Made by a program: the position numbers and the translations under genes. The notes under the pieces are model-generated. The model was not told where the DNA came from, made no database searches, and saw only the letters and a list, made by a program, of their open reading frames with translations. DNA of 62,826 nucleotides, the filler included, from Perkinsus olseni (taxonomy: Eukaryota), in the NCBI GenBank assembly GCA_013115125.1. It is 10 parts of 10 records of this genome, joined end to end, with 100 filler letters (N's around TTAATTAATTAA, not from the genome) between each part and the next. Parts side by side here need not be neighbours in the genome. Positions count along the whole stretch, not along the records: positions 44,170 to 50,329 come from JABANN010001120.1; 9 more parts are not named here. The stretch is one strand, 5' to 3'. Positions within the stretch are counted from its first letter, which is position 1; each line of letters opens with the position of its first letter. This document shows, piece by piece, positions 1 through 62,826 of the stretch.

Positions 1-959
1 GTACGTGTAAGATATTGGGTGTACTGGACTTGGACGTCTGTTTCTATGTTTTACCTCCCGGCCGGGAACCGTCCTCCCGGTCTGGTCCGACTAAGGACGA
101 GGTAGTTCCGGGGCCGGTTTCAAACACCGGCAAATGAGCGGGACGGGATAAGTGCGAAACTCCCGTTTTCGATCTTCTGAAGGTTTTCCCTCTCGCTCCC
201 GTCCCGTGGCGGGAGAGCGAGTCCCGCCCGAGTCCCGCACTTCTCGCTGCGCTGAATCGCAGCTATTTTATTTATTTCGGATATTTTGCGCTTTTATCCC
301 GATATTCTAGAGCGTCGTCCAGACCATACCTGATTTTGCATGGTTCATCGCTGTGGCGTCGTGTCGCGTGTGCAGTTACTGCACGGACCGCAATAATACT
401 GCACTGCAGTATTATTGCGGTCCGTGCGGTTGTCGTGGTACCCTGTGGCCCACAGGCTGTGCGGTCTGCATGATCTCACAGGGATTTCGACTATCGCGGC
501 GGTCAGCTGAAACACAATCCCATGAGAAATTGTCGCGTACACCCCTCAGGCGTCGTCCAGACCATACCTGATTTTGCATTGTTTATCGTTGTGGCGTCGT
601 GCCGCGTGCGCAGTACTACGTTCTGTGCGGTTGTCGTTCTACCCTGTGAGGCCTGTATGTAGTCACAGGGATTTCGACTCTCGCGGCGGTAAGATGAAGC
701 AAAATCCCACGAAAAATTGTCGTTTACTCCCCTGCATCGTCGTCCAGACCATACCTTATTTTGCGTGGTTTCTCGCTGTGGCGCGTGCGCAGTACTGCGT
801 TCTGTGCGGTTGTCGTTCTACCCTGTGAGGCCTGTATGTAATCACAGGGATTTCGACTCTCGCGGCGGTAAGATGGAGCAAAATCCCACGAGAAATTGTC
901 GTTTACGCCCCTGCAGCGTCGTCCAGACCATACCTGATGTTGCGTGGTTGCTCGCTGTG

Positions 960-1117
960 TGTTAGGGTTCCGTCCATACTAGCAACGCGACAGGGGCGTA
1001 AATGTAGGTGTGCTGCACTTAGGATCTACTTATAGGCTATAATGCAGGGTATCGATCACGCTATGGGCGTCGGCGCAATATACAGACAACGGAGCGGAGA
1101 TAGGGAGATTCCTTACA
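960..1117 (-). repeat. 3' LTR (158 bp)
   Basis: Direct repeat of 5746-5903 with TG...CA termini; adjacent to the PPT. Confidence 0.95.
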
Positions 1118-1256
1118 CGTCCCCCCTCCCCTAAAGCCAACAACAGCCTTGTAGATGCAGCAAAAAATAGAAGTGATTAGCAAATATTGGTGGTAGCTAA
1201 CTGGTATGAATAATGCTGGTAGCAGTGAATCGTAGCAAAGCGAAATGAGATTGATA

Positions 1257-3362
1257 TCAGAAATGCTGAATAAGTTGAGATATTGGGTAAGCTTTCAGAC
1301 GATCTTGCTTGACGTCGATAGGAGGCGACGTAGAGCCCAGTCTTCGGATACGAAACGTACCAGGACGGACTTCGGACAGTACTTCATAAGAGCCTTCATA
1401 TCGTGGTTCTAATTTTAGAGGTTGCTCGACCCTGCGAGCAACGACCGTGCCAGCCGGAAATAGGCAAATATGATCAGCAGGGAAAGATGAGCCATCAATA
1501 TGCACAGTATCATCAAAGAAGGGACAGCGGGGAATAATGTTGAGCAGCATAGAGTATGGTGATTGACCAGTTGTGGAGTTCTTGGTAGCATTCATACGAT
1601 AAACCACAGAGTCAGCATGTTGAACCCAATCCTTGTTGTCGGATAAGTAGAGGCAGGACCTTATACCGTCATGAAAGGTACGGTGTGGTCTTTCTGCAGC
1701 GGAGTTAGACTCCGGAGAATAGATAGCAGTGCGTGCCTCTCGGATACACCTATTGGAACACCACTGAGCAAACCCAGTAGAGAAGGCCTTGTCGTTATCA
1801 TGCATTAATAGTTCAGGATATTGGCCATATGATATCCTCCAGTCTTCAAGTGCTTTGCAAATACTATCTGTAGCTGGGCGTTCCGTTGGGTAAACTCGAA
1901 AGAGACGAGTATACATATCCGATATCGTAACAGCATATGGGTGCTTAGTGTTAGCATAGGGACCAGTAAAGTCAATAGCAAGATAAGAGAGAGGTTTATG
2001 TGGTTGTGGGAGATGTCCAAAGAGCTTCCGGTTATGATACGACTTGCATAGGATACATGAGAGACAGGGATATTTATTGCAGACCTTAGACATTCGCGGG
2101 AACCACCAATGACGAGAAGCCAAGTCATAGAGAGCTTTCTTGCCTGGATGAGCATAGTAGTCATGATATCTCTGTAGCAATAAAGGTTGAAGCGGTGATG
2201 GTACATAAAGACGCTGGGTACCAGCTAGGCGAGCAAGACCGGTTGGGTCCTGAACGATGATACCTTTTAGCAGCAGCTCATCTCGCTCACGACAAGGTTG
2301 TCCAAGGGCTTCTCTAGTAAGGTATAGTGGTGCTTGGTAAGGCCTCGTACAGATCTTCTTCACTACAGGATCAGCATCAGTAGAAGAGATCTGACGTTGA
2401 CGTTTACCGGCAATAGGCTGCAGCGTGGAAGGTATAACAGCTGCTTGTAGAGATACAGTGCCAGCTTCATGTGCTTGTTGTGGAGGTTCACAATCTCGGA
2501 GTTGAATAAGTCGCTTATGAAGGTCATCACGAGTACCAATGCCGGCTAGGTTACTCTTGGTCTCGATGTAGGTAAAGCATATGCAGTTGAGTCGTTCTCC
2601 TAGGAGTTCTTGAAGTAGTCGGAGCTTCTTCTCCATGTAGACTTGCATAGGGCCAGCAGTCGTACGACCATGTTGTAGTATTGAGAGCACAGTCTTGCTA
2701 TCAACAAAGACTTGAATGTCTTTGAACTGAGCGTCCATGCGCATCTCCAGCAATACCATCCTCTGCAACGCTAGCAGAACCATCATCAGCTCCTTGCAGT
2801 TTATATGTAGAGCAACCTCTGAAGAAGTGAAACTGTGTTGGCCACGCAGGATCTCAATGTCATTCTGGAAGAAGCGATAGCATCCACAGTAAGCTCCAGC
2901 ATCGGTAAATATCTTGACTGGCAGAGCAACATTGATGTGACGTTGAATGGTAGGCGGAGTGGCATTCTTGAAGGTATCATGGAACTCTCGCAACAGGCTC
3001 AGCAAGAATGGTGGAAGTTCAGCATCCCAAGAAGTCAGCTGATGACGACATTTAGCTACTAGTGACTGCAGTAGATTGCGGGTGGGCAGCAAGAAGAAGG
3101 GTAAGACCTCGGGCAGGGTCATGATTTTTCCCAGCAGTGTGAGGGCATCACGTAGTGTGGGGTTGTTAGGGAGCTCGAAGTTGGAGAACTTTTCCCAGCC
3201 TCGCAGGCTGTAACGGAGAGCACAGCCGTGCTCAACAGTCTCAAGGCCTAGGAAAGGAGCAACTTGGACGGTAGATACATCAACGAGCGTAGTCGGGAAG
3301 TGGTACTTCTCGAATAGTCGCTGTAGTTGTTGAGGGTCTGGATGATCTGTTGCTATGTTCAT
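1257..3362 (-). CDS. C-terminal RT - RNase H - integrase (continuation of the polyprotein after a 1-nt frameshift)
   Basis: RNase H motifs IFTDAG, HINCKEL, VFVDSKTV and SNLAGIGTR. Integrase HHCC (HDYYAH...CILC), DDE (AIDFTGP, HDND, SAAERPH) and a GPY/F-like KLEPRYEGSYEV. Confidence 0.9.
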   Translation of the reverse strand: MNIATDHPDPQQLQRLFEKYHFPTTLVDVSTVQVAPFLGLETVEHGCALRYSLRGWEKFSNFELPNNPTLRDALTLLGKIMTLPEVLPFFLLPTRNLLQSLVAKCRHQLTSWDAELPPFLLSLLREFHDTFKNATPPTIQRHINVALPVKIFTDAGAYCGCYRFFQNDIEILRGQHSFTSSEVALHINCKELMMVLLALQRMVLLEMRMDAQFKDIQVFVDSKTVLSILQHGRTTAGPMQVYMEKKLRLLQELLGERLNCICFTYIETKSNLAGIGTRDDLHKRLIQLRDCEPPQQAHEAGTVSLQAAVIPSTLQPIAGKRQRQISSTDADPVVKKICTRPYQAPLYLTREALGQPCRERDELLLKGIIVQDPTGLARLAGTQRLYVPSPLQPLLLQRYHDYYAHPGKKALYDLASRHWWFPRMSKVCNKYPCLSCILCKSYHNRKLFGHLPQPHKPLSYLAIDFTGPYANTKHPYAVTISDMYTRLFRVYPTERPATDSICKALEDWRISYGQYPELLMHDNDKAFSTGFAQWCSNRCIREARTAIYSPESNSAAERPHRTFHDGIRSCLYLSDNKDWVQHADSVVYRMNATKNSTTGQSPYSMLLNIIPRCPFFDDTVHIDGSSFPADHICLFPAGTVVARRVEQPLKLEPRYEGSYEVLSEVRPGTFRIRRLGSTSPPIDVKQDRLKAYPISQLIQHF

Positions 3363-5763
3363 CCATATAATATTTTATATTGTAGGGCGACCTCGCTATG
3401 GTGCAGATGTGGGACATGCATGCAAGTAGTACAAATGGCGCGAAGTTCGGCCCATAAGGCAGGTTGCAGAAGTAATATCGGTGGCCACATATGAATACCG
3501 TCATCAACCTCCGAAGGTGAATGCCCGTCTTGATGCGGAAGAACGCATCCGATACATCCATCAACTGCAAGGTACCATATCCTCGGGTAGCATCGAGGAT
3601 AGAGTAGAGTGGGTCTTGCCGGACTGGACAATTCTTGAGTAGCTGCTTAGTCTCCTTGTTGAAGTTCCTGAAGGGGAAGACAGGTCTAGCACGCTTCGCT
3701 CCTCTAACACCGTAGTATGTAGTGGTCAGGTATTCGTAGCCGTCGTCGTCGCCATTGCCTGGGACTGGACGCAAACATCCTCGTTGGATGAGGCCTTCAA
3801 GGCGAGTACGGGTTTCATCGAACAAGGTAGGATCAGAAGGATCGGGCTTGTTCAGGGGATGTTGCTGTGACAACTTCTTCGGGCAAGGCTTCTTAACAGG
3901 GACGCTCTCGGGCTTGATATCAACGGTGAAGACTCTAGTCTCCGGATCGTCGGGGTCAGCCTCGACAGTGATAATGAAGCTCGGTGTCTCCATGACGACT
4001 GTAGTCTTCCGAGAAGGGGGTTCTTCATTAAGGCTTCTGATCTCGGCATTATCGAGCCGTTGTTGATCTTTCTCGGAAGTATCTGAAGCCTGGAAGGCAG
4101 ATGATGAATAAGAAGCTGATGTAGGACTTAGCTCTGCAGTTGGGCCCACTACACCACAGGTAGTTTGAGGCTGCACAGGGCGGAATCCATCGGAGAGTAC
4201 CAGCTTCTGAGTGATAGGGTTGTAGTTGAACCCCTTGGCTTGCTGTAAGTCGGAGCCAAAGACGAATTGGAAAGGTTCGGGTAGGCGAGGAGAGACCAGA
4301 AAGGTAGTATTGATCTCGGTGTCAACCTCGTCAGCGAGCCGCCATGTAAGTGTGACAGTTGCATGGTACATAATGCAGTCGCCGTTCATGATGTAGGCGA
4401 TGTAGGGTACGTCGAGATACTTCAAAGGTAGGCCAAGCTCAGCAACAAGGTTATGAGATATCATACTTTCACAGCTGCCTGTGTCAATGAGCGCAACATA
4501 CTCCTTCGTTGGGTCGCCTTCCTGTGTTGGCACTGTGACTAGGCAGTGAGAAGTCTTCCGTAGATTTAGCTGTGCCATGGAAGTGGTTACAGCCTGAGGG
4601 TTGGGCATTGTAGTCGTGGTAGCCGTGGTAGCTGTCGAAGTGGCAGCAGGAGCCGTAGTAGCATTAGCTGTAGCTTGCTGTGAAGCTGCATGGGAGTACT
4701 TACATTTGTCACCAAAAATACAGTTCCCAGCCCTGAACTTCCTGCAAACTTCCTGAGTGGTGGCAGCGGGAAAAGTGGCTGGGGGTATCGGTGTAGCAGT
4801 AGATGATGTCGTATGTAAAAATTTGCACCGTGTGCCATAGGTACAGCGTCCTTGAAGGTTCAAGCGACATACTGTCGTCGGTAAGTGATCGGAGGGAACA
4901 CTTTGGGTTGTAAGTTTACGACCGCTTGACTCTTCATACGACGTACACCAATCTACCATGACATGCAAGGGAGTAGTGGCTTGTGGGTGTACTTGAAGAA
5001 GTGGTTGTCGCAGCCAGTTGGGGAGGCCATCTAGGAAAGCTCGGCGTAATGCAGTTAGTGGTATTTCATGGTTCAGATAGCGTGCATGCTGCTGTAAGTT
5101 TACAATAGTATCATGCAGGGCTTCGACGTTAACGAAGCTGATATGATTGATATCTCGGAGCTGAGCATAGATCTTGTCAACGTTGTTGGTGATAGACCAA
5201 CGGTTGTTGAACCAAAGCTCTGCTGCCTGGAGACGGTCCAGAGTTGTAGCATCAGATGCAATGTTCTTAGAGAGATAATTGTCAAGCTCCCGGGCTTGGC
5301 TTTGCTGCAAGCAGACGGCGGTTAGGTACCTCCAAGTGTCCATCTCGCTAAGTGCTGCTAGTCGAGCTGACTCGGCCACTCTATAGAGGAAGGCTGTAGC
5401 CGGACGCTTATCAGAAGTGCCTTGCCACACCTTTCCATCTGGTGGTTGGAGGCGTAGAACTCCTGCCAAGGATTTGGCGTCTTCAGAAGTGCTGGTTATG
5501 GCCGCAGATGCTAGAATGGATGGTGTAGTCGACTCCGACGAGTAGACCGAAGAAGGGCGGTGACGAGCCTCTTTAGCTTGCTTAAGGAGGCGATGGCAAT
5601 CTACTTTATGTTGCAATGTAGCGTCGTCGGGGAGAGCTTTCTCGATATCTTTGACGCTGACGAACTCCAAGTCAGAGACGTCCTTGAGCTTTAGGATTGC
5701 GAGAAGTGTACCGTAGGGTCCAAGGCCAACGGGTTCTTTACCAGCTGTTAGGGTTCCGTCCAT
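3280..5763 (-). CDS. Gag (two CCCH zinc fingers) - aspartic protease - N-terminal RT
   Basis: Two C-x7-C-x5-C-x3-H motifs; protease ALIDTGS; RT motifs LMDVSDAFFRI, LPYGPNFAP and YYMD, followed by a frameshift. Confidence 0.9.
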   Translation of the reverse strand: MDGTLTAGKEPVGLGPYGTLLAILKLKDVSDLEFVSVKDIEKALPDDATLQHKVDCHRLLKQAKEARHRPSSVYSSESTTPSILASAAITSTSEDAKSLAGVLRLQPPDGKVWQGTSDKRPATAFLYRVAESARLAALSEMDTWRYLTAVCLQQSQARELDNYLSKNIASDATTLDRLQAAELWFNNRWSITNNVDKIYAQLRDINHISFVNVEALHDTIVNLQQHARYLNHEIPLTALRRAFLDGLPNWLRQPLLQVHPQATTPLHVMVDWCTSYEESSGRKLTTQSVPSDHLPTTVCRLNLQGRCTYGTRCKFLHTTSSTATPIPPATFPAATTQEVCRKFRAGNCIFGDKCKYSHAASQQATANATTAPAATSTATTATTTTMPNPQAVTTSMAQLNLRKTSHCLVTVPTQEGDPTKEYVALIDTGSCESMISHNLVAELGLPLKYLDVPYIAYIMNGDCIMYHATVTLTWRLADEVDTEINTTFLVSPRLPEPFQFVFGSDLQQAKGFNYNPITQKLVLSDGFRPVQPQTTCGVVGPTAELSPTSASYSSSAFQASDTSEKDQQRLDNAEIRSLNEEPPSRKTTVVMETPSFIITVEADPDDPETRVFTVDIKPESVPVKKPCPKKLSQQHPLNKPDPSDPTLFDETRTRLEGLIQRGCLRPVPGNGDDDGYEYLTTTYYGVRGAKRARPVFPFRNFNKETKQLLKNCPVRQDPLYSILDATRGYGTLQLMDVSDAFFRIKTGIHLRRLMTVFICGHRYYFCNLPYGPNFAPFVLLACMSHICTIARSPYNIKYYMDEHSNRSSRPSTTTATIREVPLPDYAR

Positions 5764-5903
5764 ACTAGCAACGCGACAGGGGCGTAAATGTAGGTGTGCT
5801 GCACTTAGGATCTACTTATAGGCTATAATGCAGGGTATCGATCACGCTATGAGCGTCGGCGCAATATACAGGCAACGGAGCGGAGATAGGGAGATCCCTT
5901 ACA
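5746..5903 (-). repeat. 5' LTR (158 bp)
   Basis: Direct repeat of 960-1117; followed on the minus strand by a TGG PBS-like sequence; contains the ORF ATG at 5763. Confidence 0.95.
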
Positions 5904-6274
5904 CTGTGGCGCGTGCGCAGTACTGCGTTCTGTGCGGTTGCCGTTCTACCCTGTGAGGCCTGTATGTAGTCACAGGGATTTCGACTTTTGCGGCGGTAAG
6001 ATGAAGCAAAATCCCACGAAAAATTGTCGTTTACTTCGCTGCAGCGTCGTCCAGACCATACCTGATTTTGCGTGGTTTCTCGCTGTGGCGCGTGCGCAGT
6101 ACTGCGTTCTGTGCGGTTGTCGTTCTCCCCTGTGAGGCCTGCATGTAGTCACAGGGATTTCGACTCTCGCGGCGGTAAGGCGAAGCAAAATCTCACGAGA
6201 GATTGCCGTTTACTTCCCTGCAGCGTCGTCCAGAATGTAGTAACAGGGATTTCGACTCTCGCGGTGGTAAGATG

Positions 6275-6374
6275 NNNNNNNNNNNNNNNNNNNNNNNNNN
6301 NNNNNNNNNNNNNNNNNNTTAATTAATTAANNNNNNNNNNNNNNNNNNNNNNNNNNNNNNNNNNNNNNNNNNNN
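6275..6374. other. Artificial scaffold linker; further copies at 12639-12738, 18944-19043, 25240-25339, 31524-31623, 37805-37904, 44070-44169, 50330-50429 and 56582-56681
   Basis: An identical 44N-TTAATTAATTAA-44N block (stops in all six frames) occurs nine times, separating pieces of monotonically decreasing length. Confidence 0.98.
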
Positions 6375-6446
6375 CGGGTACGGAGCCGTACTCGTACCCG
6401 TACCGTACTTCGTACTAGACCGTACCCGTACTGTCGCCCACCTCTA
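6375..6446. mobile_element. Probable terminus of a hAT-like DNA transposon
   Basis: The minus strand reads TAGAGGTGGGCGACAGTACGGGTACGG..., a hAT-like terminus followed by clustered (C)CGTAC subterminal repeats; truncated by the scaffold end. Confidence 0.5.
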
Positions 6447-8651
6447 TCCCAAAGGCGAATACAGATATCAGATAATACTTGAGCTGCTGCTGACGAGTTG
6501 GCGGACGGGCCAACTGTAATCCACAAAAGAATCCACGAAAGACTCTACTGCCGTGCAAAGAACACCAAAAGCCTGTTCTTACAGATCGATCCTTAGACGC
6601 ATGCACACGTAAGCTACGCTTAAGCAATCTGCGCGCGCCACAAACTGTCTACTTCGCACAGGCAGGGCCTCACGATCAACCATCAAAGTGAGCTAATGAC
6701 AGCCGAACGGAGTCGATTTACACACAGCCAAGTCTTGGAGCTACAACAGCTAAGGGGCCTCGCCAGACAGGGAAAAAGAGGGTGCAGAAACTCCTACCAC
6801 AAAAGGCCGTTGTGTGCAGAGCACCAGCAGCACAGTCTCTCTCCACTACAACTCGGTGTGCAGTTTACTCCAATCTGACGATTACGCGACTCAGGTGAAA
6901 GTTCCAGAGATGCTGGTCATCCCTTAGCGTGACGAAAAATGCACTTAGTTGAAGGCAAAGGGACTTCCGGTCAGCGGAAGGGTCAGTGGGCACAGAAGAG
7001 GAGACAAATGTAGTTAGCCAAACTGGGGCTGATAATCGTTGGAGAGGTAGTCGTTACTGACGACTCGTCAGTTGAGCCCGACTTTGGTATGTGAAGAAGA
7101 CTGGCTGAGTGGCTCCCTTCACATGTATCAATCTGATTGCCGCATGCACGCATGATGTACGCATGCACAATGCGTACATATCGGCTGCGAGTTGAAGACC
7201 TCCAACAGTCGGAGGTGTTAAAATAAGGATGACGATAGTACCCTAATGGCTACTATTACTAGTGCACTGTCTACATAAAACAATGGAGCTGTGCTTATAC
7301 AGTATCAGTATCACAGTATGTAGTAAGAGTCATACTAGCTTCGCATTTTCACTCCATTCTCTCAAGTATTCCACTTACTATCTGCTCTAGTATCTCGTTC
7401 ACTATGAGCCCAATAGGTGTGGGCCACACCTACCGATCTCACACCGTCTGAGAACGAGCCTCAGTGTGAGGTCACACTGCGACTGCCGTCGTGACAGTCA
7501 CGTGACATGGTCACGTGATTTAGCTATTGAAAGTGAAGTTAGGAACTTCGGGTGTGAAGTTAGGGTTGTGTAAGAGACCAGTAGTTTCGGGCGAGCTTCA
7601 CAGTGACCTTCGCTAGGTGCAAAAGTCATTGGAAAAGTGAATTTACCTACAGCCCTCCAAATAAATTTGGAATATCGTGATTTTCTCGCCGCCAGCTCCA
7701 ACTGGGACGAGTTACGAAACGAAATGCATAGAGATACCTTTTAGGACCCTATCGAGTATAACCCCAAAGTTTCAGACCACAACTCTTAATGGGTGCCGAG
7801 ATCTCGGAGGGTCCCTCGAAAAATGTGCCAAATAATTTTGGAATACGCGGCTTAAAATTTGGGGGGAAATACCAGGTTTTACTCAGTAAGTACCTCAAGT
7901 ATTAATCTTCCGGTTCATTGCAGCACACCGATGGAAAGAGCGTCTTTCCAGTACCTATCCACCTAACTTTCATCACGATTCTCTGAGTTGTCTACTTGAG
8001 ATTCGTCTTCGTGGAACAAAATCTCAGAAACGCGGCATATTTGGCTGTGAAAGGCCTATATTAGCGGGTTCTTGCAGTCAAGGCCGCCCACAACACTCTG
8101 GCTTTCGATGACCGTGACGAAAGTTAGGACGTTATTTAACAAGGGAAACGTACAAGTCCACAAAACATCAGAGAAGTTGACCAGTAACAAACATCACTAA
8201 TAACAGCTACGCAGCCCTACTACACCACCTACAGCTTCATCATAATCAACTCACTCTGCTCAGCTGGGCATGACCTGATGCCAGCAAGCGAAGATATTCA
8301 GAAACGCCCCCTTGCTTTCTGGCGGTCTTTCAATTGCAACTAATTACTACTACCACAGCAGAACAGAGGCCGAAGCAGACAAGATCAGAAACAGTTGAGG
8401 ACGTTTGCTCATCAGAAGTCCTCGTCAAGCGAGAACTCCGCTCCGTGGTCCGAGGAGTCACCACCGGATGCTGCAGACGCCATGATACCATGCTTCTGAG
8501 ATTCACCTAATAATGAAGATGGAACGATTGAGGAAAAGCTGACTGCCGCTTTATCTCAAAAAAACGAGGGGACTATGCCACGTGACAGCAGCAGGTAGGA
8601 CTCACGGGTCAGTATCCGAGTGCCGCTTCGAGCCCCAGCTACTGCTGCTGT

Positions 8652-9000
8652 GTGGCATGGTGGCCTCACCCTTTCGTATCGGGCAGTATCAGCGTAATCG
8701 CAGCAGTGTATATCACGGCAGCGATGCTGACTTTGCCTGACCACATATTTGGCACTGAGCGTTACAAACTCAAGCCAGGTGAGAAGCCGGAAGCTCGCCT
8801 TATCACTTCCTTCCCGTACAATATAGTGCGTCATCCGGCTGGTGCTGGTTTCCTGTGGCTCCTATGGAGTTTCCCCTCTTATACGGTGAATCACATTACG
8901 CTGAGTGTCTTGTGGACCCGTATGTGGTGCCTGCGACACTACTACTGGAAGAGAGCCTCTCTTAGAGAGGAGTTTGAAGGGACCCCAAGGGGAATTTGGT
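8652..9000 (+). pseudogene. ICMT/PEMT-superfamily membrane methyltransferase fragment (nurim/MddA-like), frameshifted
   Basis: YNIVRHPAGAGFLWLLWSFPSYTVNHITLSVLWT, then YVVPATLLLEES and LREEFEG in shifted frames. This matches the Y..VRHP...W..P..T..H...EE..L...F pattern. Confidence 0.55.
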
Positions 9001-9483
9001 GCTGCTTATGACCGTTACGCGCTGGACCGTCCAGCCTGGACGTGAGTGCTTTCGTACCAGGCAAAGCACTGCTGAGGCTGGGCCGCCGATGAGCTCTCTA
9101 TGAGGTAGTCTTTTTCGATTCTCTGGTACGTATTGTACCATGCATTCCTCTCGTCTGTCCTCATTATTTCAGTTTCACCTTTCCGACAGCAATGTACTCT
9201 CGCTGTTGTGTTAGCGCGAGGTTGCTGCGTCGGCTCGACGCCGTCGAGGTCTGAGGCACGAGAAGATACGCGGGGATCGATCATATTCCATCCTTTATGT
9301 GTTTCAGCTCGAGATATCGGCTTTATGAAAGGTGCATCACTATTCATGATGCACCTCGTATCTCTCGTTATACCAAGTATGAAACATCGCCGTGACAGCG
9401 GCGATCCGCCATCACGCCGCTGTGACAGCGGGCCGCTGTGACAGCGGCGTTCCACCGGCGAGAAATCAGTCTTTGATGATGAA

Positions 9484-9724
9484 AATCAGGCCAGAGAGGC
9501 TCAANNNNNNNNNNNNNNNNNNNNNNNNNNNNNNNNNNNNNNNNNNNNNNNNNNNNNNNNNNNNNNNNNNNNNNNNNNNNNNNNNNNNNNNNNNNNNNNN
9601 NCAATATCATAGTAAATTTGACGCTAGAGCTAATCAGGCCAGAGAGGCTCAATATCATAGTAAATTTGACGCTAGAGCTAATCAGGCCAGAGAGGCTCAA
9701 TATCATAGTAAATTTGACGCTAGA
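9484..9724. repeat. 48-bp minisatellite spanning an assembly gap
   Basis: Unit CAATATCATAGTAAATTTGACGCTAGAGCTAATCAGGCCAGAGAGGCT repeated without spacers on both sides of the N gap at 9505-9601. Confidence 0.9.
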
Positions 9725-9877
9725 ATTTCATAGGTCCACGAGATGTGCAGCCAGAGTTACAACCCGAAAGGGCCTACGAGGAGCCCCTCCGCTCAGCCGC
9801 GACTTCTCACCCGACTGTCCAGCTCTCCCTGCATGGGCATGGCGGCCTTGCGACCTTCGACCCTTCGAAAATTTCGA

Positions 9878-11159
9878 AGGGTTTGTCCATTTTGGGAATA
9901 ATGGCACCTTGTTCCCAGAACGGGAAATTTCCCGGAAATTCCCGGGAAAAATAGTGGGAAATTTCCCATTTTTCCCGCATTGGGAAAAAAGGGGAAAAAA
10001 TGTTTTTCCCTCTACCGAGGGAAGCTGCTGGCTTATATTTGATGCATTTGCACAAACTGCTTATCATGAGAACCGTGCAAGTCGGGGCTTCTCAGCGTAT
10101 TGTTCCTCCCCAACTGTGAATCACAGTCTGTGATGCTGCGTTAGTTATCATATCAGTGGTTGAAGGGATGGTTATTAATAGTGATAGGCTATCACTGATA
10201 GCTATGGATGTCTCTTTCAGCTTTTTAAAGCGTCACGTTGTTACTCATGGTGGGTCGCCCATCGAAGGGAGAGTTCAAGCCTGATGGTTTCTTCGATGGG
10301 ATAGTCGGCGACTATTAGTCGCGAATCGTGGCCTGGAAGGGCGTGAACACTCGGTAGGTATCGAAGTTGTGACGACTTACTTGATGGCTACGACTAGGTT
10401 ACAAGACTTGATGGCTCGAATTTTTTTGGCGTGTAGATGACTCCTAGTACCTCGTTTGCCATAATTGGGAACCAACGCTCGTATAACGTGTCGCAGGCCA
10501 GGGGATTCCGAGGATCTAGTCGACCATCCCGCAATGGTGGCATATTCAACCAAACGGCGGTTGAACTAAATCCGGGGCCTGAAGCCTGTATCCAACTTGG
10601 GAGCCGTAAGTGGGGAAGAATACAAACTGAAAATACCGAATTACAATTTGTGATTTACAAGCCTCTCCGCATGGGTCTCAGACAACAATCTTTCAAATTG
10701 AGAGCCCCACAGTAGGGCTCAGTTCAGTTGAGTCAAGTCGCACTTGACTCAACTGAATTGAGTCTCAAGTTGCGACTCCCGACTCGACACTCAAATCTTG
10801 TCTATCGAAACTTTGGACTCCAAAACTACCGGATACTTATATTTGAATAAGGCAACGTGAGAGTAGTGTTCGACCTGATAAGCGCGCAATATGCAGTCTT
10901 TCGATGAAGCGCGCGCCCAGGCTGGGAAAAATCACTCACACGACTAGGGGAACGGTTTTGCGCTTTGCCGCGAGTACATTAGTGCAGGAGCAGTATCTAG
11001 ATGGTTGTACAACTTCGACTTGTAGTTCACGCTGCCTGGGGGCGAATAAACTGACTTTTTTGTATTTTCCCGATGGAAAAACCTGCACTTTTTCCCGGAA
11101 CGGGAAAATGGGAAATTTCCCGGGGGAAAGTTTTCCCATTTCCCCAATGGACAGACCCT
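9878..11159. mobile_element. Non-autonomous TIR DNA transposon (about 1.28 kb) with an apparent TCGA TSD
   Basis: The left end AGGGTTTGTCCATT matches the reverse complement of the right end, AGGGTCTGTCCATT, at 13/14 positions. Both ends carry GGGAAATTTCCC-type subterminal repeats. TCGA flanks it at 9874-9877 and 11160-11163. No transposase ORF is present. Confidence 0.72.
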
Positions 11160-11734
11160 TCGAATCGAAATCAACTCTTTGCAGGCAGGAAATCGCGGCT
11201 GACTTCGCGGCTCGCGTCGAAACTTGAAGAGGCTTCTCTCTCCGGCCCTATGGTCGGGGCGTGCCCACTGTATGAGCGTAATACGCTAAAATAGTCATAA
11301 CTATGCCATAACTAAGCCAGAACGAGCACCAGCTACGCCACGGCCAGTTCTGAACACCCTGTCCGAGTGCCTGGCTTCTCCGATGATACTCTCGAAGCTT
11401 CAACAGTGCTTAGGCATGCTTCCAGCTCCGAACATGGTTTAGCCAAGCCTGGAGAGTGTCCGTGGGAGCATATGGCATACATATGGTATTCACTGGATCC
11501 CTGTTGGAGACTTTGCGCAGTTTGACTATTAAGTGGCGAGCGCGTCATTCTGTGGCGATTCTGAGTACTGATCTGCGTTGATATTGATCTGTGTCATTGT
11601 CTCTGAGTATCTTGTCTGTCTCTATATGTGTTAGCTGCGTAGCCTAGACGCTGTGTAAGTCTGTATAAGACTGAGAAGTAGGCGAAGTTATAAGACTTAT
11701 TGGCAAGCCTTATTCCTGTGGTGTTTGCTGGGTT

Positions 11735-12020
11735 TTGTTTTGCTTCCGGCCAGGTGTGATCATCCGATCACGACCAGGGCTGTAGTCCAGCCGACCACAG
11801 GTCGCATTGACCGTTGTGGTCACCGACTGTTAGCCCGGTTTTTGCCAACCCCGTCGTGAGACAGTATTGCCCGGGCCACCTGCCTTGCGGCGGAGGTAAT
11901 TGGACTGCAGGTCCGCTTGTCGCACCGAGGTGCTCCCACCAAGATTCGAACCTGGGGGGAGTGCGTGATAACCACACATTCTCCCCATTATGCCATTTTG
12001 GTGGTTACATTTATGCCATC
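11735..12020 (-). mobile_element. tRNA-derived SINE (286 bp) with a 12-bp TSD
   Basis: The direct repeat GTTTGCTGGGTT is at 11723-11734 and 12021-12032. On the minus strand, A-box TGGCATAATGG and B-box GGTTCGAATC start about 43 nt apart, as in tRNA. A T-arm CCAGG-TTCGAAT-CTTGG and an A-rich tail GCAAAACAA are present. Confidence 0.75.
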
Positions 12021-14851
12021 GTTTGCTGGGTTATTATCTGTGTATTCCTCTGAGGTATCTATTGTTCTTCGGATACGACTGGGTTTACACTGTGTACATC
12101 ACTCGGTTATCAGTAAGGATCATTGGTTACAAGAACTGGTTATTGTGTTGATTAGTCATGGTTACAGAAAATGGGCGTAACTCTGAGTCATCCACAGATG
12201 GGACTCGAACGGCTGTCAACAATAACTCAGTGCGTGCCTCCGGCTCCCAACATCCCTTCATCGTCGAGAGTGCAGAGCTTGACTCGTCTCGATGTCTGCC
12301 TGGCGCAGACTGCGCCAGGCAATTCGGAAACGGGTGAGGCTGCCCGGCTCACTGAGGCATCAGCATGCTTCATATTTCCCACTCTGGACTCTATAATCTG
12401 GCGCGACCAGTACGGACAGCGGAATGCCCAACTGCACAGCAGTTGTGCTCGCGTTCTTTGACCATATTTGTGCAAGTCTCAAAGGGGACCCGGGATGCGT
12501 TTGAGCTTCGGCCCGTTTTCGATCATTTTATTGAGTCGAGGTCGACGCAATCTTATCATTTGTGCTTTTCAACGTAACTACTCCTTGGTGTGCTAAAGAT
12601 CAGTGTATAATTCATGTTTGATGTGGACGATTATCGTCNNNNNNNNNNNNNNNNNNNNNNNNNNNNNNNNNNNNNNNNNNNNTTAATTAATTAANNNNNN
12701 NNNNNNNNNNNNNNNNNNNNNNNNNNNNNNNNNNNNNNAATGATAAGAGGAGAATGGAGTGACCCAGTACTCAAGGATTAGGTACTGAGTAATGATAAGA
12801 GGAGAATGGAGAGACTCATATCCGAGTGTTACATGTCTGCACGATGTCGCGGGTGTTGGGCTCTTGCTCCCGGCGCCAAGTACGGTTTCGTAAACAATAG
12901 CCAATGTTTCTTGTTTCAAAGGGATAAGTGAAAACAAGTCTATGATAGGGTACTAGACTCATTTTGGGTTACATGATAAGACGCAACACCGGAAAGTGAC
13001 GAAACGAGAGGCGGAGAGTAGTTGACTTGTTCGGAGAGATAATGCCAGGAACAGACAATCAAAAAAAGCTTTCTCGAGAGAGTCCTCTTCTCACCAACCC
13101 CAGTAGTACGGACGATGTGTGAGAATCTTCTTTTCTCCACGTGTTAACTGAGAGAACTGGTTCCCCATGATTGCTTCCCTGGCCGCAGCTCTCCTCTCTC
13201 CCGTGGTTAAGGACCGTTTGTGAGTCTCTGATCAGAAGAATAGAGTTCCAATATTCTTCCACTCGGGTTCCTACTAGTCGAGTAACTTTGGTGTGACAGC
13301 GTAATGGAATATTCCTGGTGTTCCATCTCCGCACGCGTGCGCTTCACTCCTCGGCTCCTCTCAACCCCATTCGCCGGTAGGGCGTCATCCGAATCAGAAT
13401 CGGAGGAATCATCCGGAAAATCCTGAAAAAGATGTTTTAACAGACGAATGCACTCGGAAAAAACCAGTGCTGATCTGACATACCTCTGTAAGTCGGAAGG
13501 TAATGACCCTCTCTGATTGTTTTGGAAAGGTTTCTTCGACGGTTGCGATGGTGGGACTCCGACGGAGTCACTCCGTTGGTCATCGGCAATTGCCCTGGCT
13601 AAATTGAAAGGGGGGATATGCATCAGTTCAGGTCTGTCAAACTCTAACGGTGATATCGTTTGGTCCCTGTTACTGCCGCCAGTGGTCTGTCACAAATTAC
13701 GTATGAAGTACGCACCCCGGAATCGAACGAGCACTACCTCATCATCCGTGTCTTCCTCGGCCTCCTCAAGGTTCTCATGATAAGAAGATTCCGCAATCGG
13801 CATGATAAAAAAGGGATAACTATAATTTCCATTGACCACGAACTGTGTAGTATTGTACAGAATATTACGCAGAGTACCAGTACTGCGTTGTATTTTACAG
13901 TGTGGTGGGCTGAGAAATAAACAATTGACCCCAATCCTGCTCAGCGAACATACCAGCATCCTGGGGTTCCATCTCTGAACGCTGGACCGATAGTCTTGAT
14001 CTTTTTCATTCCCCGACAAAGTTGCGTCCTAGCTGTGACAGGGCGCTTGTCGCAGATTAAATAATTGGAGCTTAAATGATTCGGCATTTGGAACACAACC
14101 AACACGTGATAAGTTGAAACGGCTTGTGAACGATAGGTGAATGAGCTTCCTTACAGAGAAATGGTGAACCAACAATGTGGGTGAGAGATGTACAAGAGGG
14201 GGCAAACTGAGTTAGGTCGCATCATTATAGGTGGCGGGTTCGCACTATCTCAGAACTTCTGGGTAGTGAGTAAGAAACGCGAGGAGCGGCAAATCGTATC
14301 GATCAACAGGGGACGCACTTTCGAACGGCACAAACGGACGAGCACTACAATAGTTCGGTTTCAAACTTGATAATCGCTTTAACGCTTGCGGTTGGATGGG
14401 CACGGTCCCACCGGGAATGACCAGACCCGTACCATCAGTTGCCTTGTCGATCCCATTGCATTCATTGTGACTCAAAGATGCACCATCGTCTACCTCCCCC
14501 CTCGGCTCGCTTTCGCCTTTCAGTCTCATTGTGTAAACATTCTCTTCTGTGTATCCGAGCTGTCTCAATAACTTGGTGTGCCTAAAAGAGGTAGCATCTT
14601 CCAGAATATGGCGAGAAGTCACACAGATGTCCTATCTCATGCTAGGGGAGATCAAGCACCTCCTTATTGTTATAGAGTCGATAATATCTCTCTTATTGCT
14701 GTGCATTGATTATTGTGGCGCGCGCATTATTCTTTGCATTAGCTATACACGGATAGTAAGACTCTTTTCCTTACCACATTTTCAGTGGTAGTGTTCATTC
14801 CAGTGGGCACAACATCCTGGTACTGGAACCGAGAAAGCCCTCTTCAACGTT

Positions 14852-15721
14852 ATGGCTGCTAATGTGAATGAAGATCACAGCCACAAGGGCACCTTGCCAG
14901 CTTGCCCCCGATTCTCTGGGGAGAAGATTTCCCCTGAGGAGCCGTCCTCGAGTGTTGAACTCTTCCTTAAAAGACTTAATACATATCTGCAGGTGAGGGG
15001 CCTGCGGCGACCTCCTGTTGATGCACCCCTCGAAGATCGTCAGCAGTATAGTACGAAAGCGGCTGGTGTTCTCAAGATTGCCCTTGATGGTCGTGCGTCC
15101 CAGCTCGTGTATTCGTTGTCTGATGATCGGCAAGACAACTACGATGATCTTGTTGCTGCTTTGCGGTCAGCTTTCGGCTTGGGTAAGCTCAATGCCTGGC
15201 GAGCATTCTGTAGGCGTGAGATGAAGATTGATGAGGTTCCAGATTCGTTCTTGGCGGACCTCAGGACTCTTCTCGACATCAGCCTACCCAACATGCAAGC
15301 CGGGGCGAAGGAGACCATCCTCAGGGCCCAGTTTATTGCAGGGCTTCCGAGCAATACAGCAGCTCGTACTCTCGCCATTGCCAAGTCCGAGGATCTGCAT
15401 GTGACCTTGATTGATCTCCTTGAGTTGGTGAAGGATCACCTGAGAGCATCACGGGTAGATCCCTCTACACCTGAAGTTCTCGGTGCTGCTGGGGTTCCTT
15501 GGTTCACCGGTAAGAGTAACAAGGGCCGTAAGGGAGCAGGTCGTGCTGGGAAAGGCAAGGGCAAGGCTAGGTCAAGTCCAGGTGTGAGCACGTCTCCGAG
15601 CACGCGGGTCTGTTGGCACTGCCATGAACCTGGCCACTTCAAGTCTCAGTGCCCGCAGTTGAATCGATCGTCTACCTCGAGATCGGCGTCAAACCCTCCT
15701 GGGGGTCACACCCAACTGTAA
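14852..15721 (+). CDS. Gag with a CCHC zinc knuckle
   Basis: Retrotransposon gag pattern (LRAQFIAGLP) and knuckle CWHCHEPGHFKSQC. Confidence 0.88.
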   Translation: MAANVNEDHSHKGTLPACPRFSGEKISPEEPSSSVELFLKRLNTYLQVRGLRRPPVDAPLEDRQQYSTKAAGVLKIALDGRASQLVYSLSDDRQDNYDDLVAALRSAFGLGKLNAWRAFCRREMKIDEVPDSFLADLRTLLDISLPNMQAGAKETILRAQFIAGLPSNTAARTLAIAKSEDLHVTLIDLLELVKDHLRASRVDPSTPEVLGAAGVPWFTGKSNKGRKGAGRAGKGKGKARSSPGVSTSPSTRVCWHCHEPGHFKSQCPQLNRSSTSRSASNPPGGHTQL

Positions 15722-16203
15722 GGAGTGTGAAGAGTCCCCCTTACCGATTAGCTGCTGCGGCTGGTTCTGTTCACCCTAGTCTTGACTGCTCTGCACTCCC
15801 ACAGCGAGACTTCACTGTCATCACTGCGAATGAGGAGAAATGTTCTCTGAATGCTCTGTGTGACCCGTGCTGTGCTCGTACATTAGTATCTGCTTCGACC
15901 TTCAACTCCCTCAGCCTTCCCCTTCGCAATGATGTTTCGTCTTCTCTCATTACTCTCAGCGACCAAGTTTTGTCAAGTGTTGGTTCAGGTGACATCACTT
16001 TGACGGTAGATGGCAACAGCTGTACGGTGAATGCCCTTGTAGTGCCGCATTTACCAGGAAATCTACCTCTATTGGTCGGTGCTGATTTCTGGTCATCTTT
16101 CCCCAATCATTCGTTGAATCTCCACTACGCCGTCTGGTCATGTCGACACCAAGTTCATAGCTGCGGCTGCTGTGCCGAGCTCCTCAACAGTCAACAGATA
16201 TGA
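15649..16203 (+). CDS. Aspartic protease, -1 frame relative to gag
   Basis: ALCDPCCARTLV (DTG-equivalent motif) and the C-terminal LLVGADF motif; overlaps the gag 3' end. Confidence 0.75.
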   Translation: MPAVESIVYLEIGVKPSWGSHPTVRSVKSPPYRLAAAAGSVHPSLDCSALPQRDFTVITANEEKCSLNALCDPCCARTLVSASTFNSLSLPLRNDVSSSLITLSDQVLSSVGSGDITLTVDGNSCTVNALVVPHLPGNLPLLVGADFWSSFPNHSLNLHYAVWSCRHQVHSCGCCAELLNSQQI

Positions 16204-18943
16204 GCTGGAATCTTGTTCTGTCGCCGAGTACTCTGATAGGTCGGTGGTACTGGATGCTCCGGACTGCGTTTGTAGGAGACTGACTCAGTCCGATGGCTCG
16301 TACAGATGGCAAGTCGGTTGGAAATGGTTGAACGGTGAGGCCCCTGACTACATCTGCTGCCCTGAGCAGTATTCCATTAATCATCTCTCGAACCCTCAAC
16401 GTCAAGCTCTTTATTCTGAGCTGGACAGCTGGATCGAGCGAGGTTGGCTCGTTCCAGTGAGGAGTGAAGAATTGTGTAAGATTCGCTGTGTTCTACCGCT
16501 AGTACCGGTAGTCCAAAGTCATAAATCCACGGCCGTACGGCCTACTATCGATTATACCTATGTTAATCGTTTTTGCATCATGGCCAGTGACCCTTTTGCG
16601 GGTAACTGCCAGCGAGAGATTCGTCGTTGGAGGCGTGTTGCTGATGGCAATGTTCTTGATATCTCTCGTGCATACCCGAGTTTGCTCTTGGATCCGGAGC
16701 AATCTTGGTATCAAGTTATTCGTCTTGACCATCGCGGTGATGGTCCCTACTTTCGGCTATGCCGTTTAGGCTTTGGAGCATCGTCAGCTCCAAGGATTCT
16801 GAAATCGGTGCTAGATTTCTGTTTGAAGGATGAACCGACTAAAAACCTTCGATATTTTGATGATATTCTGATTCCTAAGGAGTGTGATAACCGAACTAAC
16901 GACCCGCTGCATGATGGTGTCAATCGTGTGCGAAGCATTCTGTTACGGAATTCTTTGATTACTAAAGATCCGTGTCCCATCGAAGGTAGCCGCTTATTAG
17001 GCTTGGTAGTCTATAGAGATGATGATAAACGTCTCTGTTGGAAACGTCGGTTGTCCTTAGATGAGCTGCTGCACATTGAGGCCAAGCCCAATGGTGGCGA
17101 GGCTGTCAATTGCAAGGCATTCTCTTCGTGGGTCGGTACTCTCTCTTCTCATGTACCCGTATGCGGCTGGTTAAGGGTAGCTTCAGCCATCGGTCGACGA
17201 CTCATAGGTCGAGAATGTGATTCCACGAAGGCATCGTGGTTCCGAGATATTCCTGATGGTGTCCGTAGTTATGGTCGTCTTCTGTGCAAGCTTCTTCGTG
17301 CCCGAGGCGATCCGGCCACTGGTCTTTGGCTGTTACCAGCGCCACATAACTCCACCAAGTCTGGCGATCTTACACCAGTAAAGGTCTGGTTCGATGCTAG
17401 TACTTTGGCCATAGGAGTGGTTCTCACAACTTCCGATAATCAAGTCCTTTATGATTATTGTGCGTTGACGCCAGAATCTGCCATCGATCCTGGTAGCCGA
17501 CCATCTGCTCACGCTAACATTCGTGAGCTCGATGCTCTTCTAAAGGCAGTAGAGATAGCCACTGAGTATGAGTACACCAACGTTCAGCTCATAACCGACT
17601 CGAAGTCTGTATATGCTTGGGTCTCCAAATTGCTGTCCCACAAGAAGATATCGGTGCATGGCCTCCATAAACCACTGATAGTTCGAAGACTCGAGCTGTT
17701 GAGAAGGCTTGTCTCTGAGTTTCAGTTGCGGCTGACAATAAGCTGGGTAAGGTCCGATGAGAACCTCGCGGATAGTTTAACCAGATTACCTCAAGGCCTT
17801 CCACAATGCTATTCTACCACCGGTGCACTGGCTCTGGCTGGACTCCAGAGTTGCTCTCCTGGAGAACGCTCAGACTCTGACTCATCGTGGTGGCCATCCT
17901 TCAAAGACTTACAGGCTGCAATTGATGAAGGCATCCCTGAAAATGACCTCTCATCGTTGACTTGTGATTCGGATTCAGGGCTATACTACTATCGTAATCG
18001 CCTTTATGTTCCCCCAAGTCTACGTTCTCAGATCATCATTGGCGCGCATGAAGAAACTGTCCATGGTGGTATTCTAGCCGTGGTAGGTCTACTTGGGCGA
18101 TATTATTCCTGGCCCGCCATCCGGTCTGATGTTGAACGTGAACTTCGTCGGTGTTCCAATGAGGAATGTGAGAAAAACAAGGCCAAACTGTTGCCTTTGG
18201 TGACGTCCGATCCTCGCCGACTCTCATCAGGTCCGTGGGTTACTTGTGCTTCTGATGTTACCCATATTGATGGACGGCCGGTGCTGACCTTAATCTGTGA
18301 GTATTCCCGGTATGCGTTGGTATCTCTCTTGCTCAATGAGCAAGCTGTTTCCGTATGGTCAGCGTTCGTTCGCATGTGTAAGAGCTCTCTCATCGGCTAC
18401 CCGGTATTCCTACGAGCTGATCGTGGAGTATGGAGTGCTTCACGCGAGAGACTCAATACGGTGGGTACTACACTGGTATTGACAAGTAGCTATAGACCAA
18501 CAAGCAACGGTATCTGTGAGCGTTTCAATGCTACCTTGAAGACCAAATGCTCAGTTCTACGAGATTCTTCGCTAGCTGTGCGATTATCAAGAGCCTGTTC
18601 GGCTTACAACTTAGCTCCCCATAGTGCTCTGAACGGTGCTTCGCCTGCTGAAGTTCTATCTGGTAGAGAAATCCGTCGTGGCCTCGAACAAGCGCTTCCG
18701 GTCCCACCTCCTACAGTAGCCGAAGAATCTATTAAGTTCGACATCGGTGACCAAGTGTGGTTGGCAAAGCCTAAGGAGCAACGGCGTACTGGTGCCAGAT
18801 TCTTTGATTCACGATATGTTGTTGAAGAAGTTTCCCCATATGCTTATCGTGTACGCCCTATTGAGACCCGTCAGTCGTTCCGACGAGGGGTGTTTCTCAG
18901 ACGAAATTCAGAAGAAGTGGTATGCAGGAGTACTGCTCGATAC
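16118..18943 (+). CDS. RT - RNase H - integrase (partial)
   Basis: RT motifs AVRPTIDY, LDISRAY, RLGFGASSAP and YFDD. RNase H motifs WFDAS, NIRELDA, ITDSKSV and NLADSLTR. Integrase HEETVH...C-x4-C, ASDVT, RADRG and NGICERFN. Confidence 0.9.
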
Positions 18944-19082
18944 NNNNNNNNNNNNNNNNNNNNNNNNNNNNNNNNNNNNNNNNNNNNTTAATTAATTAAN
19001 NNNNNNNNNNNNNNNNNNNNNNNNNNNNNNNNNNNNNNNNNNNACGGCAACGGCAACCCTATCCGCCAATTTGCTGATGTCT

Positions 19083-19083
19083 C

Positions 19084-19118
<35 letters not shown>

Positions 19119-19119
19119 C
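19083..19119. repeat. (CAA)n microsatellite
   Basis: About 12 perfect CAA units. Confidence 0.95.
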
Positions 19120-19670
19120 TCGCTAATGTGATGATATCATCCTCGACGCATAATAATTGAGTTGAAAGTATTAAATCGGCATGGAAGTCTTACACGGTAT
19201 GTCTGCCAGACATTGTCTGGTCAAGCGGGGAAGGACGTGACTCACGGCACTTCTTGTTGCTCTCACGCGACGTGAGAGCAACAAGAAGTTGAGGGCGGTT
19301 GAGGTCTCTACGTAGTTCGAGTATCACCTGAATCTACAACTCAATTATACATCATCCTCCCACGAATGGACCATTCGGAATGGTGGAATCAGAATAACAT
19401 ACAATTTCAAACGAGCGCTTTTGCTGGTGGTCGTTTCACCTCGTTCGGCTAGCTTCAAAGAAAGACAGGGGCAACACAAAGCGATTGACACTGAACTCTA
19501 CAGGAATCCCCGAACGGCGTGATAATCGGCTAATACACCTAGTACAAAGGCGACATGCCTCAGTAAGAGGAGGGTCTTTTTGACCACTGCCGTCGGCTAT
19601 CTGAGCGAATCAGCCGCACAGAGCGCGGGAAGGCATACATCAATGATACGTGACGATTGAATAATAAGTC

Positions 19671-21112
19671 TTAGATAACAGCAGCTTCCTCGGCACCCTT
19701 CATTCCACTCTGTTTGCGTTCATAGTCAGCCAGAGCCGCTTGAACCGCCTAAAGTTGAGCAGTGAGCAGCTACCGGGAAGTCAGAGTAGAAAGAACTAAT
19801 AGCAACGCGATCAAAGCAGCCACCAGCAAGCGCAGGCACTCTGAAACGTGAACGTCGCTAGCGTCATTTGGGGTGTGTTCACAGACCAGAGAAAAGGTCT
19901 GCCTGTAGATCTGACTACATAAGACTAGAATTGTACTCGACAATTGTCGTACAGGTCGCTTGATTAACCTGTGTTCATAGCGGGGTGCTTTCGTAGTCAC
20001 ACTGGGTAAAATACGGCTCCACGATCAGCCCTGGCACTTCGTCGTCGCCCCCGATGATAGGAGACTCTCTAGCGGAGTTAGGCCTGCTGAACTCACCTCC
20101 TCAACGAGAAGAGAGCAGTGAATCTTCACTGGAGGCAACTTGAGATAGCCCGAAATGTCCGTGTTCTTCAACTCCGAGGCCTCCTTCTGGGTCTTCCCTG
20201 GAAAGATAAAAAGTCATCTGCTGGGCTGTTCAAGACACGAGCCTTCGAATGAGACAAAAAAACCAACAAAGCATGAAATGAGCGTTCCAAGAACGTGAAA
20301 AAATCTTCAGTTCTCGCAAGAGACTGTTTGACGCGATGAAAAGAACTACCTTTGATCATCTCCGTGGCGAGACTGCTACTGGCGATGGCCGATCCGCAGC
20401 CGAATGTCTTGAGCTTAGCATCACGCACGACGCCATCTTCAATTTTGACTTGCAGTTGGACAACATCGCCACAAGAAGCTTTACCTGCGTACAGAAGACG
20501 ATAAGCGGGGCTGTTAACTTCAAGAATCCTTAGATGAAACGGGATACGAAAAACTCTGGCTAATATTCAAAACGAAATAGTGACTCAAAAGATGTAAAGC
20601 GGGACCGTTGAGCTTGAGAAGTCAGGAAGGAAATGAGATAAGACTGAGCGTGAACAACGTAAATTCAGAAAAAAAACTGTCAAATCCGTAGTCGGCGAAG
20701 CTAATTCAGCATAATAGTGATTCGGAAGATGTAAATCGGAACCGTTAGGTCTCATCGTTTATCCCACCGAGACGAGATGAGACAGAGCGTGAACGATGAA
20801 TACGCGGAGAGAAGCCCTAACAAATCCGTAAACAACACAGTGGTGTTTCAACACATGTAGAACGATACTGTGGATTCAACAGGACTGGTGTTCTCACCAA
20901 CAACAGCAGTGCCAACGTTGGGGTCCTTCTTGTCGAGCTTGCCAGCATTCCTAGGGTTCTTGAAGTGGTCCAGCACGTTGTCATGATAGAACCTGCATCG
21001 ATGACTATAAAGCCCTCATCAGGTTTGCGAGGACTTACCTCCTCTGGGCTGCACATGAATACGCAGGAGTAATGCGAACAACGGCACCGGTAGAAAGGAA
21101 GGGTCGCAACAT
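19671..21112 (-). CDS. ISCU: Mitochondrial Fe-S cluster scaffold IscU/ISU; exons 21112-21039, 20992-20898, 20484-20350, 20197-20097, 19748-19671
   Basis: The spliced product reads [45 protein letters not shown]...[10 protein letters not shown]...[13 protein letters not shown]...[26 protein letters not shown]. It has three conserved Cys, the LPPVK motif, in-phase GT-AG introns and an Arg-rich presequence. Confidence 0.93.
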
Positions 21113-23235
21113 TGCGATGATAAGTAGCTCAACTTCTAACGCCGAGAATGCGTCGAATGGCGATCTTGCAACGTAAAAAGCGCGAGCCATCGTAATCGAT
21201 TCCTCATGAGCGCCTCCTGGGAGTAAAGTCGGTTTTCTGAGGAAAAAAGTAGAATCGTGAGGAATTGTATTTCGCCCGCCTTGGATTGAAGTTTTGTGAG
21301 TTCGCACGGCAGTAGAATGAGCGTGTTAGTAGCTCGGATGTAAACTGCCTTAAAAAAGTTGACCAAGACCCAGTGGAGTGCGGACCGTAACCCCCGTCAA
21401 CCCGAAACCCGACTCAGGTCGCCCTTCGGGCGACCTTCACCAAAAACCCGAAAGCCGCGCAGTGTAAGGGGTCAGTAGTGTCGGGCGAGCTCCAAAGGCA
21501 TCCTCAGGATACCGGAAAACTCCTCAGAAAATGGATTCACTCCCCCTCCTGGCGTTGAGTTGAGTATCTTTCAGAGTTATCATGACCACGAATGACAACA
21601 CAGAAGTGTCAAGCAGACGGAGTCGTCGTCGTAGGCGAGCCGGCGGCGTGGAAGGTGTGGAACTCGATGAACCAGAAGATGAGAGAGCCATGGAAAGAGG
21701 ACATTCGAGAATGGTAGGTCGCCAATTGAAACCGACACTGCCAGCTGCGAGCTTATTGGACCATCTTGACTTGACGCGGCATAGGGCGGAGTCTTCACTG
21801 GGTTAGTCATGTATAAATGAACAAGTGAAAAGTCCGGTAAACCTGTTGGGCGAGATGACAGTACTGCAGCTCACTAACAGTCGTCAACTAGTGATAGTTC
21901 GGCTACTCAATAGGTCGAAGCGTTCTCTACCGGGCGAAACGCTTGGATATCAGCAGTAAGAAATGTAAGAGTAGTAAGTGGAGCTCCTCGCAGTCACACT
22001 AGTCCTGTGCGCGGAGCGTGATCTTTATCATCGCTCTGCTCGGTGGGGATCATCCCCGGCCTCAGGGGAGTATGCGTTAGATGGTGGTCATTGTGGTGAT
22101 GTGTCCCGAGCCGTCGTTTACACGAAGAGCCCTTCAGAACGGCAGTTGACATGATCGACCCTGCATTCCAGAGCCTTGAATAAAAAACAAAAAATAAATG
22201 AAAATACGAATAAGAACGAAATAGCAGAACAGAGAAGTTTCCCTTTTCCGGTCTCATCGGTTTCCGTCACTTCAGATCCTCCTCGTTTTCTGCGTCATGT
22301 GGTCGGTGCTCTCAGTGATCGCTTCCGTCATCTTTGCAATTTTCGCTGCCAACCAACGCCAGTCGAATGTAATAGCATTTCTACAGCGTTAGGAGTAAAC
22401 GAAGTTCCTCAGTTAATTCTCCTATCGCTGCTTTTTGCGTGCCTGATATCGATCCAAGCGGGCATCGTGATCTACTCTGAGCGCACCCGGCCGTTGTTGG
22501 CGAAGGCTGTTACCAAAGGCTTCGGATGGGTAGTAGTGAGGGAGCGGGATGCAGAAAATATGTTGGCTCGCTTTGCAGCACAAAAAAGCGTCTTTTGGTA
22601 GTCAGGGGTCTGTCGACCGTGGCATAATGGCAAGACCCCAACAGAGGTGGCGTATGGCATTTTTCGCGTTTGCCATCGATTCTTGGAGATTCTCCAGCGT
22701 TTCAGCGGATTGCTCATCAATGTGAGGAGAGTTTACTTCACGATCAGAGCTTCCGATTGTTGTCCACTAGGGGCCTTAACTCATTCGCAACAAGGAATGA
22801 GGGATGGGCCATTTTCGAGCGTACATTCTGTGGCACTATTCGAAATTATGGCTCAAGGCTGTCTCGAATCATCCAGTGTGATCTCCAGCGTGCAATATTG
22901 CGTTCCTCTCCGTCGCTCGAGACGTAAGACAATGACTGTTGTTTGCCCTTCCATCAGCTCTTCCGGAATCCGCCGCGTCTGGCCGCTTTCTTCTGGATCT
23001 TAACAACTATTGGGGCCATGGTACGTCTTTCGGAAAGCCATTTTCCCGACTTGTAACGGATCATCTCCCCTCAGATTGTTTTTGGATTTTTAATATCAGT
23101 ATTAGCGTCTCATTCCGCCGTTGGGCAGCTCAGGACGGCTGGTCTAATCACATTCATTCTCATCGGAGTCGGTTGGCTCAGCACCACCGTCGGAGTGGTA
23201 AGTGCCGCTGATTAACTGCTGGACTAGAGAATACT

Positions 23236-23337
23236 GGGGGGTGTTCAATAAACCAATTCTGAACTCAGAATTGTATCACTCGTTTTCTCCGAGTAAAAAT
23301 AGATTCTAAGTTCCAGAATCAGTCTATCGAACGGGGG
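23236..23337. repeat. Short dispersed repeat or degenerate MITE, related to 59650-59811
   Basis: Both copies begin GGGG(T/G)TTCAATAAACC(A/G)ATTC, contain TTCCAGAAT and end TCGAACGGG, with imperfect terminal inverted symmetry. Confidence 0.5.
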
Positions 23338-26300
23338 TTGTCTATGCGTGGCATTCGACTTCCGGTTTTTCGTGAAAAAACTTAGTGAATTTCCTGAGAG
23401 AAAGTTTTCAGGAAAATATCAAGTTGATAGAGTCTTTCACGCATGATCGAGAGTTTTTGGCTCCTTCTGTACTATGAGTTTTATTTACTAGTACATGCGA
23501 GCACCCCTATGTCACTCACCGATAAATTTCGTTCGCCGACGAAGTTGAATCGACGAAAGGAGACCTCGTGCTCAAGTCCGGTAGAATTCAAGTGGCATCA
23601 TTGGTTCCGTTCAGTTGTTCTCGTCGGTATTCCGGGATGTCCGACTAAGAGTCGGCGACGGTTGGGAGGAGCTGCAAGAAGTCGGGTAAGTATTTCCAGA
23701 TTCGAGCCTTGAGAGTGTCAGTCAATCTGGGTCAGGGACTCTGAGACTATCGGACGTCCAACTGAAGACAGCGGCACTCGTTTGCAGAACAATTCATAAT
23801 GTAACTTTCTCATTATCAACAGGTTTGGGTTCGTAGTGGGCTGTTGCACTCGGACACGAAATGATCCCGTTGACTAAGCGACTCCTTTGACCAAGGTGAA
23901 CACAGACTCCTTGATTGGTGGCGTGACAGGCATACGCTGATAGAAATTAGTTGGCGCTTGTGATGTTAAAACCGCTGATCCTACCCTGCTCCGATGAGAG
24001 ACTTGCAATCGCTGATGATAAGAAGACCAAGGGTCAAGGATTGGTTCCAGAGGGCAAGGCTCGGGCGTTCTGTTCTCAATTAGCCAGTCTCCTAACACGC
24101 TTATTGGTGGCAGTGTAACCCGAGTACAAGGGCTAAAGGATTCTCTGTCGATGCCTGTCGGAAGCATGAGCATAGCGTGCAACAAGGAAGAGCTTGCTGT
24201 AGTCTTTGTACTCATACGTTGGACACAAGGGCAAGGGAGCTTGTGAGAAGGAACTTGGAGTTTAGTTATTGACAAGATTCGAACGGGCTGATGATTGAAT
24301 CCAATCATTGGATTCCAATGACCCGGAGTTGTCTCGTTCGGCCACAAGAATGACAGCGTCAGCAGCCTGAGGGACAAAACAGCTAGCAGCGCGGCCCTAA
24401 GCGCCTGCGTCTCGGTAAGAACAACACCACCAGCCTGGTCAGCCGCCGCTCCTTCAGCAGCCTCCCCAGAAGGTGGAGCATCGTCCACGACCTCGTCATC
24501 ATCCCAAGCCATAGACGCACAGTCAACCCGGAGTCTGGCCGCCCAGACCGTCGTCTTGTGCATGCGTGCATAGCTGATTCCCCACGAGAGAGTAAGCTAA
24601 GAAGGGGAGGAGGATCAGCTTTACACTCATTCTCGCTTCGCCTTGACTACGAGTAACAACGGAGAAGCAAGGGCATCATCATGTCGTCGGCACCTCCCGA
24701 AGTCCCCGATTGAAGAACGTGAGTCAGAGAGTCGTTGCAAGCAATGAACAAGATTGATGGACTGGTCTCCGAGGGTGACGTGGCGTAGCTCACGTCACGT
24801 GGATGGAGAGAACATCTCAAAAACCATTTTCGCTCAGAATTTGTTGAGCAGTTTGAAGTTTCTAGTGTTTTGCTGTTTAGTCGTCAATCTCCATCTGGTT
24901 GCCGTGCCGCCTCCCTGCGGTGACACGTGGCCCACGTGACGTGGGTCGCACCGATACTATATTCGTCACCATGTGGCCACTCTATTGCAGACAGCTCATC
25001 AGGCTGCACGTGCGAGCTCAGCGCCCTGTGTGATACTATCACACAGATAGTGCTAAAGGCGCATAATGAGCGAGGGCCGTCGGGCTTGGGGTGTCTGCAA
25101 CCTTTCGCTTGGCCAAGTATACGCGGAATTAAACCACGTCCTACTGACTGCACAACAATAACGACGGCTTCCACCAACAGCGGGAATAGTAATTCACACT
25201 TACACCGTCGGGGACAGCGACGCTATGACGGGACACGAGNNNNNNNNNNNNNNNNNNNNNNNNNNNNNNNNNNNNNNNNNNNNTTAATTAATTAANNNNN
25301 NNNNNNNNNNNNNNNNNNNNNNNNNNNNNNNNNNNNNNNTCTCGATTACAACTCGATACCCGAAGCAGCTCGGCCACTCGCCAAACGTGAGCTTGTTTGG
25401 CACTCATTGATTCCAACAATAATTCTGTTTCTTCTCAGAGGCGACTTTGGACTATGACCGCGATGACGATAGCATCGAGTTTTCAATTCCTGAAGTGATC
25501 AGCATCACGCTGCACAGGCCGAGCCCAAGTCGCAGCTAGAAGCGCTGAGCACACTTTCGCGTCTTCACGCGAATGGGCGACGTGTTGCAGCAGCAAGGCC
25601 TGCTGACACCCCCACAGTCGGGGCCCGACTTAGTCGGTGTATATCACTTCCCCCGGTTTTTATGACACTTTTTAACAAGCGTGGTTGGAGTGATATTTGA
25701 TATATCACAGATTTCGTTTATGTGAACTGCGTCGGATATAGATGAGGCGATCTGCTGTGCTGCGCTTGAGTATCCTCCAGTGGAGTGGCTCACGCTTAAT
25801 GCTGACGATTTATTCTTAACAGGTTGGCGTTATTATTTTTCAGAAAAGAATGCCGTGTTGAGTCAGTTCTGGGAAGGGAAGAGGCATCAACTAAAACCTG
25901 GTCTTGGCGATTGGACCGCGGAATGTCTTCTACATCTCCCCAGCAACCCAGCAGTAGTCATGAGCAGGTCATGGAAAACGAGACGTGTCTCTCGAACACT
26001 CCTCGTGTGAAGTGGATCAGGCATGTACAGTATACAGTGTAACTAGGCCCACTCCGGCGGTGGGTCTTGAGCATAACTGAGTCTTGGGGATGACTAATCC
26101 GCAAAACTCGGGTAGGCAACCGGAAAACTGGTGGGAATTCATTCGTGATAAGACATCACTGACGACGCACTGTTATGCTTTCCAAATGATCACTCTTGCT
26201 ACGCTCTTGGAGGATCGGTTTCTTGTGTGACGAAGACCGTCTTCCGACCCATCATTTCTTTCAATTTCTCCTGCATGAACGGCGCGAGCGGTTCAACGAC

Positions 26301-27882
26301 ATAGCACGAGACCCACCCGTCGTCTGTGTAGGTGAAATCTAGCCTCAGCCCCCACCCTCAACCTCAGCCGAGTCTGCGGGTGAGTCATGGAATCTCTGCT
26401 GGAGAACCCGATCTAGAGTCTAGATTCTAGACGTGTCCAGGAGTGCCTGGGTGCCTGTTTTGTCCTTCCCCGACCCATTCTGGACATATAACACGTGCCC
26501 TGTCTAGGTGCGCCATCACCGTACGTGAATTCATGTCCAAGTACAGTTAGGGACGTGTGGTTCTCCTAGGGAAGCTGCGGGAGCACATAACTCACCTCTC
26601 CTGGGATGGAAATCTTGGCGTGTCGTTGAGCAGACCTGCCCTCAACCCTGTGACCTGAGTTCGAATTCCGACATAAGCGATCGAGGTCAGGGAGGAGGTG
26701 GCGCGATCTTACAGCCCAGCTGTACGAAGAAGTGATGTACTAGCTAGAACAGAAGCAATGCGAGACTAGGGTACAAGCCGAATCTATACTGGTTTTAGTT
26801 GTATTCAGTGAAACTGTGTTCATCGAAGCTGTTCGAAGTGAAACCGTTCTACTGTCTCCTGTACTGGTTGGCACTGTACGGACTGGGAGAAGCTCAATTG
26901 ACACTGCACAAATTGCAACTGTATAACTGGAATATGTTTCAGTTGAAACTGTACGGAAAGGGCTGCACCAGTATTAGCTGGCACTGTACCATGCTTGTGC
27001 GTGCAGAGTAGTCTGGGTAGCTCCATTCGACCTTGTGTTCCACGTACGAGTAAGACGACTACAAAAACCTTTCCTCTTTTGAAATTTCTTACAATATCGC
27101 GTCTCATTCACTCGCCAGTAGACCCTACCAATAATGCGTCATTTTGCTGTGAAAGATGCTCGCCCACCCATACTCTTACGGGAATAACCATGGGGGGGGC
27201 GCCATGGGGTTCCCCGATCACCGCAACCGACCGTAACCGCGGACGGGTTCGCTCTCAGTCACTCTCGAGCGGAGATGTTTCGAGCTCCGCGGGAGAAGTG
27301 CCAGGCAGCGAGGCGATTGCGAGAAGTGAAAATAGTGACCAGCGACGGGAACCCCGACTCAGTGAGTACGACTGCCCGCGGAGTCAGTCTGAGCTCCCCG
27401 CTCAGACATCTTAGAACGGCAACTGCTCGCACCGAGCGAGTCGCACCACGGAAGAATCACGTGACCCCGAGACGGCTTCTAACCAGGCAGTGGAACTCCA
27501 AAAAGACTGTCAGCGCATTTCACCACTGATCACTCTGTCAGACATACATGCAGTACACTACGCGACGATATGCTCAGCCCACGCGGCTCCGATAACTTGC
27601 TCCAAACATCTGTCCCGCACGCATGAACACATGCGCACGCGTGCATCTTGTTGGTGGCCCCTTTACTGGGCCCTAGGTCGTGCCTAAGCTTTTTTTGCTC
27701 AGAAACATGAGCCAAACCTGCCTGCGATGAGCTCAGGGGCGCATAGTGCCCCAACCCGCCCGAGGAGACCCTTAGAGTTACCGGGTGGATATGCGCGCGC
27801 CTCGGGGGTTTCCAACGAACACAGCACGCGCGTTGTTCCAATCCGTACTGCAGTCGGCTTTACAAGTGTGTTCATCTTAAAC

Positions 27883-28370
27883 ATGATCCGTCTACTGCTA
27901 GTCCTTGGTCTCATCGACGGTCTCGCTGAGGGGTTGTCTCCTAACAGGGGGTCTACCAATGCGACTACTGGGAGCGGGGCCAACGCCGGTCAGACCCCAG
28001 ATGTGAGATTTGATGAGTGCCATGCCGCCTCAGATTGCAGTCTTTGTCGATCAGGAATATTGCCAATCGCTCTGTGGGTCGCCCCCAAGCTCCATATGTG
28101 GAGATAAGGGGTCGTACTGTAAACCATACGGTCCACCTCAGAATGGTCAAAGAGTCTGCCAGGGCTTGTAAGTGCATCCATCAACCGGGACCCTACGATG
28201 CGCCGATGCGTGGCTCCTCAGTTACTATTTACCGAATAACAGTATGTGCTACTTCGGACCATTCACGACTTCCAGTGAGTGCCCCGAGGAACATCCTGTC
28301 TTCTGTGGAGGGAATGCGACCACTACACCCGGGCCCACCCCAACGCCCACGACCGGGCCTACCCCAACGC
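27883..28370 (+). CDS. Secreted Cys-rich protein (GSYCK...VCQG domain) with a Pro/Thr stalk, truncated by a LINE insertion
   Basis: Signal peptide MIRLLLVLGLIDGLA. Spliced exons give DQEYCQSLCGSPPSSICGDKGSYCKPYGPPQNGQRVCQG-FYYLPNNSMCYFGPFTTSSECPEEHPVFC-GGNATTTPGPTPTPTTGPTPTP, with introns near 28003-28033 and 28169-28221. Confidence 0.7.
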
Positions 28371-28398
28371 CAGTTTTGTTGTGAACTTCTTCCTAAGA

Positions 28399-29859
28399 AT
28401 GTCACGTACCAACAACCGTCGTACCAACACCGCTACTGGCAGCCACGGTGGAGGAACTGCGGCTGGAGACGATCAGAGGATGGAGCATGAAGCGACCGAT
28501 GCAACCAGCAGGGTAGGAAAAACGGGAGTGGGGAAGGTTCGTAATCTTCCTGAGGAATTGCGCATAACGTATAGGGATAGTAATATCTCCCAGTTGCTTG
28601 ACTGGGTTGATACTACTATAGACTTTTTCACCAATAATGACCGTCATAGTTTACCTGTATATGGTAATAAAGGTATACATGAATGTATTGCGGAACTGAG
28701 GAGAAAATTTCTAGCTCTTACTGAGGGTGCTCTGCATCATCAAAAAGAGATAAGCAGAGTTACTGCAGAGTTAGCAGAGGAACGTAACAAAGTAAAAGTA
28801 GTCGGAGGGGGCGTGAAAAGAAGAAAACCATCGGTGGATGCATCTTCAGAAGCTAGTCTCGGTAGTTGGGGATCAGAAGAAAGCAGCCAATGGTCTGACG
28901 CGCTAGAAGGTAGAGAGAGGGCAGGCAACCTAGTTTTGAGAAACATGAGTAGTAGTAGCAGTAGCAATAACAATAATACTAATAATAATAACATTTGGCA
29001 GACAGTTGATAGAAATCGCAATAGAGGTAGGCAGAATAATAGGGACCATGGAGACATCTCACAGACTAGGAGGGGCTCTCCAAGTCCAGTAGAAAGAGAG
29101 AAATTTTCAGTCATCATCACAGACAAATCTAGAATAGCTCAGGATGGCACATGGCCCTTCTTGCCAGCAGAGGATGGCAGGAAACTAAGTGATGAACTTG
29201 ATAGTCTCTTAGAGAACCTAAGAATAAACGCATCATACGTTACTAGAGGTGGCGTAGCGATAGCATGCGATAGTAAAGATGAGATTGAAAAGGTTGAGAA
29301 GGCAATTAGGGAAAAAGAGAAGTATGTCATAAAACCTAACAGTGGACCAGACATAGTTATGAGGGTAATAATCCCAGCGGCGCATGGTGAAATATCGAAG
29401 AGAGGCGATATACTAGAACACATCGGTCGTAAAAATCAGACCGATTTGAGCTCATGCAAAGTTGTGAAGAGAACCCTTAGGGGCTCCTTATTGATAAAGG
29501 GGCCACGGAGGATCCTCGGTCCACTCATCGATCGTGGGCGAATCTTTATTTCGCTATTCAGCTGTACTGTGACTAAAGGGGCTCCAACCAGACTCTGCTA
29601 CCAGTGCGGAGGATACCACAATACGGGGCCTGGTCTACTGTGTGTGGAACCGGCAAAATGTGCCTCCTGTGGAGGTGCGCACCCGCTAAAATTGTGCAAG
29701 AATCCCCTTCCACAGACAAGGGATATGAATGACCCTGAACGTGTATGTTCAAATTGTGGGAAGGAAGGCCACGCGGCTCTGCAATATCTATGTAATCCCA
29801 TCATAAAGTTAGATGCTAGAGTTGGTGCTCCGGAACAAGTTTCCGGAGCTTCCCAATGA
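28399..29859 (+). CDS. LINE ORF1 (Gag-like nucleic-acid-binding protein)
   Basis: ATG at 28399 (MSRTNN); knuckles CYQCGGYH...C, CASCGGAHPLKLC and CSNCGKEGHAALQYLC. Confidence 0.85.
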   Translation: MSRTNNRRTNTATGSHGGGTAAGDDQRMEHEATDATSRVGKTGVGKVRNLPEELRITYRDSNISQLLDWVDTTIDFFTNNDRHSLPVYGNKGIHECIAELRRKFLALTEGALHHQKEISRVTAELAEERNKVKVVGGGVKRRKPSVDASSEASLGSWGSEESSQWSDALEGRERAGNLVLRNMSSSSSSNNNNTNNNNIWQTVDRNRNRGRQNNRDHGDISQTRRGSPSPVEREKFSVIITDKSRIAQDGTWPFLPAEDGRKLSDELDSLLENLRINASYVTRGGVAIACDSKDEIEKVEKAIREKEKYVIKPNSGPDIVMRVIIPAAHGEISKRGDILEHIGRKNQTDLSSCKVVKRTLRGSLLIKGPRRILGPLIDRGRIFISLFSCTVTKGAPTRLCYQCGGYHNTGPGLLCVEPAKCASCGGAHPLKLCKNPLPQTRDMNDPERVCSNCGKEGHAALQYLCNPIIKLDARVGAPEQVSGASQ

Positions 29860-31523
29860 TGCTCTCACGAAGAGCTTCTGTAAGTCATGGTAGTAATGAA
29901 GATGAGAGGAGGGATGACATCATTAGTAGTGATCAACGAATAGATGATAGCACTGGTAGCAATCAACAACTAGAGAATAGCACCGGTAGTAATCAACGCG
30001 TAGATGATAGTGTTGGTAATGGCAGCTATACAGACGATAGAACTGATAGTAACTCTCGGGTAAATGATATCACTGGTTGTAACATAAATTTTGCCACCTT
30101 CAACTGCTCTAGAAGCAGAGCAAATCTGGAATCGTGGTACCGGGACTATGGGTATAGGTGTGACGTGGCATGTATCCAAGAACCACCCGCTTTTCTTGGG
30201 CAAGTGTTCAATGATATGATAGTAGTATTTTGCTCCAGCAATCTAGAAGTAGACACAGCGGCAAGAGACTATACCAGGGCAGCAATACTGGTAAGGAGGG
30301 AAATCACAATTAAGAAAGTGAGGCCGAAGCCTGACTGTGTTAGTACGGATGTAACAACGAAGGATGGGGAATGTCTACGAGTCGTCAGCTTATATGCTGA
30401 CAAGAACCTCGACCCAGGGGACCTGTGTAGTTGTCTCGAAGGTCTACTAGAGGACAGAGAGTTCGACTACTTATTAGTAGCGGGAGATCTGAATGCATGT
30501 TCCTCTTGGTGGTGCTCCCCGCCACTATCGGATAACGACGAGAGGACCCGGAGGGGAGAAGTCTTTGAAGACTGCTTCCTGAGAATGAACCTAGCCCCAG
30601 TGAATGCTAACAAGGGTGTACCATCTTTCTACTCTGGAGGAAGGAGTAGTTACATTGATGCGATTCTAGCTTATGGGGTGACAGTTAATAAACCAGCGTA
30701 TGCACTTGATACGAGCGGTGACCATAGGACTCTTATGTGCGAAGTCCGGTGTGGAAACAGGGAGCTCGAAACAAGGAGCAAAAGGATCAACTATGTGAAG
30801 GTGGTGAACTGGGATGGTTTCATGGCACGGGTAGCCAACAAGACTCCACGCTTTATAAGAATGGATGATACGTCATCCATTGAACAAGCTGCAGTCAAAT
30901 TGAATGATGTCATTAGAGAAGCTATGCTGGAATCTTGTAAGGATACCAAGAACAAGAAACAAGCTAGAGAAAGACGCAAAAGCGGACAGGTCTGGTGGAA
31001 CAATGAGTTAGAAAAGAAAAGAAAAGCTCTGCGAAGAGAAGAAAAGGAAATGAGAAAGACTAAGAGGGGAGGGCTAACAGAGGGGGAAAGAGAGAGCCTT
31101 AGGAATCGTGTACGAATGGCGAAGAGAGATTATTTCAACAGCATCCACAGGGTGAAACGTGAATTTTATCAGCACAAGAGGAGCACTGCGACTTTCAAAG
31201 AACTGACTAGGAGCTTCAAGGTTAGCACTATAACAACGGAAGGGTATGAAGCGGAGAAGATAATAGACCGATTGCTCGACATAGGAGATGAAAGTTTATA
31301 TTCGCACCCGAGTAGATACGAAAAACAGTCAACGGAGCCTCTTGGCGGAGATGTTACACTGGAAGAAATCAGAAAAGCCGCCTCGAATTTCAAGAAAGGG
31401 AAAGCCCCTGGAAGCGACGAGATAGCTTATGAATTCATACAGATCGCTTGTGGAATCGAGAGATGGGTGGAAAAATTCAGAGTTTTGATCCAACGGATTC
31501 TGGAATTTGCATTTTATCCTAGC
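29856..31523 (+). CDS. LINE ORF2: AP endonuclease plus RT N-terminus (partial)
   Basis: APE motifs ATFNC, IQEP, SLYA, AGDLNA..SWW, SYIDAI and SGDHR; then VWWN and KAPGSDEI (pre-RT domain 0). The ATG overlaps the ORF1 stop (ATGA). Confidence 0.92.
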
Positions 31524-33341
31524 NNNNNNNNNNNNNNNNNNNNNNNNNNNNNNNNNNNNNNNNNNNNTTAATTAATTAANNNNNNNNNNNNNNNNNNNNN
31601 NNNNNNNNNNNNNNNNNNNNNNNGTCAGCTGCAGACATATACCTCTCAACTTATGTTGCGTTCCAACAGTAGTGCTTTGGAATCCGAGATGCTACAGGTG
31701 TCAACCCCAGTGCTCGCGAAAATTCCATCATTCATCCCCCCGGGGCGATGAACTGCAGTCGGCCAGTCATCGGCAGGCTGCCAATTATGCACGACAACCA
31801 GACGCCAACTTCTCTCGTAGGCAAAAACAACGCCCAAGTCAAACCGTCTGATTCAGACTATGTGCCACTTCACGAGAGAGGCACCACTGTTGCGTTGAAG
31901 GAGACGGCTCTAATGCAACATTGCCAGACAAGCGAGATATGGTCTATTCCGACCCGGAATTGACGGTCTACCGCCTCTCAGCTGTCTGGTGACTCAGGAT
32001 CCCCGAGCGTGACGATTCTTCATTCAAAAGGCCCTTCTATCCGCCATTGCCTGATGATTTAATGGCTCAAGAACGGTAAGGGGTGCTCGGCCGCAAGCCG
32101 GACAGAGAAGTTTCCACCTCAAGTTCGACTGATTATGTGGCATATGCTGATGAACAGGGGCCAACCTCTGCCCAGGCCTTGATCGGTTCCGTACCATAGG
32201 AGATGCACTCGGATTACGCCTCCGGCAAGGATCCGATTGATCTCGAACTCGAAGATGCCAACAAGGTCTCATGCTCTGACGATGATCTGATAGACTCATC
32301 ATTCGAGAAGGCGTACCTCTACCATCTAGTTTCAATATTGTCAAGGGGTGAGGTGCGAGTGTATTTTGGATTTGTGACGCGGCTTAACTCGATATTAAAG
32401 CCCAGCTTTACTAAAGCCCCATGACCGCTGATGGAAGGAATGCTCTTTTTATCAGTTGCCTTAGCATCAACGGCGAATACATGGCAATAAGCAGTACTAA
32501 GATTTATCACGCTATATGAGCGCACCTCCTATCGACTTTGTGGAGCGAGAAGTTCACCATCCGGAGGCCCTTTTTTGGGAATGCCAGGCAACTGCCGTGA
32601 CGAAACACTTCATTTCGCCCTTCTCGGTCACCTTGTTTTTCGCCGTTATTTTGGTAGAGCTGTTGATGTCTGTGTGCTGTGTACAAGAAGTGGTTTTGTT
32701 TCGTAGTTCCTAAACTCCCGACCACGGAATTCCAAAATAACTGCTAACGCTCGCAGCTCTTCAGCGAACCCGTGGGCACCTCATCGCGAGACCTCCGGTA
32801 GAGATCTCGCTTTCGAAAACCAATCGTTCAATCCGTACGGCAGACGTTCCCATAATCCTCAATCTAAAGCAGTCCGCTGGACCTTTACGAATCGCAGTCG
32901 TCCAATCGTGAGAGTCGAGTAATACTAAACCTCTGAGTGGACATGCAGATTCTGCATTGCAGAAGGCATTGCAGAAGGCCATCAGTGCGCAGAACCATAT
33001 CGTGCGTTCAGCAACGCCTAGGGAGAGGGTGCCAGAGTGCGAGAAGGACAGGTAGCTGATCTTCTGTGAACCCGATCACCGAGCCCGTGAACCATGGCGC
33101 TAGAAAACCAATCTCCTCCAAAGATCGATTTGTTGCTGAGGGATCAATTCAGCACCTAGGCTGTCGAAGGCGTAATGTGGGCACGTAGAATTCGAAGCAG
33201 CGTTTCGCAAGACTCGCCGAGACTTTTGAAACGGCCGGGCTAGCGAGGTCGACTCCGGTAAGGTGCGCTGTTCGACTATCCACAGAACTTGCTGTGCGTG
33301 AGGAGGTGAGCGTGTGTTATCACGTTCCTTATCAGTTCGGT

Positions 33342-33965
33342 ATGATGCGCGTTCTCCTCACTTTCACGATCCTCGCTGGCGTCAGTTCGCAAACCCCTAC
33401 CGCATCATCTGCTGTTCCTACGACAATCGATGTTGTCACCACTGATCCCCCGGCAGCGTCGACCACCTCCGAACAGAACTCGAACTCCGCCCCTGCCGCT
33501 TCCTCTACGGCGAGTGCATCTGCCACAGGTCTACCCGGTTCGTCTGCTCCACCAACGAGTTCAGCTGTGACGGTAACGAGTCAGCCTGTTGCAACGTCTC
33601 AATTTCCTGCATCTTCTACCGCTGCCGTTGCATCAACTACACCGCTTGTGAGCAGTAGTAATGGTGTCGGTGAATCCACAGCTGGAGTGCCTGCGAGCTC
33701 AAGTACTGCTAGTGCTGCAACTTCGGCCAGTACGACCCAATCACAAGTGACATCAGTAGTTCCGTCAACTCCCGTTGACTCAACGTCCGCAAGCAGCTCT
33801 CCGAGGTCGTCGACTGTGTTGCGGAGTTCCACCACTTCCGGGCCATCCACTGCTACCTGGCCTGCAACCACACCGACGTGGCCCACGTCGGATGCATCTT
33901 TCATCATCATGTCGCATGCCGTTGCATGCGTCTCTGTTGTATCGCTCTTGTTTATAAGTATTTAG
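33342..33965 (+). CDS. Ser/Thr-rich mucin-like, putative GPI-anchored surface protein 1
   Basis: Signal peptide MMRVLLTFTILAGVSSQ; S/T/A/P-rich body; TSDA followed by a hydrophobic C-terminus. Confidence 0.8.
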   Translation: MMRVLLTFTILAGVSSQTPTASSAVPTTIDVVTTDPPAASTTSEQNSNSAPAASSTASASATGLPGSSAPPTSSAVTVTSQPVATSQFPASSTAAVASTTPLVSSSNGVGESTAGVPASSSTASAATSASTTQSQVTSVVPSTPVDSTSASSSPRSSTVLRSSTTSGPSTATWPATTPTWPTSDASFIIMSHAVACVSVVSLLFISI

Positions 33966-34121
33966 CATAACAGTATTCATCTCCATGACAGTATGTGGCG
34001 CTAAACGCTAACCTATATAATTTTGTACTGGCGACTCATCGCTGTAGTGGAAGCGCGTTTTGTTTTAAATTGAGACGAATCCATAGTGCCGGGAACGTCT
34101 CCAGTTCATTCTCATTGCTCC

Positions 34122-34604
34122 ATGCGCTTCATCATTCTCGTGTCCCTGGCTGCATCAGCTGCGGCGCAGTCTTCCACAGCCTCTGCAACGACCATCGCAC
34201 AGGCAACTACCGCGGACCCCACCAGCGGAAGTCAAGCGACTGCTGAGATCACGACCACCGTTGCCCAAGCGTCCTCAACTTCCGCCCAAGCAACCACCGC
34301 CGCTCAAGCAAGCTCTCCAGCAGGCACGACGGTATCCACTGCTGTAACCACGATCGCGCCGACCAGTGTTACTGCGGTTTCTACTACGGTCGCATCTTCT
34401 GGTGCCCAGATAACCAGTTCTCCGACAACCACCAGACCGCCCGTGTCGACAACAGCCCAGACGACTACTGCGGCGTCCACCACAAACTTGCGCAGCACTA
34501 CTGCGGCTCCTGACACAACTACTGCCTCCCCGACTTCTTCTGCTTCACGTTGTACAGTGTTCATGAGCTCGATCGCGATAATCGTGGTTCGGCTTGTTTT
34601 GTAG
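34122..34604 (+). CDS. Mucin-like, putative GPI-anchored surface protein 2
   Basis: MRFIILVSLAASAAAQ signal; T/A/S-rich; PTSSA followed by a hydrophobic tail. Confidence 0.8.
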   Translation: MRFIILVSLAASAAAQSSTASATTIAQATTADPTSGSQATAEITTTVAQASSTSAQATTAAQASSPAGTTVSTAVTTIAPTSVTAVSTTVASSGAQITSSPTTTRPPVSTTAQTTTAASTTNLRSTTAAPDTTTASPTSSASRCTVFMSSIAIIVVRLVL

Positions 34605-34808
34605 ATCTTACCGTAACATTGGAAAGCGGAGCTCGATCTTCGATGTTCTTGCTGCGCTCCTACTGCTGCTAACCAGCGTTTTTGAAATACAGCGTGCCTG
34701 GGTGAGTGTTATCACCCGCCGCCGGTGACCCGTGTGCCAAACAACGTTATGTTGTGTTGGAATTTGTGCTTCGGCGGCGTGTTGTTAGCTGATTCTCAGT
34801 GTATCACG

Positions 34809-35240
34809 ATGCGCGTCGCTGCCGTCTTTGCTCTCATCGCCGTGGCCACCTCTCAGTCGACCACTGTGGCCCCTTCAACCAGCGCTACCGAGAGTACTCC
34901 CGCCACTACTACTGCCGCTTCTGCTGCTGCCACTACTGCCTCCGGTACAACTGCCGCCGGAACTAGCCCCGCTGTAACCAGTGCTACGAGCGCGGCTGCT
35001 ACCACAGCTGGTACGACTTCCGCTGGTGCTACTACGACTGTCGGTGTCACGACTACAGCTGCTACCACTACCACTGCCGCAGCTGTTGAAACTACTGCGA
35101 CTGTAATTTCAACTAGCGCAGCGGAGACAACCGCGGCTGTAACGACTGCTGCGGAGACCACTGCTGGGCCAACATCTGACGCTGTGACAGCTGCCGGGAG
35201 TTTGCTCATCATTGCAGCAACTGGTTTTGCTGCGATGTAA
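34809..35240 (+). CDS. Mucin-like, putative GPI-anchored surface protein 3
   Basis: MRVAAVFALIAVATSQ signal; T/A-rich; PTSDA followed by a hydrophobic tail. Confidence 0.8.
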   Translation: MRVAAVFALIAVATSQSTTVAPSTSATESTPATTTAASAAATTASGTTAAGTSPAVTSATSAAATTAGTTSAGATTTVGVTTTAATTTTAAAVETTATVISTSAAETTAAVTTAAETTAGPTSDAVTAAGSLLIIAATGFAAM

Positions 35241-36179
35241 TTCACGATAGTTATGAGTAAAGTATTGCACGGGAAGCTGTATGTTCAGTACGTGAAACAT
35301 CGCGTGATTATGAAGCGTATGAGAACCTTACCGCGTTGTGTTCTTAGTTCTTGAGGGAAGGTCGTTCGCTCGGTTAACTAGGAGGCTTACAAGTAGTTCA
35401 ATGAACTCTTCTAAGTCTTCGAATTGAGCTGAAGACGCCTCATGCAACATCTGACGCTGACGGGAGAGTTGTGAATGTGGTGCGCAACCATGCAAATGTT
35501 TCTCAGCAAACCGTTCAGTACAGCTGCACACCTCAAAGACCTTCGATAATTCGTCTTCTACATTTGTGCTCATTTGTCCTTTGCTGCGGGCGAGCTGGGT
35601 ATGCTAAGACAGATATTGTAGACAAGAGTGTAACCGCATAACGAAAGCGGACATTTGGAGGGTATAGCGGTCGAAAGTTCCGGCACTTCCGATGCTGGTA
35701 TCTCTAGCAGTCATTGATTGCTGGATACATGCAGCAGTCACGAAAGAGTCTCATCATAGACTGGCTGCCAAGGCGGAAGGAAGCAAGTTTGAGACGATCG
35801 GGGTGGTCAGGATGCGACAGACGTACCGCTCGAAGTAGCCCACTTCGCGCTTATATCAGCCCGACCGCTCAATTTTAGACCGCCTAATTTAGACGCGGTC
35901 TCGTAGTGTGTAGTTTTTACCTATAGTCTAGCTCCCAGGGCCCGCCAATGCGAATTTGAGACTGCGCCCTATCGACCACGTGCCAAATACTTGTGGATAG
36001 CGGGACTGAGCGCAAGGTTGAAAGGTTCTTTGCAGTGCTGATTCGCCGAGAGCGTTCGCCTCCGCTACACAAACATATCCGAAACGGTTCAGGGCAGCAA
36101 GGCCACCACATAGCTTGTTGGATGAAAGCTTGAAGGCTATCTCGAAGCCCCGTCCAGGGATTGAACCAGCCTTGTATCA

Positions 36180-36632
36180 ATGCGTATCGTCTGCATCTTC
36201 ACGTTTATTGTGGTCGTGGTTGCACAGTCGACTACTACCGAGCCCGCCAGTACGGCCGCTCCGACTACTACCGAGCCTGCCAGTACGGCCGCTCCGACTA
36301 CTACCGAGCCTGCCAGTACGGCCGCTCCGACTACTACCGAGCCTGCCAGTACGGCCGCTCCGACTACAACAGCTGCTACTGCAACGACTCCCCAGCTGGT
36401 TACCACGACCTCCACAACCTCTACTGCAGCCACTACAGCGCCGCCTGCCGTCAGCACAACTACCACGCCGGCGTCCACAACCCCGGAGACAAGTGTTGCT
36501 GCTACTGTCGTCACCGGCGTCCCCGAGACCACTACTGTCGCCCCGACCACTGCCGAGTCCAGTTCGGATGCCGCCCCTGCGAGCATTGGTTTGATTGCGG
36601 CTACGACTTTACTGCTGAGCATGACTGCTTGA
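36180..36632 (+). CDS. Mucin-like, putative GPI-anchored surface protein 4 with four TTTEPASTAAP repeats
   Basis: MRIVCIFTFIVVVVAQ signal; near-perfect 33-bp tandem repeats at about 36232-36365; SSSDA followed by a hydrophobic tail. Confidence 0.82.
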   Translation: MRIVCIFTFIVVVVAQSTTTEPASTAAPTTTEPASTAAPTTTEPASTAAPTTTEPASTAAPTTTAATATTPQLVTTTSTTSTAATTAPPAVSTTTTPASTTPETSVAATVVTGVPETTTVAPTTAESSSDAAPASIGLIAATTLLLSMTA

Positions 36633-37330
36633 GCTGAGTCTCAGCTGCTGAGAGAGAATACTTTCCATAGAGATTATCGTTCATGCATGTATGAAGCGTC
36701 CGTGTGCCATACTACGGTGAAATGAGCTGGCTTGGCTGTTTAGTCTTAGTCATGGATTACCACAACGCCCCGACTCGTTTGGGTGTCCAGGACACCGACG
36801 GTGTCCTATACCACGGTGTCACACCGCGCCCTACCACTCTTGAATTGATGAAACGAAAACCGAGCACCTCCAAACGCTGCTTAGAGCTCCCGCGGCTGGG
36901 GTGCGGTTGAGGCGGAAGCTTTACTCGCATTCAACGCCCTGACGCCCCCGAGCGAAAGCGATTCGGCGCGAAAATGTCCCTGTTGTCTCTGTTGTCTCTT
37001 CCAGTGCTGGGGACATCGAGCTCAAATGCCTAGTGACCACTCATGCGGAACAGAGTGGTGACGTTGATTTGAGAGAGCTGTTCCGCGAGGTCGGTTTGCA
37101 ATATAACACTGAGGATACGTTTTTGCATTATTGACGCACACAGCCATGATAGGTTTGCCCGTAGGGGATGAGAGTCACCGTGATATACTATTGGCCAGGG
37201 CCGAGGAGTTTCAGCCAGATCTCCCGCTGCGCACCAGCTACCGGAGACGTGTAGCACGAGGAGTCCGCGACCTAAGGCGAGACTTTTGCCGCCCATTTTC
37301 TCAGACTTTTAATTTTTCCGAGTGTAGCTG

Positions 37331-37804
37331 TCAATGTCGGCTGCAAGGCTCTTCTTCTAGTACTTCCATTGGCTCCAGGTGTTCCACAATAGCCTTCAGA
37401 AGAAGATAAAAGGCCTTAAGGCGCTCTAAATCTGGCACGATCTTGTAAAGAATCTCTACTAAAGATGGTAGGACACAACCCCAGCCACCCTCTCCCGTGC
37501 AGCTGCAAGGTAGGGACACGAGTCCTGTCCCCGCCACCGCCACTACTTGCAGTCCGACTGCAGCAGTCGTGTCACACGGCTGCAAGTAGTGGCCGTAGTC
37601 ACCAACCGGTACTCCACAGCCACACTTCGGAGAGGGTGCTAAACCACATCGGAAACGGCGCACAGGAAGTTTCTGGAATTTGCGGAAAACGGTGTGTGTG
37701 CACTGCACACTGTGCAGCTTCGGATACTCCAGGGGCCTATTCAAGTGCCCCTCTTCCCGAGTCCGAGGAGTCGGAAGGGCGTCCCTTCCGAACTCGGGAT
37801 AGAA
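37331..37804 (-). mobile_element. Degenerate 3' end of a non-LTR retrotransposon ORF2
   Basis: C-terminal zinc motif SPKCGCGVPVGDYGHYLQPC (C-x-C-x8-H-x4-C), as found at the end of R1/I-type ORF2. Confidence 0.55.
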
Positions 37805-37926
37805 NNNNNNNNNNNNNNNNNNNNNNNNNNNNNNNNNNNNNNNNNNNNTTAATTAATTAANNNNNNNNNNNNNNNNNNNNNNNNNNNNNNNNNNNNNNNN
37901 NNNNAGTACATGGTGCGTTTTTTCTC

Positions 37927-38415
37927 TTGGCAAGGGAACCGGAGCGAGACCTTCAATTTCTGGTAGGGATGCTGCGTATCTTAGCCCTCCAAAGGGCTGT
38001 GCTTAGTATGGATTCTCTACTTCTTTCCAGGTCTCGTGATGGTACCTCGCGCTCTTACGGTGACGAGGAGATATCTGTATTCAAGCCGGTATTCGACAGT
38101 AACTCGGAAGTGGTTGATCGGACGTATGGAAGAATCGTTGGGCTGCCAGAGGACATCCAGAAGTACTTCGCCAAGGTTAATCCTTTTGCCCATCTGGTCG
38201 AGGACATCACAAGCAAGTTTGGCCGCCCTCTGATGAAAGGACAGTGCGACGATCTGTTCGCCTTCATTGAGGACCATCCCCCAGAGGGATACACTGCTGG
38301 GAGCGGCTGGATTCGTGAGTTTTTTTATGCTAATGTTGACAAGTTCCTTGAAGAAGCTAGCCGTCTGAGGAGTGAGGTTCATAAAGATTACGGCAACCCG
38401 GCTTACCTGAAGTGA
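37927..38415 (+). CDS. Hypothetical protein (probably 5'-partial)
   Basis: 162-aa ORF with globular-protein-like composition; no recognisable motif. Confidence 0.35.
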   Translation: MAREPERDLQFLVGMLRILALQRAVLSMDSLLLSRSRDGTSRSYGDEEISVFKPVFDSNSEVVDRTYGRIVGLPEDIQKYFAKVNPFAHLVEDITSKFGRPLMKGQCDDLFAFIEDHPPEGYTAGSGWIREFFYANVDKFLEEASRLRSEVHKDYGNPAYLK

Positions 38416-39199
38416 TTCATAAAAGTTCTATGATAAAACCTCAATAGTTGAAGAACTTCCACCATGTTAGCTGTGATGTTCATGTCTATCGAGCGTGCTG
38501 TCGTGTTAAGTATGGTGAATGTTACATTTCCCAACCCTCGCGACCTCCACCGGTGATGAACTATCGTCAAGGTGTTGCGATAATAGGAGCAAGCATGGAA
38601 TCCACGCAGTTTTTGGTCCATATTTGATGCTAGAACCGGATCAATAGCTTTCTGTTTTCCAGTGGGCTGAAGTCTGGGGGTAGACAAATGTGCGGTGCTG
38701 CTGCTACCATTACAGTATAGCCTGTCTTCTGCTTGTCCCTCTCTGATGCCTGTTGCCATAGCGACTGTACGACGAGATGCCTCTTTTCATTTGTTAAGAT
38801 GCTCTACTTTTCACCAATGCTTCATTCTTGGAGACCAGTCGTGTGCTGTGGTTAACAGATACGGTTCTGCGGTGGCGAGTCGGGAAGACGATAGCATGTT
38901 CTCTATTCAAGCGGAACGTGGACTCGGAACCAATCGCCTGTTACACCCTGGTCACCCCAACGCGCTGAGTAACCATCGGCAACTCCGTTGGCAATAATGA
39001 GGAATCAATCTACCGCAGTGATTGGATCGTGGTCGTTCTGTCTCACAACATCTACTCCGATACGCTCCAGTGTGGAGCATCCATCATGTACCGTAATCGA
39101 TGTCATTCATCCTAGTTAACTCATAATTGGTCAATTAGAGCCATCATAACCCGGCGAGGGTATCTAAGTAACATCCAAGTCCATCATCATGAACTTTCT

Positions 39200-42100
39200 T
39201 GCACTCTGACGGACAAGAGTTCCGAGTTATTTCGATTCCGTCGACAAAAGTGGGGTTAGGCTCGCATCGTATGTCAAGGCACTCTTCGGACACACTGCGG
39301 AAAGTTCTGCAAAAGAAAACCGCAGAAGGTAGTCCCACCCAGGCTCACAGATTTCCTCTAGGCTCGAAAGTCACCGACGATAGGATACGAACCGCTCAAC
39401 AGACTTCAATCGTCGAACGTCGTGATTGTGTCAGGCGGTTGTGGCTACTGTGTGTTCTCAGAGGCATCTGTTCTAGATTTTGGGGTGGTAGGTTTTCTGA
39501 AGTCTAGCATTCAGTTCACCATCGCGGCCGGTCAGATTCGTGCACACTCAGAAACCTCTCTGAAAGTGAAAATTCACAATCCGACCGCTAGGCGAGTTCT
39601 GGTAGGGGCTCCCCTCGACCGCGATTCGAACGCGACATTATGCAATGATAGATAAGAGTCCTCGGGGATGAAGGGAGTTCTGACTCGGTGGCAGTGGAGA
39701 GGGACGCCGAGTACTTCCGGAGGCTGGGAGTGCGAACTGACGCTGATGTAGCGGCTGCGGCCGATGTTTGCAAGATGAGTTCGAGTCAGATTGAAGCACT
39801 CGAGGGAGATGAGCTTGACGCGTATGCCAACTCGGAAGCAGCGGAAGAGATCGATTTTACGCACCTTGCCAAGGAGGACCCGCTCGTCGCTCCAACATGT
39901 AGCCCTTCTCCTTCGGTCGACCAACCGTAAATGCTCTGCCCTGTCAGTTGAGTCTTGTGCTCTCTGCAAGTGCACTGCTGTTGCCTCCGGTTCGGTTCAA
40001 GCCCGTTGCTCTATCAATATCACTCCCGAAGTGGCGCTTGTTGTCCCTGGCGCAACGGTACACCTGCGAGCTTTCCCTCGAGGACCCCTTGTTGCCTGTC
40101 TCAGCTACTTGCCAAAGTACACCTGAAGGCCGGCCATAAGGATGAAAGGTCAGCCTTGTGGGTGTCCACCTGTTCTTCGATAGTCACGGTCGTCCAGAAC
40201 TCAGCAATTCTTGCACCTCCGCCCGTTCGGCTGGTGGCAGCAAAAGACCGGCTATGAAACGCTCGTCCGATCGATAGAAATCCAGGCTGAGGTACCTCTC
40301 CACCATAACTATCACAAGAGCGCTAGGATACGAGTCAGATTCAACTGCCTAGAATTCTCCTCTCGACGACAAATCTGAACTGGGACAAGGCGTACGCCGG
40401 CATCGAGTCGGAGCCTCACTCGATCGTGAGGGGGTGCCGTGGACCTCAGCCCCCCACAGCACTCAGGTGCTCCAAAATCCCACCGACCTCCCAACTTCCT
40501 TCGAGTGGATGCAAGGCGAGGAGGATGGTAAGACCCATGGTGGGTCCGTAGGTCGCAAGCCAGCAGCTCCCGCAGATAACAAGTTGATGACCATCGAGTT
40601 CGAGCCCCGGAGCGCTGTACTTCCGGGCCGTCAAACAGTCTCTATAAACGGTGTGAAGCATCACCCTCTGCGTCGGTCAACGGCATCCCGTACTCAGTCA
40701 CAATAGTCGCGGCAGAGTCCCTGTTCGAGCCTTCAAACATCCACAAGCCAGCCGTGAGCCACTCGTCGCCAGATGGGAGTCATGCAGTTCCCTCAGGCAC
40801 GAAGACATGACTCAGCTCCAATCCCGATCCACGGCTCAGCGATGCTCAAATGCCCGGACGCCATCGATCAGCCGGTGGGCCTCACCACCCCTCGGCTATA
40901 AGCGTGCACCTTTCTCAGAGGCTTGTCGTCTCCGCTACGGCATTCGGGCCTTCAATTGAACTAGCTGTCCTTGACCCTTCTGGAAATGACGGAGAAACTG
41001 GAGGTTACCGGCGAGGGTCCTACCGCGGCCAAACCCTCTCTGTTACAGTCGATGGTGGAGAGGACGACGTGGCGCTGAACTTCGCTCCGCTGGAGATAAT
41101 GAAGGACAGCACGCTGAAGTTACTCCTCACCAATACGAGTGCAATCCCTATGCAACTCGAAGTAGCATGTCCTCGCCTGCGTCCGCTTAAAAATTTCCTG
41201 CTAGGCTTGGATGCTGGAGTATCGTCCGCCGCCGTCGCCGCCGCAAACGCTCCCGGTAGGACCGGTAGCATCCTGATTCTGCTACTGTTGCGAAACTAGG
41301 AAAACGATCCGGAGCGGGGTCAAGAAGTCACGGAGCGGACCGCACGCGGCGGGCAGATGCTTCTCGACGATGCGCATGAGCGAGTACGACTTTCGTGGCT
41401 TAGGCAGAATGAGAGCGTGGGTGTGGTATCAGATCAAATTCAGAGGCTCGACACCGTCAGTGAGGGCGCCTGTGTCACCAACGGAACACATTAATGGTAT
41501 ATACTCTATCATTCTGAACCCGTCATCATCTCGGCTGGAACCATTCGCTACTACTCAGCTCGAGGTAGCGTGCCGGTTTGGGTGCAGCCCTTCACTGCCC
41601 CTTCTCAGTGCACCATCAACAGCACCGCTGCATTCGAGATGGTTGACAAGCTCTGCATACGCCTCGACAAGATGGCCGAGTAGGCCTACCATCAATGGTG
41701 TTTATCATAGCCGACTTTCGAGGTACCGAGTACCGGTCACTTGCCGTTTCTTTGGTTGCCCTCTCCAAATTCCATCGAAGCAAGTGGCTGTGGACGACGA
41801 AGCTTCGCCAAAGATGCTCAGCATGGCTCAGCTTGCTTTCAAACAGGGTCAGGTCTTCCCTCGCTGCTGCTGAGTATGAACCACCTACTACGCTCAGGCG
41901 CATCGACGCGTCATCTAGTCGTGGCCAACTGCTCCAACTGTGCTGTGGAGCTAGAGTGGGAGGTCTATACCAACGACGCGGTAGAAAGGCACGTCGGTCG
42001 CCATACCATCATTCCTGTGGACAAAGGTAGCCGAGCATCAGCCTCAGCTACCCCATCCCAACATGCTAGGACACACGATTGAGCCCTCGAGGTCAGTGGA

Positions 42101-43300
42101 CCCGTCCGGGAATGGCTATGATAGTGAGGGCTCGTGCAGCTCGGTCGGTGTTGGTATCCGGTGTCCCAGACGCCCTCCCCGTGGTCGTGAGCCCCTCAAA
42201 GGCCCTGTTACCCGGTCGCGGGTCAGTAAAGTTCACCATCACAATGCGAGGGGACCGTATGGGTATTCAGAAGTGGGAAGCATGTGCCTGACTCATGCGC
42301 GTTGTTATACGGCGCGAAATGCCAGGTACAGACTGGTGGGAAGTGGAAGCTACNNNNNNNNNNNNNNNNNNNNNNNNNNNNNNNNNNNNNNNNNNNNNNN
42401 NNNNNNNNNNNNNNNNNNNNNNNNNNNNNNNNNNNNNNNNNNNNNNAGCTATCATATTGAGTCAACGGAGTCAATACGGGAGAGGGAGGAGTCATCTCGC
42501 CTCAGGCGGTGCATGAAGACTCTAGTTGGTATAACAGCTGAGGAAGAGGCAGGCAAAGGGCATCTGATAGCGTTGTGGCAGATGATGGCCCGTCCCAGGT
42601 GCGGCAGCTGGGGGCTGACCCTCAAGCAGCTCAGACTAGCAAACGGTCGCCTAGCTCGAAGGAGGACAGCGAAAGTGAAGCGGTGAAGTGGTCAAAGGCC
42701 GCGGCATTCGTGAGCGGGACAAAAGCTGGTGAGGCAGGCGATGTGAGATGGGGTCCCTTTGGGCTCCATTCTAGGCACGGTTGCTGTTGTTGTCTGTGGG
42801 GAAGTGATAGCCCCGGCTCTAGAAGTTGACAAGAAGGCCGATAAGGACGGCAAGAGACGCTTCCAGTTCTTCCATCATCCGCATATTGCGTCGGAGGAGG
42901 AGCAGCCATGGGGGATAATTCCGAGCCCGAGGGCGTGCGTGAAGGCCTATTCGAGCGTGCGTATTGCTTCCCCTCAGAAACCGCTTCTACAACCGCATCT
43001 ACAGACGATCAGTTTGCTACACAAACACATCGAAAACTCCCATTATATGTCGCTTTCGGTGTTTCACGGAGACTGGCCCGTCCAAAGCCGAGCATTTCAG
43101 GATTCGAATGATCGATGTAACTCCAATCTGGGCTCGCCTGTTGTCTCCTGCGCCACTCTAGGTTCGACGCATCCGCCCCAGACGGTTCGAGGGAGATGCT
43201 GATGCAGGCCGAGAGTTCTACAAGATTTGGCCCCAAGAGAGCGCTGTTGTTAGCGTCGTATTCGTACGGCTAATCCGCGCGGGTGGATTCATTTGCATCA
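39200..43300 (+). CDS. Multi-exon ciliary Ig/ASH-domain protein, DLEC1(CFAP81)-like; boundaries approximate
   Basis: Exon peptides LDFGVVG...KVKIHNPTARRV, ALNFAPLEIMKDSTLKLLLTNTSAIP, ILNPSSSRLEPFATTQLE, VPVTCRFFGCPL and VVANCSNCAVELEWEVY resemble DLEC1/HYDIN-type ASH domains. Recognised from memory of the family, not by search. Confidence 0.5.
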
Positions 43301-43997
43301 ACTACAGTAGGTCCCGCCCGAGCTCGAGGACCTCCACCTGCACGCGGAACGCTCTGAGTTAGATGAGGCGATTGAGGAGAGGATGGACCACTGGAGACCG
43401 GCCGTGGGCGTACTCGGTGAGACCTCGACCACAAGGCGGAGGTTCGAGTACATAGGTATCTATTTTTAGGCTGTCTCGTTGTGGACTACCCCCAAGATGT
43501 AGGGTGCTTGGTCGTCGTTCAGCTCGTGTTCAGGCCTCAACCTCAGGGAGAGGTCACAGGCCGTTGTAACCAGGAGCGCGTCGAGTTGATCGCCACCTGT
43601 ACGTTGCCTGACCTGAACGTCATCGTTCGTGAAGAGGTTCACAATGAGCCCCCGCTCGTCATCTCTCCGCAGGTCAGCTTCTCATGCTGGATAATGGGGC
43701 ATTCAAACAGTGTTCGCTCAGGTGTATGTATCGCCTTTCGAGAACAAATCTGTCGTGGTGGACTTCGGAATTAGGAACGTACACAGTATCGTTGAAAACG
43801 TTCGAGAGCTGGTAGCCCGGAGTGGGCCAAATGTGGTTGTAACCGTACAGCTCGCCGCCGTAGGTCTTGTCAGCGCGGAGTTTCGTCCCTTGTGTATGGA
43901 AGCTGCGCTATGTAGGCTCAGAAGGGATTAAGCAGGAGCTGAAAGGCAAAACCAGATTAACGATGGCCGAGGCAGAAACCTTGAGGTAGTTACATGA

Positions 43998-44069
43998 TGC
44001 ACCGTCCGGGAATTGAACCCGGACCATCTGCTTGGAAGGCAGATATCCTAACCATTAGACCAACGGTGC
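43998..44069 (-). tRNA. tRNA-Gly(TCC)
   Basis: GCACCGTTGGTCTAATGGTTAGGATATCTGCCTTCCAAGCAGATGGTCCGGGTTCAATTCCCGGACGGTGCA folds into a perfect cloverleaf with anticodon TCC. Confidence 0.97.
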
Positions 44070-44325
44070 NNNNNNNNNNNNNNNNNNNNNNNNNNNNNNN
44101 NNNNNNNNNNNNNTTAATTAATTAANNNNNNNNNNNNNNNNNNNNNNNNNNNNNNNNNNNNNNNNNNNNACGGTTTCAGTGCAAGATACGTCGGCGCGAT
44201 CGCCATGGTCACTCACAGCAAATATCTGTCGCTTTGGTCATGCGAATGACACACTCCCGGGGAGCAGATATACAAGAAGTTAATTAGCAAAATGAGTATA
44301 TGAAAATATCACATATCAAGCAATC

Positions 44326-46860
44326 TTAGTCATCATCATCATTTAAATCCTCACCTTCTTCGTACTTGATGATGCGATTCTTGATGGACCGGGTGATACG
44401 GAGGGGGGACTTGTAGTGAATGTCGACGTCGCATATATACTTCTGGTCGATATAGTCGGTCAGAACTTCAACAGAGCCGTCGACATGCACCGATCTCAAG
44501 GCCATCTTCTTCAAGTCGGAGTCGTACTGACCGAACGCTCGATGTTCGCCTCCCTGGCTGTCGATCCACCGGAAGCAGTAGAAATCACCGTCCTCCATAT
44601 CCATTGTTGAGTCGTCTGGGCGAGTGGGAGTAGGAGACTGCTCAGTGACCGCATCATTGGCATGATACTGCTTGAGGTTGAAGCAGCACTCTTGGAACTT
44701 GAGCTGCGCACCAGTCTTGACATCCTGTAGACGGTATAGCAGGTGGTCATTGGATACGGCGACGACTCTGTATGGGCCCTTCCAGGAGACATCCTGCTTG
44801 AGGGGAGGAGGCACGAGACGTAGCACTAGTGATCCAACATCGAAGTGCTTGTAGCCGGACTGGCGGGGTAGCTTGGACGCTCTTGCTCGAGCCCTGTCCT
44901 TCGCTTCCTTGACCAGCGAGAAGAAGTCGAGAAGGCTCTTGGTACGACGCTCTTGTAGGTCGTCGTAGATGCTCTTTAGCTCATCGGGCATGGAAGGTGG
45001 CTGACCCTCCATGATGCTTGGTATCCAGCTCTCAAGCCTTGCTCGAGACCAATCCTCGAGATCCTCCGCGGGGGCAAGTAGTCGTGGTCGACGACAGTAG
45101 AAGAGTTGGAAAGCTGACAGCGTACCCAAGTCATGGCGGGGTGAACAGTTGATGGCATAGACAGCTTCCGAGATGGTCTCAGGCAGGGGGCGGGGCTGAT
45201 CCTCTTCTTGTAGTAACCGGTGGCGGAGCTGACTGAGTAGAACCCCATGTCCTCTCTCGTAGACGGCGGCGATGAACTTGGATTGCCGGGGGAATACTGT
45301 GAAGGCAATAGATCTCGTCACGCAGTATCCCTCGACGGCACGGCTTGTCATGGCCGACCCAGCGTCGACAGTGACGCAGGCGGGATCGCCTACGATGGAG
45401 AACAACTTGGTGAGAGATGAACATATGGAGGCTGCTGTAGGTGAAGTAGTGATGTCATGGAGTAGGAACCCTGATACCGGATCGGTGCAAGTTAGAACCC
45501 ATACCTTCTCATGAGAGACTGGGCAGCGGTACGGACCAGCATGATCGAGGCACCAAACTTGACCGATGTCGAAGCAGAGATGAGCTGGGCGTACGCAGCC
45601 AGCTCGCTTCTTGTAGCCAGATTGCTTCTTCGCTAATTGGCAGACATGACAAGTCTTCAGGAGACGAAGTAGAGCCACACGCAGTTTTGGGGTGTAGAAT
45701 GCCTCGTTGTAGAGTGACCTCAACTTGGGAGTGTTGTCATGGCCGAGCTTGTCGTGAAGAAGGTTCAGCACCTCATCACATCCTTCTCCCCGCGGCAGCA
45801 CTGGTCGGCATGCGACAGCGCCATTGCTGTCGCTCACACCAGTGTACAGAAGTAGCCCAGTATCAGGGCAGAGATGATACAGCCTTAGGTTGTGGGCGAC
45901 TTCAGTCGATGGTGTTGACTTGAGAGTGTCGATGATGGCCTTGGTACGGTCGTCATTCTGCTGGAACTGCACTAACTGGTCGTTGTTGAAGTGCTGAGCC
46001 ACGGAGACTGTATCGTAAAAGAGGACGTCGGAACCAGGAGATGCCCTTGGCGTGTGGACATGGGAGAGATTCTTGACATGGGCAGTGTTGACGCCACTCT
46101 CGATAACCGAGTCATCGAGAAGACTGGGTAGATGGCCGTCAATCCTGGGCCTGGAGCCGACGTCGGCAGGATTGGAGTCTCCCTCGATGTGGTAGGTGGT
46201 GACCGGTAGTTGTAGTGTGCTCGTGATGAAGTCAAGATCGGCCAGCCCTTTCTTCAGTGTCTTCTTCTCCAGGTTGGAGAGGGTCTTCCCGAAGTCACCT
46301 TTAGATGCTCGACGGAGACGGTAGAGTAATGCCTCGGAGTCGCAATACAGAGAGAGACATTTTATGGGGGTCTCGGTGGCGAACTTGGAGTAGAGAGTGA
46401 CGAGGGATGTTACGAGAGAGAGGCCGTCGAAGAAGGATACGAGTTCCTTCTTGGGGATGGACCAACGGGCTTGGCTTGTTCGAGTAGACCAGAGACGCCC
46501 CTTACCGACCAATTTGCGGTAGGCCGTGTTCCCGCCGGTGGTGGTCGGGCAGAGTACAGTTACGTGGCCGGCAGTGACGCTGGCGTCAGTGAAGACCAGT
46601 ACATTGCTGATGTCGACGAACCTAGGATGAGCCAGCTTGGCAGTGGTGAGAGCGCGACAGAAACCGAGAACGCTGGCGGCACCTTCGGGGTCGATGTTAG
46701 TGTCCCAAGGGTCTCGTGATTTCTCAGCACTCTTGTTGTCGTCGACGGCATAGTATGTGGCCATGAACAGTCTCAAGCAGAGAGAGAGCTCCGAGGCCAA
46801 ACCGAGAGGATCATACAGTCCTTGGCACAGGCTGAAGAGTTGACGACGGGTGATGCTCGA
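44326..46860 (-). CDS. Pao-type connection/RNase H - integrase (continuation after a homopolymer frameshift)
   Basis: ITRRQLFSLCQGLYDPLGL, VFTDAS, SIPKKEL, YCDSEALL and NPADVGSR. Integrase H..GH...CHVC, LDHAGPY, VDAG, YERGH and WKGPYRV. Confidence 0.88.
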   Translation of the reverse strand, partial: SSITRRQLFSLCQGLYDPLGLASELSLCLRLFMATYYAVDDNKSAEKSRDPWDTNIDPEGAASVLGFCRALTTAKLAHPRFVDISNVLVFTDASVTAGHVTVLCPTTTGGNTAYRKLVGKGRLWSTRTSQARWSIPKKELVSFFDGLSLVTSLVTLYSKFATETPIKCLSLYCDSEALLYRLRRASKGDFGKTLSNLEKKTLKKGLADLDFITSTLQLPVTTYHIEGDSNPADVGSRPRIDGHLPSLLDDSVIESGVNTAHVKNLSHVHTPRASPGSDVLFYDTVSVAQHFNNDQLVQFQQNDDRTKAIIDTLKSTPSTEVAHNLRLYHLCPDTGLLLYTGVSDSNGAVACRPVLPRGEGCDEVLNLLHDKLGHDNTPKLRSLYNEAFYTPKLRVALLRLLKTCHVCQLAKKQSGYKKRAGCVRPAHLCFDIGQVWCLDHAGPYRCPVSHEKVWVLTCTDPVSGFLLHDITTSPTAASICSSLTKLFSIVGDPACVTVDAGSAMTSRAVEGYCVTRSIAFTVFPRQSKFIAAVYERGHGVLLSQLRHRLLQEEDQPRPLPETISEAVYAINCSPRHDLGTLSAFQLFYCRRPRLLAPAEDLEDWSRARLESWIPSIMEGQPPSMPDELKSIYDDLQERRTKSLLDFFSLVKEAKDRARARASKLPRQSGYKHFDVGSLVLRLVPPPLKQDVSWKGPYRVVAVSNDHLLYRLQDVKTGAQLKFQECCFNLKQYHANDAVTEQSPTPTRPDDSTMDMEDGDFYCFRWIDSQGGEHRAFGQYDSDLKKMALRSVHVDGSVEVLTDYIDQKYICDVDIHYKSPLRITRSIKNRIIKYEEGEDLNDDDD

Positions 46861-49800
46861 GGGGGGTCATCAAGGTTAATGGCTTCGGGTACTCTAAAGG
46901 TGGGAGAGAACTCGTCACAGTCGTCACCAGTGCGCCAGCCATATCCAAGATACTTAGTGTCAGTGATTGGACCCCAGCTTGTACTGCGCTTAGGTAGGTT
47001 AGAGTGGAAGCCGTGACCAGATTGAGTGCCAGTGAAGGCGTTGGCCCTTCTCAAGGCGATCTCCTTCGTCTTCCCTCGAGTCTGACCGTCGTCCACATAG
47101 ATGGCAGTATGACGTTGAAGAGGGTCATGACAAGTGGTGACTGACGTCTTTGCCGTGATGGGAGAGTCCTTGCTGGCGAGTGGCATGGACCACAACTTCA
47201 TATTTTCCTCGAACTGAGAAATGAGGCTGTGGCAGACCGGGTCGGAGAGGACATCATCTCGAGAAGTGTGGCCGGACTCGAAATCTCTTAGAGTGATGAC
47301 GGCTCTGTTGGCTTGAAGCAGGGCTGATGGAGAGTATGTGGCACCGAAACAGGTAGAGACCCACATCCCAACTCGGCCGCATGCCACCATTCCAAAGTGG
47401 CGCCGATCAGTGGCGTCGTCTAGCTTGATTTGGTGGTAGGCTTTGGAGATGTCGTCGACCACTAGGGCGGGGGCGGTGCGACTCAGAGCCAAGTTACCCC
47501 ACAAAGTCTCGGGGTAGGTGGAGTCGTCCGCTTGTCGCCCGACCCTGAGGAAGCCGTTGTGGTATTTGCAGTCTAATACTAACCTGGTCTTCGACGTCTT
47601 CGAGCATTCCCTGAATACCGGGAAAGCTGGTATCAGTGTCGTGACCGAGGGAAGGGTGGGCTGGGCGTAGGCTGTGGTCGAAGGGTGGTCGGGGTTGTCG
47701 TTGGCGTTGGCGTTAGCATCGATGCGAGCAGGAACAACGAAGCCGAGAGAGTAGAGGTCGTTCACGACTTGATGGTAGCTTGAAGCCTCGGCGCTGTTGA
47801 GTCTGGCCATGACAGTAAAATCCCTCTTGATGGCAGCACCATTGTTGATGGGGGATGGCCTCGAGTCATCACGCCACGGGACCTTGCAGTGCAACCTGCC
47901 GCGAGGGGCTGTCTCTGAGGGGGGGTCGATGGAGAAGTCGAAGAGGTCATCTTCAGGCTTTGGAGAGTCCTCGCGGCTGGTGAACTGTACCCGAAAGGCG
48001 TCGATGGTTTGAGACCGGGTGAGACCCTTGATAATGCCGGTGTCTTCTTCCCGTGGTTCAGGAAAGAAGGATAGAGCCAGTGTTTCCCAAACATCGGCAG
48101 GGAGAGAAATGGTGTTGGGGTGAGTGTCGTCGTCATTAGTGCTGGCAACTGTGACCTCGCCGACCTTCGTCTGAGGAGCCATGATGTTGCAGAGCTCCGC
48201 GACAGCGCTATAGTGTATCGGTGACCTTGATGGATCGGCAAAAGGCTTGGGTACGCTCATCATTGGGATCGGCGGGCCACTCTGATTGTCGCCGAAGGTG
48301 ATGTAGTTGTCGTGTAGGTGCCAGATGGCCTTCAGCCGGCGAAGGAGTCCCACTGATAGTATCAGTCGATGAGCGCATCCGTCAAGCACGTAGAGATCTT
48401 CGGTGCAGTGGAAGCCATTGGAGAAGGATATAGGGACAGCCTTCGCCACACCACGAACAGTGGTCTCGGAGAGGTCGGCCAAGCGGATGCGAAGGTCGGC
48501 TTTGATGATGGTGAGGTTGAGAGATGCTGCTGCGCAGCTGCTGACCACGGATACAGCTGCTCCAGAGTCGACAAGGGCCGGTATGTGGTTGACGGAGTGA
48601 TTGATGTGAAGATTGATGAAACTGAGTGGTGGAGTATCAGTGGCCGGTGACGATCTCGACGAGGGGGTGGCTGATACTGCGGCGGCGACAGGTGCGGCGC
48701 AGGGTCGAAAACGACGACATGCTCGAGCAGCATGGTTCGCTTTGCCGCAACGCTCGCAGTTGCGACCGCGGTAGTTGTCGTGACCAGCAGGGCAGTGCAA
48801 TGAGTGGTGGTGGAGTAGGCCGCAGTAGTAGCATCTCTCATCTTTCCTTGTGAGATCCTCACAACACGCTATGGAGTCATGGGACTCGGAAAGACATCGT
48901 TGACACCGACTGGAGAGTATCTTGACATTGTATTCGTTGTTGAGGATGGCCGCGTCGTCTCTCACTCTCTGTCGGTATGGCGTTGATGGCCTGGTGGGGC
49001 GGGTCTTCTTGTCGCTCTTCTGTTGAGATCCTTCAGTCGTAGTAGTGGATGATGTAGCGGTTGCTTGTGGGGTGGAGAGCGCCGGGGATGGCGAGGTCGA
49101 CAATGCAACGTTGTTGACGGCAGCTGTGTCACTGGTAGGAGGAGAGGATTGCCAGTTCAGTTCACACCAGCCGGCACAGGTAGCCACGAGACCGTCATAG
49201 TTCATCCGCTTCTCCCCCACGTTGTAGCCGAGCTGGACGCAGTGAGATTGGAGGGCCTTGGGAAGAGACAGGTAGAGATGAACACGGACTTCTGCTTGAG
49301 TAAGGGCTTCGACTCCTCTGGCTTGAGCAAGCTGAGATGCCACGACCTCGAAACGGGTGATGTAGTCGTCCCAGTGGATGTCTGGAGTCAGCTTCAACTC
49401 TCGCCAGCGGCACTCCAGGGAGTCTAAGTTGTGCTTGTCGAAGCAGGCAGAAAGATGAGACCATTGGCGCTGAGTAGCTTCCTTCCAGTAGGCAGAGTGT
49501 GGATCTTGGGCAAGTTCCTCGAGCTGGCCATAGTCTTGCTTGACCTCCCACAAGTCTAGCCTTTGCACGATGAAAGGGGCGTAAGCTTGCCTCGTCAAGA
49601 AGTACTGGGTGCAAGGCGGGGACCATTTGTAGGACATGCTAGTCGTCACCAGCTGTCGACTCTCAGCGAAGGTTCTCTTGCTGGAGTCGCGCGAGCCACA
49701 CCATAGCGTCTTGCCAGGAAGAAGGCTGCCAATAGTTTGGGCTTGAGTGATGCAGTCTTGTACCGAAGGCCTTCGAGACACGACATTGATGGCTTGCTCA

Positions 49801-50327
49801 TGATGTCGATGGTTACCATGATTGATGGGTATGCTGTTGCCATTGCCGTGAGATCTCGTCGGAGAATGTGGTATAGGCTGTATCGCTCCAGAGGTGCGAA
49901 AGGAATGCACTCGGGGAGACTCAATAAGCTCTTCGTCGCCGTGCCTGCCCGTGTTGACTTCAGACGGGGAAGGAAGGCGGATCGATAGCTCTCGAGTAGT
50001 CCTCGCAGCAGGGTTGACAGAGAAAAATTCTCCCGAAGTAGGAGAACGATGAATGAAACTTGAGCCTTTCGGGGCGTTGACGGCGGGGTTGACCGTACAG
50101 GGTTCTCCAGGAGGGGAGAGAGGGTAAACCGAAGGTGGGCCTCTGACGTTATTGTTGTCGGCGGCGTTGATAGGATAGGTTTCTCCCGAAGGAGGGAAAT
50201 GATGGATGGCAGGTGGACCTCTGGTGTCGTTGGCAGCGGAGTTGACCGGATGGGCTTCTCCCGAAGGAGGGAGAGGATGGACAGAAGGTAAGCCTCTGGG
50301 GTCGTTGACAGCGGGGTTGACCGGATA
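46773..50327 (-). CDS. Gag (Pro-rich repeats, three CCHC) - protease - RT; open to the scaffold end
   Basis: The frame is open upstream of the annotated GTG at 49910. Knuckles CQRCLSESHDSIAC, CYYCGLLHHHSLHC and CERCGKANHAARAC; protease ALVDSGA; RT KTSKTRLVLD, DDISKAYHQI, CFGATYSP and YVDD. Confidence 0.88.
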   Translation of the reverse strand, partial: YPVNPAVNDPRGLPSVHPLPPSGEAHPVNSAANDTRGPPAIHHFPPSGETYPINAADNNNVRGPPSVYPLSPPGEPCTVNPAVNAPKGSSFIHRSPTSGEFFSVNPAARTTRELSIRLPSPSEVNTGRHGDEELIESPRVHSFRTSGAIQPIPHSPTRSHGNGNSIPINHGNHRHHEQAINVVSRRPSVQDCITQAQTIGSLLPGKTLWCGSRDSSKRTFAESRQLVTTSMSYKWSPPCTQYFLTRQAYAPFIVQRLDLWEVKQDYGQLEELAQDPHSAYWKEATQRQWSHLSACFDKHNLDSLECRWRELKLTPDIHWDDYITRFEVVASQLAQARGVEALTQAEVRVHLYLSLPKALQSHCVQLGYNVGEKRMNYDGLVATCAGWCELNWQSSPPTSDTAAVNNVALSTSPSPALSTPQATATSSTTTTEGSQQKSDKKTRPTRPSTPYRQRVRDDAAILNNEYNVKILSSRCQRCLSESHDSIACCEDLTRKDERCYYCGLLHHHSLHCPAGHDNYRGRNCERCGKANHAARACRRFRPCAAPVAAAVSATPSSRSSPATDTPPLSFINLHINHSVNHIPALVDSGAAVSVVSSCAAASLNLTIIKADLRIRLADLSETTVRGVAKAVPISFSNGFHCTEDLYVLDGCAHRLILSVGLLRRLKAIWHLHDNYITFGDNQSGPPIPMMSVPKPFADPSRSPIHYSAVAELCNIMAPQTKVGEVTVASTNDDDTHPNTISLPADVWETLALSFFPEPREEDTGIIKGLTRSQTIDAFRVQFTSREDSPKPEDDLFDFSIDPPSETAPRGRLHCKVPWRDDSRPSPINNGAAIKRDFTVMARLNSAEASSYHQVVNDLYSLGFVVPARIDANANANDNPDHPSTTAYAQPTLPSVTTLIPAFPVFRECSKTSKTRLVLDCKYHNGFLRVGRQADDSTYPETLWGNLALSRTAPALVVDDISKAYHQIKLDDATDRRHFGMVACGRVGMWVSTCFGATYSPSALLQANRAVITLRDFESGHTSRDDVLSDPVCHSLISQFEENMKLWSMPLASKDSPITAKTSVTTCHDPLQRHTAIYVDDGQTRGKTKEIALRRANAFTGTQSGHGFHSNLPKRSTSWGPITDTKYLGYGWRTGDDCDEFSPTFRVPEAINLDDPPRASPVVNSSACAKDCMILSVWPRSSLSA

Positions 50328-51359
50328 AGNNNNNNNNNNNNNNNNNNNNNNNNNNNNNNNNNNNNNNNNNNNNTTAATTAATTAANNNNNNNNNNNNNNN
50401 NNNNNNNNNNNNNNNNNNNNNNNNNNNNNGTCGTGCCAGATGATATGGTACTGCTGGGGATGAGAATGTCTTGAGTGTTTAACTATCAGGCCGCGAGTGA
50501 TGATGAAATAATTTCAAGGACCTTATTATAAAGTCCTTATATCTTCGTGTCTGAAGGCCTTACTGAGACCGTCCTAGAGTAAGTCTCATAGATATTATAA
50601 TATGAGGGATTAGCCAGTGGTTTCGCGCCATACATTTTCTTCGATTTCAGGAATAAGAGTGGCGAGGCGGTCCGACGAATACCGATGCTCTGTCTACAAT
50701 GTAGACAGAGCAATGTGGAGTCCACATTGTGGACTCTACATCCAATAATCGAACGGGGAATCTGTGACAGATTATCTGTCGAGCTCCGAGGGCGAAGCCA
50801 GGAAGCCGTTGGGATCTGAGCCTCAGTTAAGTCCAGAGATGAGCTTGCGACGCGAGTTTTGTGCTCGGTCCATAATCGGTCCATTGGCGACGACAATACG
50901 CCTATGTTCAAGGACCTTGAACATAGGCGTATTGTCGTCGCCAAAGGTCGACCTTGAATCAAGGTCCGTAACAGCAGAGCTCCTAGAAAGAATAAGCCAT
51001 CTACCGACGGCTACTGCAACTATATCTGTTGCCAGCACGTTGCGTGCGGGGTACAACTTCAGGCAATTTTGGACTGTTCTATTGAACAAACTCGGGTCAG
51101 AATTTACAGAAATCGTGAGTTACACAGTGTACACAGCAACGTGAGAGTGTAACTTACACTCTCACGTTGCTCGCCAAACAGCCGTCGAGGAGTCGCCGAC
51201 TGATGAAGGTGCCGCTGGCGGTAAGAAGTACGTCAAGGTCCCGGCTCACCTGGACCTGGCTATGGAGCAGGCTAGTGTTCTACTAGTTGGAAAAACCTAC
51301 GAGGTAGTTCGAACTCATCACACCGAAAGTGCTCGTTACCACTAAGATGCAAAAAAGTG

Positions 51360-51560
51360 AAGGTGTTGCAAAAGTAGAGGTGTTGACAAAGTACGTGTGT
51401 TGCCAAAGTACAGAAGTTGACAAAGTCCACCATGTTGCCCAAATTCCAACGTCCACAAAACTCATATGTTATGTAAGTTCGACAAGTACTCTTGTTGCAG
51501 ATGTTAACGAGTTTGCTATGCAAATGTGTTGGATTCGTCGCCCTGTTGTCAAAGTACCTA
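51360..51560. repeat. Degenerate short-period repeat (TGTTG[A/C]CAAAGTAC-like), possibly transposon subterminal repeats
   Basis: tgttgcaaaagtag, tgttgacaaagtac, tgttgccaaagtac, agttgacaaagtcc and tgttgtcaaagtac; the first four are spaced about 18 bp apart. Confidence 0.5.
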
Positions 51561-51788
51561 TGTGATAATTTGATCCTGGTGAAATCCAACCACTGTTGTA
51601 AAAGCTAATGCATGCGTTGATGAAGTTCACGGAGCAGTTGGAAAAGAATGCCACGTTGTAGAACAACGCGTTGCTAAATGTCACGTTGCCGAAGTAAATA
51701 TTCCCGTTGGGAATGTCGTTGTTGCCGTTGCCATTTCACCAGAGTTGTTATTGTTGGTGTTGTCGAAGTTCACTCACCCAATCGTCAG

Positions 51789-53028
51789 AGGCAAGAAGGA
51801 CGTGTTGGAGGAGATGGCATACCGATTCTGTCGGGACCAGGCGCAGGAGAACATCATCTACACAGAAGTGAGGTAGTCCTCGACTCGCCAACTTCAAGCA
51901 CGCCTCCATTGAGCCATGGCCGATCACCACCCATCGAGGGTCTGCAGCACTTGACCGTGGTCAGGTACAATCCTCATATATTGGGCAAGGAGAAATCTTC
52001 ACTTCCGACTCCGCGGAGCGTTTTAGTGGCCGTCAGTAGGCATTCAGGGAGTGTTTCTTGGCGGTTCAGCTTCTTCCCATCGGGAGGGTCATGAACATGC
52101 GAATTGGATCGCACTTGTCGTTCTTAGCGGCCGGCTTGAGACGAGGCATGGAGGAGTTTGGGATCGATGTGAAGCAGATATTGTGCTGTATGAACAGGAA
52201 TCCCGAGATGAGCGCGGACATCGCTGACCTCGCTATAGAGTAGCAATGCCTTCTCTCGTCCGCGGGCAGGCACCTCCTTTTATGTCGTTGGAACTCGCTC
52301 TAGGTTTACAGCATCGGGAGTCGTAGGAGTCGATGTAGCCTCGGGTGAGCTCCACTTCGAGAAGGCCGATGTCAGAGCAGCTCACATAGAGGCCTGTAGT
52401 TTCCGACCGTGGGGGGTGGAAGTTCCACCGTGGAACAAGTACCTCAGCCTGAGTGAGCTGCTCAGGTCGTCGGGCAAAGTGCGCTGGTCTCCATGTGACG
52501 ATTCACGCGGCTGAGGATGGTCCAGGAGAGAACTTCAGCTGTGCCGTGACGAAGTACTCAATAATACACAAACCCCGGTTGACTCTTCCGCTCACCAGAT
52601 ACTTTGCCGAGAGGATCGGTCATGGATACCGAATTCACGACCCTGCGCTGGTCGACAGCGAACTTTATCAACGTGCCAAAGCCACTGGGGCCCACATCGA
52701 GGCCTGCCCTACTTCTAGTATCTGTACCGAGGCTCTCTGTCTACCCCAAGTGCATCCGGAGATGCCGATCCTCGATAGCTTGGATTGGAGTCAGCATCCT
52801 ATTAAGAAGTTTATTGAGGATGGCCTTAGTGTTAGCATCAGCACCGATGGAGGCCCGGTATTCTCTACTGACCTGTCCAGTGAGATGTCCATTCTAGTTA
52901 ATCGCTTCAACTTCGACGGCAGGAAGGTTGGCAGAATGGTGACGATGGCGGCGATAGGCTGCTGCTGGGCTGACGATGTGGCCAAAAACCGGTATCAGGA
53001 ATTTGTATCTGCTTACTATGCCTCTTGA
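51789..53028 (+). CDS. Adenosine deaminase family protein; multi-exon, 5' exons not found
   Basis: Exon peptides ENIIYTEVR-YNPHIL, DVKQILCCM, GVVGVDVASGE, VTIHAAEDG, AERIGHG, IEACPTSS, HPIKKF and ISTDG. Confidence 0.85.
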
Positions 53029-53220
53029 GTCGCGCGTTTCTGCACTAGATATTTTTAGAATTTCGTTCAGCGGAGTTTTGAGGGACTCCTCGAGCTATAC
53101 TGATCAGTACTTGGTGATGACCAATAACATCCTCTCGGCGCTGGAAATGTCCCGACAGATCCGAACAGCACTGCGAAGATCCCCAAGGTGAATTAGAACG
53201 TGCCCCTCGAGCATGCCATA

Positions 53221-53488
53221 TAATGCACGCCTGTTAAATTAACAGTGTTAATAATGCACGCCTGTTAAATTAACAGTGTTAATAATGCACGCCTGTTAAA
53301 TTAACAGTGTTAATAATGCACGCCNNNNNNNNNNNNNNNNNNNNNNNNNNNNNNNNNNNNNNNNNNNNNNNNNNNNNNNNNNNNNNNNNNNNNNNNNNNN
53401 NNNNNNNNNNNNNNNNNNNNNNCCTGTTCAACTAACAGTGCTAATAATGCACGCCTGTTAAACTAACAGTGTCAATAATGCACGCCTG
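53221..53488. repeat. 31-bp minisatellite with an internal palindrome, spanning a gap
   Basis: Unit TAATGCACGCCTGTTAAATTAACAGTGTTAA, head-to-tail with no spacers; N gap at 53325-53422. Confidence 0.92.
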
Positions 53489-54530
53489 TGGCCTGAGTCT
53501 TCGTGATATTGATTATATTGGGATATCAAACGTTCAGTGTCGTCTGCACGGGAGTGAGGCTGAGCTCTACTCACTGAAGGTCCTGGAGGGCTCACGTAGA
53601 AGAAGATTCGAGCACCAGATCGACGCCGCAACAACTCGATATAAAATGCCTGTGAGAGGAATCAGTTTCGAGTGGTCCCAGTAAAGACGATCCTTTCTCT
53701 TCGCTCGAGGAGGAGGAGGAACCGTCCTTACCGAGGATGCCGAGCAGATGTCCCCGCCGGCAGAAGTCCAGCTTGCAGAGTAGCTCGGACCGAACTGATG
53801 CGCGGGCAGTTGATATACCCAGGACCGGTCCTAGGATCGATCCTGTGATCCTCTGAACGCATTCAGGATCGATCCAGGAATTGGTTCTACAACTGCTCCC
53901 AGGATCGGTTGACTGAACAGCCGGTGGTTGTCGAAACCAATCCGAGCGAACCCTGCCGCAGAGCAAGCAAGGGTGGATCGTTGTCCGGTAGGACAACGGA
54001 GACATCGGATGGTAGCCTTAACGTCCGGCCACCACCGAGTACGTACAGAATATAAGGGAGCGCACCCCAAGATACGCAGGTGCCGTCGTTTTACCAGGCG
54101 CGCGAGAACACACGTTCGTTCTCGTATGCGCTAACGAGCACAACGCCTACAACTGCGGATGACGTTGAGTAAAACGGAAAGGGGTATCTGACGGCGCGGA
54201 TCACACGTCTCCGCAGGGACGCAGCCGTCTTCCTCCGAATGTAAATGAGTCAACTCAACTCAAGTAGCCGAAGGCAGAAACAGAGACTGATACTAGCGCT
54301 AGCTGTGCAGCTGGTGTCCCAACGCTGCACTTTTGTGTCGAATGTCCCCACACGGCCGGCTTCACCGACGGTATGTGACTTGTCCACCGTAGTTCCAAGC
54401 CTCCAGAAGACCCTTGGCAAGGGTCCCTTGCACACGCGTGCAATGCACACGCAAGCGTGAGAGGATGTGCATGCCATTAGTTTTTGGTGTCTGAGATCTT
54501 CGAGTAGGGATGTTTCTTCACTCTATCAAA

Positions 54531-55330
54531 ATGAGCTTCCTTCCGGCTTGGTTGATGGTCGCTCAAGTTCTGATGCATGGCATGGCTCTGCAAGCTGGCC
54601 ATTTCGTCCATCATGAACCCTCGGGAGCATTCATAGCTTCCTATCATCTGCACCAGAACGGCGATCTTTCACTCAACTTTGAGGTGCCCCACGGCGCGCG
54701 CTTCTTCGGTGTTCGCCCTCTACGCCTGAGCTGAGATCCCCACACTTACACCATCGAGTTCACTGCAGAATCGAGAGGAGTTGACGCGATGTATGACGGT
54801 ATCCGGGAACTCTACCGGGATGCCGATATTCAACCTGGCGACTTGACGACGCTCATCTAAGACTCCGCAAGGCCTGATATCCTCTATGCTACTTTTGAGG
54901 GTCGGAAACTTCACTTTGAAAGGTGGATCTTCCCTCGTCCCGGTGAGTTTGAGAGCAGCCAGACCGGTGAATTATCCTGGACTCCAGGACCTGGAGGTAT
55001 CGCATCCATCCGAATCGTCGGGTTTACATAACCCTCTCGTGTCCAAATGCTACACGACGGGGTGGCCCGGGCTCCCTCACCTCAACATTGCGTCTTCAGA
55101 ATGGCTCCTTTGAAGATTCTACGGCGGACTTGATTGAGGTTGTAGATTTGCCACCATCTGAGCGTCATGGCAGATTAGATTTCGAGGGTCTCCGTCAAGC
55201 CCACGATGAGACCTGCGAGCATTCGTCGCGGTACGATGTCGATTTTAAGGCCCTCATGCCCCTTAGCCCCTATATCATCCACTTGGCGGGCAGTGATGGT
55301 AGCTCCCTCCCACTCACTAGGACCTCCGGT
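54531..55330 (+). pseudogene. Secreted-protein family pseudogene
   Basis: Signal peptide MSFLPAWLMVAQVLMHGMALQ. The frame continues LRLS*DPHTYTIEF...QPGDLTTLI*DSARPDILYATFEGRKLHFER through two in-frame stops, then degrades. Confidence 0.6.
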
Positions 55331-58300
55331 ATATTGGGCGCTGTTGTATGTTATATGGTCGCATTAATCTTGCCTGTTCGTGAAGGCACGCATTGGCTTA
55401 GGTCCCAGGAGCGTTCTGATGGTGATACTAACGACTGATGCCATCAGTCTGATGGTTCGGTCTGTATATCACCTAGCTACCAGGGCGCGGAGGGTGGCTA
55501 GGATATACCATTTGTTATCGAGTTAGTCTGGAGTTCATAGTCATCATTCTTTCCTTCGTTTACGTTTATGCTAACGCTCGTTCAAAACTGCCCATTACCA
55601 ATATGCGCTTTCTTGTGATTGATAGCCGCGCATGTGTCATCTGCTCTCTCGTTTTGGGGGGATTGGTGACGTTACTTCGAAAGAAGAGGTGCGGGTGCTC
55701 TGCCAAGGCTCCTTGTCTCTCCTACATTCGTCTGCGGCCTGCTACTCCTTGCTACTGCCAAGTCGCCTCTATTCCAATTTGAAATTTTCAAATCGCGTCA
55801 TCCTGGGATCGCGTTGAGGAGGGCTCGACGGACCTCTTCATGAGAGGCTCTCACGCGTCGTGTTGTGACAGAGACTGAAGAACGTTCAGCATCATGGAAT
55901 ATCCAGCAGACGAAGGATCAAATCCTCAACGCTCTTGTGCCACGACTCGGGCTGACTAGCGAATGGCCTTCGCTCGAAGTCACTTCTTCACTGTGAAGAA
56001 AATTCTCTCCGTTCTCGAGTCTTTCCCCGTTCACGTTCGACCTCTCCGAACTTCAGTAGGAACACACTGGTGGTGTGACACGGGTGGTGAGGACCTGATG
56101 GATCTGTTTCTCATTGCCCTCTGTTGATGGGGCACGGCTCCTCACGGTATCGTCCTCGCTGTGAATTAGTGGGCAATAGATTCCTGAGTTGTGAAAGAGT
56201 TGGTATCGGGGGTCATCCGGTCAGCGGATTCCCGTGTGTACTGCCGTACTGGTAGTGCCTGGTGCGTATAGCGAGCCACTACAGCTGAAAAATGGGCTTC
56301 AAGTGGTTTCATCCAGCTGCCTGGGAGACTATCTGCATTCCAATGAGAGCGCCGAATCCCCTCCACTCGTCGCCAAGGGTCATGTCGTCCACCAAGGGAC
56401 TTCGCTTCCGCACCATGGATCACGTAAGTTGCCACTGGGGGGGGGGGGGGGGGGGGGGGGGGTTTGCCCCGGGGGGGGGGGCGGCGGGGGCCGCTTTTTG
56501 GGTTTGCCCAACGCCCCCCCCTGAAACCCCCCCCCGCCCCCCCCCCCCAACCCCCGGGACATGCGCCCGAACCCCCCCCCCNNNNNNNNNNNNNNNNNNN
56601 NNNNNNNNNNNNNNNNNNNNNNNNNTTAATTAATTAANNNNNNNNNNNNNNNNNNNNNNNNNNNNNNNNNNNNNNNNNNNNAGTATCACTCTCATTTCCT
56701 AATGGTTAACTCCGTAGTCAATGACGCCCTTGAGTTAGCACTGGGAAGACTCGATCTTGAGCCAAGAGACACCACACAACACTTCAACTCGTAGAAACAC
56801 TATTCCGCAGGCATGGGGGAGCCTGAAGGATGCGGACACACGATTCGGTTGATCGTGTCGTATATCCTATCAGACTCGACATCTTCTCCACTCAGCTGGG
56901 CCACCGTAGCCCCCTGCTGACGGAACTCGATAAGAGGCACACCTTCAACGGCCGTCCGCCAAGGCACAGCGCCGGCAGTACTGACAACGAGAGGGATGCT
57001 CGGACAGAGTTAGTGAAGAGATGGTACTCACCTGAGCGTGCTGGGCAAGATGTCCTGCGAGACTTGAGCGTCCCCGATGTCACGAGCTTCCTCGAAGTAA
57101 GAGTGGTAAATCTGAAGGATCGGCAAGAGCTGCTATGAGCTCACGACTAGATGTCGATACCTTGCTGAGTAAACTGACCATCTCCTCTACTGACAGGCTG
57201 GCCTGCTGATGTAGTACGGCTCTGTGAGCTAGTGATGAGTCGGTGACCCGCCGTTGCCACGATAGATTGAGGCCTGCCGACCAAGCTGTATCAAAGACGA
57301 CTGCAGCGGACAGCGTGCAGCAGATATCGATTATCCGAAGGCGACATAAACCATTGCTACACAAAGGCCCTTCTAATGCCACCGACGCCCGTCCGAGTGT
57401 TGAGCGAAGCGTCAGAGCTCTAAATGGGTGGGACAGACGTATGACAGGTGAACTTACCGAGGTCCTGCGCTGCGGCAAGGCTTGCGTTGTGGCTGGGATC
57501 TTGTAAAAAGCTTCGGTCGACTCCGTAGGCCTCGGACAGGTAGTCCAACACCTACAATGACTCCTCACAGACGACTCTAGTCAGACACACAGCACGAGTT
57601 GCCCTTTTGGCGGCGTTTTCATTGGCTGCTCATAGACACTGTAAGGCTCGTGGAACAGCTGTAGCTGAGGAGGGCTCGAGGAGGAGCTCTTCACTTTGTC
57701 GAGTGCTCGGGTAAGTTGGACGTGGCCAACTGAAAGCGCTGGTACGTTTGCAGTGGTCGGAGCAGGAGCCTACTGTAGCACCACGGGCACACGAAGTCCG
57801 ATACCATTGAGATGACTAGTTGCCTTGATGAGCTCATAGGTGTTGAGGAAAACTACGGAGAAGTCTCACAATGGCCAACATAACAATTGAATGGAATATG
57901 GTGAACTCAGTAGAAAATCGTCAGTGTACGATGATGAGGTTTGATGTCGTCTTTGATGGCCTCGCCTTCTTGCCACAACAACCAGTCCAAAGTCACGTCG
58001 AAGATGTCACTCCGCTTCGTGGCCTCCGCTATACGATGGCATGCATGGATCGTACCTGGGCGACGGTTGCACACGGCTGCTGCAGTCTGGTCACAGTAGT
58101 AGGCTCTGCACGAGCCAGTAGCGGGAAATGAGCATTCCCGAAGTCCTACAGGCTCTGATCTCAAGCTCCGTTCTACTCCCCGCAGCTATCGGCTCTCTCG
58201 AGTCTACTATCTCACAGAGTGCCGGACTGTAGACGAGAATGCCTTTATGTCGTAGCAACTGAGGGACCTGAAAATTAGCACAGCACAGCAATGGCACGAC

Positions 58301-59649
58301 CGGATAACTGAGGAACACGGCAGATGACCATCTGAAAAATTGATATTTGAGTCAGTCACAAGGCAGCACTGTGGGGCCAGTGATACAGCGGTATTTGGGA
58401 GGCACTGTCAGTGCCTCTCTTATATACTCGGAAGCACACCATTTTAAACCGAGAATACTTCCTGCCAAGCCTCATAGTATAGCCCGCGAGCTCTGCTCAG
58501 TCCACCATCGATAGCTCACTCTGTAATCCGGGAACATCGTCAAGGAAGACATATCGGCGAAGTCCAACTTTGCCCGAATAGGTTTCCCCCGACGCCGGAA
58601 GGCCCCCCAGATATCCGCTACACATATCTGGGCTCGCTTATAGAAGAATACCTGATGATACACCAGTCGCGGTATCGCAGTACAGCCCTGCCACCGGTCG
58701 TGCGCACGCCTTGACCACAGTGCATTCGCGAACCGAGAGAGGTCCTACTCACCTGTCGACCGGTGCTACTGTCGATAGCCTGGTCTCTGAAGCCCGGCAG
58801 CAGCGCCGATAATATCCGCATCAACCGCAACGCCGAGCCATCAGCAGACTCGGCTAGCTTCAACGCAGAACCGTTGAAGTTGTCCCGGAGGCAACATGCC
58901 AGCTCGTGGACCAGACGGACCCTATCCTCGATTCTGAGATGACGAGTGCTGACAGCTGGCCTTATCCATCAAGCTATCGTGTATACGGAGGGGGCACTAA
59001 CGGAGCCATCTTGATCTATCTTTGCTTCCGGAAATAATTCACAAAAGATTATCGAACGATCAGTCAGATTGTCGCATCGATAGAGCTATTATTCCTGAAG
59101 ATAGTCAGATTGCATTCTAAGAGACGCCACGACTTTCCCCAGCCTCCTACAGAGGGAAGTCCCGCGGCCTCCATTTATCCTTATCGTCCACTGTCCGGGC
59201 ACCATTGTTGAACCAACCACATATATCATCAGCCGATGCCTCCGCGAGGCTGTCCATCGTACGCCACTGAGAAGGAGAACTCCCAGTCAACGCTCGGGTA
59301 TGGCTGGGCACAGTAGTAGGACGTCCTTGCGTTGTATCAGTCCATAGCACAAAGGGCGCGGTGTCTACGTAGATATCAGACAGAGGGACTCTTAGAAGAT
59401 CTCGCCTTGGATCCATCAGGCCCAGCTAGGGCCCACTTGACGCCGTTCGACAGCTGTTCATATTCAAAGTTACTTGCTGGCCAGAAACAGAAGTTCATAG
59501 AGTCCAGCAGTAGTACGAACCTGAGGCATGCATGGTGCGACCATCATAGAAAGATGACCGGCTAGCAGACCGTCGAATTTTATTCTGCAGAGAACTGCGA
59601 AAGTACAGCGGTGTATCGCGCACAAACAGTGGATGCTTGCTGCAACGAA

Positions 59650-59811
59650 GGGGGTTTTCAATAAACCGATTCCGAAATTCAGAACCGATTCTGGAACCAC
59701 CTTTGACGTGTACCAATCGATTCCAGAATAGATTCTCAGTTTCAAAATTTCCTTATTTGGACGGGGAAAAATCAATTCTAAAACCGACTATGGATCAGTT
59801 CGTCGAACGGG
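59650..59811. repeat. Short dispersed repeat or MITE-like element, related to 23236-23337
   Basis: Shares the terminal motifs TTCAATAAACCGATTC and TCGAACGGG. Confidence 0.5.
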
Positions 59812-61562
59812 TGGTGACAGCCCCCACGCCCACACTGGTCAACCTCCCCAACATTGCTATTACAAGGCGGTAAGCTCCGCTCCGGCGTCCGTGGTAACAT
59901 CAACAACCAAATGGCACTCACACTCTTCCCAGGGTAGTGGCAATATCATAGCGTCTTGACGGAGGGTATCTGCGGAATTGGTCGTCCAGTCGATGGGTGG
60001 AAAACCTTAGCAAGCCTACTTGCGAAGGCCTCGACTGCATCAGAGTTGATGGTGACGTCCTTGGCTGTGTCCACAACCCCTTCAGTGGTAGTAAGTACTT
60101 CATTTTCTGCCACTGACATTGTTATTGTACGCTAACTATTGTACCCTACCAGAACGCGTCATAAGCTACTCATAACCAGACCAGAGACTTCTGTCGAATG
60201 TCACTCTACGTGACTATATGTGTAAGCTGTGTATTCCTGTATTCGGCCTGTTCGATGATGAGCAAGTGCAAAGTGATTCTGGAATCGTTCCTTTTCTAAA
60301 ATGAACTTATTGGGCGACCCAACTGAACCGTCAGGTCCGATAAGTGTGACCGTGTCATCTATTACTCCTAGGTGGTAGCGTCAGTATGGACCTGGAGGGG
60401 GACAACGATTGACGATCGATTATTGTTACACGACGCGTCGCAGCCGTATCTTGCTCCATTTGGAACAGTCATCAATCGTGACTTGTCTCTTTGGTCTCAT
60501 TCTCATCATCCCACACTCGGCAGCTTCCTTTTCTCTCATAACGTCCACAGGAGAAATAAGATCGAGTTGAACGTTGCCAGGCGGTGGTCCTCGGTTCAGT
60601 TTTTACAAATGTCTGACCCTGATGATCTCGGTGATCTCGATTCATCAACGGAGCCCCAGAAGTGGCGGAAACGACATTTCATCTTCTACAAGGAGAGGTC
60701 CTTGCTGTACAGGCTTGACGGGCCTCTATGGCTCATACTGCATGCTTGGCTCATGACCTCAGTGGAGATAAGGGATGATGGGGAACTGGAGCACTTCGTT
60801 CCACTGGTAGTAGGGGGGGATGAGGAGGAGAATGACCTGCCGTTGGCGGCGTTCTGGTTGCATAGAGGACAGCCCTAGGTCCCAGAGTCGAGGCTAATCA
60901 TATTCGTTCCCGCTTCTGGGTTATTTTCCGTCAGCGCTTTGTGTTCGTGAGTTCTAAGTAATTTGTGATCGGCTTTCTCTTCGTCAAACTTCTGCATGGT
61001 GAATGTGTCGGAGTTTAGTATCCCAATGCCTCTCTTCATAGCGCTATTACTCTAATCCCGAGCGGGGCATCGCTCATCGTTGTTCCGAGAACCGTCCGAG
61101 TGTTCAGCTTCGAGTCCAGTGACCTCACTCCCATGACTTTGACGTTGCCAGGTTCTCAGTGGCCTAGCTCATCTCTTGCTGCATCTTATGGGCCATTGGT
61201 CGGTAGCAGCTCGGTGCCTCATAGCCTTCACCCGCCTCCCTTCCTACACCTCGGAGGTCACTTATGTGAAGTAATAATGGGTGATGTCATGATAGGTTCG
61301 CTCTACGTCTTCTACAGACCAGCTAGGGCATCCAGTAATTGTCGAATATCCTAGTTCCGCTCATTCGTGTTGCCGTTTGGCCACGGCTTCGCTCGACTGT
61401 TTATGGTGAAAGACATAGTACGACAGAGTTCTTCCTCAATAGAATCATCGCATGGTATCGTAGATTGACGCCCAGCCAGTGCTAGAAATTTCACGTGGAA
61501 TCGCGTAGGGCTTGATCTCTGATTGGTGCTTGCTTTCTGGTCCAAACTGATCGTTTCTGCAG

Positions 61563-62687
61563 AGTGGTCACATCTGAGAAGTCGTTGCTTTGTCCAATAC
61601 AACGACGGAATGGAGACCAGGTCTGGATTGATTATCAGAGAAAGAAGCTCTTGCTTGACCCCAAGGATGGCACGTTCCATCGACCCAAGTAGTAACATGG
61701 CCTAGCGGGCGGGTTGGGTTCACTGCACCGCTCGAAGAAGAATGAGTAGCGTCGGTACTGCTGCCTCGGATGTGTCGACTATCGTGGCTGTGTAGTGAGT
61801 TCAAAGCGTCGTGCATATTCTCACTGGGTTGGTTGTTCGAATTATGGGGGGTAGATGGCAGGATCATGCTACGCGTTTGTGCTGCCTGAGATAGATTTCG
61901 GAACTCCCTTCGCTGAGCGTAGAAAGTAGTGTTGTGACGTGACCAGGAATGGAACCCGAGACCTAGAGCTTATCAGATACCCTGTCGACCACACACTGGA
62001 TTTCTATAGTAGCAGTCGCGGATTGTCGGAAGAGGAGATCGCTAAAGCGGAGGGTACTTACTTTGACAATACCCTTAATCTGCCTGTAATTCGTAATCGG
62101 AAGGTTCCCGGTTCAATCCCGGCAAGCTGACGTACTCAGGTTCCCAAGTTTCAGGAGCTGCTGCTACAACACGTTACCGCCCCATTCTTTGTCTTCCAAA
62201 TGATATGTGGGCTACTGTGGCTGTTCGATGAGTAAGTCTAGTAGTACATCGAATCTTCGGGTTGAGCTTGTAAGATGCAGAATAGCTCAACGTGGTCCAT
62301 GTTTTATGGCAGTTACTGGTACTACTCTCTGATGACGATAATCCTCTTGGTGATGCTGGAGATCATGACGGTACCCCAGCCTCCCATCTCGCCTCTACTG
62401 GCCAAAGCGAGTCCCGTTGTCAGATAAAGCGGCGCATCAGAGACATGTCCGAGATACGCTCGATCAAACCTCCAATCTACGAGCTCGCAGTGCTTCGAGA
62501 AGGGCGCTGGACGTTCATCCCCTCCAGCCGACTTCTACCGGGGGATATCGTTTGCGTGACTACTAGCAATCCGGTAGCCTTTCGCGGTTGGCCTGGACTC
62601 GTCAACGTCAGCTCCATCAGGTGGTGCCGGCGGACATGCTGATACTTGCCGGGTCCTCAGCGGTGGTGAATGAGTCCATGCTCACAG
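61563..62687 (+). CDS. P5A-type ATPase (ATP13A1/Spf1-like), internal exons only
   Basis: Spliced peptides VWIDYQRKKLLLDPKDGTFHRPK-YPVDHTLDFY...NTLNLP-VPKFQELLLQHVTAPFFVFQMICGLLWLFD-YWYYSL...LLPGDIV...VVPADMLILAGSSAVVNESMLTG, with in-phase GT-AG introns. Confidence 0.9.
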
Positions 62688-62826
62688 GTGGGGGATAGAA
62701 GAGGGAGGGGGGGGGGGGGGGGGGTTGGTTACCGTTAAGGGAGGGACCACCCCAATTATGATGGAATCGAACGTTTATTGGACCCAAAAAAATTGGGCGT
62801 GTCGGGGTGGGAATATGGCAAAAAGC

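What the first reader, a model, noticed from the sequence alone, without database searches (positions are those of the whole stretch)
4690..4869. LTR retrotransposon whose Gag uses tandem CCCH zinc fingers instead of CCHC knuckles
Seen: between the capsid-like region and the protease (DTGS) lie CRLNLQGRCTYGTRCKFLH and CRKFRAGNCIFGDKCKYSH. Both are C-x7-C-x5-C-x3-H and are separated by a Thr/Pro linker; the ORF has no CCHC knuckle. Known: the nucleocapsid of Gypsy, Copia and BEL elements is normally C-x2-C-x4-H-x4-C, whereas CCCH fingers are typical of cellular RNA-binding proteins (TIS11, makorin, CPSF30 types). The other two LTR elements in this window have ordinary CCHC. Inference: this lineage replaced its nucleocapsid with a captured CCCH RNA-binding module, implying a different mode of RNA packaging or priming.
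Basis: partly seen in the sequence, partly recalled or inferred. Interest (0 to 1): 0.78.

Follow-up and report, generated by a model that had tools for sequence, protein, structure and literature searches.

The report
Retrotransposon Gag with CCCH zinc fingers
A jumping gene of the shellfish parasite Perkinsus olseni carries two CCCH zinc fingers, a type typical of cellular RNA-binding proteins, where such elements normally carry a CCHC knuckle; several distantly related Perkinsus elements do the same, so this predicted RNA-gripping part was likely swapped more than once, although a CCCH Gag was already reported once, in a blood-fluke element.

Summary
Confirmed. Window 960-5903 (minus strand) is a complete 4,944-bp LTR retrotransposon of Perkinsus olseni: TG..CA LTRs, 5-bp target duplication, gag-PR-RT-RH-IN. 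Two C-x7-C-x5-C-x3-H fingers (Pfam zf-CCCH, over cut-off) lie between capsid and protease, and there is no CCHC knuckle. This copy has a real frameshift in RT. Finger 1 is kept in a second copy and in relatives from three Perkinsus species. CCCH also precedes a protease in 15 loci of this genome. On RT-RH trees the CCCH elements form at least three groups, each among CCHC relatives (one clade rejected, p about 0.001 or lower), and each group's capsid resembles a different CCHC capsid, so the finger module was likely swapped repeatedly. Priming looks ordinary (tRNA-Leu site, polypurine tract); the tandem pair is not conserved (one or two fingers). Not categorically new: a paper reports CCCH in the Gag of Saci-2 (Schistosoma, gypsy-like), and this scan noted a CCCH Gag in another protist genome. 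I found no paper on the Perkinsus elements or on recurrent swapping. RNA binding is untested. New variant of a known kind; interest 0.52.

The parts
5746..5903 (-). 5' LTR, 158 bp, TGT..ACA; holds the ATG of gag-pol (5763-5761)
   Evidence: 3 differences to the 3' LTR
960..1117 (-). 3' LTR, 158 bp
955..959 (.). target-site duplication CTGTG, left copy
5904..5908 (.). target-site duplication CTGTG, right copy
5733..5743 (-). primer-binding site, 2 nt behind the 5' LTR and inside the reading frame; 9 of 11 nt complementary to the 3' end of a tRNA-Leu(TAA) (11 of 11 in two relatives)
1120..1132 (-). polypurine tract just before the 3' LTR
   Evidence: read from the sequence
3280..5763 (-). ORF1, 827 aa: Gag (capsid-like, two CCCH fingers), protease, first part of RT
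4894..5481 (-). capsid-like region (about aa 95-290)
   Evidence: no direct Pfam hit
4813..4869 (-). CCCH finger 1 (C-x7-C-x5-C-x3-H)
   Evidence: kept in copy L012 and in P0006, P0008
4747..4812 (-). 22-aa Thr/Pro/Ala linker, no Lys or Arg
4690..4746 (-). CCCH finger 2 (C-x7-C-x5-C-x3-H)
4564..4689 (-). Thr/Ala-rich spacer between finger 2 and the protease, no Lys or Arg
4249..4506 (-). retropepsin-type aspartic protease (DTGS at 4485-4474)
3358..3687 (-). reverse transcriptase, N-terminal part; the frame is broken inside the YxDD motif
   Evidence: no insertion or deletion against the window at this place in 4 of 4 runs laid
1257..3374 (-). ORF2, 705 aa: rest of RT, RNase H (weak Peptidase_A17 hit, about 2697-3086), integrase (H2C2 at about 2037-2204, D,D-x34-E core, weak SH3-like tail)
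   Evidence: DDE spacing read from the translation
476..959 (.). 179-bp tandem repeat into which the element inserted, left part
   Evidence: no Rfam match near a gathering score
5904..6234 (.). same 179-bp tandem repeat, right part

Best explanation
This is an LTR retrotransposon whose Gag carries two CCCH zinc fingers in place of the CCHC knuckle, and the fingers likely do the nucleocapsid's job of gripping the element's own RNA. Shown: position between capsid-like region and protease, absence of CCHC, conservation across copies and three Perkinsus species, recent insertion of CCCH-bearing relatives, ordinary tRNA primer site and polypurine tract. Inferred: Gag-Pol is made as one polyprotein and cut by its protease; the fingers bind zinc and stack single-stranded bases on two aromatic residues, as TIS11d does; with no Lys or Arg in the linker or the spacer behind, the fingers would supply most of the RNA contact for packaging. 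Inferred history: the finger module alone was exchanged for CCHC at least three times on different capsid and RT backgrounds in Perkinsus. The donor (host RNA-binding genes, or co-resident retroelements that also carry CCCH) is unresolved. The window copy itself is likely disabled.
For: Two Pfam zf-CCCH stretches over cut-off. Finger-to-protease distance is 77-85 aa in 6 CCCH elements and 61-225 aa in 27 CCHC elements. Of 59 RT-anchored elements, 0 carry both finger types upstream of RT. Against copy L012 (92% nt), dN/dS is 0.029/0.223 over Gag codons 1-280, 0.092/0.26 in finger 1 (all four ligands and both aromatics kept) and 0.224/0.042 in the stretch just before it. Of 26 retroelement CCCH fingers, 23 have an aromatic residue two places after the third Cys; of the 23 with x5 spacing, 21 have the Gly and 16 the aromatic or His between Cys 2 and Cys 3; both window fingers keep Tyr or Phe at both places. 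PMC1635273 (passages) describes two aromatic side chains, one between Cys 2 and Cys 3, stacking RNA bases in TIS11d. L048 has an uninterrupted 1,640-aa ORF, one CCCH, identical 177-bp LTRs and a 5-bp duplication; L012 has identical LTRs and a 5-bp duplication. All CCCH LTR rows as one clade: rejected, p-AU 0.001 (LG+G4, 25 rows) and 1e-4 (mixture model, 19 rows). The best CCHC capsid match differs by group: window and L048 to L005 (E 2e-12, 6e-24), L054 and L107 to L147 (4e-10, 5e-12), L112 to L053 (5e-7), L106 to L128 (3e-8).
Against: No binding, zinc or structure data; no structure model could be made. Finger 1 rests on 20 codons with 4 amino-acid-changing differences. Finger number and linker vary, and the abundant deleted copy lacks finger 2. 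All trees are quick searches without bootstrap, with many long branches; the careful searches did not finish. Group A is not resolved: the CCHC pair L055/L058 is its sister but nested in it. The integrase tree is poorly resolved and places the window integrase away from group A without strong support. L048's capsid is closer to L005 than to P0006, so gag-pol recombination occurs and can inflate the count of swaps. The 19-20-aa fingers are too short to trace to a donor.
Confidence: 0.7

Rival explanations
1. The CCCH fingers have a regulatory job rather than packaging, for example controlling translation, stability or trans-splicing of element or host RNA, and packaging relies on other parts of Gag, as in knuckle-less Gags.
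For: CCCH fingers are typical of mRNA-regulating proteins, and the best PDB sequence matches are of that kind. Knuckle-less Gags exist (errantiviruses, spumaviruses; PMC2577118 passages), and some Perkinsus Gags have only a Gly/Lys-rich stretch there.
Against: The fingers sit at the knuckle's distance from the protease and never together with CCHC in 59 elements. The window Gag has no basic stretch around the fingers that could package RNA instead.
Confidence: 0.15
2. CCCH entered these retroelements once (or was ancestral, for instance from tyrosine-recombinase elements), and the scattered pattern comes from whole-gag recombination with different pol genes, or from reversions to CCHC.
For: CCCH ends gag-like ORFs of L097, L109 and L137, which group (99) with the tyrosine-recombinase elements L130 and L134. 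Gag and pol affinities disagree for L048. CCHC L055/L058 may be nested in group A.
Against: The capsids of the CCCH groups resemble different CCHC capsids more than each other, which whole-gag transfer would not give. CCHC is the majority state (35 of 50 protease-anchored loci) and the general state of LTR elements (PMC2774666, PMC12440569 passages).
Confidence: 0.12
3. The fingers are a passenger (a captured fragment in one dead copy), or a chance or assembly artefact.
For: The window copy has a frameshift in RT, 2 mismatches in its primer site and 3 LTR differences.
Against: 0 of 20,000 shuffles give two motifs. The same stretch is assembled without differences in independent runs. The fingers are conserved in three species and lie in recently inserted elements with open frames.
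Confidence: 0.03

Closest known systems
Saci-2 of Schistosoma mansoni (GenBank BK004069 per PMC554778; gypsy-like LTR retrotransposon)
   Same: Integrase-type LTR retrotransposon whose Gag has a CCCH motif instead of CCHC (PMC2582038, passages and Discussion read).
   Different: Saci-2 is called gypsy-like (PMC554778), whereas this element's RT-RH falls on the other side of the Gypsy split, so the two are probably convergent. The Saci-2 motif spacing and finger number were not seen: the primary paper is not held and the sequence was not compared.
BEL/Pao (Belpaoviridae) LTR retrotransposons
   Same: Domain order PR-RT-RH-IN; weak Peptidase_A17 hit in the window (E 0.0025) and over cut-off in relative L050; RT-RH on the side of the one BEL reference (99).
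   Different: No triple Cys-His box, no DUF1759 Gag hit, integrase D-x34-E rather than the expanded spacing described for BEL/Pao (PMC554778).
LTR lineages with other odd Gag fingers: CsRn1 (CHCC), Tat (CHHC), Troyka (C-x2-C-x8-10-H-x4-C)
   Same: Lineage-specific departure from the CCHC knuckle (PMC2582038, PMC2577118, PMC12440569); PMC2582038 also proposes substitution from a host gene for CsRn1.
   Different: Those motifs are knuckle variants or have no cellular match; here the finger is a Pfam-recognised cellular type and recurs in several lineages of one genus.
TIS11/tristetraprolin, muscleblind and CPSF30 CCCH RNA-binding proteins
   Same: Ligand pattern and the two stacking aromatics; best PDB sequence matches, E 1.6e-5 and weaker.
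   Different: x7 instead of x8 first spacing, no YKTEL-type lead-in, 22-aa low-complexity linker instead of 18 aa (alignment), linker not conserved.

Membership tests
LTR retrotransposon (DDE integrase type) | two direct LTRs with TG..CA ends and a 4-6 bp target duplication | tested here: met
   158-bp LTRs, 3 differences, CTGTG on both sides
LTR retrotransposon (DDE integrase type) | gag, protease, RT, RNase H, integrase | tested here: met
   RT frame broken in this copy; capsid assigned indirectly
LTR retrotransposon (DDE integrase type) | tRNA primer-binding site and polypurine tract | tested here: met
   11 of 11 nt to tRNA-Leu(TAA) in L012 and L014, 10 of 11 in L048, 9 of 11 in the window; tract at 1120-1132. 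The tRNA set seen is partial (46 distinct 3' ends).
Ty3/Gypsy (Metaviridae) | RT-RH groups with Gypsy elements | tested here: not met
   outside the clade of 9 Gypsy references and 3 local Gypsy elements; joining rejected, p-AU 0.013, one model, quick tree
Ty3/Gypsy (Metaviridae) | GPY/F module at the integrase end | tested here: inconclusive
   SH3_Tf2-1 hit at E 0.081 only
BEL/Pao (Belpaoviridae) | RT-RH groups with BEL/Pao | tested here: inconclusive
   same side of the main split (99), but only one BEL reference, on a long branch, nearest to group B rather than to the window's group
BEL/Pao (Belpaoviridae) | triple Cys-His box in Gag | tested here: not met
   no CCHC in ORF1; feature from PMC554778
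BEL/Pao (Belpaoviridae) | expanded D-E spacing of the integrase | tested here: not met
   34 residues, read from the translation; about 49 in Sinbad
Tyrosine-recombinase retrotransposons (DIRS/PAT/Ngaro) | tyrosine recombinase instead of DDE integrase, no protease, split or inverted repeats | tested here: not met
   the element has a protease, an H2C2/DDE integrase and plain LTRs
zf-CCCH domain (PF00642, PF18044) | score over the curated cut-off; C-C-C-H ligands | tested here: met
zf-CCCH domain (PF00642, PF18044) | binds zinc and single-stranded RNA | not testable with these tools
   stacking aromatics present; no model, no binding data
TIS11/TTP tandem zinc finger | C-x8-C-x5-C-x3-H twice, fixed 18-aa linker, YKTEL lead-in | tested here: not met
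   x7 spacing, 22-aa linker, 5-72 aa in relatives; x8 spacing from PMC1635273; linker length and lead-in as family rules are recalled
Saci-2-like elements | sequence kinship of Gag and Pol with Saci-2 | not tested
   sequence not available through a call; primary paper not held

The most novel reading that the evidence does not exclude
In Perkinsus the nucleocapsid slot of LTR retrotransposons is a swappable cassette: the universal CCHC knuckle has been replaced by host-type CCCH fingers at least three separate times, and by an RRM in another lineage, and the elements stay mobile. CCCH Gags then select their genomes by a sequence-specific, mRNA-regulator-like read-out instead of the guanine-gripping knuckle, and a single finger without basic flanks is enough.
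Probability: 0.35. Interest if true: 0.72.

Novelty: new variant of a known kind. Interest (0 to 1): 0.52.

Why it matters
The CCHC knuckle is the most constant mark of Gag and is used as a lineage marker; surveys count zero to three knuckles and do not list CCCH (PMC2774666 and PMC2577118, passages). One CCCH case was reported for Saci-2. Here mobile elements carry a cellular-type CCCH finger in several separate lineages of one genus, next to close CCHC relatives. That gives natural paired comparisons for an open question: which nucleocapsid functions (RNA selection, tRNA annealing, strand transfer) need the knuckle fold, and which can any small RNA binder do. It also has a practical side: in this genome a share of the proteins annotated as C3H1-type RNA regulators are retrotransposon Gags.

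Tried and rejected
Relatives outside Perkinsus: none found. The word-index search with Gag (aa 1-420) returned only the window's own protein; with the pol of P0006, 2 Perkinsus proteins; with a profile of six CCCH polyproteins, 11 hits, none with a precomputed CCCH domain. Of the 150 listed among 838 representatives, those with RT or integrase were Perkinsus records where looked up; 688 were not listed. A metagenome scan gave 498 pattern matches and 0 relatives. An Atlas search with a CCCH-protease stretch gave no cluster with both families, best score 0.89. These searches are insensitive to distant relatives, so absence elsewhere is not shown. No structure model was obtained. Integrase tree: 9 of 32 inner branches starred, uninformative. 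Tracing the fingers to a donor by pairwise score failed: nearest neighbours mix groups and host fingers, and some loci that I had labelled cellular proved to be retroelement gags. A parsimony count of 5 changes had no shuffle control and is not used. The leader RNA (5500-5820) folds no better than shuffles (z -0.49). The flanking 179-bp repeat matches no Rfam family near its gathering score. A public gene model (P0002) bridges the RT break with a predicted intron; no joint at that place appeared in the 4 runs laid. The 'CCCH' hits in PMC2864245 were the element name Ccchromovir; PMC4738411, PMC10799480, PMC3266345, PMC4157794 and PMC3118150 had nothing on CCCH Gag in the passages shown. A different priming mode was rejected.
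Full report
Observation. The window is a chain of about 6-kb pieces joined by N spacers; places 1-6274 are contig C127 of the own genome. The protein collection names the matching record as Perkinsus olseni. On the minus strand an ORF runs from 5763 to 3280 (827 aa). It holds two C-x7-C-x5-C-x3-H motifs at 4869-4813 and 4746-4690, a 22-aa Thr/Pro/Ala linker, the protease motif at 4485-4474 and no CCHC. Pfam scores both fingers, with zf-CCCH_4 and zf-CCCH over their cut-offs. Of 20,000 shuffles of the ORF, 10 held one such motif and 0 held two. The two other LTR elements of the window carry one and three CCHC knuckles.

The element. It spans 960-5903: 158-bp LTRs with TG..CA ends and 3 differences, a CTGTG duplication on both sides, inserted in a 179-bp tandem repeat. 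The order is Gag, protease, RT, RNase H, integrase. The capsid assignment is indirect. There is no Pfam gag hit in the window protein. Language-model features point to Retrotrans_gag clusters (0.94, a lead), and the region aligns with the CCHC-bearing Gag of L005 (26% over 188 aa, E 2e-13). The frame is broken inside the RT YxDD motif. Contigs of 4 of 4 runs laid (of 24 listed) cover that place without any difference from the window, so the break is real and this copy is likely disabled. Two nt behind the 5' LTR lies a site complementary to the 3' end of a tRNA-Leu(TAA): 11 of 11 nt in L012 and L014, 10 of 11 in L048, 9 of 11 here. A polypurine tract precedes the 3' LTR. Priming therefore looks ordinary.

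Conservation. The genome holds one more internal copy, C3234 (L012), 92% identical, with identical LTRs and its own 5-bp duplication, and three further near-whole LTR matches without internal sequence among 10 LTR matches. L012 has an internal deletion from finger 2 through RNase H, so Gag with finger 1 is fused in frame to the start of the integrase. Between the two copies dN/dS is 0.029/0.223 for codons 1-280, 0.092/0.26 for finger 1 and 0.224/0.042 for the 17 codons before it (small counts). In all 4 runs the deleted form is much deeper than the full-length one (3069 vs 103, 790 vs 8, 555 vs 2-6, 206 vs 3-6). The runs are contigs, three only guessed to be RNA and one of unknown kind, so expression is likely but not shown. 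Public relatives with capsid and CCCH come from P. chesapeaki (P0006, KAF4650643.1, Gag-CCCH-CCCH-PR-RT-RH-IN; P0010; P0071), P. olseni (P0008) and P. marinus (P0135). The number of fingers is one or two, and the linker is 22, 53, 51, 72, 33, 26 or 5 aa. The tandem pair is thus not the conserved unit; a finger in this slot is.

Wider pattern in the genome. A search with zf-CCCH_4 gave 85 matches, of which I inspected a part. CCCH directly precedes a retropepsin-type motif in 15 loci (C127, C3248, C1371, C2865, C3320, C649, C681, C579, C1206, C1284, C1085, C982, C3220, C2858, C1586); 7 of them also show RT in the stretch held. For a census not chosen by finger type I took the 58 protease matches. 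Five were not fetched and 3 had too little upstream sequence. Of the other 50, 35 have CCHC, 6 have CCCH and 9 have something else (Gly/Lys-rich, RRM-like, variant knuckles, or nothing recognised). These are loci, not families. Of 59 RT-anchored elements, a set enriched for CCCH by my choice of loci, none has both finger types, and the last finger lies 77-85 aa before the protease in 6 CCCH elements and 61-225 aa in 27 CCHC elements. L048 has an uninterrupted 1,640-aa ORF with one CCCH, identical 177-bp LTRs and a 5-bp duplication: an element with a CCCH Gag has inserted recently.

History. RT-RH trees were built with 63 rows (4 dropped: a duplicate of L048, a fragment, and two rows with no protease or finger upstream) and with subsets of 39, 25 and 19 rows, and with 32 rows plus 11 public proteins. 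All are quick trees without bootstrap. CCCH elements fall into group A (window, L008, L048, P0006, P0008, P0135; in a clade of support 99-100 with CCHC L055/L058), group B (L096, L106; among triple-CCHC and RRM-like elements) and group C (L016, L054; among CCHC elements). Holding them together is rejected: p-AU 0.001 under LG+G4, with every pair of groups rejected too, and 1e-4 under the mixture model. Two rows without a known Gag were added to A after seeing the tree. Group A alone is neither resolved nor rejected (p 0.185). Capsid similarity agrees with a swap of the finger alone: outside its own group each CCCH capsid is most like a CCHC capsid, and a different one for each group. Against this, the integrase tree is uninformative, and L048 shows gag-pol discordance. 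The donor is open. CCCH also ends gag-like ORFs of L097, L109 and L137 (broken there), which group with two tyrosine-recombinase elements, although no recombinase hit was found in the ORFs of L109 and L137 that I scanned. The fingers are too short to trace.

Mechanism. Inferred, not tested: the polyprotein is cut by its protease, the capsid domain assembles, and the fingers bind zinc and the element RNA. Both window fingers keep the aromatic residue between Cys 2 and Cys 3 and the one between Cys 3 and His; 23 of 26 retroelement fingers keep the latter. PMC1635273 (passages) describes base stacking on two aromatics in TIS11d, guanine recognition by retroviral knuckles, and warns that CCCH specificity cannot be predicted from sequence. 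The linker and the 42 aa behind finger 2 hold no Lys or Arg, while the fingers hold 4 and 5. Retroviral nucleocapsids are strongly basic (recalled), so here the fingers would carry most of the RNA contact. A changed packaging specificity is plausible and untested.

Classification. With 9 public Gypsy proteins and 1 BEL protein as references, group A lies on the BEL side of the split (99), and joining it to Gypsy is rejected at p-AU 0.013. It lacks the BEL triple Cys-His box and the expanded integrase spacing. I leave it as an unclassified LTR lineage with BEL-like RT-RH.

Literature. Ten searches were run, with CCCH, zf-CCCH, C3H1, Gag, nucleocapsid, LTR retrotransposon, DIRS, Ngaro, Saci-2 and Perkinsus in combinations. 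PMC2582038 (passages and the Discussion read) states that Saci-2 of Schistosoma mansoni encodes a Gag with CCCH instead of CCHC; PMC554778 (passages) calls Saci-2 gypsy-like. The primary Saci-2 paper is not held, so its motif was not seen. PMC2577118 and PMC2774666 (passages) treat the CCHC count as a lineage marker and do not contain the word CCCH. PMC12440569 (abstract and passages) gives the Troyka finger. None of the listings described Perkinsus LTR elements with CCCH. Repbase and GyDB could not be searched, most subscription papers are missing, and I read no supplements; a catalogue entry may exist there. Earlier notes of this scan report an RRM in the same slot in this genome (e1-7221952) and a CCCH Gag in another protist genome (e1-7369129); they are leads, not support.

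Verdict. The architecture has a published precedent, so this is a new variant of a known kind. What seems new is the recurrence in one genus, on the non-Gypsy side, beside close CCHC relatives. Interest 0.52.

Noticed in passing
L012:2172-4834 (G000:C3234): Non-autonomous 2,663-bp derivative: Gag with one CCCH fused in frame to the integrase start, identical LTRs, 5-bp duplication; about 30 to over 100 times deeper than the full-length form in 4 of 4 runs laid.
   Followed up: partly
window 5733-5763 (-): The gag ATG lies inside the 5' LTR, so the primer-binding site is translated; the resulting G-G-E-P-type motif recurs near the N-terminus of P0006, P0008 and L014.
   Followed up: partly
L127:2371-3450 and L129:96-4175: An RRM (Pfam RRM_1, E 2.5e-7 in L127; RRM-like by eye, no Pfam hit, in L129) stands in the nucleocapsid slot before the protease.
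   Followed up: partly
L124 (G000:C2993) and L140 (G000:C666): Gag finger C-x2-C-x10-H-x4-C, the spacing given for Troyka, which the abstract reports from animal phyla; termini and duplication length not checked.
   Followed up: no
L097, L109, L137; gag-like ORFs in L073, L104, L108, L114: CCCH fingers at the end of gag-like ORFs without protease; L097, L109 and L137 group with tyrosine-recombinase retrotransposons.
   Followed up: partly
L145, L203, L225; L202, L234: Other nucleocapsid-slot types: Gly/Lys/Tyr-rich stretches without a finger, and a C-x2-H-x4-H-x4-C variant.
   Followed up: no
window 476-959 and 5904-6234: 179-bp tandem repeat without Rfam match that hosts the insertion; empty-site joints appear in 3 of 4 runs.
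   Followed up: partly
window 14792-18991 (+) and 44326-50381 (-): Two further LTR elements: one with a single CCHC and a DUF7047 domain, one with a triple CCHC and a Pao-type RNase H.
   Followed up: partly
window 28279-31571 (+): Non-LTR-type element: ORF1 with degenerate Cys-His motifs, followed by an endonuclease-like ORF cut by the contig end (read).
   Followed up: no
window 33189-36632 (+): Cluster of four short Ser/Thr/Ala-rich ORFs with hydrophobic ends, like secreted or anchored mucin-type surface proteins (read).
   Followed up: no
L013:4858-5862 (G000:C176): Gag of the window's family (31% identity) cut by the contig end before the finger, next to an unrelated CCHC element.
   Followed up: partly

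Follow-up and report, generated by a model that had tools for sequence, protein, structure and literature searches.

A deep BEL/Pao-like lineage of LTR retrotransposons probably resides in the genome of the alveolate Perkinsus olseni

BEL/Pao elements (Belpaoviridae) are tied to animals in textbook and ICTV descriptions, and the classical animal elements constitute the genus Semotivirus. Perkinsus, which belongs to the Alveolata (Perkinsozoa), is a parasite of oysters and clams that can be grown in axenic culture and transfected. Passages of two reports describe BEL/Pao as metazoan (PMC8742986; PMC2774666), and the clade names Pao, BEL, Tas, Sinbad and Suzu are found in parts of PMC2774666 and PMC3118150. 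An excerpt of PMC3985635 interprets the Pfam family Peptidase_A17 (PF05380, A17 for short) as the Bel/Pao RNase H. Five deep "BEL environmental clades" (BEC1–5) were reported from Tara Oceans plankton by Lescot et al. (excerpts of PMC5029228). Among alveolates, the LTR elements of Plasmodium gallinaceum, P. relictum and Eimeria were classed as Ty3/Gypsy by their authors (part of bioRxiv 10.1101/086504); compared by description, they share with the element presented here the CCHC knuckles, protease, reverse transcriptase (RT), RNase H and integrase, as well as residence in a myzozoan parasite. In the literature covered by our search, which extended to sources other than Repbase reports, no report of a BEL/Pao element from Perkinsus was found, although a published mention is possible, and no named protist host was reported for BEL/Pao outside Metazoa.

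The window, that is, the whole stretch of P. olseni DNA that was analysed (62,826 nucleotides), consists of contigs of ~6.2 kb sorted by decreasing length and chained by artificial linkers of the pattern N44-TTAATTAATTAA-N44, which was seen nine times. The unplaced contig JABANN010001120.1 (44170–50329; 6,160 bases) lies between the linkers at 44070–44169 and 50330–50429, so the adjoining contigs are not the genomic context of the element. No similarity was found between this contig and the other nine in the window, which are likewise repeats of similar G+C content. The contig consists entirely of the interior of an LTR retrotransposon. With a probability of roughly 70%, we read it as the interior of a young element of the Perkinsus nuclear genome, representing a deep BEL/Pao-like lineage that carries an A17 RNase H and lies outside the classical animal clade.

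On the minus strand, to which all features below belong, the element was laid out as gag with three CCHC knuckles, followed by protease, RT, RNase H, integrase and a 145-residue tail, distributed over two long open frames of 1,185 and 846 codons that together carry every catalytic motif. All eleven motifs named in the original prediction were located in these frames, which, together with the Pfam matches, goes far beyond chance. The prediction had confined the unit to 44326–47650; the motifs do lie within this span, but the unit is larger and continues to 50329 with the protease and gag. Neither LTRs nor a primer binding site nor a target duplication was found on the contig, which breaks off within gag at one end and stops 156 bases past the stop codon at the other, and whose only direct repeats are the 75-base repeats of gag. 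Read by eye, the 156-base 3' stretch (44170–44325) contained no recognisable LTR or polypurine tract, and it is not repeated elsewhere in the contig or the window.

The first frame (46776–50329), encoding gag, protease and RT, runs without a stop and is still open where the contig ends, which leaves gag without its start. Four copies of a 75-base tandem repeat (25-residue units; 61–100% identity) occupy its N-terminal end at 50001–50329. Three zinc knuckles of the form CX2CX4HX4C were located by regular expression in the nucleocapsid part of gag (48717–48905), corresponding to residues 476–489, 500–513 and 525–538 of the translation (P0001). An aspartic protease (48285–48620) was assigned from the active-site motif LVDSGA (48558–48575) along with weak Pfam matches, all under the Pfam cut-offs (Asp_protease_2, E 4.3e-4; Asp_protease, E 7.8e-4; RVP_2, E 5.8e-3). 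The RT domain (46884–47669) matched a profile of 17 A17-bearing relatives with 99 bits (E 3.7e-30) and contains the motifs KTSKTRLVLD (47571–47600), DISKAYHQI (47427–47453), FGATYSP (47328–47348) and YVDD (47088–47099), the last two of which are separated by an insertion of ~70 residues. The Atlas clusters nearest to the RT part are generic RVT_1 and do not discriminate between families.

The second frame (44329–46866; stop codon at 44326–44328) encodes RNase H, integrase and the tail. Its BEL/Pao-type RNase H region (46093–46857) scored 146 bits against the profile of A17-bearing relatives, and Pfam Peptidase_A17, proposed beforehand as a probe, matched at 46339–46851 with E 2e-10 and 41.3 bits (cut-off, 22.3 bits), the alignment taking in profile positions 1–161 of 162. 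The motifs TRRQLFS (46831–46851) and LYDPLGL (46798–46818) were located in this frame, as were the acidic RNase H motifs FTDAS (46579–46593), SIPKKEL (46441–46461), YCDSEA and NPADVGSR (46150–46173). The integrase (44764–45777) comprises a zinc-binding HHCC segment (HDKLGH ... CHVC; 45625–45777; Integrase_H2C2, E 2.3e-7, 31.3 bits, cut-off 25.5) and a catalytic core (45244–45564) whose rve match, at E 8.5e-7 and 29.6 bits, falls slightly below the cut-off of 32.6. The catalytic triad is formed by the D of DHAGP (45532–45546), the D of VDAGS and the E of YERGHG, the second and third being spaced by 35 residues, and a GPY/F-like motif, WKGPYRV (44764–44784), marks the C-terminal module. An unexplained tail had been noted after this motif and is indeed present (44329–44763), although it measures 145 residues rather than the ~100 claimed. 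Conservation of the tail is confined to the closest copies (50–64% identity to P0003, P0005 and P0017). The tail gave no Pfam match at E up to 1, and was modelled by AlphaFold from an alignment of four close sequences with a mean pLDDT of 40.5 and four weak strands; no chromodomain, which among Ty3/Gypsy elements is a feature of chromoviruses alone, was matched in Pfam at E up to 1 downstream of the integrase, and the quality of the model is too low for a structural comparison.

Compared with classical BEL/Pao, the element has the same domain order, running along the minus strand from protease through RT and RNase H to integrase, the same PF05380-type RNase H after the RT, and CCHC knuckles in gag; the knuckles are not discriminating, since they are found in other LTR families too (part of PMC12440569). 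The A17 match of the element reached 41 bits, far under the 144–146 bits of classical elements, and the 145-residue tail is an addition relative to them. The signatures DUF1759 (gag), DUF1758 (protease) and DUF5641 (integrase C-terminus), present in classical references including P0079 and P0081, were unmatched in the element at E up to 1, as was RVT_1, so that the typical classical BEL/Pao signatures besides A17 are missing. Closer in kind are unnamed polyproteins from genomes and metagenomes that carry A17 without DUF5641 (P0011, P0013, P0015, P0026 and others). These share with the element the combination of RVT_1, A17, H2C2 and rve, the RT, RNase H and integrase motifs including WxGP, and reach the highest profile score in each of the three domains, but are just 24–39% identical to it. 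At a guess, they may be of the same kind as BEC1–5.

Profile-profile comparisons of the element family gave RT scores of 161.7 against the A17 relatives, 49.7 against classical BEL/Pao and 22.5 against Gypsy, the last corresponding to a probability of 2.4%; for RNase H, the scores were 317.9, 147.7 and 42.7, respectively. In an RT tree of 73 rows, all A17 bearers were split from Gypsy plus retroviruses with an SH-aLRT of 100, and in a carefully searched RT + RNase H tree of 46 rows the same split received 100/100, with the element on the classical BEL/Pao side; a third tree supported it at 99. Copia RT was left out of the RT trees. The 46-row tree further united the element with P0004, P0016 and P0010 in one family (100/99) and recovered classical BEL/Pao (100/100) and Gypsy (99/99). 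Across three trees the sampled classical clade excluded the element with support of 99–100; this sample of 7 to 14 rows was nearly all arthropod, was drawn without GyDB reference clades and had Tas, Sinbad, Suzu, Flow and Dan absent as named sequences. The PF05380 match, the profile scores and the trees thus support the assignment of RT and RNase H to the BEL/Pao type, as originally predicted.

An exhaustive search of 1.84 billion protein representatives, whose underlying collection includes NCBI genomes, returned 623 matches at E up to 1e-3. Of these, the 96 best were scanned with Pfam, and PF05380 was present in 43 (28/46 + 15/50); most long polyproteins among them had the RVT_1, A17, H2C2 and rve arrangement. 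A17-type RNase H was also found on all 20 non-self matches of a local phmmer search with the RT part, among which there was no Gypsy-type protein. A profile search for named relatives recovered nothing but its own first query and proteins of Gypsy, retroviruses and Copia. Near-copies of the element were 51–96% identical to it, and the sole named one among the exhaustive-search matches was P0004, annotated as Perkinsus olseni (95–96% identity). P0003, annotated as Perkinsus chesapeaki, is 81% identical, and outside the near-copies no protein above 39% identity was found among the 1.84 billion representatives. Judged by these close copies named in two Perkinsus species, the host is not an animal, in agreement with the non-metazoan genome originally proposed and at variance with the hosts of classical BEL/Pao. 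Given the Perkinsus copies and the lack of anything else above 39%, contamination by host DNA and a recent transfer from an animal are unlikely and find no support. Of the two origins that had been offered, the better match is a sister lineage of intermediate character: the element lies outside the sampled classical clade, and its integrase profile is nearer to that of Gypsy than to that of classical BEL/Pao.

If the lineage had passed into Perkinsus or its ancestors long ago, by horizontal transfer from an animal such as a mollusc host, the element would be a displaced branch of animal BEL/Pao and not an old protist lineage. Such a course would suit a parasite that lives in bivalve cells and a group described only from animals (passages of PMC2774666 and PMC8742986), the more so as animal hosts may apply to some of the 36 A17-bearing relatives around the element in the RT tree, as RT sequences from the large Tara size fractions were mostly assigned to metazoans (part of PMC5029228), and as the nearest Atlas clusters combine A17 with DUF5641 and come from Chordata and Arthropoda. 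We nevertheless consider it unlikely: the sampled classical clade holds together at 100/100 without enclosing the element, nothing beyond the near-copies exceeds 39% identity among the 1.84 billion representatives, and the copies of P. chesapeaki and P. olseni differ by ~19% in protein, a divergence consistent with inheritance inside the genus.

Alternatively, the element might be a deep offshoot of the Ty3/Gypsy side that kept an old A17-like RNase H, in which case the BEL/Pao-like label would be wrong. Gene order and the integrase, with its HHCC segment, DD35E core and GPY/F module, are common to both, and the integrase profile of the element family scored 281.8 against Gypsy over 324 columns but only 114.2 against classical BEL/Pao over 220 columns, a distant similarity. 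Approximately unbiased (AU) tests left room for this placement. With RT alone, a tree constrained to keep the element RT on the Gypsy/retrovirus side of the long branch outscored the quickly built free tree by 3.83 log-likelihood units (p 0.654); with RT + RNase H, holding the family with Gypsy cost 29.9 units, and a position on the Gypsy stem was not rejected (p 0.114). RT and RNase H nonetheless stand far apart from those of Gypsy, both in the profile scores against Gypsy and the A17 relatives (22.5 against 161.7; 42.7 against 317.9) and in that RT_RNaseH and RT_RNaseH_2, the Ty3/Gypsy-type RNase H families, were unmatched in Pfam at E up to 1. Moreover, the Gypsy clade excluded the element at 98–99 in three trees, so an RT inside Ty3/Gypsy, which had been named as grounds for abandoning the assignment, was not what we found. 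We regard a Gypsy-side origin as improbable.

The integrase bears on one further alternative, a recombinant in which the RT and RNase H of BEL/Pao were combined with the integrase of a Ty3/Gypsy element. A first integrase tree did group the element with Gypsy and a retrovirus (SH-aLRT 96), the integrase profile resembles that of Gypsy far more than that of classical BEL/Pao, and Kojima 2025, in the portion concerned (PMC12440569), counts GPF/Y among the hallmarks of Gypsy, Retroviridae, Odin and Ginger1 without listing BEL. Once the closer relatives P0007 and P0008 were added, however, this grouping vanished and with it the case for a Gypsy origin of the integrase: the element fell among the A17 lineages, weakly (80), and Gypsy plus retrovirus formed a clade that excluded it (94). 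An integrase of this kind is shared by the entire A17 assemblage, the profile of the A17 relatives scoring 408.3 against Gypsy and 228.2 against classical BEL/Pao; P0007, at 34% identity, has the same pairing of RNase H and integrase; and WxGP (WxGPxxV) belongs to the consensus of the A17-bearing relatives, occurring in 17 of 17 aligned. A GPY/F module in Bel/Pao integrases was, furthermore, described by Llorens et al. 2009 (part of PMC2774666). WKGPYRV is therefore not exclusive to Ty3/Gypsy, and the idea of a Gypsy-like tail joined to a BEL/Pao polyprotein was given up; we consider recombination very improbable. The element also suggests that the Gypsy-like integrase, GPY/F module included, came first and that the animal BEL/Pao integrase is derived. 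That the contig is animal-host DNA or another assembly contaminant, as its short, unplaced nature without flanking host genes and the abundance of BEL/Pao in animals might indicate, is scarcely credible given the graded identities in annotated assemblies of P. olseni (95–96%) and P. chesapeaki (81%), the single organism label on all ten listed sequencing runs that match the element (four studies), the lack of a close animal match among the 1.84 billion representatives, and the repeats of similar G+C content on the other window contigs.

As a deep BEL/Pao-like element, it has the workings of an ordinary LTR retrotransposon. An unbroken element would yield a single long polyprotein, in which, judging from the domains, gag with its three knuckles would package the transcript and the aspartic protease would cleave the polyprotein. 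The RT with its YVDD motif, along with the BEL/Pao-type RNase H, would convert the RNA into DNA, and the HHCC/DD35E integrase with its GPY/F-like module would insert the DNA copy. In its ancestry, the element would be part of a wide BEL/Pao-like group whose defining feature is the A17-type RNase H, as a deep lineage whose integrase is still Ty3/Gypsy-like.

A nearly intact element with RT and RNase H of BEL/Pao type in Perkinsus, outside the sampled animal clade, provides a named non-animal host for a deep branch of this group. Tentatively, and with somewhat less than even confidence, BEL/Pao-type elements may predate animals, as an old and slowly changing A17 lineage with a Gypsy-like integrase in alveolates that probably also accounts for the planktonic BEC. 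The classical animal elements, with their divergent integrase C-terminus (DUF5641), would then be one derived branch of that A17 lineage. If true, the origin of the Belpaoviridae lineage would lie earlier than animals, and a culturable, transfectable protist host would be at hand. The polarity of the integrase, Gypsy-like being older and animal derived, is relevant to the order in which the LTR retroelement families diverged. The element, which is multi-copy and has long open frames, may also affect the integration of transgenes in Perkinsus; for P. marinus, a passage of PMC8062965 mentions transposon-linked integration.

Contigs from four sequencing runs spanned the element and showed variant blocks at half depth, which points to several copies or alleles; word depths over the element body were ~80–340 in run X1 and 90–195 in run X2, values that are not convertible to copy number. 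Between RT and RNase H, the window copy shifts its reading frame by one base at a run of six C (46861–46866, minus strand), and for this reason it is probably dead or reliant on other copies. Sister copies have an unbroken frame: the P. olseni protein P0004 continues across the site without interruption. The contig of run X1 has the state of the window copy, whereas that of run X9 has one letter more. A programmed frameshift at the six-base run was also considered, given that a backward slip would lead to the very protein that the P. olseni copy encodes. It was not adopted as the main reading because DNA or contig copies differ in the length of the run and because a run of six C is not known as a canonical slippery site. 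No RNA run stood among those listed for the element, and an RNA origin of run X9 is a guess. One contig of that run also "goes back 75" within the 75-base gag repeats, where the window contig breaks.

All the motifs that the original prediction placed at 44326–47650 were found there, distributed over two long minus-strand frames on the eighth contig of the window (44170–50329, 6,160 bases). The first frame (gag–protease–RT; 46776–50329, 1,185 codons) is open at the contig end and starts with 25-residue repeats encoded by 75-base tandem repeats (50001–50329, minus strand), inside which the contig ends. The copy number of these repeats differs among copies, and one contig of the public sequencing run X9 "goes back 75" there. 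A motif search of this frame located three CX2CX4HX4C knuckles (48717–48905, minus strand); it also carries the protease motif LVDSGA, with weak Pfam protease matches that were all under the cut-offs, and the RT motifs KTSKTRLVLD, DISKAYHQI, FGATYSP and YVDD. The second frame (RNase H–integrase–tail; 44329–46866, 846 codons) contains the RNase H motifs TRRQLFS...LYDPLGL, FTDAS, SIPKKEL, YCDSEA and NPADVGSR, the integrase zinc domain HDKLGH...CHVC and a DD35E core (DHAGP, VDAGS and YERGHG, with 35 residues between the last two as counted on the translation), and ends with WKGPYRV plus 145 more residues. No LTR was found on this contig, of which 156 bases remain past the stop. Judging by the domains and the standard LTR-retrotransposon cycle, gag would package the transcript, the protease would cut the polyprotein, RT and RNase H would make DNA, and the integrase would insert it.

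The two frames overlap at a six-C run (46861–46866). The Perkinsus olseni protein P0004 reads uninterrupted across this run (...NLDDPPSSITRRQLF...), and an X9 contig has one letter more there, so the frame break is a between-copy difference and not the element's design; a contig of run X1 has the window's state. The copy in the window is broken once, with sister copies intact at this site.

The Pfam test for Peptidase_A17 (PF05380), which Majorek et al. (PMC3985635) identify as the Bel/Pao RNase H, was positive in the second frame (E 2e-10; 161 of the profile's 162 positions covered). Integrase_H2C2 and rve were matched in the same frame, and no match to RT_RNaseH, RVT_1, DUF1758, DUF1759 or DUF5641 was obtained in the element at E up to 1. 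With the second frame as query, an exhaustive phmmer search across 1.84 billion representatives retrieved 623 proteins (E up to 1e-3), the best 96 of which were scanned with Pfam. PF05380 was present in 43 of these (28/46 in one batch and 15/50 in the other), and RVT_1, A17, H2C2 and rve was the architecture of most long polyproteins in this group. DUF5641 was found in only two (P0079 and P0081), both scoring 144–146 bits on A17, while the other 41 scored 28.9–63.5 bits and the window's element 41.3. The few DUF5641 matches and low A17 scores point to a large A17-bearing assemblage, distinct from classical animal elements, in which the window's element sits. Classical arthropod elements with A17, DUF1759 and DUF5641, retrieved with a fly BEL/Pao protein as query, served as references for comparisons.

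RT, RNase H and integrase were excised from all fetched proteins using profiles from 17 A17-bearing relatives. In local phmmer searches, the window's RT matched 20 non-self proteins, every one of which carries an RNase H of A17 type; the Gypsy-type proteins of the local set gave no match. In hhalign comparisons with A17 relatives, classical BEL/Pao and Gypsy, the element's family scored 161.7, 49.7 and 22.5, respectively, for RT; 317.9, 147.7 and 42.7 for RNase H; and 331.2, 114.2 and 281.8 for integrase. A quick-search RT tree of 73 rows placed every A17 bearer, the window's element and 14 classical rows among them, on one side of a split and the Gypsy (20) and retroviral (2) rows on the other (SH-aLRT 100). 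A careful search of RT plus RNase H (46 rows, 531 columns), with the partial natural relatives P0004, P0016 and P0010 added to shorten the long branch, gave the same split at 100/100 (ultrafast bootstrap/SH-aLRT), with 100/99 for the element's family, 100/100 for the classical clade and 99/99 for Gypsy, the ultrafast bootstrap being incompletely settled (correlation 0.983). With RT alone, a constrained tree that kept the window's RT to the Gypsy/retrovirus side of the long branch fitted slightly better than the free tree from the quick search (p-AU 0.654), so this domain by itself cannot separate a position inside the A17 assemblage from one sister to all of it. With RT plus RNase H, forcing the family with Gypsy cost 29.9 log-likelihood units and was not rejected (p-AU 0.114). 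Given the splits at 100 and the non-rejecting AU tests, the interpretation originally proposed is partly supported: the element is called BEL/Pao-like, for which support is good though incomplete, and it lies beyond the classical crown as sampled here.

The original prediction had further described a Gypsy-like GPY integrase joined to this RT/RNase H. That likeness is genuine (281.8) but not particular to the element, since the integrase profile of the A17 relatives itself scored higher with Gypsy (408.3) than with classical BEL/Pao (228.2; hhalign), WxGPxxV is in the consensus of 17/17 aligned A17 relatives, the relative P0007 (34% identity) has the same RNase H–integrase pairing, and a GPY/F module has been reported in Bel/Pao integrases (Llorens et al. 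2009, PMC2774666). Kojima 2025 (PMC12440569) gives GPF/Y as a hallmark of Gypsy, Retroviridae, Odin and Ginger1; BEL is absent from that list. A first, separate integrase tree grouped the window's element and its P. chesapeaki counterpart with Gypsy and one retrovirus at SH-aLRT 96; once the nearest integrases, P0007 and P0008, were added, the family left Gypsy and sat weakly (80) among A17 lineages, outside a clade of Gypsy and the retrovirus supported at 94. The Gypsy placement was rejected as a long-branch effect. On the simplest reading, the integrase of classical animal elements has diverged from an older, Gypsy-like state. The 145-residue C-terminal tail is kept only among the closest copies, has no Pfam match and gave a poor model (mean pLDDT 40.5, four weak strands); a targeting domain would be a guess.

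A search among 5.8 billion clusters returned two proteins, P0004, labelled Perkinsus olseni (95% identical; 96% in the exhaustive search), and P0003, labelled Perkinsus chesapeaki (81%). The other near matches in the exhaustive search were only fragments (P0005, P0006, P0012 and P0017, at 51–84% identity), all remaining proteins being at or below 39%. The last 327 residues of P0005 (382–708 of 708) are 74% identical to second-frame residues 524–846, i.e. the integrase end and tail; its first ~380 residues aligned with no part of the element, and this gene model appears to be a fusion. A single organism label was attached to 10/10 listed public runs containing the contig (4 studies), and the element was covered by contigs of four runs, with half-depth variant blocks that imply several copies or alleles. 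An ancient transfer of the element's lineage from an animal is considered unlikely. The graded identity in three Perkinsus assemblies and the absence of a close animal match among the 1.84 billion representatives speak against host contamination and recent animal transfer.

The BEL/Pao family has been described as confined to animals (PMC2774666; "metazoan-infecting" in PMC8742986), and de la Chaux and Wagner surveyed 62 animal genomes only (PMC3118150). Deep BEL-like diversity is already known in outline, given the five deep "BEL environmental clades" reported, without hosts, from Tara Oceans plankton metagenomes (Lescot et al., PMC5029228) and the patchy distribution of PF05380 in eukaryotes (Majorek et al., PMC3985635). 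In the literature covered, which excluded Repbase and the Perkinsus genome paper, no nearly intact element of this kind was reported from a protist host identified by name. The element is an ordinary retrotransposon in mechanism, of moderate interest for BEL/Pao history and host range.

The window is made up of ten contigs of ~6.2 kb each, in descending length, with nine N44-TTAATTAATTAA-N44 linkers between them (6275–6374, 12639–12738, 18944–19043, 25240–25339, 31524–31623, 37805–37904, 44070–44169, 50330–50429 and 56582–56681), and resembles an "unplaced contigs" pseudomolecule; it is not a single chromosome piece. Since the contigs are joined by linkers and none of the other nine resembles the element's contig at the DNA level, flanks in the window are uninformative on its genomic setting, and any neighbour-gene argument across a linker is unsound.

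A second LTR retroelement lies on the first contig (1260–5811, minus strand), between direct repeats at 599–927 and 5906–6234 (329 bases, 94% alike) that look like LTRs. Zinc fingers of the CCCH type (zf-CCCH_4, E 2.9e-12) stand in its gag frame in place of CCHC knuckles, followed by a protease, a weak RVT_1 and Integrase_H2C2. Its RNase H matched the A17-relatives profile (51 bits, E 2e-15), and the element may belong to a further BEL/Pao-like family of this genome, more distant than the first. A third retroelement (14792–18943, plus strand), with a weak CCHC knuckle, DUF7047, Integrase_H2C2 and rve_3, weakly matched the A17-relatives profiles for RT (52 bits) and integrase (73 bits). Two long frames lie at 28279–31523 (plus strand); the second contains an endonuclease domain of the kind known from non-LTR retrotransposons (Exo_endo_phos_2, E 1.6e-9). 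Among the exhaustive phmmer matches, domain coordinates placed the integrase upstream of RT in eight Gypsy-type polyproteins (P0050, P0060, P0108, P0118, P0124, P0125, P0132 and P0150), an unusual order that they share with Gmr1-like elements, for which it has been reported (PMC2774666).
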